Assembly: GCA_051362555.1 (NCBI GenBank)
Contig: CM120641.1
Span: 16,306,001-16,370,000, forward strand
Direction: 5' to 3'
From: Lingula anatina
Lineage: Eukaryota; Animalia; Brachiopoda
Length of the DNA stretch: 64,000 nucleotides
Positions within the stretch are counted from its first letter, which is position 1. Every line of letters begins with the position of its first letter. The notes beneath the pieces were generated by a model. That model was not told the origin of the DNA, made no database searches, and saw only the letters and a program-made list of their open reading frames with translations. A program made the position numbers and the translations under genes. Shown piece after piece: positions 1 to 64,000 of this stretch.

Positions 1-804
1 TTTGCCTCTTGGCTTTCATTAGCCTGTATGTTTCTATAGCTTTTTCTCTTTCCCCATCTACGAGTCTCTGCTGTGCAAAAGATAAATGTTTTCTTTTAAC
101 AGTTTGTCCAACCTCTCTTGACTTTGGTCCAAACACAGACTTATTAATATTGTGAGACTGATTGTCCCGAATAACTTCTTTCAGTAGTAAGGATTTTCGT
201 CCAGGCTGAAAAGAGAAAATTGTAGCAAATGAATCGATCAACCAGTTATCATGGCATTCCATGTTATCAATCAAGAAAACTATCATTAAAAAAATTGCAA
301 AACAATCAGAATATGTATGTATGCTGTAGTTTTGACATTATTTTTGAGAATTCAGTTGTAGGAAGACAATTTCTACATAACCACGATTTTCTTTTTTATT
401 TTGTGGCAAAGAATTTATAGAAACAAAAATGTACTTTGTGCATACCCCACACATAAACCTATACATGCACAAATATATCCAGAGATTGAGAGTATTGGTT
501 AACACTTGTCTAATATTTTAATTCAGACGCTAAGCACCAAGCACATCAGGCCTTACGAAGATCTGAAAATCAATATATTATGCACAAAAATCCCAATTAT
601 CAAGCTTCTAGATATATTAACTGCCTTTACCTACAAAATGTATTTCATTAGTATTGTTTACATGGAGACAAAATGGATATAATAGAAACACCAACCTTGG
701 CAATGTCAGAAGCTTGCTTGGGTTTTGCTGTCAATGTTGGGGGCTCCATGGCTACTTCGCCAAATTTCACATTATCTAAATTCAATAAAAAAAATAATAA
801 TCAC

Positions 805-847
<43 letters not shown>

Positions 848-2960
848 TTATAATAAAAACAAATATAATCCTCAAATTAACATTGGATCACCTACAAAAT
901 TTGATAACAATAATCATGATAAAAACTCATTAAGAGGTCAAATATTGGATCCAAATCAAAATATTATAAAGATTTAAGTAAACAAAAGATCAAAAGTAAA
1001 CATCTCATGTAACACATTTAAATTAGATAAACTCCTGTTTTATGCAATACTCTTACCCTCCAGTTTTTCAAAGCCTGTTGCCTTTTTTTCAACTTTATTT
1101 GTCTTCTGTATTTTCTGTTTGACTTTTCTTTCCTTCTGCCTCCTGAACAAGAATTTGTGTAAAATTTTCCACAAAGTTAGCATAATAATAGTAATAATAA
1201 CATTACTATTATTATTATTATTGTTGTTGTTGTTTTAAGCCTATAATCCAAATTTTGTCTGTAGACTTTACAGTGCAACTTGAATAAGGAATAAAAAAGG
1301 CCAGTAAAAAATTGATTAAAATAGGAAAAATTGATAAAAAAACAAATAATATAAAATTAAAAAATGTGACTTCATCACTCACTTTGAAAAGTCAAAATTT
1401 GTAAAAATTCGATTCATAAATTTCTAAAAAAGGTTGTTATCCCTTTACAATAAAATTTACTCTAAATTGAATCTGAAATTAATTTTTGGTTTCAAAAGAA
1501 ATTTTTGTACTCACTCCCTTTTTCTTTCACTTATTTTTTTCTTTTTCTTCTTGACTTTAACTTCTCCTTTTTCAATGGCATTAAGATCCACCTGAAGATT
1601 AAAGCATACACAGTGGGGGATATACAAATCCATGTGCAATTCTAAATATGCAAGCATTTGAAAGATTGCAGAAACATATCTAAGGTTAACGGCATCTTAC
1701 AATGTTAAATTATGCTGTCGTTTTTGGTTTTTTCAAAATTATTTTCACAAAGAATAATGTTTATTTGTTTTTCAAAACTTTATAAAGTCATCACCAATAT
1801 GTAGTGGAAGTGAATAATTACCTGTGTGCATATATACACTAGCACATAAATAATGACTTAAACACCAGAAATGTAATATTTTACTCTTCCATCTATTTTT
1901 ACTTTGATCTCAATTATTTAAAAACCTAATTAGCTTGATTGCATTGCTGGTGCTTGTAATGCATACAAAAAATAACAAGTTACTTTATATTTGTCTTCAA
2001 ATTGTGCTTTTGCGATGACTTCTTGGGTTTCTCTATCCATTCTATTAAAGAATGCATGTTCGCTCTCGCCTTTTCTCTGTTTAAATTTTGGAACAGCTGG
2101 CAATGGCTTTGTCATTCCCTTTTCCATCATTGGCTCTTGTATCCCTGCTCTTTTTTTCTCTTGATCATGAAAAGAAACAATTGTTTAAGAATTCTAGTGA
2201 AATCCTGAGCACCATAGAGTGAACAAGCTGCTCCTAAGTGATGGTGTTTGCTATGGTTGAATAACTGACTACTTTCTTATGCTTAGTTATTTTATTGAAC
2301 TGCCCTTATTGACTTTTCATGTGTGGGTATGTGCATGCAAGTCAAGAGGATGGTTGAAAGAGTGGTCATGTTCTTACTTTTCTTTCTGTTCACTGGTAGC
2401 AGCTTAAACTCCATTAATTCAACAACCTTCCTTGGCATTTCTTGTTCTTCAAAGTTGACAGGTTTGGAATTTACAGGTTTCACCTCCCTTGTTGGAAACA
2501 AATTAAACTCAGTCAAAGTGTATAATAATGATAGTATCAATACTCACTAAATGTAAAATGAACTTTTAGCTGCAGTGTGAAAACTATATGATATCTTTTG
2601 TGATATTTTACTAAAAATAAAATGATAAAACAATTGCATGTTTATTAGTCACTTTTAATTAGAGGCAATAATACAAATGGGGATCTTGGATCGTAGAAGT
2701 TGGTGTAAGGTGTTTTTCCAAGTAGGCTTTTGGATTATGATATGCAAAACAATATGCATATAAGCTTAGATATCATAAAATAAAGCATTGAAAATCTCTA
2801 TCTCTGAAATCGACAATTTGCATTTTGCAGCCATTAAATCCATGATGCACCTTTCAAATTCTGTATACCTGTCTTTCCCCCTCTTTCCAACATAAAATGG
2901 ATCAATTGCTTTAATCTTCTTGTGCTTCTTGCTCTTTTGTAGTTTTCCTAGCCTTCCCAT
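1..2960 (-). CDS. CCDC137: Coiled-coil domain-containing protein 137 (3' end outside window)
   Basis: GT-AG exons in phase: 2960-2869, 2487-2378, ~2159-1984, 1591-1515, 1142-1057, 775-~696, ~206-1. Peptides VNSKPVNFEEQEMP, VPKFKQRKGESEHAFFNRM, DNVKFGEVAMEPPTLTAKP, PGRKSLLLK and ERE-KAIETYRLMK match recalled human CCDC137 blocks (VPKFKQRKGES, DTVKFGEVVLQPPELTA, ERERAVQAYRALK). Confidence 0.9.
806..846. repeat. (AAT)n microsatellite in CCDC137 intron
   Basis: About 13 consecutive aat units. Confidence 0.95.
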
Positions 2961-3116
2961 TTTGGCAGAACCGAGTCAAATTAGCAAACAGGTGCAAGTT
3001 TAGCTTTTCAGCATCCACGCGCACATGGGGGAATCCCTATGACCTACATACGGGTCACACTGCCCTTTGACGTCATAGAGGTCAAACAGAAGGGAATCCA
3101 CGATGTGACATTTGTT
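2961..3116. promoter_or_regulatory. Compact bidirectional promoter CCDC137/OXLD1
   Basis: Divergent ATGs at 2960(-) and 3117(+). Locally CpG-richer, with a palindromic CRE TGACGTCA at 3068-3075 and AGGTCA/TGACCT half-sites. Confidence 0.7.
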
Positions 3117-4194
3117 ATGTCTTTCGCAATAAAATTATGCACAAGGAATGTAACAAAACCGTCTGTTTATGCTTCAGTGGTAAGTTAATGGGTTTGTTTA
3201 TCTGACACAGGTTGCCGAGGGTTTTTGGCAGACTTAAAAACATTGTCTCTCTTCCATTTTTCTTTATTTATATAATTATCAACGTTGATAATAATAATTA
3301 AAAAAAAAAACAAAACAATTATTACTGGGTCTACATTATGTGCCTGGTGCTATCTCTTAAGCAGTACTGTGAATGCTTCTTGAATATCATTCTGTTCCTC
3401 TAAATCATAAATGGTCTATATATTGAGACTGCATAGAAATGTCAATGTCTGTACTGTACATGTAGTCTCATAAAAGTTGCGCTGAATAATGTAATTATGT
3501 TACTGCCTTTGTAAAGACGGGAACAGTGCCCCCACATCATCGTTATCAATAAACTGAGCTAATATAGTTAGCTCTCCTTAGGCATGTGAATAGTTGATAT
3601 TCATCCTAAAATACATGTACGTGTATGTATTACAAAAGCTTCAAAGTATCCTTTTGGATATGACTATTATGAAACTTCTAGAGATACTGTACAATGTAGT
3701 TAATCTGGTACAAATGAACACCACACTGCTTGAGAAAGGAAGGGAAATCATTCAAGGCCCTAATTCTTTTGTAGGTTTTAATGAAACCAGTGGTTCAAGA
3801 TTCAACAAAAAATTGCTTGTGTACTAGTATCCAAAGAACCATTACAACAGTACAAAAGCCTCCATCATCTTTTCGGAAACCTAGATCTAAAAAAGACGAA
3901 GAGAAAGACATTGCAAATTCTCCACACTTCCAGACACTTGTAGAGGACACGCACCATGAAGATGAAAAGCGAGCACACGCCACACTGGACCTAGTCCCGG
4001 GTAAGGGCCCCCCTCCTGAACCACCGACCTACTGCTGCATGAGTGGGTGTGCCAACTGTGTATATCTGACATATGCACAAGAGCTCCTGGACTATTATAA
4101 AGATGGTGGCGAAAAAGCAAAGCAGGCCATCAAGGAGCAAGTTAAAGATCCAAACTTACAGATGTTCTTGTTGATGGAAATGAATTTACTGTAG
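3117..4194 (+). CDS. OXLD1: Oxidoreductase-like domain-containing protein 1, copy A
   Basis: Exon 1 3117-3179 (MSFAIKLCTRNVTKPSVYASV|gtaagt) joins exon 2 3775-4194 in phase 0. Signature PPEPPTYCCMSGCANCVY...YAQEL...DPNLQMFLLME. Basic, hydroxylated N-terminus resembles a mitochondrial presequence. Confidence 0.9.
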
Positions 4195-5169
4195 ATTGAG
4201 TTACTTTTGGACTGTGGTGACTCTGGGATAGAATGTACATGTACTTACTGGTATGACATTGGTAAACAGGTGATGGTGTGTCAGCATATACTGTATTTAA
4301 GTATTTTTGCCACAAAGCATTGCTTATAATGGCTAAAAAAACTGGGCATGCACATTCATGTACTACTTGTATTAGTAGTAGCTATTTCTACAAATGTTAA
4401 GTTATGTTTTTATGAACTATTAACCTGAACCAGATGCATTTTGTTGATATTATGTTATTTTTTTTGTAAAGTAGTATTTATTGGTAATCATATTTATTGA
4501 AAAAAGTAGACAGAATTTTACTAGTGCCTGAGATTGTCAGATATTTTACATTTTATAAGCTTTTTGCATTTTTTCAGCACAAGGCTCAGAGCATATTGTC
4601 ACATTTTATCCTATTATACTTATGCCAGTACTAGTAAATTGTTACAGACAGAATTGTGTTTGGGTTCTTATATCTCTTTCTAAATGATAAATATGAACAC
4701 TTAATATAAAGTTTTACACAGTGCCATATATTAAAAAGCAAAACAAAAAATATTTGAATCAATACAAGTCCAAGATGATGTTCACTGTGGTACTTCATTT
4801 GACAGTTAATTTTTTTTCCTACTTTGATATAAAATGGGTCATATTGCTAAAGAAAGTTTTAGCTCATCTCTTATTTTTATACATCGGGGGGAGGGAAAGA
4901 AAAAACTGGTGTTTGCAATCAATTTATAATTACATCCTTCTTCCGTTTTCTTAATGTGCATAATGTCTTGTTTCTCATCCTGATCATTGCACAACGCTGA
5001 ACCATTCCCATGTTTACAGAGGCATTACCTCATTAAAATTCAAGGAAACATCCAAGAATTCACACAGCATATTTACATGACTTCTCTCATACATGTTGTA
5101 TGTAAACTTCAGTCCCTATTCTGAATAAAATTCCTTTTCTACAGGAAGAAGTCCTGTTGGTTGTTGGAA

Positions 5170-5520
5170 ATATGTTCAAACAATATTTACATTTTGACAT
5201 TGAATTCTTGACACAAATTCATGCAATTTACCATCATATCACATACAGTTTGATAGCACAGACTATATGTAGGTCATGTTTGTGAGCTTCAAGGTGAAAG
5301 GGACACATCCTAGCACATGTTCAAACAATAAATAAGTTATTCATGCATGTTATTTTTTGACGCTGCGTCCTTAGAATAAGTAGCACAAATGCATGCAATT
5401 TAGCATCTTATCACTTCCAGTTTGACGTCACAGACTATGAAGGTCATGTTTGTGGGTAGAAGCTGTGGGCGTCAAGGTTAAAGGTAGTAGGTAAAATGTT
5501 CAAGATATAAATAGGTTCGC
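5170..5520 (+). repeat. Imperfect ~175-bp tandem duplication upstream of OXLD1 copy B
   Basis: cacaaattcatgcaattt...cagactatatgtaggtcatgtttgtg...tcaaggtgaaagg (5212-5300) recurs as cacaaatgcatgcaatttt...cagactatgaaggtcatgtttgtg...tcaaggttaaagg (5384-5485). The second copy contains TGACGTCA at 5423. Confidence 0.75.
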
Positions 5521-5596
5521 AAAGCAGACAGCAAGATATTGTCAGCATTTCTTTAGCAGCATTTGTGTTGAATTTGGTTTTGTCGAATTTTGAGCT

Positions 5597-6457
5597 ATGT
5601 CACTAAGACATGTTGGGGCCAGATGTTCAGTCAGCTTTTGTCAGGTAAAGTCATTTTCTTTGTTATCATTAATGACTTCTGATATCTTTTTCAAAAAAAC
5701 TCCAACAATTTAAAATTGTAAATATTATAAGAATTTTAATGTTATAATGTATTTTTTTTCGATTGCTATTAACATTACATCATTCTGTAAAATTAAAAGC
5801 CATTAAAAGCCTCCGTGATTGATTTCATACATGACATGATGTACACTTTTTCCAAGACGATTTCTTGTGTTTAAATATTTTAAACCATACAAGCGTACAT
5901 CTTTCAATGCAAATGAGTTAAAAATTGCTATATTTTGTCACAGAAAATGTCTACGTGTACTACTTGTACATAACCTTAGTTTGGTATTGATTTTAATTTG
6001 AAATAGTTGTAATAGGATTATTATTATATTGTATTTTGAGTCACTTTTGAGCAGCAAAAGTAATGAAAAAGCCCTTAAAATAGCAGACAAATGAAATATA
6101 CTATCAAATTTTTAGAATATACTGAAACAGAAGCTACTTGTTTCGGGAGGTGGCAGTATAAAGACTCTAACAGTGCAAAGTAGAGCACCAGGAAAAGTGA
6201 AAGATGAAAATATGGGTTCACAGCAGAAACTGAACAGCAATGCATCTGTGGATGCAATGCCAGGGAAGGGCCCACCACCAGAACCACCAATTTACTGTTG
6301 CATGGAGGGGTGTCCTGACTGTGTATATCTGAAATACGCAAATGATCTGATTGCATATTATGAGAATGGAGGAGAGAAGGCAAAGATGGAGATTGAAAAA
6401 AATGTACAAAACCCGCACATACAGACCCGCGTGTTGAGCCAGTCTGGGCTGATATAG
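5597..6457 (+). CDS. OXLD1: OXLD1-like tandem paralog, copy B
   Basis: Exon 1 5597-5644 (MSLRHVGARCSVSFCQ|gtaaag) joins exon 2 6116-6457 in phase 0 and the frame is open to TAG. Motif PGKGPPPEPPIYCCMEGCPDCVYLKYANDLIAYYENGGEKAK is collinear with copy A. Confidence 0.8.
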
Positions 6458-8403
6458 ACCCGTTTAATTTAAGTATACAATAAGCTGTGATATTTGTCAC
6501 TTCTTTATTTTACAAAAAAGTGGCCAATTTAAGGATTTATATTTTTGAATTCAGATTAAGAGCAGAAGCATTGAGAATCAAGTATTTGTACAAGTCACTT
6601 TTTAGACTTCTTAAAAGACCCAGTATTTAACATTTACTGGGTCCTACTTATAGATAAGACTGTAAAAAACTGACTTCTGAGCTTTCATGAGAGAATGAGG
6701 AGAAATTGGTTAACATTTATCCAACTTCAAAGCAACAATACTCAGTTCATAAAGGCATTGTATAATCCTTTAAGCTAACAGACAGATTTATATCTATCCA
6801 TATTAAAATTGGAGACTTTTAAATGAAATAGAGCACGACGTTTGAACTTTCGTGAGAAAGTGTGGAAAAATGGGGAAATCTATCCTACTTCTCAGGAGAA
6901 AATACTCATTATGGAGCCAACATAATAATAAATATTATCCACACAACAGAAAAAAAGGGAAACTTCTAGAAGACCTGACGTTTACATGTGCCAGAAATAA
7001 TTCTCTTGACAAAGTATGACTGAGAATGCGCATGTAGACAAATGAATCATGACTCAATACCCTTACGGAACTGCATACAGGAATACATGACAAATTACAC
7101 ATCTAAATATACTTAGAATGATGTTTAACACTGCAGGATCCACACACTTCCTGTGAATAGGTAATTAACAGACATGAAGTAATGTGCAACTGCATGTAAA
7201 TTTACCATGTGATAGGCAGTAGTGATGCTAGCATGTTGCCTATTTCCCTGTACTTGTAACTACTTCTAAGTAGGTTAATGTAAAATTGACAATATACCTT
7301 CATTTGAAAGACTAGTGTGAAGAAAGCAGTTGATAGGCATGTAGAACTTTAGAATGAGCCTAGGCAAGCCATATGACAGCAATCTTCCACTTGCTGCGAA
7401 ATGAAAATTAATGGTTTTCATGTCCTTTTACAATTACATTACTTTTTTTTGTTATTAACTATGTGAAGTGTATGTTACATTTATTTACATCTCTCTTTTA
7501 ATCTAATTGTCAATTTGCAGTGATGCATTGCCTAGAACACCAGGTCTTTTTTTTAGAATTTACCTTTAAAAGTATCACAAGTCACTTGACAATCAATGTT
7601 ATTAGCTGCTTAATCAAGCATTTCACCATTTATATTGCACTTATTTCCCTTTTGATCATATTTTTATTTCCATCTTTATAGCATATGTTTTTATAAACAA
7701 TTTAAGCAGGTTTCCCAGATTCAGTGCAATGGATCTGCAGGGTACATCTTATTTATATGTAATAAACAAAACATTCAATACCTTTGCATAGTGATTTTTC
7801 ATTTAAAATTAAGTTTCATTAAAAAAACTTGATGAATAATTATTACGCAAGGAAATGATTTTATTGCATTTTTGCATCAGTGTCACATGCAATAAGGTTA
7901 CTGCAGTAATTTTATTGACCTTATGCAGATACATGAACCCTCATGAATACAGAATCTCACACTAAAAAAGCCTTCCTTCTGTAAGCACATTTTCAGATGT
8001 CCATTTACGTAACAGCACAACAAAAGGTCCTAAAAATTTGACTCTGGATTTAATCTTATATGACAGTTCATTTAAAAATAGTTCACTTTTATACTAAAAG
8101 ACTGAGAACAGCACAATTAAGTCATACAAGCACAATGCTTTTTTATATATGATACTTCATCTTTACAAAGACATCAACTGCAACCATTTTTTTTACCTTT
8201 AAAAATATGCATTCTCATAACATAACATTCATGTTCTCCATGTTTTGAAGATAATGGTCACCATACTCAGTTTTGACAACACAAGTAGCCACCATTATGT
8301 CCAGCATGTTAACTATTTGGATGAAGACCTATCACAGATCACATGCCGACTGTACTAACAGTACTTTTATGTAAATGTTCCCTCGGCAATATATATATAT
8401 ATG

Positions 8404-11400
8404 TCACGTTGTGTCCATTTCCCCAGTTTCTTCTTCTCTTGACACACCAGCAGAAGTATCACAGGTGATCTGTATTTCTGAAAGCAAAGAAAATGTTTCT
8501 GGATCAAGTGGGTTCTCAAATACTTCAATGACTTCCAACAATGTTATAAAATGTTGAAAAAAAAACTTCATGGAGAAAGTGACAACTGTGTGAATCTTTA
8601 TCTTATGCGTCTATACACCAAATTTACAATTAAACATTCATTTGGGGTCTCAGATTGAAAACTAGAGATCATGAGCACACGCCAACCCCTTAAAGAATCA
8701 CAAACACTTGTATCCCCTCCCCCACATGTTGATCCTATTGTGCAGAGCTATACAGTACTGCATGGACAGCCATATTACACAAGGATCTTTACTGTCAGCT
8801 CTGATACAAGCATCAGCAAAGATCTATTATACTGATGTAATCACAGAGCATATTAATTCACAAGTGGTTGTGATTTTTGAATGCATGCGCTTTCAGACCT
8901 TTTACCGATTCATCATTGACCCTACTGATACTAGAATAACTAATTCATACACATGTATTAAGTTACAAAATAGTACGTTACAGCTTAATACATAACTTAC
9001 TTCCATATCTTCAATATCAATCAGTCTTCAAAATGGTCTACATGTTTTTACACATTACTACACACGAGTTATAAAATATCATTATTCTATGACTTACTCT
9101 GAATAATCTCCCTGAAAGCTTGAGAAGCTGGGGAATCTGGAACTTCTGACAGGTATGATTTCCCTTCATCACAGCACTTTCCTAGAGACAAAATACTTAA
9201 ACATAAACCACCTTCTGACTAAAACTTTCTTATACTTAAACTGACAAACACCACAGCATGTTGTTTAAATCAAAGGCTTATGGTGACAAATATAATGAAT
9301 TTTAATCATCCCAACAAGCTTTCTTCTGGTCTTGACTTGTATTGGTGTCTAGGACATTATTCCCAATCAAGTTGTGACTGCTTGAAGAGTCTACCTCAGC
9401 AAAATGTGTGGCAGCCATTTCTAAGCACAGAGCCTTAACTGAAGTCCTCTGTTCTCTCGCCACTACAGTAATGAGTTGTATCCTGTGAGACTGGCATTCT
9501 AAGGTTAAGATGGGTAATCACACAGTTTGCTGAGATAGTATGTGATAAATGGAGCTGACACAACTAACTGTAATTCTGCATTATAAATGCCTTTTATATA
9601 ACCTTGTAACTTACCTATTCGTGGGTCTAGAGGTAGCCTTCCTAGGAATGGAACCTGCATGTCTTGGCACATCTTTACAGCACCCCCTGTTGTTGGTGGA
9701 AAAATCTGGGATTCAATCTGAAACCAGTGTAAAAGGATGTCGTCAAAAAACATAGATATTAAATATTTAAATGTTTCTTAATTGTCCTCTAAAATTTTAT
9801 CAACACTGCATAGCCTTTTCCAGTTTTGCAGAAAAATATAATAAGACTAGTTTATCTATCCATGTTACTGCATTAAAAAGAACAAAGTCACTGAGAAATT
9901 AAATGGCAATGGCATCCTTCCCAAATCAAATGAAGACTTTTATAAGTGGCATATACCTTACAGTTTGGACAGACAAAGCCACTCATGTTTTCCACCACAC
10001 CTATCACAGGTAAGTCAACTTTCTTGCAGAAGTTAATCTCCTTTCTCACATCCAGAAGTGACACCTCCTGTGATCAAAAATAAACAAAATTTGTCAAATA
10101 GTTTTAGTTCTTAGTTCTGGATAAAGTTCCCAACCATTTTATATTACATAACACAAAGTCAAAGGAATAAATCAAAGTAATATCTTAACATATACATTAA
10201 AAATACCAGAAAGACAAGACAAAATAGTTTTAAAAATATCACACATATATAGAACACTTAAAAAAACAAAGATGAGTTAATATTTAAAGAGACATTAATT
10301 TCTATTTTAAAAACTTCCCAGACCTTACCTGGGGTGTTGTGATGATAACAGCGCCATCTACATTAGCAGCACTTAGGTACTGTACAACAGACAGGTGTTC
10401 ATCTGAGGTACCAGGTGGTGTGTCTATCACCAGGTAGTCTATCTCTCCCCAATCAACATCTCTTAGAAACTGCTTGATGAGACCTGCAGAATGAAATCCA
10501 CATTTAATGAAACCCAAACGTGATTATACAATGTTAATGAGGAATACCAGCCCGCTTGGCGCCAGGTGTCGCTAGTGTGAATTCAGTCCTTCCACAGTCG
10601 CCATGTTGGATATTATATACGTTGGACTGTGGTACTGGCCTTAATAAACATGCCTCAGTATTGTTGTGTACCTGAATGTCAAAGTCGGCAAGGTGGGCAT
10701 AATTTTCTTGAGGATTCAGGGCTTCGTTTGAAGTGAAGGGTTGCCCATGTCAAAACACCTTCCATGTTAAAGGGACAGTTACAACTTGACCCAGGCACAG
10801 TAATTAGGCCCCTAAAGATAGACAAGTTGCCTCAAAAAGAATACACGTAAAAAGGTTAATTGATCTTGGCAAAACTTATGAAGTTTTGGAAAGAGAGCTC
10901 CATAGCAAGAAAGTGCCCCTAGGAAGTATGATTTATCAAAGTGCGTTTTCTTATGTCCGTAATTTCAGAAGAGTTGTCAGTAAATATATATAAGTGCCGG
11001 TAGCCTACTACCTGCATAAGGTTGTGTTATTAAGTAATATCCTTTTTTATTGGTGTATTGAGCATGACCGGTAATGTTAATTAAATAATTATTTTTATTT
11101 AAAATCATTATTCAGTACCTCGTAAGAATCATAAAACTAGGTATAATTAGATAATTTATTTGTTCATGTATAGATGCAATTTCTCAGCCAATGGAATAAT
11201 TAATGCATGTTTGGAAATCTTTTTGTAACAGTTTAAGAAATAAAATTTAAAGAAAGAAAACATTTTATAAATGAACAGTTTTTGTTCTTTTTTTTTTTAC
11301 AAAATAGCACTTCTCAATTGTTTTACTTGAGTAGAAACACCATATTATTTCATCGCTCTGAAAATTCATTAAAAAGCAGCAAAACCAAATATTTAAACAA

Positions 11401-14400
11401 AATAATTATTCAGTCCATAGTAAAAACCATGAAACCATGTAATACTTAGATAATTTATTTGTGCTATAACTTTCCTGAATATATAGCTGCAATTTTTCAG
11501 CCAATGGATCACTGTAGGTATGGAAAACTTTTTGTAACGGTTTAAGAAATAAAAATTAAAGAAAGCAAACATTTTACAAATTAACACAGTTTTTTGTTCC
11601 TTTTTACAAAATAGTACTTATGAATTATTTTACTTGAATAGAACCACCACATTATGTCATCACTTTGAAAATTCTTTAAAAAGCAGAAAAACCAAATTAT
11701 TTGCTGTAAATACAACTAGCAATTTATTTCATCCCACTGAAATACTTTACAAAATTGCATCATAGTTTTTTTTTTCATTACAGTTAAATATTATTAAAAA
11801 CAGCATAAACACATAAGTACTTTTTGTAAAGAATATAGCACCACCAAATTATTTCATTTTAGTTAAAACATTTTTTAAAATTGCACTTCAAAATTATGAT
11901 TGCAGCTAAAACCATCTCATACAGGGGTACTTTCTATAAACTAGTTGACACATACTTCCTATAGTGTTTTTCATTAAAAAAAGTTATCCTGGGCAAAATA
12001 CATGTAGAAAAATACCCAGCGTCAGAATGAATCAATCCCACAAACAGTTCTTTGAATGTAAACACAACAAAATAGCAGAATGGGCGATTTGTAATGAACA
12101 TCTGGCCTTCTAACTTAGTATAGTATTCGCGGGTTTTCTTTAGGCCCAGATTCGTGCACGAGATACACATTCCAAAAAGGGGAAATCGGGTCCGGGTCCA
12201 ACTGTCATGTGTCTGCAATGGTTTTGGACACAACAATGATTCATACAGTTTGTTTATATACTTCTTCTCTGTAGCTGCAATTATCTCTCCAAACCTGGAA
12301 GCAGTGATCTGCCATTGTCTCTCCTTGTGTCAGATTGCGCTCTTTCCTTGTTATAACTTGCTATGCTCAGTGTCCTTCGCTGTTTGTTCCTCAACCTGAA
12401 ATATTCATATCCCATTAAAGCATGGTAGATGGTTACAGCATTAAATAGTTAACATACAGTATTATATTTCTATGATGTCACACATCACCTAGTTAGATAA
12501 TTCTTTCTCATATTTGGGCCTGATTCTTAATATTAGACCTCTGTTTTCACTTACATCATTCCCTCTATCCATGCATTATTGTTTTCATGGCACTTGGCAA
12601 TAGTTGTTGTCCATCACAGCCGCCTGTAAGTCAGCTTTAGGGCAGGCATAACTGGTGGCTACATCATTCTTTGCCGCTGATGTGAAGTGACGGGTAAGAT
12701 TCCTGAAGTAATCATTTTATCCTGCTCTTGAAGTTGGCTGTCCTGGGGGTCCTGAAATCGACAGTTTCAGGCTTTGCCCCCAATATATGGACCTTCTTTG
12801 GGTAACCTTACAAAGAAAATAAATAAGTACATTTACAAAGTATAAAAAATCTTCGTCTTTCGTGCTACTAAAACAAAATATGAGCGTAGGCCTACTCGTA
12901 CCTACAGTAGTCTACATGTACATAACATGTCAGATTTGACACACACACCTCGACTAATGTTCGATTTTTTTTCAAGGAAAATAGTTAGCATTCGTGTTTT
13001 TCAAGCACTAAATGAAAAGAAAACACATACCTTTCAGTCAATTCACATTTTCATCCAGATGTTATGGCACCACATTCAAGTAAATTGCGTTTGAGTTGGT
13101 TCACTGTCAGCGACGCATGCACACGCTCCATGTTAAACTTTGGTGTAAAGCCGTGAGCGAGATTCTGCGAGATTTAAGAAGGACTGCTTTCACCCCCACG
13201 CCATCTAGCGGCAGACCCTTAAAGCGGGTATTCCCCATTAGTTTATTAAAAGAAAAAGGCGAAAAATCATTTTCCTCCTAGGAATACTGACATTCTATAC
13301 AAAATCCAGCAACTAACAAACACATAAAAAAGCAGTAGTTCTAAAGAGGAGGGAAATTCTCATTCCTATTCTTATGAAGAGGTCAACTTGAAAAGTTTTA
13401 AGTATTATTCACTCCAATAATATACCTATCAGGAACCTGTGGAGCACCAAAAGAAATGCTTTACACTAAAAATTCTGCACAGCATGCAGAAATACACCAA
13501 CATGAGACACACGATTTTAAAATGATATTACCATTCTTTTTAGGCCCCCTCCATATCACAGCATCCTCAGGACTTCCTAGTAGAAAGCCCACTGACATCA
13601 CTCCAAGATTATCTTCCACATACTGGAAAATGAACTTTTACTCAAACAAAATGAACTTTTACTCATTATATGCAACATATTCTGCATACTGCTTGAAAGA
13701 GAACAGACCCAACAAATATTACACACTCACCTATAGCTATAACTAGTTATACCAATAATGGTATGTACACTAAGTCTCTGGTATGTGCTACATGATATTT
13801 TCAGTTGTTTTCTTTCCTTCTCTCAAATTTTTCTAGGCAAAAATCAGTGTTAGTGTCTTTTGACTGTCCATGGCATTGCAATGCAGACTGTGTTTCAGTA
13901 GTGTGACTGACCACTCTATTTGTACCCCAAAAAGCTGACAACTGGTTCACTGACTAACCACAGTCAGCATGTGACGAGACTGAGTTGGACAACTAATCAC
14001 TTGTAATGACATCAATGTTTAGCTTGATTAAAAGTAATCACTAACGGTGCAGGGCATGTTACTTTTGTGAAAAAAAGTACCAATAGGTGCTTTTATTTAA
14101 CAATTTTATTCATAATATAGATAACTTACCACAGGAGACCATCCTGAGCCACTTTGGTGAACCTTGAGTACAAGAAAAGATATTCTGATGAATACTTTTA
14201 TCAGACAAAAATTGGTACCGAGTTACTGCTTTTAAAACCTAATTTCAAACCACATATCATGTTTAGCCACACAAACTTCAAGAGACAAATACTTGAGTAC
14301 AAAAGATCAGACGACTTATAACTATACTTACTTGTTCCCCATCTAGACCCATCAGTCTGGGTATTGAGGGCCCACAGATATCTACATCTAACACAGCTAC

Positions 14401-17400
14401 CTAAAATACAATGTTAATTCATCTTATAACTCATGGTACATATTAGTGTGCAACTTGCAACTTCAACAATTTCAATGCCAAATTCAGATGATCTTTATCA
14501 AACGTTAGTCCCCATGTTATTTGTTTACAGTCACCTTATAACATGATTGGTGTAACATGCATGCTTTCCATTATACAAAGGAAAGTACACGCAATCCCTT
14601 CAAGCAGTACAACAAATCTAGTTGGAGTACGCCAGTTTATTTAATAGCAATATTATTGCACAAGAAAAAAGGTGTCAAATACAACTTTCCTCTTACACTA
14701 TTTGTGTTTTGACTTCCAATCAGGCTTGATCTCATTCATTCTAAAAGACCAATCAAAAGTGCTGTTTCTTTTATGTGCAAATGTTCTTCCAAGTTGTTTC
14801 CCATCAGGGAGAAAGTTAGGGGAAAAACTCCAGCTATGCTTTTATATTTTTTCAAAAGCATTTTCATTGACAAAGAAAAATTCCAGAGTAGTTAGTATAA
14901 TTAGCAAAAGTGTTTTCTTTTTAATACAAAATTAAAATTCAGATTGAGCTTTATTTGTAACATTCATTCAATCATTGCCCTCTCCCCTAGAGAATATGAC
15001 CCATTCTCTCCGCCCCTCCACTGTAAGGCAGGCCAGTCTGAATGGTAACTAACCACAACAAAAGGGCTGTATCGTACCTTGGTAACCTGACGCTTAGTTT
15101 TATGTTGATACTTCTTGCTAGTACAGCACCAACTGCTGCAAAAGACAGCTGAAGATAGGAAGAATCGGGTACTTATAAGTGACCAAAAGGTAAATATTAC
15201 TTTTAAAAATGATTCAGAAGACTGTCATAAAAAATTGTGTTTTGTTAAAGAGAATCTTGTCAATAATTTTCATTGAAACAATTTGGAAACTTAGTAGAGT
15301 CCTGACTGAGTGACGATCTACCACAGTGACTGTACATACAACCCTGAACTGCTTGTAGATATTAGCAGCCAATTAATTTTGAAACTAACTAGTCAGTACT
15401 ACAGCATGTTACATTGTATACACACAGCTTAATATCATAGATAAATTGGCCATTTACTAGTAAATGTAAACCCAAGTCGTTTATGGTCATTCTTATCTAA
15501 GTAGCCTCACCCTCTTACGGTAGACATTACCTTTAGTAAATTAGCTATGCTCTACACAGCTGGGGAGCTTTATTGGCCTTATCTTTTAAATTGCTGTTTG
15601 GATGTGCCACCATGGCAACTTGTTTTATAAGCAGACCATGAAGGTTATTAACATCTCCACATAATCCGAAATTATTCAACTTGCAATTAATGGTTATGAG
15701 ATTCCTGTAGGCTTCCTTACTGGTATGGCAAGATAAAAGTCTATTATTAAGAAAGATCCAATCTGTGCTAGTTAACATGTCTCCATCCAATATTATAGTC
15801 TTTTCATTTAGATATGTACCGGTAGGCTAAACCCAAAGAAAAAACAAGGACAGGGTAGGGATAGTATATACAACCATGTCACTTATTTACAGATTCCCCT
15901 GGCAAATATAAAAGAAACAGATAACCTTATTCTGATGGATACTCCATTCAATAAAATAAAAAATCAATATCAGTTTTCAATATCAGCTTCATAGATTTGC
16001 AGACAGAGTGAAATCAGCTTGCAGTACAATGTACATATTACATAACATGACTCACTGTTACTAAGTGGAAGGTAAAATACAGTTCAGTTATGTGAAGCAG
16101 AAATATTTCTATAGCCCATAACCTCTCTTTGTTTTATTCTTTATATATACAGACCTCAAGCCCCGGGTTCTTATTTCTCAAACAGAGGAAATGTACATTT
16201 ATACAATATAATAAAATAGAAAAATAACTAAAACTGATATTGGGCCACCCAGATCTGTGACTTATATCAACATCTTCAGTTTTGTTTCAAAACACATTCT
16301 TAGCTTGAACAGAAAAAGCTTTGTAAAAAAATATAGAGAAGGTATAACGTTTTAGAAGTTTATTACTTGGTACCATTACTTTTAGTTCCACTCATCCATC
16401 ACACGTTTATATCATTAAGAGGTCAATATTATGTCCCAAGAAATACAGATTTGGGGGTCAATATGAGTTAATCCATTTAAAAGTCCAATGCATTCAGCAC
16501 TCTCGCTTCAAAGGTCAAACAGTATAAAATACCTCACAGTCATGTGACCTTTTTCTCGCATCAAAAAGCAGTCCCCTTTAATATAAACAAACCAAGCTTT
16601 CTCCGTGTGGGCCTTTTACAAATACTGGCTGCTGCAATGAATCCTGGGTAATTTACTGTCTCCATGGCTGCAGCCATGTTGTATACCCAGCTAAGAAGCC
16701 ACACCGCTCAATGAATGAAGCTCACACTTAGCACACACTACGTTAAGTTGAAGAATTACATTAACTAGAAACCTCTACAGGTAAGTTTAAATAATATTGA
16801 TTTAAATTAATAAGGCAAAGGCAATATGATAAAAAAACTTTTGTTGTTTTTCAGCTACCTTAAAAAATGTGTGATGTTTAATTAGAATATCTGACATGTA
16901 ATATTTTGCTGCAAGGTAGGTTATAATTATTAAATTCACAACTCCCAAAATATTTAAACCACTTATATTGCTTTCAAACCACTAAAACATGATACAATTA
17001 AAACATTAAGTATTTTTCGTTTAAAAGTAGATAAACCTGTGAAGACAAAAATCCATCTCAACACGACTTTTAGTGAAAAAAGTCAAAATAACAACCAAAT
17101 TATGGATCTAAGATTTAAGACTCTTTAACTATCAAATCACCTATATTTTACATTTCCAACCTATAACATCTTATAAGTAGTCCAAAATATACATAGTTAG
17201 ATCATAAATAATTCCTAATTATTGATTTTCTGGACATCAATTAAGTTTTAACCCACTTTCCGTATTAGGATTTAAGTCAATCAAGGTATTAATGTGTCTA
17301 CCAACCATTCAGACTCTATTAACACCAGAGTTGCTGCATAACAGAGCCCTTTTTGGTGATCATTATTTCAAGTTACTGTACTTAATCATTTCTGCATGCC

Positions 17401-19870
17401 ATTTACATGCCCGAGTGTTCTTTATCAAATGCCACCAGAACTAATAGCTACGGACATCAAAAGATTTTACAGCAAGTAAGATGTTAAGAGTAATTTAAAG
17501 CTCAGAAAACTTACACACCTTTATGTGGGTAAAAGTTGATAAAATATCTTAATACACAACACGATGCCTAATAAAACACACACACAGCCATAAGGTTGCA
17601 TAATAATATCTTCAATATGTTGGTGAGACAAATTGCGTAATTTGATATTCACCCTGGGAGAGCAGCACATTTTAGAAAACATGTCTGCATATTTTGTGTA
17701 ATGTTATTTATAGGGTCACGACTAAAAGTTATAACTTAAACTATTAGAGAAAGTTTTTTGTGACCTCGTAGTCAGCACAAATTGTTCCAAACTGAATGCA
17801 GTTATGTGCCTACAAACCACTAAGTTCAGTTTGATAGTGTGACAGGACTTTTCTTATTTAAAAAGAATTTAATAATTGGCACTGGTTCTCAAACAGGTTT
17901 TAATAGAAAAAGTGTATAAGAAAATCATTTTATCTTGCTGCCAAGACCGTCTTCTGTCCTGGATATACTGAGGTTGATTCATAAATCAGTTTTATAGTGC
18001 AGAATTTTAGTATTTCATTTTTTCCTTTTGACTGCTTAGAAGACAGTGTATCCAAGTTCAATACAAGTTTACAATAGAAAAGTTTTTAATGTTGTTTTGG
18101 CATAAGTCTAGAGCTACAAATATAGCAAAGACAAAAAATCCATACAGATTACAACAAGTGAGTTTATTCAATTTTACACCCTTTCTGACCTTACCTGTTT
18201 GGTGTCATCATTTGCAATTCCATGAGCTAGATGAGCTGTAAATGTGCTCTTCCCTACTCCACCTTTGCCAGATAACACTACGATCTTATGTTTGACAGAG
18301 GTCATCCTTTGTCTTATTTCTTCAATTGCTGGAAATGATGACAAAGTTTAGAAAATTTATGTAATAAGCACTGACATCCGAGACACTGAAAAAGAGAAAT
18401 GTAAATGCAAGAGAAAAATGAGAGATTTCTATGTTGCTAAGCTACAAATCTATTTTTATGACTTTGCATCATGTTCTAGAAATCATATAATCATCCTGTT
18501 GTAATATGGAGTAATACTGCATTCTAACCAATAATCTGTGAAACTTTCTAACCTCAGACTTCACCAAGGTAAACCCATAAAATTTAAAAAGCCAATGTTG
18601 TTCTCTCCTAACTTTTTTTCTTTTCTCTTAACTTCAGCAACATTACTGGTCCTACCAGCACATATCCTTCTATTAAACCAAATACAGTAATGTATGTTTT
18701 GATCTGAGTTTGTTCTGAGTCAGTATGTTTTGATCTGAGTTTATTTTTTCAACTCCCTCTATACTTACCGGGATCAGGTTCTTTGGCTGCCCCACTGGCA
18801 CATATTATCTGGTTTGGACAGCCTGCACAAGCTGAACTCTTCCCTGCTTCCTCGCTCTGGGTGCCTGGGCATTCTGAGACAGAAATACAGTATTTCTCAG
18901 ATAAAGTTTTTTCTTATTAATATCAAGCATTGCATTATATATTAAATCCAAAATTTTAATTTTGTTTTTATCAAATATACAGTAAATATATTTGCTAAAG
19001 AAACATGTTACAGTAACTTATTTTCCTTTTCAAGGATTCTCCATGCCTGCATCATGAGATGTAAAACAGGCCATTAAATACTACAGGTCAATAGTTCAAC
19101 AATCTGAATCATGTTACTTTAAAGTTAAGTGAGAATAGTTCAACTTCTGAAACAAATGCAATTCATTCTAGTACTAGTACATTAATACCCATTCCTTCAC
19201 TTGAATAAGTTTAATTTTTTTAAATTTCTGTCCTAATTGTCTTTCTAAATCATCCTGCCACTTTCACAAAAATGGTTTGAATAAGTCGTCTCTGAACTCA
19301 CCATCAATTATGTGGTGTTTGAATTAAATAGAAACAACTACAAGCACCAAATATGTAACCTTATCTAAAGTTTTCAATTGCTGGGTTATAAACAGATATG
19401 TAGAAAAAACTCCAACATAAATAAAGAAAAGAATAATTATAAAACTTCATTTCAATCAATAGTTGACTCAATTTCATAACAAACTGATAATCATAATGCA
19501 GAATGGATGTTGATTGAAATGATCCCCTTATTCTTTTGTACTTTTTTATGAAATATATGTTGAATCTAGATTCCAAGTGGCTTGTTTGCGATGAGGACAC
19601 CAGGTACATGGCTCAGTTTTGAAATTTCACTCTTGTTTACCATTCCATAGTTACAATTTCTAGTAGTATGACCATGCGTTTTTGCTTGATCGTAAACTTA
19701 ACAGGTGAGTCTAATGGAAAATAGACATATTTGGCTTGCTTTAACAGCATTGTAATCCCCAGATAATCAAATTATTTTCAGTTCTTTAGTTTTCTAAGAG
19801 AGGTCATCAGAACAGCAAAAATACAATAATTAAACTTACGTTCTGGGGCATTTTGTGGAACGTCCGCCAT
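8404..19870 (-). CDS. NUBP1: Cytosolic Fe-S cluster assembly factor NUBP1 (Nbp35)
   Basis: 11 exons in phase: 19870-19840, 18873-18769, 18328-18195, 14400-14332, 14162-14130, 13622-13532, 10483-10329, 10067-9957, 9717-9615, 9181-9098, 8477-8404 (TGA). N-terminal four-Cys motif CPG...[10 protein letters not shown], deviant Walker [48 protein letters not shown]. Confidence 0.97.
10539..13236. mobile_element. Decayed ISL2EU-like (PIF/Harbinger-related) DNA transposon in NUBP1 intron 6
   Basis: Imperfect TIRs aAT|gaggaataccagcccgctt and aagcgggtattcccc|ATt with an AT target duplication. Plus strand: THAP-like remnant [28 protein letters not shown] from 10650. Minus strand: SAP-like exon [26 protein letters not shown] (13131-13031) and YqaJ-exonuclease-like remnant [15 protein letters not shown] (12395-12207). 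In-frame stops present. Confidence 0.75.
10771..12206. mobile_element. Kolobok-like non-autonomous insert nested in the ISL2EU remnant
   Basis: Begins TTAA|agggacagtt and ends ...gggtccaactgtc (partial inverted match). Interior is AT-rich with a ~330-bp imperfect duplication (11175-11390 vs 11490-11700). The right terminus and TSD are lost. Confidence 0.45.
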
Positions 19871-20319
19871 TCTGTCCTTTTACTGACCTCCCGCGTCGAA
19901 AGAGTAAAATTGTTTTGTTGCAAAGCATTTCGGGAAGGAAAAGTTTGAGCGTGCTGCAAAACAACAGGCTACCGCAAAGAGTAGGCTTTGTAAGGTCCGT
20001 TGTATATAGAGAGAAAGGAAAAAATGCAAAAAATATTTCTCTTTCGAAGCTTAAAGTAATTAACGGCTGTATAAGACTAAAAGAAAATAATTTATTTTTA
20101 ACATGTAGAATCATGTAGAGGTTGTTGAAAACATTGCTTGATTTGACTAGCAAATCTTTGTCAGAGGTAAAGTTGATTATCAATTCCATTTCAATAATTA
20201 GTTTACGTTATTATCATTTAGTTTTCGTTTTTCAAAGTTCAGTTTTATATGTCGTGATTTTTTTCTTTTTTTAACAAATTATATCTGACTCAGAGAAACT
20301 TTCAAACTTTCATTACCTA

Positions 20320-20576
20320 TTTGGTCTTCAATAAGTTTGTAATATGTAATGTGAACAGGAGCCACTCAGTTTAACAGCTTACCAAATAATTAGTTTATTT
20401 TAAGTAATCTTTGATAACTTGAACTGAATAAACCGTATGAGGAGAAAATGTGTTATTTATCTTAAACTTCACTAAGTTGACTCAGAGCACTAAATGTATA
20501 TGACCTTCCACCTTAAGTTAACAGTAATACTCAGTAGTTGACTTATGTTTAACTTTAGGCTGATTGTAGCCCCAAG
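20320..20576. mobile_element. Degenerate MITE-like element in the NUBP1-tektin intergenic region
   Basis: ttggtcttcaataag...actcagtttaac at the left is an imperfect inverted match to gttaacagtaatactcag...ctgattgtagccccaa at the right. Confidence 0.3.
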
Positions 20577-20758
20577 ATACGTATGGTTTTCTCGTTCATT
20601 CCTTCAGCTGAATCATTGTATTTACACATGGATTGTAAAATCAATATTAAATCGAGTTAGTCGCTTGGATATACTGTGATATCTGACAGGTACTTGGATT
20701 AAATTTACGACGGTTGATTCCAATCCGTTTTATAAGGGGTATGGCTAGTTATTGAAAA

Positions 20759-21072
20759 GGGCGTCCATAGCAACGAGGCAAATTCCCAGAATTTAGGAAT
20801 TGTGTCGAAATTAAAACGGGTCCATGTGCTTATGGATTTTTACGTACCGTAACGATTGACCGACAAGAGCGGTGACGTTTACTTTATTGATTTATGGAAT
20901 GGGTTTGTTGCTTAGTTGGTATTGATTAACCTGTCTCCCCTGTCTCCTGTTGTCACGGTGCTGTTTGTTATAAACATTCGGCTACTCTTTTAACTATTCG
21001 TGAAACAACAGTAATTAGCATTAGTTCATAGTAGAGTCTACCCCGAACGATAGGAATATTAGCAGCTAATAG
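20759..21072 (+). promoter_or_regulatory. Tektin promoter with RFX X-box-like motif and non-coding first exon
   Basis: gcgtccatagcaac at 20761-20774 fits the RFX X-box. Donor TAATAG|gtgagt at 21072 and acceptor tatctttcag| at 21640 lie just before the ATG at 21654. Confidence 0.6.
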
Positions 21073-21653
21073 GTGAGTTATGAATATAAGGTGTATGTAC
21101 TGTATGATCATTATAAGAATTATAAACCACAGCGTTAGCTACTGGAAACCGGTAGCTCATGTAGACCTATACTATAGATAACAGGGAAACATACACAAGA
21201 CAGTGCCTTTATATTCACAAAATCTAAAGAAATGTGTACTTTATTAATGGGATTTTTTTTCGATAGTCTGTTGATTTATCATAGTAATCACTAATGAATT
21301 AAGGTAAATGTACTTCTTGATTTATCCGAACAAATCCAAAATTCCTACTGTTTTTGCCGAGTTTGCTAGAACTTGGTACTTGTAGGCTATCATGTTGTTG
21401 TTATAAGTGTTAACGTCATCACAATAGTTTGTTTGAGGTAAGAAATACCCCGTGTAAAACGAAAGATGACTAGTCTCTGTCATGTTCGTTGACGTACGGT
21501 ACCTGACACTTGACGTAGAAGAACGCCTTGACTTGCTTCGGGTATCTTAAAACAACGAGAGAGTGACTAAATCCGGATATTAAATGTAAATCTTAGACTT
21601 GCAGCAGTCTTGTATATTAGTTGTTTATATTATCTTTCAGATTCACCTACACC

Positions 21654-24944
<3,291 letters not shown>

Positions 24945-26264
24945 AACTGGACTTAGGACAATATATTAAACATTTTCCAAGGACAACTCTTATAGAATTT
25001 CGGACAGCAACTCAATTCAGTATTATAGGAATATATTTAAAGTGACTTAATCTGCTTAAAACGCAATATTACGAGAAACAGTTGCGTTGCAATATGAACT
25101 GAAGCAAGAAATAAGCCGAAAACTTGTGAGAAACACTCTAATCCAAATTTTGACCAGTGATTTTGGCACCAATGTTTAGGCACCAAGACTTGTAGTGATA
25201 GTTTTGATTTAGTTTGAAAAACGAAACAAGTATCTTTGTTTGCATAATATTAGCATCAGTGAAATTCCAACATTTTGAGTGAAGTGTTCTCTGGACAAGT
25301 ACGTGCTGTTTTATGGAAGGGGTGTAAATAACAGATCTTGTATATATTTTAATGAACAAGGCCAAAAATGCCAAATTTCCGTCCAGTGGTTAATCTGCTG
25401 AATATAATTTTAAAATTGTAAGCCACCCATCAGTACACACAATCTCACAAAGACTTTGCTCAACAAAATTATCTTTATCAATATCAAAATTATTGTGATC
25501 TTGCTTGTAGTAGTACTGTTTCAGTATTCTATTTTGCTTACAACGTTTATTCTATTAATTACTGCTACATTCCATATGTGTTGTACATTATACGCTACAG
25601 CTTTTGTTGTTAACATTCACATATCTCTCAAGCAAAGCATAGGAAAACTAATCTGACAATCAAAACTAGAAAAAAACTAAGTGCTCCACTTTTACAGCAG
25701 TTATTTTAGAGGGCAGCACGAAAATTCCCTACATTTCGTAAGATCTCATTGTTGTAAAAAAGCTCGCCAAATCTCATCTGTAACTCAAGTGACCGGGTGT
25801 TTGCTCAATTTTATTATTCCATGTCACCGAGTGATGATATTTGTACAGGTGTGACTTATTTATCACAATAAAGTTTGGAAACACACGTCGTCTTTTATTA
25901 TGTTTTATTCACTACAATAAATTTAAAAATGGAACGTTCGAGAATGTTAACAAAGACCTTCATCTAATATTTAATCTGGTGTAAACATCGATAAGTCTAA
26001 TGATTGCTGATCATATACCATATAATCATTCCACACACATGTCGAAGAAGAAATGGAGCGAATCATCCTTTTTTATCTTGGTTATGTCTTACTATCTTAC
26101 AAATCGGTATCATTTGTTTGAAAAGGCATTCTTTAAAATATACACCATTACGTTTTAACTATAGCTGTTATTGTTTACGTATACAACTGTAAACAACGCT
26201 TCTCACTGGCGATTCTTTGTATTTTTCTTTTTTCATTTTAATGTGCTTTTCGTTTTCGGCTAGC

Positions 26265-29200
26265 CTAACTTTCTTTGGCTTTTGAAGGTGTAGACCTCAC
26301 CGAATGGCTGAAATATAAATTAGCAAAAACAGCTTTGTATTTCAACGTAATTCTTATCAAAAGGATGTCATCTTAACATTACCATTAAAGTTCAACCAAA
26401 AAAAAGAAACTGGATTACGTACATTACGGGCACTTGAATTGTCAGTTCATAATGAATGATCATTTTCCCTCTTTTCAATTATTTGAAGAAAAAATCGGTG
26501 GTAAACAGTAGGAAACGGGACTTTACCTGCTGTGCTTTTCTACTGACAAATCGCCCGGCGTTTTCTTGGATGCCACACTTGCGACACTAGGAACACTAAT
26601 AGTGCTACCCTTCTGAGTCATGCTACCGATAGTAGCTACACTATCTTTTAGGCTCACGACCGAGTTAGTTTGGCTCTTCAAGAGGTGCTCTGAAAACTCT
26701 CTCTCGGCTTCTTCGCGTAACTTTGATGCAACTGATGATGCTGATCCTAGGACTAATAATAATTATTATAATAAGTATATACAGTCTAAATCAGTCATAA
26801 AATGTGGTAAAATGGAATCCTGATAAGAGTAATTAATAAATTCCGTTTCATTCTCACATATGTAAGATGATAACATTCACCGGATACCTTTGTTGTGTCT
26901 AAAACTTACTGGAAAAACAACTACCTACCAGGGTCACAGAGTTCTGAAATCTCATCTTCTTTCTTCACGGTAGATTCAACTGAATCGAAATATTTATATA
27001 CCATAAAGGCTCCATTGTACATTCGATTCCATGGTATTATTAGAACATGTCTCTACCCACTTTAAAGTTTTAAATTATAATTATCGTAAATCTGAAATAC
27101 CATTCTAAAACAAAGCAACATGTTCAGCTAAAGGCCCGTACGTACCACTAGCTCTGCTTCTCGAGCTCAGACTGGCACCAGAGCGCTGATGAACAGACGC
27201 CAGAGACCGGTGAGAAGACATCTGTTTTATGCTGCTCCTAGAATCACCTTTTATGGATTTCTTGGAACCTTTTGACATCAGAGATTCCTTGGACGCACCA
27301 AGGCTATCGCTTGAGGGGCCCGTCAAATTGATCTTCACACTTTTCTTAGATCCAGGGACTGACCCAGTCACACTTTGCTTTGATCTGCTCTTAACTGAAG
27401 TCTGCAGATTGTGAAACGGATAATTTCAAAATGTTGTCAATGGATAGAAAGCAAAAATAATGATTTCAGTTATGACGTCTGGGAAAATGAAAACATAACA
27501 GCACAACATCTATGGTTGGACCCACAGCCGTTGTACAGACTGAAATTGGACTTTATCTGAGATGTGTAAAATGAATGTTGCTACAATATCTCAATGTGTG
27601 TTAAAATTACAAAAGGAGACCGGGCTGCACTGACAAACTAAACTTGCCTTAGATGATTTCGCCTTTTGATCTAATGTCTCCTCTTCTTCTGCTTTCGGTC
27701 CGTCTAACCTGAGTAACAAAAATATATAGTCATTTTCCATTAAAGTTTTCTCTAGAAAGTACATAATAATATTTAAAAATCATTAGAATTATTTCTAGTT
27801 AGGGTTGGCGATCACTGTTTTGACATGAAACACTACCTTTCATATTTAGCGTCTGATTTCTTTCTCTTGTTTGCTCTTTCTGCAAGTTTGCCATAAAAGT
27901 TGAATTTCCGGGTGCTGAAATAAAATGAAATGACAAAAAATATATAAACTTGGAATTCATTTCTCCGGCGGTACGCTCTACTCCATACCCGTAAAAAATG
28001 CACGATGTTATACACTATGTTTTACGCTAATTATGATATAAATGTATCAGTAAACGTAAAAAAAAGACTAGTCTTTAAATAATTAATACATGCTAATACA
28101 AACATACATTTGCCTCATGTATCCTAGTCGTTGCAGCATGAACAGCACCAAAGCAAGGACTGCTAACAATACACTAACCACTATTACAGAAATCTGGGGC
28201 AACTCCGCGGAGAAAGACATCACTGACAACGAGAGAAGACAAATAATCATAAAAATAAATTAATAAATTAATAAATTTAACTATCAATTATCATTATAAT
28301 TTTCTTTTCACTAATGAAATGTATCTATTATAAAGAACAAATAATTTTTTTTACTTTTATCAACTCATTATATAGATGATTTTCAATTTTACCTTTTTTT
28401 CGTCATATTTAAAGATTTTGTACAAGGAAAATATTTTAGTTTTTATTATATTTACTCTAAACATTTAAAGGACCCATTACACAAACCAAAATGTTATTAA
28501 CTTTTATAAATATTTAAGGAATCCTGCCTTCACCTACCCATTTCGTAGGGGTGATACGTGACTCCGAATGACCGTAAAATCGTGGCAGTGTTCCTGAAGG
28601 TGACCAAGCATGCGTAGATCCCCGTGTTGGCATCCGTGTGACTCGGGCGGAGCCGGAGAACACTCACATTACCAAAACCCGGCTCCTAAAAGGACAAAAT
28701 TGTGATTCAACAAAGCGACAAAAGACATGAATAACAATCATGGTGAATTAGCTACAACAAACAAAAATCTTTTTTGAAATTTAGTGTGCGAAATAGTTTT
28801 ATCGATATAATTAAAGTGCTTCGGAATTTCTTTACGTTACCTCCAGGAGAGTCATATGGTCATTCAGTACCAATTTTTGGTTGCCTCTCAACCACTCCAC
28901 GTGCACATGTTCGTTCTTCTTGGCTTTTAACACCATCTCTGTGTAGTCGCATCGCAGGTCTATCACTGTCTCCTCATTCTCAAACAGCTCATTATAATGT
29001 ACTGGTCATACAGTAAATAGGAAAGGAATTCATCAGGCCTACCCAACTACCAGACTCGGCACCTAAGGATCCTGAATTAACCGGTATATCGGACCACGCT
29101 ACCCGTTTTCAAGGTGTGTGTCAGATCGCATTTCGGAGTATCATACCCCAGAACAAATTTTGTAGCACGACTGCAGGCTCATCCACGCTCAGCTGAACAA

Positions 29201-32200
29201 CAATAAACTGTACTCTTACTTTAGAGTACTCTATTTTATTGTCTCTATGGGGATATATGGGGACTTAACGACATTCGGTTTGAATGTTTTAACCACTTTT
29301 GATAGGGCGTTTTTTGCATTGTATTAGAGTAATGTGGCAGTCTAAGGTTCATCTAGGTGGCTTTCAAATTTATGCACCCGGTTTTAAAATCATAGCGAAT
29401 TACGACAATCGTTTACTATCCAATCAAGGTGACAGCCGAGCATGCCAGGGCTCATCCTGTCGGTGTTCTGGCTGATACTCCGAAATGCGATCTGACACAC
29501 ACCTTGAAAACGGGTAGTGTGGCCCGATATACCGGTTAATTCAGGATCCTTAGGTGCCGAGTCTTGTAGTCTGGTAGGCCTGTTCATGGTATTTGTGATA
29601 CATGAATACACCGGTACAAACCCAAGAACGTTATTATAACGTTACCGTGATATATATACACCGTTATATAACCAAAAACGTTATGGTTACGTTATGGTAA
29701 CGCTAAAAAGCGTTCTATTTTTTGCTGGGAACAATATAGGATCTAATCGCAGTTATAGAGATCTACAGTCATTCCTTACCTGCGACGCTAGCCCCTACGC
29801 CATTGAAGTGACCGTACCGTCCACGTAACAACCGCCTCTTCATCGAATAAACCCTGCCATTTAGGATGATCTGTTCGATGATTCCAACAAATCCGGAGTT
29901 CACTTTACCAGCAGTGGTAAAGACTGTCCAATCTGTGTTACTACCTCCACCAATGTAAACTTTACCTCTGATTGTGAATGGTTGTCCTTGGACGGTCAAC
30001 TGGTTGGCTTCATTGCCGTTTATATGGAATTTCGCGGTGTTCCCTGCGATGTTAATGTCTACAAAATACCAGGAATTCACCTAAAAAACGAAACAAACGG
30101 TCCGCATTAACAAATAACACACGTTTGTAAAATGGCCACTGCAGGCACTGAATAATTACATTAATTTCTTGGGGATATATAATATTCTTAGGTTCGCCAA
30201 AGATTAACAATACATTGTATAAGTTAATTACATATTTACATATACATATATGCGAGAGATTTAATTATAAAAATGACATTTTTAGTGGTCGAAATTGTAA
30301 CATTAATAACTCAATATTACCTTTAACTCTATCCCACTTTTTCGGCACGTCCGATCCACTTTGAGATTTATACAGAGCTCAAGTTTCCCCTTTCTTATCA
30401 TCACAGAGGCATAAGAACCGCTGACCATTCCCGGCACGAAGGCAATCAGCCCGGTCAGGTTTACTGGCTTCATAACGAGGGACAACTGAAAATGGGTTCC
30501 ATTTGGAGCAGACGACAGTGGCAAGTATGAGCTGCCGTTAAACGATGGGTAAACTGCTTCGACATCTAAAAGATACAAGTATCATCAAAATGATAATAAC
30601 AAATTGGGGACAAAATGTTCTGCGATTGCATGAACAGATTTGTTATTTTGAGAATTAACTGAAACAACATACATTTTTTCAATAAATGATATGTAAATCC
30701 AAATATATATAACTGCATAACGGTGTCATTTATGAAAAGAAAAAAAATGAGTTTAGAACATCTGAGTTTGCATACAGAGATGCTACAAGGAAAGGCACGA
30801 AACAAACCCTGGGATGGCACTTATACCTGCACTCATACCTGCTTTAGTCTTTTTCACATTGGCTTTTTTATCCGGGTTGCCATACCCATGCCAATGCCGA
30901 TCCCTAGACAGTGAAAATTTTTTGTAATTCACTCGGAGATCTGCAATCTTTCCCTCAAACCCTAAAAAGACAAAGATTTATTTAGAACGAAAGACATAAA
31001 CAAGAACAAAAAAGTAATTTAAACTTTTCCAAAAATTAAATCCACGAATAACTCCGTTCTTTGAGTGAATTTAAAAAGTAGTTTTAACACGTTCAGTCAA
31101 GATCATCAGCATTAAAACCCTTATTGGTAATGATGAGTGTGTGTACCTTGTGTCTTTGACTGACTGTCCGGAGCGACTCCGCCCAGGGTTAAGGGAAGAT
31201 CATAATCTATCATTTCTAGATCAACATTAAACTTCGCACTTATCTGTTCCCTGTCGTCCACCTCCATCATACCACGCTTGCCAATCAGTGAAATCAAGAC
31301 GTTGTGCCAAACGCCAGTCTACAAACAGTCCACAGAAGACGCAAAAGTTATTATTTTTTCAATATGAGCTAATCTTATCTATTAGCTGATCTTTTAGATG
31401 ATCTGATTCTTATCTACTGTAAGAAGTATTTAAAACGTTTTTGGCCAAGAGCAACGCGCTAAAATCCTAGTTTAATCGCAAGTTTTCATACAAGTTAAAA
31501 CTATAAAATTGATCAGTCGCTCACCTTTAATTTTTCTTTGCTAAGCAGCTTCATTTTTTGTCCAACCATGTCAACCTTCAGACACAAGACGCCGTCTTTA
31601 AGCGAAAGTTCAAAGCTGTCCGCACACTTGTCCGACGTGCAGTTGGCACTATGCCCGTGAAGCAAGACGCCCTCTCCGGACGAGGGATTGAACCGAATGA
31701 AGCTGTAAAGGACATGACTGACGATATCGTTGGGAGGGTACTGCAGGAACCCTTCTCCCTTGAACACCAATGCCAATTCACCAGGGTCTAAAATAAACCA
31801 CGACGGTATTAACTTAAAAGCAAAACCCACTGTTCTGTCTATTTTTATTTATTATTATTATTACATATCTTTTTGTATTTGATTGACTGGGTCTAAAAAC
31901 AATTGAACATATTGATAAAACATCACAACGGGTTAAGTTGTATGACAAATTCAAAAGGCATAGAAAAACAGCAGTCTATACAAAATTTTCTATATAAAGT
32001 AATTAAAATCCGATTAGATATATTAAAATGTACCTACCGCCACATGGCCTTCTGAAGCAGTGAGAGAGATCGGCGCCTAACCCAATACATCTCTTCCCTG
32101 TCCCGACGGGTGCTGGGTCGGTACAAGTGCGGTCCCTTATACGAACTCCGATATCACACTTCCTAGAACACTTCGCCCAGCTGCTCCAGGCTGCCCACTG

Positions 32201-35200
32201 CCCTTTAACTGAAGTCCAAAATGTTTGACTCAAGAAAATCTCAGACATCTTATTTCAACAAAAACTTACTTGAGTGGCACCTTAAGTACTTGGAGGAAAT
32301 ATGTAGTACTCAAAACAGTTTCATTTGAATGCATAACTAAAATTTTATGAGAACACACTGATAAGAGCTTTAAAACAGCAAAGTCGAATATTTCTGACAA
32401 ATAAAGCCTTTTTTAAATTGCATCAGATACTTTGGTTAAGTTTGAGCGATAAAAACAAATCTCGTTCTCATAAAGTTATATTTGAGGATAAATATGAATA
32501 CACATTTGCATTACTTTTGTTTTTAATACAGTGAGAAGAAACAACGCCACAGAAGCTCTTACATACCTGGACAGGGTCTCGGGTGACAGGGGACAGTTTG
32601 CGTGGATGCCTCTACACAAACGTGACTTTTTTCACCAGAGTTTGTGGAGCATTTCCTCGAACGCGATTTCTTGCTAGGTCCGCACGTTTTAGAGCATTCT
32701 GTCCACTTGGACCATTTGGTCCACGTCGAGGAAATGTCTGGAAGGGAAATGAAAGTCGATTGAATAGAAGAACAGAATAGATCAAACTCCTGGCATTATG
32801 TTGTATTTTTGCACAGTGAGAGAAGATTGCGTTCTTATTTTCGCTGAAACGAGTCCAAAGACCCCCTAATAGATCCTTTTTTTACCAACTAAGTGCCTGA
32901 TTGAGACAGGGATAAGTAGAGAATGGGGTTCAGAAAGACATATATATGTTGATCGCCATCAATCTGGCTTATATCAAATTAGTTGAGTACAGATATAAAT
33001 TCGGTATCAAATGATATGAAATCACCTTTACTGCACTCGGGCATGGTACATTTCTTCCGTTGATGGTCGTCGCCAACACAGGTACCTCCTAGTAATGGCA
33101 GTGGAGAGTCGCACTTTCTGTATCTCGTACGATGCCCAGTACCGCATGTCACACTGCACGGATTCCACCCTAGCCATTCGCTCCAATCACCTTCAACTGA
33201 ACACATATATGTATTTCAAGATTAAAACTTATATACAAGCAGTAGGTACAAGCAAAGTTTCAGACTGTGACAATTTATACGTGATATAGTTCAGCTGAGA
33301 AATCGGGAATAAGGCTGTCGTTGTGTCACTTAAAAAAGAAGGATTTAGAAAAAAATTGAAATTAGAAAAAAAACTCACATTTGATCAAGTTACAAAGTTT
33401 CTGTTGCCATTTTATTTCAACTTTTGCTGCTCCTGTTTTGGGATCAAAACCCAAATAAGTGAGTTCTAAACCACTGATTCTTATCACCTTTCAAATGATT
33501 GTTAATTCCCTGTAAGCATACCTGGGCACGCCATGGTGTTACAGAACTGGAAATCACGTATTTCTCCCTTGCACGGGAATTTTCTTTTCAGGCAGGATCT
33601 TGTCCTAGTGCGGGTGCCACCGTCACAGGACGCAGAACACTTCGTCCATTCTGACCATGCTGTGTGTGGCTCTTTTGAAGGCAGTGGCTTGTATTTGGAG
33701 GAGCCTTTAGCTAGTATGTCTGCTGACTTCGATATGTTCTTTATAACGGGAGATTCCTAATTTAAATCGGAAATTAAAAATATGTAAATAAAAATGGTTC
33801 GTAAAGGATTCGCAATGTGACACACTTGCATGAGCAATAACGAGGACACCTAATTGTTGAATAAATAACCCCCCTCCAAAATAGTAAATAAATAAATAGA
33901 TAAAGTGATTAAAATAGATATTACACATATAAATAGCTCCCAGAAGCTTTGTCATTATTTCTCTGGGAGTACATGATCATACTGAATATTTAAGGTACAC
34001 TCCATGCGTTTGAAAATTCCCCAAACGCTTATTTTTGCCATCCACAGCTTCTAATAAAACCTAACATACACCTTAAAAACGACATTTAACCCCATAACTG
34101 TACCTGATGTTGATATTTACATACGAACATATAGTAGGAAGATGATTGCTGGTTATAATGACAGGTCAGTCATTTTGAAGTAAGTCAAATTTTAAACTAT
34201 CTTAATCTAATCTCAAATCTTAAACTAATCAACTAATCCAAGTGCAAAGAAATAAAGACAAATAATTCATGAGTACGGAAAATAGCTTATTTCCCGGGAA
34301 AATCCAATTTGGCGAGAAAATCCCATGGAGTTGCCCTGTAAGAAAAAAAAAACCTATACCTTTGTTGTTGGGACTTCTTTGATTGTGCTTTTTGTGTTCA
34401 GTGTAGTGGTTGTTTTATCTGGTGGATTTTCCTCTTCATCAGCAAGTGCGTTCACTTTTTCTTTTTCTTTTCCTTCGTTCAAGAAATAATCTTCGTTCTT
34501 GTTCTCTCCGTCACCACCACCATCATTTTCTTTTTCTTTATTGTTGTCCTCGTCACCATCGCCATCATCGTCTCTTTTAACTATAAAGATAATGCAACTC
34601 ATTATTTAAACCCGCTATTATAATCCAGCGAATAACAACACTGAAGTAGTGAAATGTGAATATGTGAAATGTCAAATCGTATATCTATAAAAGGAAAAAT
34701 AACATTCACTTACTATACCAACTGCTCAAAACGCTAATATGACTTTAGTTAAAGTCACTGCATAATAAGTAGTACACAATGGCTTTTTAAAAACCTAAAC
34801 AAGTTTTTCTCTAGGCCACAAGGTACCGGTTTTTATGTGCAGTCGGCATGTTATACCGAAACCATAGAAATGTGGGCTTTGGGTTGTCTTTCTACTCGGT
34901 ACAATGTAGATAGGCTTATCATATGACAATCTGACATTACTCACCTCTCGGTTTCTTTTCCTTTCCAAGAATCCTGAAAATACTTTCCTCGTCATCACTG
35001 ACTTTCCCTCCCGTATCCGTACAGGGCAATTTGCATTTCTTCATCTTCACTTCGTCTCCAACGCACCACTCGCTACTAAGCTCATCAATGACGGTAGCGT
35101 TGCATATACGAAGACGACCCTTGCGTCCAGTGCCGCATTTTGCTGAACACGCCGTCCACGCCGACCATTGGCCCCATCTTCCTTTCACTTTAATATACAC

Positions 35201-35739
35201 ATTTTTTAAAAATCTTTTTACATGAATCTCACTCTATTCCCCCGCCCCTTTTTTTTGCTTTGGACATCTTAACAGGTTCACTATTTGCACTTTATTCTGT
35301 TACATCGTTTCTGCTTCCCTGTTTTTGACGGTAGGGATCACATTTGTAACTATTCGTCCTTCAATCAAATCAAATCAAAACACAGAATTTCCCGTTTGTA
35401 GTTTAACAAAATACGCAAATGATATCTAATTGTGTTCTGAAAACAGTATAAATTTTCACCTGGGCATAATCCGCCATAACATGGTTTAAAATGCAACAAC
35501 TCTTGCACGGGCTTCCCGTTCACTGTACATATTCCACCTCCATAGCATTCCCGCTTGGACACCCTTAAACCATAACTGCCGCATGAGATTGAACACTCTG
35601 AGAAAGCGGACCAGTCGCTTAACTTACTGACGAGTATACCTAAAAGTGGAAGACGTATTATAACATTTGTATGCCACTGAAGTTTTCCTAAGGGGGATGT
35701 CCCATTTAAAATTATACCACTGATCTTAATGATGTTAAT

Positions 35740-35804
<65 letters not shown>

Positions 35805-36287
35805 TACACACACGTGTGCGAGAGAGTATATATCACTTTGGTGTATTACTACCTTCCTTTGGGCAATCGTCTCCTACACAATCTGTCTCTTGAAAGCTGC
35901 GCCCAGTACAATATGCGCCACCATTAGTTGGCTTAGGTTCATCGCACGATCTGGTCCTCTGCCTTAGGCCTGGGCCACACTTGGTGGTACAACCACTCCA
36001 GGCGCTCCACTTACTCCACTTGCCGTCCACGGCGCACGCACGTTTATATTTATAGCAAATCAGTGCAGACCAGTATTCATCCTAGGATAAATGAAACTAG
36101 AGGATCAGAGAGGCGATACCGCCTCCGGATATTGTACCACCAGCTGGAGTAAGCACATTCGTATGGACCCCCCCCCCCAAAAAAAAAAGGGACACCACCA
36201 CCAGTCTTGTGCTTGACAAGCTCTATAAAATGCAATCAACAAGAATTCTCAAAATATGCAAAAAAAAAAAAAAAAAAATAAATAAAT

Positions 36288-36319
<32 letters not shown>

Positions 36320-39300
36320 AATAATAATAACTAAAAATGGTACAATCAAAGTTCAGGGGCCGGTTTCACAAAGCAGTAGTTAGTTAGCGATCGGTAGTTA
36401 GCCTATCGCTAGTTATGAGTGCCGTTTCACGAAGCAATCGCTAGTTCTCTCGCTCGTTATTGTCTCGTTGTTACCTTGGATATTTAATTACTGGTCAGAC
36501 CAGTCGCTAACTCTAGAGTTTCATCGTGCGCTTGCGTAATGAGTGAAATAAAAAGGTTGCTTAGTTACCGTTGTCTGTCGTTTGTCTTTGTATCCAATAT
36601 GGCGGCTACCTTTCTTGCTAACCGTACCGCCAGACGGCAACGTAGACTACGACGTTTTCATGAAAGGCAGAATCTATTAGCATATACACACGATGATGCA
36701 ATTTACGAGAGGTTGCGCCTAGCTGTGACAAAAAGAGCGGCAAAAAGGTGGTGGAGATCCTTTACGACGACCTCAAAGCAGACGTTCTTATGCATTTCCA
36801 GCCACCAAAAATTGGAGAGTTAGTGCTTTCGTGACACTTTTACGCAAGAGTTCCACTTCCGGCAGACGGTTTCGAGACTACGGTGAGTAACGAGAGAACT
36901 AGCGAAAGAAGTTTACGACTGAACTTAGCGATAAGTTAACTACTGCTTCGTGAAACACCCCTCGAAAATCGCTAAGTTGGCTCGATAGCGAGGTAGTTCA
37001 GTAGTTAGTTGTTCTAACTAACTACTGCTTTGTGAAACCGGCCCCAGTTCATCGTAAAAAGTAGGTCAAAGGTCAATTTTACGGTCACAGTAAATTGCCA
37101 GTATATGACTTCCTATTCAAGTTCAATAGTAATTATGGACCTATCTCTGCCAGTTTTGGAGATAAAAGGAAACGAAAATTGCAAAGTTCAATTCATGATG
37201 AAAAGTAGGTCAAAGGTCAATTTCAAGGTCACACTTAGATTGCCAGTATATGACTTCCTATTCAACTTCAATAGTAACTATGTATCTTTGCCAGTTTTGG
37301 AGATAAAAGGGAACGAAAATTTGCAAAGTTCAGTTTATGGTGAAAAGTAGGTCAAAGGTCAATTTCAAGGTCACACTTAGATTGCCAGTATATGACTTCC
37401 TATTCAACTTCAATAGTAACTATGTATCTTTGCCAGTTTTGGAGATAAAAGGGAACGAAAATTTGCAAAGTTCAGTTTATGGTGAAAAGTAGGTCAAAGG
37501 TCAATTTTAAGGTCACAGTAAATTGCCTCTAATGACTTTCTATTCAAATTCAATAGTAACTATGGGCGTATCTTTGCCAGTTTTGAAATATAAGCATTAA
37601 AAAGTTGCAAAGTTCAGTTTATGGTGTAAAATAGGTCAGAGGTCAATTTCAAGGTCAGAGTAAGATTACCAGTATATGACTTCCTATTCAACTTCAATAG
37701 TAACTATGGACCTATCTTTGCCAGTTTTGGAGATAAAAGGAACCAAAATTTGCAAAGTTCAATTCATGATGAAAAGTAGGTCAAAGGTCAATTACAAGGC
37801 CACAATTAAATTGCCAGTATGTGACTTCCTATTCAAGTTCAATAGTAACTATGGACCTATCTCTGCCAGTTTTGGAGATAAAAGGGAACAAAAATTTGCA
37901 AAGTTCAATTCGTGATGAAAAGTAGGTCAAAGGTCAATTACAAGGCCACAATTAAATTGCCAGTATGTGACTTCCTATTCAAGTTCAATAGTAACTATGG
38001 ACCTATCTCTGCCAGTTTTGGAGATAAAAGGGAACAAAAATTTGCAAAGTTCAGTTCATGGTGAAAAGTAGGTCAAAGGTCAATTACAAGGCCACAATTA
38101 AATTGCCAGTATGTGACTTCCTATTCAACTTTAATAGTAACTATGGACCTATCTTTGCCAGTTTTGGAGATATAAGGGACTAAATGTTATAAATTTGGAG
38201 TTACAATAATGTGCCATAAATTTCGTACAGAAAAAATTAATCAAAATAAAGAAAAGGTCATTTTGGTTGAAATTCTTGAAATGGGAGGTGCTCTGTAGTT
38301 CCAGATGTTCAAATTTCATGAAATAATGTCATTTTTGACCAGAAGTTGTCTGCCTCGCCAAGCCTTATGTTTTATTTTCCCGGGGTTCAAAATTTATTAT
38401 CCATTACCATACTCCACATTTTGCTTTCACCACCACTATGTACTTTTTGATACAGCATAACTCGAATTCTGTATGGAATACAAAAAAACGGGGACCACCT
38501 CCAGTTGGGCTTTACATGCTCTACAAAATGCAAAAAAGAATGGGTCTCTAGCATTAACGGTTCCCAAATTAGAGACAATTTTCAGTTTCGGTATCTTATG
38601 GCCGCTACTCCCGTGTAAATGCACCGAATGACCCCAAATCGAGATGAAAGATGACCCGAAGGGTGACACTTTCCAATAATATTATTGGTTAAGTCTGTGT
38701 AGTTTCTGAATATCAGCGCAAATAATTTTTTTTCGTAAAAAAATTCGTTTTTTTTTTTAATTTTGGCCCGTTTGACCTTGGGCATATTTGAAATCTCCAC
38801 ATATTCCTTTCGGTCAGCCGTCTGTAGAAATTTTTCCCATAATTCCTTCCGAAGGGTGGATAATGAGCATTTAATTTTGCCATTTTTGGACAAGGTTACA
38901 TTGCAATGAGCGCCACACCCAGACCCCAGCACCGACGAAGCCCACATTTTACGTGGAACGAGTTGAGATTATACGTGACCTAAATCCAAGAGATGGGTGT
39001 GCAGGCCCTTGTAGGCTAGGAGGAGAAGCGGTAACGGTGACATGGTTACGGAGCCGGCGGAGCCAGCGGAACGGACCGGACGGGACTAAAACCATGTGTA
39101 CCGCCAGCGCCTACGCTGGTGGTACAATTATATCTAGTTGCTTTGTTTCGAAAAATGTTTTTAACATTGTTTAAAACATGCTTTTCAATTAGGTTTGCTT
39201 ACGCAATCTATAAATGGACGTACATGTAGATATATTTTCTTGTCCGGTTTTTAATTTTCAAAAAAAAAAAAAAAAAAAAAAAAATTAAGAAGTTTGTTAT

Positions 39301-42300
39301 TTTATTTTTTAACCTCTTACCAAGTATTTCTTTCCTACAGCCGCTCTGACAGTGGCATAGGTACAGCCATTATCGACACAAGACTCTTCCAGCCACGGGT
39401 GCCTTTTGTGCATTTTCTGCAAAACGCGCCAGGCACGGAGCACTACGTATCTTTCTTTGCCTATCACAAACGAAAAATTTCACTTGAAAAACAGGTACTA
39501 AGGCCCACCAATTGAATATAAAATGTAACTGTCTATTGGGAATTAAAAACAAGGCAGCAAAGCTGTCAAATGTACAGACAACAAACAGGAAATAACTATG
39601 CACAAAATAGGCTACTGTCAATTCTGATGCAAAAGTACATTATGTTAAACTGCAAATTCAGCATCAAATTTTAATTATGCTCAACAGGTAATACCAATGT
39701 AAGTAAAATGTGTAACAAGTTCACACTTTGAAAATGTATAACTTCCAGAAAAAGAAGCCAATTAGACTGCTTTTCCAACTCAGGCTGCATTTTAGTCCTG
39801 TATTTCTTTTTTGAAAGTTTGGCAATCATAAGCAACATGGTTTTCCCATAATGGTCATCATGGCAGCAGCACCCAAAATTGTGTTTTCTTCTATTCTGAT
39901 GCCATATTACATAATTATTAACAGCATAATGACCGTTAATTTTTAATAATACAATATACGTATCATGGATTTTCAGAAAATGTGACTAGCATGGGTCTTC
40001 AAGCCCGTGGAACGTCAAAGTCACACCTTGAAAATATGTGAAAAAAAAAAAAAAAAAACGTTTAACTGGCAGTAAGAATTACCAAACAGACTGCATTGCC
40101 TACTGAAGCTGTATTTTAGTCCCATGTTTCTTTCCTGTAAGTTTGAGAACAGTAAGTGACTTTTTTTTTTTAATGTTCATCAAGGGAGCAGTGCCCAAAA
40201 TAGTTTTTTTTTCAAATTTTGATGCAATATTACATAATGTTTAACAGCATAATGACCATCAATTTTAATAATAAAATATTAGTATTATGGATATTCAGAA
40301 AATGTGACTAGCAAAGGTCTTCAGGCCCATGGAACTTCAAAGTCACAACTTGAAAATGCCAAAATGGAAACAAGACAGCAATGTTCGGAAATTTTTTTCC
40401 CAGTTTTAACAATTTCTAACATAAAACAAAATTAACAGTTTACTACCGTTTTTATATGATCAACTAAGAAAATTGATGAGATGGGAAAAATATTAATAGA
40501 GCAGCGTTAAATGTCCAATTTCTTCCATTCTGAGATTCTGAACATAGTGAATGATTGAATCTGACTAACTGCAATGATATGAGTTTATTTCCATTTTTGA
40601 AACTTTATTACACAATACACGATAACAAGTTTACCATCATTTTTACATAATCAAGTAATGATGTTGTAAAGATGCAGGAAATGCCAAACAAACACTTTTA
40701 CGTATCTTATTAACTAAAAATTGAAAGAGTTAACATGCCTAAGAATTTAATCTGAGGAAATGTGAAAAAATAGCATAACTTCCTCAATAATGGCCTGATC
40801 ATGCTGATTTTCGAACTTGACCTGCATTTTATGAATATTCATCAGCTCTGTAAATATACAGCCAAAAAGTAAAACTGCCTTCCACTAATCGTGTTTACAA
40901 TGAAAGTGCACGGCGCCGGCGCCAGCGACAGTGATGGCGACGACAGATGCAGGTGATGGCAATATGTACAGACACATCTGTACTTATTTACTGTACTGTT
41001 TGAGAACAGTAAGTGACATGGTTTGTCTTAAATGGTCATCATGGGAGCAGAGCCCAAAATAGATTTTTTCAGATTTTGATGCGATATTACATAATGTTTA
41101 ACAGCATAATGACCATCAATTTTTAATAATAAAATATTAGAATCATGGATATTCAGAAAATGTAACTAGCAAAGGTCTTCAGGCCCATGGAACTTCAAAG
41201 TCACAACTTGAAAATGCCAAAATGTAAACAAAGACAGCACTGTTCTGAAATGGTTTTTTTTTTTCATTTTTAACAATTTTTTTAACATAAAACAAAATAA
41301 ACAGTTTACTGCCATTTTTATACGATCAACTAAGAAAATTGATCAGATGGGAAAAATATCAATACAACAGTGTTAAATGTCCAATTTCCTCCATTTTGAG
41401 ATTCTGAACATAGTGAATGATTGAATCTGACAAACTGCAATGATATGAGTTTATTTCCATTTTTGACACTTTATTACACAATACACGATGACAAGTTAAC
41501 CATCATTTTTACATAATCAACTAACAATGTTGTAAAGATGCAGGAAATGTCAAACAAACACTTTTACGTATCTTATTACTTAAATAATAAGGCTATTAAC
41601 ATGCCTAAGAATTAAATCTGAGAAAATGTGAAAAAACAGCATAACTTCTAAAATAATGCCCCGATTATGCTGATTTTCGAACTTGACCTGCGTTTTATGA
41701 ATATTCATCAGCTCTGTAAATATAAAGCCAAAAAGTAAAACTGCCTTCCACTTCCACTATCTGTTTTTCTTATATTGTGTTTACAGTGTTGCATATATGC
41801 TGAACAATGAAAAAACCGCATAACTACTAAAATAGTGGCCCGATCATGCTTATTTTCGAACTTGACCTGCGTTTTAGTAAGATTGATTACTCCTGTGAGT
41901 TTCATGACAACAGGCCTAACGGTTTTCCTTAAAATGTGTTTACAAGGTTGCATATATGCTGAAAAGTGAAAAAACAGCATAACTTCTACAATAATGGCCC
42001 GATCATGCTGATTTTCGAACTTGACCTGCCTTTTATGAATATTCATCAGCTCTGTAAATATAAAGCCAAAAAGTAAAACTGCCTTCCACTTATCGTGTTT
42101 ACAAGGAAAGTGCACGGCGACGGCATCGGCATCGGCATCGGCGACGACAGACGCAGGTGATGGCAATATGTACAGACACATCTGTGTCTGTACATAATGA
42201 AGATATTTGGTAATTAGAAATTAAAAAAGGAATGCATCAAGGACCAAATTGGTCAGCGAATAAATTTTTTAAAAAGTTTACCAGGGTGTAGACTATTGAG

Positions 42301-43611
42301 AATTTATGTTCTTTGCAAGCATACGTGATCAACCAACCTTTGTTAAGCCTGCAGTTGCCAATGCATCTTTTTTTCTCGAATGATCGACCGTGACAAAATA
42401 ACCCCCCGTTCTGCGGTGAAGGATCGGCACAGGAGCGGTTCCTGCTCCTTTTTCCGGGACCACAATTGTTGCTGCATCTGTTCCAGCGGGACCACACTGC
42501 CCAACCGCCGTCAACTATGAATACAATAAATATAAAGCTGTACATTTGTTCTGTATAAATACTTGGTCTGATTCTTTTGATAATTTTTTGTAGATATCAA
42601 TAACAACTAGAATTTTTTTACCGTAACGCACCGAAAAACTGTTCTATCACGATTTATCCTAAACAATTTACAGCAAGACCTATCTTGCTTTAGGAAGTAA
42701 CTGATATCAATTTACATCGAAATTCAACACCAACCTGGACAAGACTTTGGGGACTTTTTAAAGGTACACTGGTATATATTCCAAAAACGAAGCTAAAAAA
42801 GCAAAAGGAAACAAGAAACAGATTAATGAACATATTGTATAGTGCACCTTTTCTGACATAACAGCAGCAAGAATGATAGTACCTACGACATTATGTACAA
42901 AAATGTGAATTGCGATGTGTTTGGGTTTAACTTTCATTCTGTACCCCTGTGGGACTTGGAAGTAAAACCTAAATTATTTAGAAATATTTAGTCACATATT
43001 TAATATGTGATTAAATATTTTTTAAAAGCGATCGATTATATCTCATTTGGTTTCTACCTATGGTTAGTAGAGGTTGTAGAACATCTACAAAACGAATTTT
43101 TAATTTATCTTGGCTTTACATCAAACATTCCAGTACCGTACCTTAACAATGTCTTCGACATTGTCTCTCTTCCAATGTAAAGTGGCGTTTTTACCGATAA
43201 GTATATCTGGTTTGCACATTTTCTTTTTATCAAGGCACAGTTTTCTAAACTTCACTCTGTCTGCCGGCTTCAAACTTAATAGAGCAGAGGCCATATGACC
43301 CAGCTTTTTTCGAGAATTCTTCGACTTTTGCTTGGTAGAAGCTACGACAGAATGATACACTGTCTATTATTGACGATTTACAAATATGCCTACTTTAGTC
43401 TTGTTATAAAAATAGAATTTCAAAGATGTATATAAGTAATCAAAAACTTACATAGTTAAAAATAAGTTTAGTACAAAAACATTTTACTGTATAACTGTAA
43501 ACAGCTAGCATCTTTACAGAAAGACGACTTACGTAGTTTGGCTCCTGAGGAAAGACACACGAAAATGGTCCCCCATATCAAGAGGAAAAGAAAGCGATGT
43601 TTTAGGTCCAT
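26265..43611 (-). CDS. Type-I membrane protein: signal peptide, Cys module, TSP1, Gla-like module, 7 more TSP1 (acidic linker inside), 2 LamG, Ig, TM, Ser/Lys-rich tail
   Basis: Phase-consistent exons: 43611-43533 (MDLKHRFLFLLIWGTIFVCLSSG), 43359-43142, 42768-42735, 42514-42338, 39460-39321, 36081-35853, 35639-35460, 35187-34945, 34580-34360, 33756-33522, 33196-33026, 32737-32567, 32208-32038, 31787-31525, 31318-31147, 30961-30839, 30565-30321, 30080-29780, 29001-28841, 28685-28538, 28222-28108 (TM), 27914-27837, 27708-27648, 27401-27146, 26979-26929, 26746-26527, 26307-26265 (TAG). Eight WxxWxxCSxxCG..RxRxC repeats; LamG FKGEGFL/FNGSSYL and YIGG...GFVG; Ig LRC..W..DANTGIYAC. Confidence 0.85.
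29034..29582. mobile_element. MITE with ~120-bp TIRs and 5-bp TSD (ttcat)
   Basis: caggcctacc...ggcacctaaggatcctgaattaaccggtatatcgg...cagatcgcatttcggagtatca (29034-29145) is inverted at 29470-29582. Flanks read ttcat|caggcc and ggcctg|ttcat. Confidence 0.9.
29620..29730. mobile_element. Truncated MITE remnant with aacgtt subterminal repeats ending tttgctggg
   Basis: Repeated aacgtta/acgtt motifs and a terminus that reads cccagcaaa on the other strand. Confidence 0.35.
35741..35813. repeat. (CT)n(CA)n compound microsatellite
   Basis: Read directly from the sequence. Confidence 0.95.
36357..37044 (+). mobile_element. Harbinger internal-deletion derivative nested in the HINE
   Basis: TIRs gggccggtttcacaaagcagtagttagttag / ctaactaactactgctttgtgaaaccggccc with TSD cag. 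Internal remnant MAATFLANRTARRQRRLRRFHERQNLLAYTHDDAIYERLRL resembles a Harbinger transposase N-terminus. Confidence 0.85.
37047..38180 (+). repeat. Tandem array of 8 units of 142-146 bp inside the HINE
   Basis: taggtca(a/g)aggtca recurs at ~37061, 37205, 37347, 37489, 37631, 37776, 37922 and 38068. Confidence 0.95.
39546..42197 (+). mobile_element. Second HINE-type element with head-to-tail internal duplication
   Basis: 5' aacaaggcagcaaagctgtcaaatgtacagac; 3' hairpin atgtacagacaca-tc-tgtgtctgtacat preceded by (cggcat)n. Block 40140-40985 repeats at 41000-42190. Internal ~175-bp units contain gatcatgctgattttcgaacttgacctgc. Confidence 0.75.
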
Positions 43612-43749
43612 TGTACCATAGCTACTGCTTTAAAAATCTGTAGAAATTAAGCAAATAGGACAAAATTAAATTAAAATAAAATTAAAACTACAAAACAAAC
43701 TTTCGTTTAGTCTTTTCAGATACGCCTAGAAGCAGAATTTTGAATCTGT

Positions 43750-43880
43750 TGGTTACGTCGTCCATATTGAATACATAAAAATGGCGGTTCAAAAAAAAAA
43801 GCTACGTCACATCAAGCACTAACGACGCTACGTCAGCTGCTATCACGCACTTTGACGTCAACGTCGTCATCTTCTCCCGC
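43750..43880 (-). promoter_or_regulatory. Probable promoter of the TSP1/LamG gene (CRE cluster, YY1-like motif)
   Basis: CpG-rich patch with TGACGTCA (~43853), tacgtcac, tacgtcag and aaaatggcgg, upstream of the 5'UTR acceptor near 43637. Confidence 0.45.
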
Positions 43881-44634
43881 GACTTCTGCAAGTATTTTGT
43901 TGTATCTGTAAGCTACTGATGCTGAATCACCTGTTAAAAAATCGACAAAACCGTCGATTTTTGTAGGGTTATTCAGGCTACACATTTAATACATGAATTT
44001 ATTTTGTCAAAATAGTATCTGGTACCGTATTTGTTCTGAAAGAAGCGCCATCTGAAAATATCCTATCAGAGAATATATAGGCCTAGAGACCGTATATAGA
44101 GTCTATGTCGATGACGCGGGCATTAGTGAGTCATTAGCGATTTCTTTTAAACAGACCGGCGACATAGTACGATAGCATCCACGACATATTGAACCTGGGG
44201 AATTCCAGTCCGATTCCTTGTACAAGCTGCTTTTATTATACTGATTCTGTTTAGAATTCAGTACGTTTTGCTTGGGTATCCAGTAAAGAAAGAATGCATT
44301 ATATAATCGCCTTAAACAAACCAGTATAAATATAAATAGGCTACTAATGTTCATCTTGTACAAAATCCTTTATGTACCTTTGACATTAAAATTCATGATC
44401 TTCGTCTATTCTCAAAGGTGAATTAAAAAGATGCTTTCCAACACCATGGGTTCCAGAATTGACTGGAAAACCGCCTCTACAGTACGGATCGAGTCTCTAC
44501 AATTCATCAAAGCATGCAGGAAAGAGCGTGGTAGGTACATAGAGGAAGCCACCATATCAAAGCTCTGAAATTTGGGGTGCTTTGAACTGGAGACAGCCAC
44601 GCAGAATGCCATTCCAAAAGTCAAAAACGTTTCA

Positions 44635-47090
44635 TTATGAATGTTTGTCATTAGTCTGTGTCAGTATCATTTCTGCAATGCCCATGACAGCCTGCCGCGT
44701 TCCTGAGGTTTGAAAAGAGTTCATAAAATTTTCTCCTTCTTCCAGTGACTTGGTTAACTGTGGATCCAGTGGTATACTGCCTGAAAGTGAAAAAAATGTG
44801 ATATGTCAATCAAATGAAAAGGTCTTTTTTTTTCCGGGCAATTTTGACTATGCTCATGAAATCTGCCCAAAACCAGTTGTGGCCCATAAAAATTCACCAT
44901 AGGTAATATAACTTTTGTGAAAAACAGTTTTGCCTGTGTTTAATTAAAAAATTCACAATCAAAAGAAAAAGAAAAGAACCTTCTAGTAACCTACCTAAAT
45001 ATGGAACATTGCACTGTTGAGCCAACTGCTCCCCTCCACCCTTAGAAAATAAGTTGGAGCAAGCCTGGAAAAAAGAAAACAATAAAAATCAAAGCCTTCA
45101 AAATGTCATAATCCATGATTTGAATAAATGTTATGTGAACTAATAAATAATCTGTGTTCACAGATGAACACATTTTTCCTCAATCAACCGAAAGGAATTT
45201 AACAAGTGTCATTCTATGGAGTAAATGATATACATGCATGTACATACTGTGCAATGAGGGCAGACAAATCCACTCATGTTTTCTACAACTCCTAATATCC
45301 TGATCCCTGTCTTTCTACAGAATGTAATTTCTCTCCTCACATCAGCAACTGCTACTGCCTGGAAAATGGGATGAAAATATCCTGAATGAAAATAACTTAG
45401 ATTAAAGCAAGAAGGTTATCACAAGCAGAGTTTTAGAAAAAAATGAAACTATTCATATTGCAATTTGAGACAAACATGTTCAATATATAATTAAATATAT
45501 ATTATGTGACATATTCTAAGTACAAATGCCAGGCAATCACACATTAACATTTGACAACAGTGGTGATTATGTACAGCAACAAATGTTCAGTCAAAAAAAT
45601 GCGTGTAAACACACACACACACACCTGTGGTGTAGTGACTAACACAGCTCCATCAGGTTTATATTTCTTCAGGTTCTCTACAGTACTGATATGTTCATCT
45701 GATGTCCCTGGTGGAGTGTCTATCAGGAGGTAGTCTAACTCCTGCCAGTACACATCTGACAGAAACTGCTTGATCATTGCTAGGGGGAAATAAAATACCT
45801 ATAGTTAAACATAATGAGAAGTGTAGAAAATTCCCCACACCTACTAGTAGTGATATTTATTGCTAGTTTCTTTCACAAATGACTTGAAGATAATCTATTA
45901 TCTATTGGTACAAGATATTTCTTTCATGAAATCTAACATTCATGTAAAGTCAGGGATTGAAAGTGATGATGTTCTTCAAAAAGAGGCAAGTGTAGTCAAA
46001 TCATCATAAATTTAGTTTAGCAGGCAACTTTGTGCCAGAATTTCACATTTATTTGTACCCTACTTGTGGCAAATACCAGTTTGTTGTGTTCTCATTTATT
46101 GAATTTGAATTGTCATCATAATTCTTATCTTATGTGACAAGCTGACTTCTGAATAGGTCTTCAGTTACAAAGTCACTAAGGAAACCAATCTGTTTATACA
46201 TGCGTTTACACACAACCCTTCGAGACAGAAGGTGAGAATAAATAATAAAAAGAACACCCTCTCTTCTTGATATCCTGGCATGTAATTACTCACCATTTTT
46301 CTTAGGACCTCTCCACACCACAGCATCATCTCTACTGGATAACAGAAACCCTATGGACATCACAGCCAACTGCTGAGCCTGGTCTGCATACACAGGGACC
46401 CATCTAGATATAAAACCACATATTACTTCTTGATATCAGTGTTTCTTTGTTTATATATCTATTTAATTTTATTTATTAATTATCTTTATTGTGAATGTGC
46501 GATCTTTTCTTACTATTCTCAACAATATATAAAAAGACATAAAATAGTTAATTATCATATTTAGATCCCACATCACTTACAGCACTTATATCATGACCAT
46601 TTCCCCACTGTATTCTTTCACTGTGATATACCCAAAACAACGTACCTATCAAAAACATATATTATATATATTATCTTACCCTTGGGAGCACTGATGTACA
46701 TCTTTGCTTTCAACATTTAACATCTTTGGAATGCTGGGTCCACAAAGATCTACATCTAATATCCCCACCTAAAAATATTATTGAATTTTTTATATTTTCT
46801 ATAATACTTATATTATTCATGGAGATAAATAAAGATTTGTTTGTTGGATAATGCCACTGGCAGATCCAGAGTTTAAATACATTGGTATAGGAGAAGAAAT
46901 ATTGGCCATCCCTCACATTACTTTCATTTAATCAGTCAGCGTGATCCACAGCTATATGTAACAGAATTAAATATGATACAACACACACAAAAAAATTAAG
47001 ATAATACACAGCATTAAAAGCAGAAAGGAGGAGGAAGGGAAAAGGGCAAATGCACCCTGCATCAACCACCTGCCTTGTTGTTATTGGGTA

Positions 47091-47142
<52 letters not shown>

Positions 47143-47612
47143 ATCAAATGTGTAGTCATATCATTGTTTCAGTACCTTTTTCCCTGCACTATTGAGGGCT
47201 AGTGCTAGTTGTGTTGTAACTGTACTTTTTCCTACCCCTCCTTTCCCGGACAGTATAAGAATAACATGTTTAACTCCACCTAGGTTATCACTCTCTTCGG
47301 TGTCTGAAATAAAAGAAAGAAATCAACTGCTTACGATGGCAAAAAATATAATGCCACATCGTATGTTGATCATTATATTGTTGTACTTGAAAATAATACC
47401 CCCCCCCCCCCCAACCAAACCACCACCACCAGGAATGACTGGCATAATTCATTTACATCCAATTTTCTCCACATATCCTTTAACATAAGCAAGACACACA
47501 AACTAAAGCCAGACAGCTAGGTGAATTATCATAGCACATTATCCCAGATCTGACCGATGAATAAAAAACTTCTATCAGCTTGATAAATGAACACATGTAA
47601 CTTACCGTCCAT
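44635..47612 (-). CDS. NUBP2: Cytosolic Fe-S cluster assembly factor NUBP2 (Cfd1)
   Basis: Exons 47612-47606 (ATG GAC G), 47303-47176, ~46767-46680, 46404-~46294, 45779-45625, 45358-45248, 45064-44995, 44780-44635 (TAA). Motifs [49 protein letters not shown]. No N-terminal Cys cluster, which is diagnostic for NUBP2. Confidence 0.96.
47096..47138. repeat. (AT)n microsatellite
   Basis: Read directly from the sequence. Confidence 0.95.
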
Positions 47613-47704
47613 TCTTGACATATATCTTCGATCACGTGACTTCCGCAATATCGGCAAACACAACAACAGTGACAAGTTCCAGTGCGGTAAAACGTTTGCT
47701 CAGC
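47613..47704. promoter_or_regulatory. 92-bp bidirectional promoter NUBP2/MXRA7-like
   Basis: Divergent ATGs at 47612 and 47705. Overlapping E-box TCACGTGAC and ETS ACTTCCG at 47632-47645. Confidence 0.7.
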
Positions 47705-48248
47705 ATGCTTTTGGACAATATCTGGCTGCCTATCATCCCGTCTTTGTTGACGATTATTGCAGTTGTTTTAGGGGCCATATATTTGTACAAAAAAAGCGGC
47801 AGTGCATCGAGTAACCAACAGAAAACGGCAAAACCTGAAGACAAACCAAGATGTGAAGAACCAATCACTGCCAGTGAAGCCACTGACACTGCTACTGCTG
47901 GTGGAAAGTACAAAGAACAAGGTGAGAAAACGGCTGATATGCATCTCTTTGGCTTACTGTTGACTAAATAAATGAATAACGAAACAAAAGAAGATAGAAA
48001 GTATCACTAATTTTAGTGTATCGAAAACATTTTAGGCGAGTTTATTTATTTTTATTTATTTATTAATACATGTAGCAGTTAATAGTATTTATGATAAGAT
48101 ATTCCACAAATATTGAGGAACCGTAAAAAGTAAGTCGTTTTTTCGACTTTGTAAGCGTGAAGAAGAAGCATATCTTTCCATCGTCATTAATCATGTGCTT
48201 TTTTTTAAATAAAGATACACCAGATAATAGCTAGCTATATATATATAT

Positions 48249-48282
<34 letters not shown>

Positions 48283-50097
48283 TATATCAAGTATGAAACC
48301 CAAAATGTCATAAAAAATATGAAAATAAACAAATATAAACAAAAAGGAAGACAGATGACATGTTTCAAATCTCTGAATTCAGATAGAAAAAAGTCATAAT
48401 GGGTATGCATTCCATATTTTAAAAAATGTGATCATTCCCTTTCTAATAGCCTATTCTAGTGTCCAAAGACTATAATCCTTTTCACAAAATGAAACAGGAG
48501 AATATGGCCCTTTTAAGAAATCTTTTATCAAAAAAGGCACAGGTTATAGCAACATTGTATTTATGTTATACTATATTTGAAATTATACTCAGTATTTTGT
48601 CATTTAGTTGGCTTTAAAGACATTAATTAGACATGTCTACTTCCTTAATATGTACGTTTTGTGGATAATTGGGTTTAGATGTATTGATAGCTATATATGT
48701 ATAGCAAAGGATGTGCAAAAGGGTTGATAATAAGCTTGACAGCATGATCAGTTTCATGTCATTATTTCTCATAAATTCATTGTAAACTATGATAAGTTAT
48801 CTAGAGAATACTGGTGGTGAAACAATAGAATAGACTTCATTCATAGAAAATGCTGGATGTTTGTAAATCTCATACTAGTAACTTATAGGTACAACTTCCT
48901 GAAGACAAAGAAATAGTGTCTGATTAGTGGAAATATACTGCATGCACAGATTAGCCTTGTTGGAAAAGGAGGATACACTATTGGCTATGCCAGAGAATAT
49001 TGATATTGATTTTCATCCTAGTTGTGATCATTATTAATGATATTCCTGGAAAGGGTATATAAATATTTAACCATATTCTCATTTTTGTATTATACTTCAG
49101 TTGCTTTGATGTATTATAAAAAAGGAGTACTAATATTGCTATGTGTTGTCTAGGTTAAAGAAAAAAGGCAATTTCCAATGTTATTTGTCTATAGGTTATT
49201 GGATGGTCGATGCTATGCTTTGTATTTTACAACATCCATCAGGCTGACACCCCTTTAATTGGAGAATAAATCTCTCATGTGAAATATATATGTAAGGAAT
49301 CTGAAAAAATTATCATTTATACCGAAAAGATTCAATAAAAACACCAATGATGTCCATGGAATATTGATGACTTATTGGCATGTTTTCAAAGTCCAACTTG
49401 AAAGTCTGCCTGCTATTTCAGGTGAAAAGACTGTGTGCTATTGCAGATAAGTTTTTTTTTAGCCCAATAAAAACATTTTAACTGCACCTTGAATTTATTA
49501 ACGGCATGAAAATTGATATTTCAGTAAAAATAAAAATATTAGTTTAGATTAGCCTCAAATGATTGATTTCTAAAGTTTGTAGCCATTTCAATGACAAAAA
49601 AAAACTAACCTTCTTCAAATGTTTCAGATACAGGTCATCTTACAGCTGAGGATGAGGAAGAAAATGAAGGTAGTAACATAGAGGAGGCAGATGAGGACTC
49701 CAGTGGTGGTAAAGCAGCTCCTTACATGTGCCCCTTTATGGCCATAATGGCTGAACAGAAAGCCAAAGAGAAAAACGAAGGAAAAGCCACAACAGCTGAT
49801 ACACCTCACCAAGAAAGCCCCCACCCAAAGGGATTGTCAGATGTTCCTTGGGCCAGACAGGATGTTTATGATCCCCTGGAATACCATGCTCACACTCAGG
49901 CAGAATTTAAAAAAGTACGTTCACGCGTTGCCAGTCGGCTGATTGCTAAGGAACTCAGTGAGGAACAACTTGAAGAGGAGAAAGAAGTCCAGGAAGTGCA
50001 GATGTCGCAGATTTTTAAACTTCTGCGAGAACATGAGGAGAAATTTGGTGTGCATTCTCTTGATGAGATGCAGCAACAAATGAAACTTTACATGTAA
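47705..50097 (+). CDS. MXRA7: Matrix-remodeling-associated protein 7-like
   Basis: Exon 1 47705-47921 has an N-terminal anchor IIPSLLTIIAVVLGAIYLY; exon 2 49628-50097 joins in phase 1. C-terminus LSEEQLEEEKEVQEVQMSQIFKLLREHEEKFGVHSLDEMQQQMKLY matches recalled MXRA7 (EELEEEQRVQKEQLAAIFKLM..FG...QEQLRLY). Confidence 0.85.
48230..48281. repeat. (TA)n(TAGA)n microsatellite
   Basis: Read directly from the sequence. Confidence 0.9.
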
Positions 50098-51295
50098 ATG
50101 GTGTCATTTTTAAACAAGTTTTATTTGGTCATCAAGTTGCAATCTCAGAATCAGTTCAGTTTATTCCTGTTCAATACTCTTTATTTGCACTATTTAAGTA
50201 ATTATAGTAATTACATATTTAAGTAATTATACAATAATTAAAAAATATTCCTTGTGTACTTTTATTACAGTATGACAATCTTTAATTCGTCCTTGTAGTT
50301 TTTCCCTGCTGTTTAGTCTGTGGTGATAATTTTTTCTTTTAATTAAGTGAAGGGATATGTTTACAGTATCTCATTTGAAATGCTATCAGTTTGTTGTATT
50401 TACACTGTTAAATTTTATGTGTTGTGTGCACAGACCGTGTATATTTTGCCAGTATCCAGAGTTTCAGAATTGGGTGGTCCATTTGATAAACCTTTTGTTA
50501 AAAGGGCTCTTAACTCTTTTTCATCCTGTATACAGCTTGCTTATGTAGTCAAAGTCGACTGCCAAGGTTCATTTGATTATTTCATTCCACATTTTAGGTA
50601 GTTCATTCCAGATATTCTAGACTTACCTGGAGCAATAATGTATTTGCTATGGATGAAATTTTCTTAAATTGTAAATAATGTGACACTCAATATTCTTATT
50701 TTGGAAGTTTCAAGTGGAACTGTTTATTATTGAAAACATACAATTATCTGTCTGTTCAACAGCTATAACAATATTTTCTTGAGCTTTTTGATCACAGTTT
50801 ATAGGTCCCTTATTACTGAATGAACATATCTAACTGGCCAGACAGTTCAAACCTGTGCCGGACGCAATTGCCTTTATAAATGGAAGTGAATGGAACACAA
50901 TGGATATTTGAAACTTGGGGTGTTGTGGATATATAATTCAGATATATTTTGTCGTGTAATCTTACGTTGCTAGTAAACATGTTTTAAATGTAAGTGTTGA
51001 AGGTGCTAATTTAGTTGTATCATGTATCTCAATGCTTGATTTTCATCTCCTCAATGTTGAAGGTCCTAAATGGTTTAGCATTAAACTATATTGACAAAGA
51101 ACACTTGACAATGCTTTGTCCAAATGCAATTTTAAAGCAAGTCCCAACCTTTCCATGAAAAAGAGATCAGCAGTTTCTCTGTATTGAATACACTTTGACT
51201 ATACATGATATCAACCACAGCTGTATTCCATTTTTTTTTTTTACTTTTGGCCCTGTGCTCTGAATCTTTTCTTCCACTCATACAATTGACTTGGT

Positions 51296-54200
51296 AATAA
51301 CATAACATAACATAACATAACATAACATAATTTTATTTCACGTCAGTTTTCCAACAAGCACAACACTAGCCATAGCAGGCTAATATCACCGACAGAATGA
51401 AATAAATTAATGTGAAGTACTATAATAGTGATATAAAATTTAAATAAATAAATAATTTATTTTTATATGCAGTTGTTTTACCTGAGAAAAAATTAAAAGT
51501 ATTTAAGTGTTTAACACTATTTATTGTATAAAAGTGAGATGTTGCCTTAGAGGCTACCTGAGATTTAAAACCAGAATGCCTTTTAGGCTATACATTTGCA
51601 CACAATTCACATTTCCAGTTTGACTGGGGTGTCCAGTTTTGGACCATACCTTTAGAAGTGTCCAGATCTTTACAATTTTTCATTGATACTGGCAACATAT
51701 TCCATAGTTTAGCACCACTGTAGGCTAATGAATTTAATCCATAGCATTTTGTCCTGCAGTGCTTCTGAAGCAACTGATTTGAGTTCCTTAAGCTGTAAGG
51801 TACTTCTTTAACACTGAACAAATCCCACATGAAAGGTGGGGAGAGCTTATTTACTGATTTAAACACTTCAATTATTACAGCTCTATTCCTAGAAAGCTCA
51901 AGAGTAGATAACCCTGCTTTCTCTAGTAATGTACTATAACTAGACTCAAAATCATCATACACAAACTTTAAGGCTCTGTACTGAATGCGTTCCATCTTTG
52001 CACAATCTACAGCACCACAAAAGTTCCAAGCTAAAGCACAATAGTTAAACTGTGATAAAATAAAACATCTAAAGACTTGTAGTCTAGACATTTCATCAAG
52101 GTACTGTGAAAGTCTCTGTAACACTTTAAGTTGAGCACCTGCCTTCTTACATAGTACACTGATATGATAATGAAAATTAAGTCTTTCATCAATATTCACA
52201 CCTAATAGTTTCACATGTGGTTCTGTGGTGATATTAGCATTATCAATACTGATAGTATTCCTATCTGTAGTTTCATTTAACATAATAGCATGAAATTTAG
52301 ATGGGTTAGCCTCCATCATATTGTCTCTGAACCACTTTATGGCAGTCTCTGACTCTGTAGTTAGAGTCTCTATCACCTCCTGTCGGGTTGGGTGCATAGC
52401 GACTAGAGTGTTGTCGTCAGCATAGTTGTATAACGACGCTCTGGTGATCGTTGCGTAAATGTCATTCATGAAGACATTGAAGAGGATCGGTCCCATGATG
52501 GAACCCTGCGGGACCCCCTTTACCAGCGGTAGCCAATCACTGACATGTCCAGAGAGTTTAACCCTCTGACTGCGTGACGAAAGGTACGCCCATATCAAGG
52601 CACAACCTTTTTGCGACATGCCGTAGGCCCTGAGCTTGGCGATAATGAGCTGGTGCGGCAAACAGTCGAACGCCTTGCTCAGGTCCATTAGGATGGCTCC
52701 TGCGTGGTTGCGATTTTCCAAGGACTGCTTCCAGTCCTCGATCAAGCGAAGAAGCACATACTGGCAGTTGTATCCTCTCCTATAAGCGGCCATCCTGGGA
52801 TCCAGGATCCGTTGAAGGAAAGGCGCCAGCTGATGATGAAGTATCTTCTCCAGTACTTTGGACATAGCAGGCAAGATACTAACAGGCCTGTAGTTTTTCA
52901 TGATAAGATTGTCATCCTTCTTGAAGAGTGGCACCACTTCAGCAAGTTTGGCACCATCCGGAAATACACAGGTATCAACACACTGATTGTAGATTGACGT
53001 GATGTGGTGACTAAGGCATGTAGCTACAGGTTTCAGTAATCTCGGTGGTACACTGTCCCAACCTGTTGCCTTAGTAGTGTCCATGTCATTAATAATTTTC
53101 ATTACATCATCTGGTGTGGTATGTTCAAAAGTGAAATCACAATTGTTCATACTAGATTTGATATTTTGCACACTTGGATGATCAGTGAAGTAAGTTTCAC
53201 ACTGTTGTACAAAGTCTGTATTGGAGGTCATCCCTTGATCTAGATCAAGGTTACCCCCAATCTGCGATGCAATATTCACATAAAAATTGTTCATCACATT
53301 GGCTACTTCCTGCGGCTTAGTCTCAATGGCATTTTCTGTTCGTATCATGATGGAGTTTCCATCGCTGGACCCTTTGTTTGTGAGGAAGGGCTTTATCGTA
53401 GACCAGAAATCACAGTTTTTAGGTCCATTTCTGCACTTGGCATTGAAATAGTCCTTTATGGCCTGTTTCCTTATGCGAGTTGTACGGTTTCTTTGAGATC
53501 TGTACTTTTCCCAGTTAGCATCTGTAGGGAATCTCCTGAACTTATTTTGCAGTCGTTTTTTGTCTCGCACAGCCTTTCGTAAGGTTTTGTTCATAAAAGG
53601 AGCCTCTTTGGCTCGCACTTTGACAGTTTTCAGGGGTGCATGTTCATCCATAATCTCCCTGAGCATAGTTTGAAGAGCCCAGTAATTATCAGATGGGTCT
53701 TCAAAGATTTCACATACAGTATAGGGAATGTAGTTCACTTCCTGAATGTATAAATCCATGTTAAATTGCTTATAATTGCGATAAGTCACTGTTTTTGCTG
53801 GCAGCCTGGCAGCAAACAGTTTGAACACAACATATATCATGTCATGCGAATCACTTAATCCTGTATTCATGGTTGCTGATTTAACACATTTGTCAGCTCG
53901 GCTCACAAGTATCACATCTATAAGAGTAGATCCATGAATAGTGTGATTTGTAGGTTGTTTGATCAGCTGCTCTAAATCATACTGATCACACAAGTCTCTT
54001 AATGGCTCACCTTTGGCGTCATGTAGCAAATCGAAGTTGAGATCACCTAACACACATATGTCGGTGTAGTTACTGTGAGCTTTGTCCAAAATGTTAGCCA
54101 TTTCTTCAGTAAAGGTTGCATTTTGTAGACTAGGTGGCTTATAAGCGCACATGAGGAGATACTTTGACTTTTTATTAGGCACTACCTCCACGGTTATCAT

Positions 54201-54660
54201 TTCCACAGCTTCGGTCTCATGGCATTTCATCCGACGACAGGGTATATCCGACCTGATGTAGACCATGACACCGCCACCTTTTTCATCACGGTCTCGTCGA
54301 AACAGCCGGTAACCATCAATTCTGAACTGCTCATCTGGGAATGAGTCGTCCACCTTGGTTTCTGCTATGCCTAGTAGATCCACTGGTACTCGTCTCAGTG
54401 ATTCACGGATGTGAATTACTTTGTGGCGAAAACTGTTAATGTTTATGTAGGCAGCAATAAACCCTTTGGGATGGTCCTTTTTGATGTTATCAAAGAAATC
54501 AGTATTTTCACACTCACCATCACTACTGCTGGAGTACTGTGTACTATCCAATACTGAGTTATCAAAGAAAGAATCACTGATTGATGGCAATTGACAATTG
54601 TAGCAGTGCCAATCGCTGTCACTTGCTGATAGTCTCCCATGTTCAGCGTTAGACACAAAA
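51296..54660 (-). mobile_element. 5'-truncated CR1/L2-group (Crack/Daphne-like) non-LTR retrotransposon
   Basis: Open APE+RT frame; 3'UTR stem-loop TAGCC-tgctat-GGCTA; AATAAA followed by a (TTATG)n tail at 51330-51296. No clear TSD. Confidence 0.92.
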
Positions 54661-54698
54661 ATAAATAGTGAGAAAGCTTCATGTGCCTCAAAACACAC
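51588..54698 (-). CDS. LINE ORF2: partial PHD, apurinic-like endonuclease, reverse transcriptase
   Basis: WHCYNC PHD end; NINS, AETK, GGGV, GDLNFD, TLIDVI and SDSHD (endonuclease); NYRPVSILP, DLSKAFD, GVPQGSIMGP and YADD (RT). No stop codon over ~1020 codons. Confidence 0.95.
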   Translation of the reverse strand: MCFEAHEAFSLFIFVSNAEHGRLSASDSDWHCYNCQLPSISDSFFDNSVLDSTQYSSSSDGECENTDFFDNIKKDHPKGFIAAYININSFRHKVIHIRESLRRVPVDLLGIAETKVDDSFPDEQFRIDGYRLFRRDRDEKGGGVMVYIRSDIPCRRMKCHETEAVEMITVEVVPNKKSKYLLMCAYKPPSLQNATFTEEMANILDKAHSNYTDICVLGDLNFDLLHDAKGEPLRDLCDQYDLEQLIKQPTNHTIHGSTLIDVILVSRADKCVKSATMNTGLSDSHDMIYVVFKLFAARLPAKTVTYRNYKQFNMDLYIQEVNYIPYTVCEIFEDPSDNYWALQTMLREIMDEHAPLKTVKVRAKEAPFMNKTLRKAVRDKKRLQNKFRRFPTDANWEKYRSQRNRTTRIRKQAIKDYFNAKCRNGPKNCDFWSTIKPFLTNKGSSDGNSIMIRTENAIETKPQEVANVMNNFYVNIASQIGGNLDLDQGMTSNTDFVQQCETYFTDHPSVQNIKSSMNNCDFTFEHTTPDDVMKIINDMDTTKATGWDSVPPRLLKPVATCLSHHITSIYNQCVDTCVFPDGAKLAEVVPLFKKDDNLIMKNYRPVSILPAMSKVLEKILHHQLAPFLQRILDPRMAAYRRGYNCQYVLLRLIEDWKQSLENRNHAGAILMDLSKAFDCLPHQLIIAKLRAYGMSQKGCALIWAYLSSRSQRVKLSGHVSDWLPLVKGVPQGSIMGPILFNVFMNDIYATITRASLYNYADDNTLVAMHPTRQEVIETLTTESETAIKWFRDNMMEANPSKFHAIMLNETTDRNTISIDNANITTEPHVKLLGVNIDERLNFHYHISVLCKKAGAQLKVLQRLSQYLDEMSRLQVFRCFILSQFNYCALAWNFCGAVDCAKMERIQYRALKFVYDDFESSYSTLLEKAGLSTLELSRNRAVIIEVFKSVNKLSPPFMWDLFSVKEVPYSLRNSNQLLQKHCRTKCYGLNSLAYSGAKLWNMLPVSMKNCKDLDTSKGMVQNWTPQSNWKCELCANV

Positions 54699-55789
54699 AC
54701 TGAATGTTATTTAAATATCAGTTTTTTGCTCAAACCTTCTTTTTGATATGTACAAGAATCAGTCAAAGTAAACTCTTTTCTGTATATGAACTTTGTTTAT
54801 TTGCTCATTTAGGTGTAAAAGAAGGCAACATGGAATGGCTGTAGCTATTATGCTTATAACTGGAAAGGAATATAAAAAATACAAGATCAATGAATTGTTT
54901 TTCTGAATAAACTTTAGCCGTAAACTAATAATTTTTGGTTAAACTACCTACTGTCTTTTTGGAAAAAAAGTCCCCTTACATTATTGGTACTAGTGTCAAC
55001 AATATTAAAGTTAGGTGAAAGAACCAAGGAATAAACTTAAAATCTCCAGTAAGAAAATGAGGAAACTGATATTGCTAGGTGCGCTGTGATGAAAACTTTC
55101 TTTATCAGTTTGGTAAATTTCATTCACAAAAATGCAAATATTGTCAGACTTAAAAATAAATATTTGAAAGCTGTAAGCAACAAAATATAATGCAAGTTGT
55201 TTTGTAGAGTGCAGGAGTATGCAAGCTGTTATTTTATGATATATTTGCTTGAAGCTTTTTGCATGTAATTCTCTACATGCTGTTTATATACTGTTTGACT
55301 CCAATTTTTATACATTTAGCAAATGCTTATCTATTCCAAGTTGGCAAAGTTTAAAGCCACATAATCTGCAGCTTTTTTAGATACTCATTAATACAGCCAT
55401 GAGAATGATGGTTGAATCCAGAATGTTCAACACTGCTCTTTTAACTCTACAACATTGATTACAAGAAGTACTGATATGGGCAAAAGCTATACTCTGACAA
55501 ACTTGAGGTACTTCTTGAGTATCTTACAATGATTTTTGAAATGGCATTTCCATCAACAAAAAGTGTGTATGTGAATTCAATGAATTTTCAGAATAAATGC
55601 ATATGGGACAAAACCTGGCGTTTTCAATCTTTGTAACAAGGTCACAAAAGAAAAAAACTTCTGCAGATGCCTTCTCTTTGAATGTTATTGGTCTTGTTTT
55701 TCTTAAAGAACATTGGTTGATCCAACACATGCTGTGGATGCAAGTTTTTACTGGTACACTAAATTTTGAATGGTGTGGAAAGTAGTTTC

Positions 55790-58700
55790 TCACACAGAAC
55801 ATTCATAGACTGGAGTTGTAGGACTAGCAGGACTGACAGAAGATGATGTGGCTGACAGGTTTCTTTCAAAGTGAGAAGGAGGCTTCCTTTTCTGAAATGC
55901 AACAATAAATTGTAAAAAAAATCTTTCTTTAAATTGTTAAAAAATAACCCTTTCTTTTAAACTGACCAATAAAATGCTGTTCTTAATCAATTTTTAAAAT
56001 TCTTTTTCAAGAAAAAAATCTTTTTGACTTTTATGTATGACAGCACAACAAATTACAGCAAGACATGAGCTGGGCTCTGTTTATCAGTAAATTTCAGCCG
56101 AATGCTCAATAATATCCTAATTGGACTTTAAAATGTAAAATATTTTGTAAGTTATATTTTATTTAGGGCAGGATTTTGATTTAGATGTCTATAATTATCC
56201 AGTAGTTTGTCTGAAAGAAATTTTATTCAGGAATAAACTTGCATAAGATCTTCAGTGAACAAAATTCTGATGATAAGAATATCCCTCATACTGAAGAAAA
56301 AAAATCACTTAATATCCTTATTGGTCACTTACATCTGATTCACTGTTATTTCTCTGCTTGCTGTATGGTTGCTCTTCACATGACAGATGCCTTACCATCT
56401 GCTCAGCTGCTGCTTCAAAAGATGATGAAGCTGCTGTAGGTTTTATTGCATTGTCTGATGTCTCCCTCTGCTGAGCTGGCAAGTTTCCAAAATTGTCACC
56501 GGGTGTTTTGCCTTTAGGTGTATCCGATGGAGGAAGTCTATGAACAAAGGCACTTCCTGACGCCACCCCCTTGTTTCTTGGTGTCTCTGGCTGACTATGA
56601 GATTTTTTGTGATAGCTGCTAGCTGTAGTGCTATCCTTACCCCTTGAGCTCTCTGTTGGATATGGAGGAGGCTTATCATTGCTGTTATTGATTTTGGTTT
56701 GGCCTCTAGCAGAGGCATTGAATTTGGTATTGTTGGGGCTAGTGGTGCTTGTGTTTTTAGGTGTACTGGTCTTGGGCCTGACATCTTTGTCTGTAATCAG
56801 TTGCTCTCTCTCATCATCCTGTTAAACAGAAGCACTTTGTATAAATGTCTGATAATGAGACTGAGAAGATGAAACAACCCATTTTACAGGAAATCTTAGT
56901 AAGAAGACAGTTTTGCCATCTGAAAAAAGTTTTTCTGATTGACAATACTAGTATTACCATTATTAAATTTGTTGAAATCATGTTGTTTTTTATTACAAAT
57001 TAGGCATAAATGCTGCTTTTGAATTCACCATGCAAAGTTCACTCAGAATGCTTTGGTTAAAATTAATTCACTAGTTTCAAAATGAATCCTGAAAAATGAC
57101 AAAAATTAGACTTCTAGAAAAGCCCCAAAAGTGTTCCCTTCATTAAAACAATCAATAATGGCATCATTACACATTAAACACAGATTTCTACTGGAAAGAG
57201 ATATATTACAGTTACCATTGGTTCTGTTTCAAACACTTCACTCTCTACTGCTGACACCACTCGTAGTCTGGTCTCTAACTCGCTTTCTGTCACAGAGATT
57301 TCATTTCTTACTGAACCATTCACTGACATTGTGTCACGGGAATGTTTTCTGCGCATATTTTCCTCAATATCATTGCAGAGCTCTATATACTGGTTGACAT
57401 AATTGTTCAGAACTTGGTTTCTGTTGCTGTTCTAAATAAGATTGAGAGAAAATAATGAATATAAATGTTCACAAGCTCCTCCAGCATGCTGTTAATATGT
57501 AATTGATTAGTTTTTCACTTTACTGAAGGGCAGTAACAGTCAAATCATTCACAGTTATGTAATTTTGGAATAAAATGTAGTGTAGTAGGAAAATGCACCA
57601 GAAGCTTCCTTATGCAATAAAAAAAAAGCTTTTTGTGGTTTACTTTGGCTTAGCATCAAGATTTTTGACTTTTACAGCAGAATAAATCTATTGTTAAAGT
57701 TGCTTTATAAATTTCTAGCATCATGTGTCAAAGGGTTCAAAGAAAAGAGCATGCCAAAATAAGTTGATCAGTGATCCAAATCTTTCTATAAGGTGCCTTA
57801 GTCATTAATCAGCTATATTATTGTAAACTGTATATACTAGGCTTAAAAAAGGTTGTTTTTTGGTGCAACATTCAAAACAAAATCAACCTCTTACCCCCAA
57901 GAAACTTAAATATAACATTTTAACTTTGTAACAATAATTTATATTTGAATTTCTTGTATTTTTTATGTCCTCCCCCATAAAAAACTGGAGAAATATCAGA
58001 GGGGCCGAGTGCTTTGTCTGCCTAAACCTAGCAGTGGCTATGGAAATTCTTCATCATCAGATCCAAAGATCCCTATAAAATTGTGTTATGGACAAACTGA
58101 TTAAAGAAGATATGTGCAGGCATAAATGGGCCATATGGTACTAAAAATACAAAAGATTATACCTTTTTCAGTAAAATGAATATGAAGATGATGAACATTA
58201 ATACTGCAATCCCTGCCACTACAGCTGTGAGCACTGAATCCACTGTAGAAGGGAATCTGTGATTTGATACCATAATACTATTCTGAATGGCTACCAGACT
58301 CTGTATGGTCAAACAGCAGAGGAAAAATACATCCTGAAGTAAAAAAATTTCCTTTATACTATAAATGGATAAGTAACAAACTTTTCTGTTGGATGAAAAA
58401 AAGAGATTTTAAAAAATTCAATATTTCAAACAAGTCAATGTAAGTCACTATGGTTCAAAGTGCACATACCAAAATTAAAAACAACAGAGAGCTTCTGATA
58501 TCTAATAACATGTATATCTATCCCTTACCAGTAATGTAGTTGTTAAGAAAATGCTCAGCCTTTGAGTGATAAAGTAGTAAACAACAACCAGTATCAGGAA
58601 GAACAACATTGTTATCTCCATTCGCTCGTCTGCTTCTTGTGCATTATTTCCAAATGTTGCAAATGTAAGGAAGGTGATAATTCCCTGAAATAAAGTTTTT

Positions 58701-59156
58701 TTTCTTTTCACTCAAGTGATGGGTAATTATTATAATCAAAGTTTGTTAAAAAAATTAAAACATTTGTTTATACACAGAATGAGAGTGCTTCTTAAACCTC
58801 CGTAAAAATAAGATTTTAATTATAATGGCCTACAGACTATTAGTTATTGAATAGAATTCTATGCAGTAATAGCACAGCATATGTTACAGCAAGCAGATGT
58901 TTCCTTATAATAGTAACCACTTTCATTCCATTTGAACTTCATTCCATGTGAAATATACCAAAACTTTGAACAAATATTTCATTTTTACCATCACTAAAAA
59001 TACATTCCATATGTAGAAAGTGGGCTTTCTCTTGACAAACAACTTGATGGTGTAGTCTTCGTGTTGGAACCAGGTTGCACTGTCCATGCTAGGTTCTATG
59101 ACTGGCACCTCCTCATCCACCATTACACAGGGATTTAATTCCCACTCCGGACTGCC

Positions 59157-59187
<31 letters not shown>

Positions 59188-61711
59188 GAATAGCAGGGTT
59201 ATGGAAAGTTGTCTTTAGTGCAGTTTGTTGTGTGTTGTTCATTATATCTGAATCACACAGTTATGGAAGTATATCTTTTATATGATTTAAGAATAAAGCA
59301 TTAAACAGCTAAATCCAAGACAACAGTTGCATCTTTAAAAAGCTGTGTATTCATAATATGTAATGGGGTTTTCATGTTTTATGTCTTAAAAGTCAAATGT
59401 ATCCATCTTGTGAATATGGTAATATGCATTGACAGGAAAAGATTTTTAATAAAACCCAATCAACGAAAGTAAATAATAATCCTTTGTAATATTCTAATAT
59501 AAAACTGTAAAAATGACAATAAACATGGAGAAAACATGTTAAAATCAGCCACTGAAATGCTAAGAACTATACTTACCCTCTTTGTCTGTGGATTGGTAAA
59601 ATAACTCATCCTTCATTAATGTGTCCTTCTGGAACTGCAGGTTGTGCTGTGTCCATTCAGATGAAATATGTATAGGCAACTCCTTATGTGTAAAAAAAAA
59701 ATAAATAAAAAATTAACATTTTTGAAAAATATGTAAAATTATAATAAACAAAAAATCTGATGCTTTTCTAATAATAAACATTTTCTTATATCTTAGAAAT
59801 GCATTTGTATTAATGTGATTTACTCTTCCTACACCTCCAACAAAACTTTTGTAAATGCAATCCTTGGAAAACAGTTTTTTAAGTTGATATACTTTTGTTA
59901 CTGTGATCTATAATAAAGGGCAGCAAAAGTATCAGATATCAGGAAACATACCTGGTAGTCAATGGGATAATTCTTCACATCAAAACTGGCCTTGAAAGTA
60001 CCATTCACTCTCAAAACTAAACCGAAGAATATATATTTTCAAACAATTATGCATTGAACATTACATCATTTTTAAATCTAGTATTTAAATGAACAAGATA
60101 TACCCACCACTCCTATCATAAAAGTGATCAAACATGTACATCTATACCTACATCACATTTCCAATCTTTCTGAATATATATTTACTATAAGGTTTTTATA
60201 GTTTTTTTTTAATCGTTAAAATGACTTTTGTTAGGCACGAGAATAAGAGATCACTTAAAAAAAATCTTAGCAGTTTGTTCTCAATACATTATGTAAGATC
60301 CCATTTCCACAGACACCACTGATCAACACAGATTGATTCAACTCTGCTGGGAGTCTCAGTGAGTGCAATCAGTTAAACTATATGACATGCCTCCTCCTGT
60401 CATTGAAGAGAACACAGGAAAGCTCAGTTTAGCTGACTGTACTCAGCGATAGTCCCCTGCAGATTTGGATCGATATACGTAGTCCGATGGAGTCTATGGG
60501 AATGGGGCCTAATTCAACCTTTGAAAATGTATTAGATCATTGTAGGTTTACCCACCATGAACAACCCAGGGTATGTCACTTCTCCTGTTGTACTCCAGAG
60601 ACTTGGTCTCAGACTTGCTATAGATTTGAACTGCATTCAGCAATACTATCTTGGGGTCCCACTGCTCTGACCAGTTTACAGACTGGAGAGCAAAAGAATA
60701 TATTCAGTGATATTTTTTTTGACATAAAGGGGACATTTAAAGCCTTAATAAAAGTCATTTCCTCAATTTTTGTGGCATTAGAGCCAAGTTAAAATGATAA
60801 AATTTTAAAGATATTCATATCTAATTCTCCTTAGAAGAAAAAGCTACCAGTATTACAAAAACATCCATATAAAAATGTGCAATACAACCAGAGATCTCTG
60901 CTGCTGCAGGTACTGCGTGTTGACAGTAATTACCCTGTCCTCACTTCTACAGGTACTGTAATAAAACCTTCCCCTTATGAGTGGGATCACTGTACAAAAG
61001 ACAGATATCACACCCATTCTTATCTGGATTCTCTCTTTGTCTTTTTGTCATTGATTACATACTGTTCTTTGGTGAAGGAGGTTAATACATGCTTTTGCCT
61101 TTGTTGGTTTGTTTAATAACAGCCTATAATGCAAAAAGATATGGATGGATTTTGATAAAATGTTCAGGTTAGATCAGTAATGGACTAACTTAATATCAGT
61201 CAGATATAAAACTGGGTTCCCATGCCTAGATCGATCCATCTGGATCAGTATAACTCTCTGGGGAGTCTCACTAAATTGCTATCAACTTAACCAGCTTAAA
61301 TGTCTGTTAAGCCTACTGAATGAGTTAGGCATGACAGACAATTAAGCCGGTTAAATTGATAGCAAATTAGTGAGACTCTCCAGGAAGATAGATCGATCCA
61401 AATATCTGTGGGAATGGTCCCTAAGTGTTGATCCAATGATGAGAAGCGAGTTGTTTTGGCGGGGGGTCTGCACTTTTTGAGAGCTTTTCTAGTTGAATAT
61501 AATGATGTTTCATTGGTGTAGTAGTGAGTTGAAATATCAGTATTATTTCTGCCTAATGTCTTCATTTTATTTCGACCAACATAATTCAGGATTCATTTTA
61601 TGTGTTCTTTTTCCATTGATCCTGTACCCAGATAATGTACTATTGAAACTTTATATCAAGATCTGAATGTGATACAGCAATCCTGTTTGTCCACAGGAAA
61701 AATAAATGTGT

Positions 61712-61742
<31 letters not shown>

Positions 61743-63497
61743 GGGGGGGAATCCGTGAATAGAATAACAAAAGACAAAATTTACTACCTCCTCTGCCACC
61801 CCTCTGAGCCTTGTCTCTCTCCATGTCAGGCGCAGATAAAATTGGACAGAAAATGACTGATGCTGCTGGTCAACATCAATTGGGGTTAAAATGCAGCAGC
61901 TCACATTCACCTGCACCTATAGACAAGGAGAATGTTAAAACAGGTCATTAAACACACATCAAGGGAGAATTTGGGCAGCAAACTGATTCTACAGGTGTAT
62001 CAACTTACTGTTACTTACTATCAAATTTTCCGTATTTTTTATTTTTAACACTTCAATACAAGCATTTAACACTCATTTCAAGATTAATAACTGAATGTGG
62101 TGGAGTTAAAAAGAGTATATGCATGGTCATTTCTAGCTGTAATATATATTTTTTTCAAATTACATCCAGATCATACTGTATGCATACTTGTCAAGAATGT
62201 TAAAACAGGCCATTAAACACACATTAAGGGAGAATTTGGATAGCAAACTGATTCTACAGGTGTATTAAGTAACTGTGAGATTTTTTTCCACTTTATAGTT
62301 TGTTAAAAACACTTTAATATATTATTTCTAGTTATCAATAACTATATATGGTGTCAGCAAGAGTATATGGTCATTTCCAAGCAAATTGTTTTTTTTTTCA
62401 TCCAGAACATATTCTATGCAGATTTGGTTGAAGACTAAAGTTAATCCACAGTGTGTGTGTTTTAAATTTGGAAGCTTGTGCATACAGACACAAAAATTCA
62501 ATGAGACTTTAAGCAATTTGAAACCTTCCCTTAAAAACTTTATTTTTTCTTTTGTTAAAGCAAATAAAATATTCTATGAATCTAGAGGGGATCCTTTTAT
62601 GTTCTTAAATACAAAGTACAATATTACATCAAATTTAACTTGGTTTGACATTTGAGAGAGAGCATGATCAATGTGACACATCAATAACTGTTATTCAATC
62701 TTCAGAATGTCTTCTTTTGAAGTTTTTCTGCCCAACTTGAATTGACTTTGCTCCTGTAAACATCACAGTGAATAAATTTCACACACTATGGCATGGTGAA
62801 AAAGCTTTAAGATTATAAAGGGATGATATCATCAAGAAGAATTTCTATTCATCTTGACATGCTACAACTCACAAAGTAATTATTTCAAGTGTAAAGGCTC
62901 TTCATTTAACAAAGCAATGCAGTAAATATTACATGTGCATGTAGTTTTTAGTATTGATTTCCATCATTAATATCATATTAGATAATTTATGGAGTTTCAC
63001 TTGACAAAAACTGTTAAGTTGGCAAATCTGTACATTTAAAAATAAACTTACTAATAGTGACAGGCAGAAGTAAGACATAAAACTACAGCTTAAAGCAATG
63101 CTTAAAATGAGCTTTCAGGATCTGATATATGTACTTGTTAATTTCTTAGCCTAGTGATTATAATGACCCAGATTCTGCATTGTAACAACCTAGAAATGTC
63201 ATACCTGCAGAGCAATACATGTATATATTGGTATCTACATTTACAAGTGAGCTTTGTTTAAGCATACGCTATCCAAATGAAATGGTATCACTCATGTTTT
63301 CAACATCACTTAAACAGTAGATCCAAAGTTTTATTAATGCTACGTATACCCCAATAATTGTAATATATATTCTTCTGCAAAATAAAGAATCTCCGTATAA
63401 TATTCTTATTTACCTTCCTGTTCCTGTGAAGTTCATGTGTTGTGACAAAATCCTCTTCTGCCCCATCTGTAGGATAAATGCCATTAAATCGATCCAT
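55790..63497 (-). CDS. Cys-less (Pro-loop) pentameric ligand-gated ion channel subunit with long C-terminal tail
   Basis: Phase-consistent exons 63497-63414 (start tentative), 61916-61788, 60682-60556, 60016-59952, 59682-59577, 59155-58989, 58684-58529, 58333-58163, 57431-57216, 56818-56333, 55891-55790 (TGA). Motifs IDVD..QSFSVQFYLRLTW, WDPKIVLLN, GTFKASFDVKNYPIDYQ, EW, VKRKPTFYIWNV, and four hydrophobic helices. Confidence 0.85.
59158..59187. repeat. (ATT)n microsatellite abutting a splice acceptor
   Basis: About 10 att units next to the minus-strand AG at 59157-59156. Confidence 0.9.
60293..60512. mobile_element. Palindromic MITE remnant
   Basis: taagatcccatttccacagac and gtctatgggaatggggcctaa are imperfect inverted ends. 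Inner ctgggagtctca motif is shared with the 61.2-kb copy. Confidence 0.55.
61213..61424. mobile_element. Palindromic MITE, same family as 60293-60512
   Basis: ctggggagtctcactaaattgctatcaacttaaccagcttaaatgtctgt is inverted as acagacaattaagccggttaaattgatagcaaattagtgagactctccag; right end tgtgggaatggtccctaa. Confidence 0.7.
61706..61749. repeat. (GT)n followed by a ~24-nt G run
   Basis: Read directly from the sequence. Confidence 0.9.
61929..62400. repeat. ~265-bp tandem duplication in the pLGIC intron
   Basis: agaatgttaaaacagg.cattaaacacacat.aagggagaatttgg..agcaaactgattctacaggtgtat occurs at 61929 and ~62194. Confidence 0.85.
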
Positions 63498-64000
63498 CTC
63501 CCAGATGGCCCTGGTATCAGTGGTGACACTGAGATTCCACTACTGCTAAGTGAGACTTCACACACAACCAGTATCTTTTAAGATAGCAACAACAAAGGTG
63601 AATTGCTCCACTCAAATTCTGCCAATCTACACCCACATGTAAGGTCTATTTATAACGTCTACATCTATAACATCCCTAGGGACAATCAAGTGACCTCCTT
63701 GCGATTTAATGTCAATACCACACTCTGCTTGACATTGACTGTGACAGCAGACATAGGACTGGTACCTGTTGCAAATACAAGCATTATCTGATGATCCATT
63801 TGAAATTCATTTTCCTCTAGTAAATCCATTTAACGCTCTGGGTGAACCAGTTTTTGGACCCGAATGAATGCATTTGACTTTTATTGGAGAAATTCTTAGG
63901 TAAATGTAACTACCAGGTAGGTTGACTAGGGCTTGACTTTTAAAGATATGTTGTTTTGTGTACTACAGCACAAGCGAGTTTCTTTCAATAAAACTACTGA

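Follow-up and report, generated by a model that had tools for sequence, protein, structure and literature searches.

The window analysed here, 64,000 nucleotides of the Lingula anatina genome, contains on its minus strand a gene of eleven exons (63497-55790), whose introns are all of the GT-AG type and which encodes 602 residues with a single terminal stop. The translated model is identical at 597 of 602 residues to P0001 (RefSeq LOC106161109, Lingula anatina). Spliced RNA with exon reads is present in six of seven raw-read runs under the species label Lingula anatina, and the gene is expressed at a low level. Seven of the ten introns have RNA backing, six by joints and one by a loose end at the start of exon 3; the remaining three are based on their GT-AG borders and the P0001 match.

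Features of the pLGIC gene, in window coordinates
Feature	Position	Strand	Evidence
5' untranslated part of exon 1	63498..63855 (upper end approximate)	-	RNA depth continuous to ~63850, 3 of 4 runs
Exon 1 coding: acidic 28-aa leader, no signal peptide	63414..63497	-	Joint to exon 2, 17 reads, 4 runs
Exon 2: first strands of ligand-binding-type domain, NVS sequon	61788..61916	-	Pfam PF02931; RNA
Exon 3: ligand-binding-type domain, conserved W-x-P, NWS sequon	60556..60682	-	Loose end and joint; alignment
Exon 4: Cys-less Pro-loop, YPID motif, NGT sequon	59952..60016	-	P131/D133 invariant in 104 sequences; joint
Exon 5: ligand-binding-type domain	59577..59682	-	GT-AG, P0001 match, RNA depth
Exon 6: final strands, basic stretch ahead of M1 including invariant R213, M1 onset	58989..59155	-	Alignment, predicted structure
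Exon 7: M1, acidic M1-M2 loop, degenerate M2, M2-M3 loop without conserved proline	58529..58684	-	Joint
Exon 8: M3, short M3-M4 loop, M4, KK	58163..58333	-	Predicted structure; joint
Exon 9: predicted helical M4 extension to residue 397, RKHS	57216..57431	-	Joints
Exon 10: disordered S/T/N/P-rich tail, PPPY (56671-56660), RHLS	56333..56818	-	Joints; low pLDDT
Exon 11: end of tail with RNLS, SPASPTTP, stop	55790..55891	-	Joint 55891/56333, 6 reads

The untranslated part of exon 1 holds six in-frame stops and nine upstream ATGs. The TAG that the initial annotation had placed 15 codons upstream of the start lies in frame at 63542, and the acidic, non-hydrophobic N-terminus it had described was recovered as well: with a best 10-residue hydropathy of -0.23 there is no hydrophobic leader. 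The 5' end is thinly covered by RNA, at a depth of 2 to 10 that halves above ~63600. In two runs, reads contiguous with exon 1 cross the upstream in-frame stops at a depth of 6 to 10; exon 1 as modelled is the source of each of the 17 joints to exon 2, and the RefSeq model has the same start. No upstream joint or loose end at exon 1 is among those listed for four RNA runs of low depth; the window extends only 500 bases above the ATG. At the 3' end six reads splice 56333 to 55891, hence RHLS and RNLS belong to the same protein. These reads rule out a tail ending with the stop codon at 56318 and one using a splice donor at 56396.

Fold of the protein and its relatives

The complete pLGIC fold with a Cys-less loop that had been read from the sequence is confirmed by a Pfam PF02931 match (29.3 bits, cut-off 26), by the motif positions, by the predicted model (strands within 29-213, helices at 215-238, 241-268, 277-301 and from 307 onward) and by 1106 matches in the PDB with E ≤ 0.001, the top rows of which are all pLGICs. 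The Pro-loop Y130-P131-I-D133 and R213 preceding M1 are present, their P, D and R being invariant across 104 sequences. Cysteines occur in the domain only at positions 35, 36 and 180, so that the loop (60002-59952) has no disulfide. The best sequence match is the bacterial ELIC (E 1.6e-08) and the best fold match sTeLIC (6fvq, E 4e-18); the likeness to these channels and to GLIC lies in the missing loop cysteines and the short M3-M4 loop. We infer pentameric assembly and ligand-gated conduction for the family.

By its sequence, the Lingula anatina protein belongs to the eukaryotic clade of Cys-less (Pro-loop) pentameric channels described earlier (Jaiteh et al. 2016, PMC4795631; Johnson et al. 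2023, PMC9874803). Our protein shares with this clade the F/YPxD loop without cysteines, the pre-M1 Arg, four helices, the short M3-M4 loop and an acidic residue before M2. It differs in its 269-residue tail and in the absence of two prolines, one in M1 (77% conserved; missing at the ELIC position) and one in the M2-M3 loop (88% conserved), where S270 stands and 106 of 108 relatives have P. Both prolines are frequent, not absolute, pLGIC features (PMC4795631, Table 1). In the available text of both papers the domain is taken as extracellular, and neither signal peptides nor orientation are discussed.

Relatives were the best 150 of 1068 from a full HMMER scan; word-based searches with the core of the protein and with a 104-row alignment returned the protein itself and one unrelated-looking match. 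In a FastTree tree of 127 of the 150 rows, built without a Cys-loop outgroup, our protein falls within a group of 36 rows (support 0.96) that also contains proteins of Lingula, sea urchin, amphioxus and cnidarians. It sits on a long branch, the best relative having 33% identity, with no close ortholog among the best 150 of 1068. Named models from echinoderms, amphioxus, cnidarians, an annelid and flatworms are among the relatives without a signal peptide (termed leaderless in the following). P0076 corresponds to UniRef A0A5K4EMP5, which is among the Schistosoma Cys-less channels named in PMC9874803. No informative fusion to a cytosolic signalling domain (EF-hand, kinase) was seen at E 1e-4 across 149 relatives, and the eukaryotic Cys-less-like clusters listed by an Atlas search carry no additional domains.

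Orientation in the membrane

A signal-peptide-like start is absent from 128 of the 137 relatives with strand β1 among the best 150 of 1068, an absence noted initially for this gene. Calls were made by a hydropathy heuristic plus inspection, by which two flagged rows were rejected and one truncated row was added. The nine relatives with a signal peptide form one branch of the tree, split from 118 leaderless rows (FastTree 0.90). These metagenome proteins, presumed prokaryotic, served as controls (eight to nine, depending on the comparison). Since every contrast between the groups falls on this one branch, P values overstate independence. Leaders of 100 to 910 residues precede the domain in 34 of the 128 leaderless relatives.

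The charges flanking the membrane helices are reversed between the groups. The M3-M4 net charge is +2.4 in controls (positive in 8/8) versus -1.0 in leaderless proteins (positive in 21/108). An excess of Lys and Arg on the ligand-binding side was found in 101 of 108 leaderless proteins, ours included (7 versus 2), and in one of eight controls. The part following M4 has a median of 56 residues and is basic in leaderless proteins, as against one residue in controls, whose low post-M4 charge is partly due to the proteins ending there. The controls, which have a basic M3-M4 loop and end directly after M4, are unlike our protein in this. The charge difference across M1 was rejected as a group discriminator: it is negative in 101 of 108 leaderless proteins and also in seven of eight controls, and is therefore relevant only given the missing signal peptide. 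Type I signal-anchors that export an N-terminal domain require positive charges after the helix (PMC3784385, accessible text), and the leaderless M1 helices show the opposite in those 101 cases.

Sequons and cysteines were judged against expectation, the comparison set containing no canonical eukaryotic receptor as positive control. Sequons are at chance in the ligand-binding domains (93 versus 107.6 expected; none in 52 of 108), leaders (70 versus 74) and tails (92 versus 95). They are enriched in the M3-M4 loops, with 39 versus 24.5 over all 124 loops (1 of 2000 shuffles), 28 versus 15 in the 14 loops of at least 30 residues, and 10 versus 3.9 after omission of five related flatworm-clade rows. 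Our protein itself has no sequon in this loop. Domain cysteine counts are odd in 55, even in 48 and zero in five proteins, and no position is occupied in more than 32 of 108. Cysteine pairs in the 14 long M3-M4 loops (six even non-zero, four odd, four none) were dropped as evidence.

Lack of an export signal together with reversed orientation marks suggests that the sensor domain faces the cytosol. We consider it quite probable that the protein is a leaderless subunit of the Cys-less clade inserted upside-down, with ligand-binding-type domain, leader and tail cytosolic and the M1-M2 and M3-M4 loops luminal or outside. The 215-residue domain would be synthesised and folded in the cytosol for want of a signal peptide. 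M1, basic before and acidic after the helix, would then be the first helix to work as a signal-anchor, its N-side in the cytosol, and with the later helices alternating, the basic post-M4 helix and tail would remain there too. The cytosolic placement of both termini and the ligand-binding domain proposed initially is thus supported by the family-wide absence of signal peptides, the reversed charges and the M3-M4 sequons; the tail motifs add little. The orientation would, moreover, not be peculiar to this gene but a property of the whole clade.

An unlikely alternative is that the channel, with no cleavable signal peptide, has the usual orientation: M1 would serve as a type I signal-anchor and bring the N-terminal domain to the luminal side of the ER, or this would happen by some other route, and the outside would be sensed. 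N-terminal domains can indeed be translocated by such anchors (PMC3784385, accessible text), the fold and coupling residues of our protein are canonical, and it has three domain sequons (N32, N74, N118; 1.05 expected, P 0.07) and seven in the tail (5.1 expected). However, M1-flanking charges are of the wrong sign in most of the family, leaders reach 910 residues, sequons are enriched in M3-M4 loops and not in domains, leaders or tails, and unpaired domain cysteines are as frequent as paired ones. The three sequon positions are common to only three, three and four of 108 relatives. In P0033 the channel part is preceded by a hydrophobic segment and by domains of extracellular type, collagen and C-type lectin; if its gene model is real, its ligand-binding domain would sit outside. 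Planarian members are reported from mechanosensory neurons (PMC9874803), which would also fit the canonical orientation.

Returning to the inverted orientation, the opening of family pentamers might be controlled or modulated from within the cell, whether by a small molecule or ion of the cytosol or by a partner protein there. About evenly balanced is the wider proposal that the eukaryotic Cys-less clade in its entirety, protist members as well as those of amphioxus and parasitic flatworms, was inverted once on loss of the signal peptide. Its channels would then be gated on their cytosolic side, in the plasma membrane or an organelle, by an ion, a metabolite or a second messenger, our protein being a regulatory subunit.

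To our knowledge, every characterised pentameric ligand-gated channel senses the cell exterior. Animal Cys-loop receptors (GABA-A, glycine, nicotinic) have the fold in common with our protein; they possess a signal peptide, a glycosylated extracellular domain and a loop disulfide that is absent here. The sequon-rich long M3-M4 loops of the Cys-less clade are the reverse of this canonical pattern. Evolutionary inversion of a channel module is known from the pores of ionotropic glutamate receptors and potassium channels; that fold is unrelated and the pore module alone is inverted, whereas here the receptor would have flipped in its entirety, sensor domain included. The M3-M4 loop of Cys-loop receptors is long and cytoplasmic, and bacterial pLGICs have an N-terminal signal peptide (PMC549065, accessible text). 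Our literature search returned no report of an inverted pLGIC; the signal-peptide predictions made for molluscan Cys-less sequences in PMC13174522 may bear on this.

If the inverted orientation is true, the pLGIC gating machinery functions both ways round, and the clade, an orphan in function (PMC4795631, PMC9874803), gains a testable role. With a cytosolic sensor domain, ligands belong on the cytosolic face; screens with bath-applied ligands would address the wrong side. The reading of the clade's selectivity motifs and drug sites would be reversed.

Pore helix, tail and role of the subunit

The pore helix M2 of our protein is the most degenerate of 108, and the only one with none of the four family marks (T/S at 6', T/S at 10', K/R at 15', P at 23'). 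The subunit may therefore be accessory and possibly non-conducting; having lost the polar pore lining, this divergent copy could be a silent partner beside conventional paralogs such as P0002. Hence the "intracellularly gated channel" of the initial annotation goes beyond what these data show, and gating by a cytosolic ligand is something we only infer.

The degenerate M2, the long branch, the distance to the best relative and the low expression would also fit a paralog that is decaying or does not act as a channel, so that its orientation would be without functional consequence. This is very unlikely, as the 602-residue frame is intact and yields spliced RNA, the protein retains the Pro-loop, the arginines before M1 and at 0' and the leucine at 9', and the coding variants listed for the channel core lean synonymous (14 versus 8 non-synonymous). 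Least probable of all is an incomplete gene model with a signal peptide on an exon beyond the window: low 5' depth with its step, the upstream ATGs and the short upstream sequence leave room for it, but the reads through the in-frame stops, the uniform joints into exon 2, the RefSeq start and the leaderless relatives argue against it.

The tail that was estimated at ~270 residues measures 269, and its first ~60 residues are predicted to continue the M4 helix. The quoted motifs PPPY, RKHS, RHLS, RNLS and SPASPTTP, as well as NVS, NWS and NGT, were all found. PPxY had been taken as a clue to topology; with a chance P of 0.036 and presence in one of 108 family tails, it was rejected as family evidence. 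Basophilic [RK]xxS/T sites number 15 versus 8.5 in shuffles (P 0.008).

Gene model and transcript start

The Cys-less channel gene comprises eleven exons, all introns being GT-AG, and encodes 602 aa. With exon 7 as search query a single protein was retrieved, P0001 (LOC106161109 from Lingula anatina, 602 aa), which differs from the window translation at five residues. RNA evidence was taken from raw reads of seven runs, in which joints and loose ends are reported at three or more reads. Joints support six introns, and a loose end that matches exon 3 supports a seventh; the remaining three are unlisted. Exon reads in the stranded runs are consistent with minus-strand RNA. The read joint 56333/55891 shows that RHLS and RNLS lie on a single protein, as the initial annotation had claimed.

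The joint between exons 1 and 2 is carried by seventeen reads from four runs. Above the ATG, RNA depth in the two best runs is 6 to 10 up to 63599; further out it is 2 to 7 up to approximately 63850 and then near zero. No joint or loose end of at least three reads is listed upstream of the ATG. This 5' stretch contains six in-frame stops and nine upstream ATGs, and no listed allele touches the stops at 63548 and 63542. Since RNA continues above the ATG without a joint and through in-frame stops, a signal-peptide exon upstream is unsupported at this low depth.

Fold, family and signal peptides

The Pfam PF02931 match exceeds the family cut-off, and ELIC is the best sequence match among solved structures. 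An AlphaFold2 prediction from the 104-row alignment (mean pLDDT 73.9, 290 residues at 90 or more) shows a beta-sandwich and four helices. In it M4 extends as a helix as far as residue 397, beyond which the tail is disordered; the model's top fold matches are sTeLIC and GABA-A receptors. The YPID loop has no cysteines, and P131, D133 and R213 are invariant in the alignment. The named relatives belong to Lingula, sea urchins, starfish, amphioxus, cnidarians, a leech, flatworms and Rhodelphis, one of them being a Schistosoma Cys-less channel named in PMC9874803. The family is the Cys-less clade already published in PMC4795631 and PMC9874803. The gene is a real, expressed, divergent member of this known orphan clade.

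The best 150 of 1068 relatives were analysed, and strand beta-1 is present in 137 of them. Of these, 10 were flagged by a hydropathy heuristic; eight resemble signal peptides, and the other two were rejected by eye as amphipathic helices beginning at residue 18. Together with one truncated sequence assigned by eye, the eight form a control set of nine, mostly metagenomic proteins and presumably of prokaryotic origin. By the heuristic and inspection by eye together, a signal-peptide-like start is absent in 128 of the 137. Leaders preceding the domain in these 128 have a median of 59 aa, with 100 aa or more in 34 and under 15 aa in 12, the latter possibly truncated sequences. Signal peptides are reported for all bacterial pLGIC forms in the accessible part of PMC549065. 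In a FastTree of 127 rows a single branch (0.90) separates the controls from every leaderless row.

Many leaderless relatives (P0002-P0077) carry a heptad-like amphipathic helix directly before the domain, and a stretch that looks ubiquitin-like by eye is found at the N-terminus of some protist-like proteins (P0098, P0123, P0127); neither gave a Pfam match at E 1e-4.

Orientation in the membrane

The initial annotation proposed an upside-down channel with both termini in the cytosol. We regard this inverted topology as quite likely for the channel and its kin, on the basis of family-wide charges, glycosylation motifs and absence of signal peptides, and as a property of the whole clade, beyond the Lingula protein. 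The PPxY motif of the tail, initially taken as a clue, is not conserved, the Lingula sequence alone among 108 rows having it.

By the positive-inside rule, the cytosolic side is assigned from K/R charge. Charges were compared in 116 rows with complete helices (8 controls, 108 leaderless; 34 of the best 150 of 1068 were dropped). The net charge of the M3-M4 loop is +2.4 in the controls versus -1.0 in the leaderless rows, and no difference was found for pre-M1, M1-M2 and M2-M3. The controls stop a median of 1 residue past M4 (n=8), whereas the leaderless tail has a median of 56 aa (n=108), with 4.3 K/R in the 15 residues following M4. A K/R excess on the ligand-binding side is present in 101 of 108 leaderless rows versus 1 of 8 controls, a contrast that derives partly from the tail-less controls and maps entirely to a single branch; the Lingula protein has 7 K/R on this side versus 2. 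Under the positive-inside rule, these charges would put the cytosolic side on opposite faces in the controls and the leaderless clade.

N-X-S/T sequons were compared with chance, and cysteines counted, in family rows only, with no canonical eukaryotic receptor as positive control. All 124 measurable M3-M4 loops together contain 39 sequons versus 24.5 expected (1 of 2000 shuffles); for the 14 loops that reach at least 30 aa the figures are 28 versus 15. Without five related flatworm-clade rows, the long loops retain 10 versus 3.9; with the loop threshold set at 20 or 40 instead, the enrichment left in these rows weakens (118 and 136 of 3000). Leader, domain and tail of the 14 long-loop proteins are not enriched. 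Long loops arose at several places in the tree, and loop sequons are therefore the most independent line of evidence for inversion. Judged by its sequence, the M3-M4 loop, cytoplasmic in canonical receptors, bears a luminal signature in this clade. Elsewhere in the leaderless rows sequons are at or below chance: 93 versus 107.6 expected in the domain (zero in 52 of 108 rows, from the best 150 of 1068), 70 versus 74 in the leader and 92 versus 95 in the tail. Of the 108 domains, 55 have an odd number of cysteines, 48 an even number and 5 none, and no cysteine pair is conserved.

A much less likely alternative is that M1 acts as a type I signal-anchor and exports the N-terminal domain without a signal peptide. 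The accessible part of PMC3784385 describes such export as possible, but also as requiring positive charges past the helix, and the opposite is found here. Ahead of the channel, the relative P0033 bears collagen and C-type lectin parts in addition to a hydrophobic segment; its close relative P0015, however, has none of these, and P0033 is suspected to be a fused gene model.

An inverted channel would plausibly be gated by a cytosolic ligand. No fused cytosolic signalling domain was found at E 1e-4 in 149 relatives from the best 150 of 1068. A proposal of inverted pLGICs was not found in the literature covered, from which subscription journals are largely absent. An octopus preprint (10.1101/2025.04.02.646353) and a diatom review (PMC11085791) mention Cys-less channels, their accessible parts being silent on signal peptides and orientation; signal-peptide prediction was applied to molluscan Cys-less sequences in PMC13174522.

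Features of the Lingula subunit and neighbouring elements

The three domain sequons of the Lingula protein are a slight excess (1.05 expected, P 0.07) and poorly conserved, their positions being common to 3, 3 and 4 of 108 rows; the seven in the tail are at chance level (5.1 expected). Basophilic [RK]xxS/T sites, noted initially, are enriched, with 15 versus 8.5 expected (P 0.008, five motifs having been tested). M2 retains R 0' and L 9', but this is the sole row of 108 in which T/S 6', T/S 10', K/R 15' and P 23' are all missing, leaving a bulky hydrophobic helix. The gene seems to be under constraint, since the listed coding variants in the channel core lean synonymous (at least 14 versus at least 8 non-synonymous). 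From sequence considerations, an accessory or silent subunit would be the likeliest role.

Features of the window and their positions
Position	Strand	Feature	Remarks
3775-4194 and 6116-6457	plus	Similar open frames, common PPEPP-x-CC-xxGC-xxCV motif	Likely tandem duplicate; similar to the Oxidored-like domain
21621-24120	plus	Exons	Presumably tektin-like
31513-42596	minus	Exons	Similar to laminin-G and thrombospondin-type repeats
47591-50097	plus	Small membrane protein	Presumably MXRA7-like
51588-54710	minus	Open frame, 1040 aa, apparently intact	Similar to the ORF for endonuclease and reverse transcriptase in CR1/L2-type LINEs
55000-55609		Opposite-orientation stranded RNA reads adjoining the channel gene 3' end; molecule ends pile at 55609	Either convergent plus-strand transcript or repeat
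63497-55790	minus	Cys-less channel gene	
61200-61430		Short repeat with inverted arms, inside a channel gene intron	Matched by many RNA reads from other genome sites whose flanks differ, the pattern of a MITE-like element
61920-62400		Intron 1, directly upstream of exon 2	Appears by eye to hold two diverged copies about 270 bases apart
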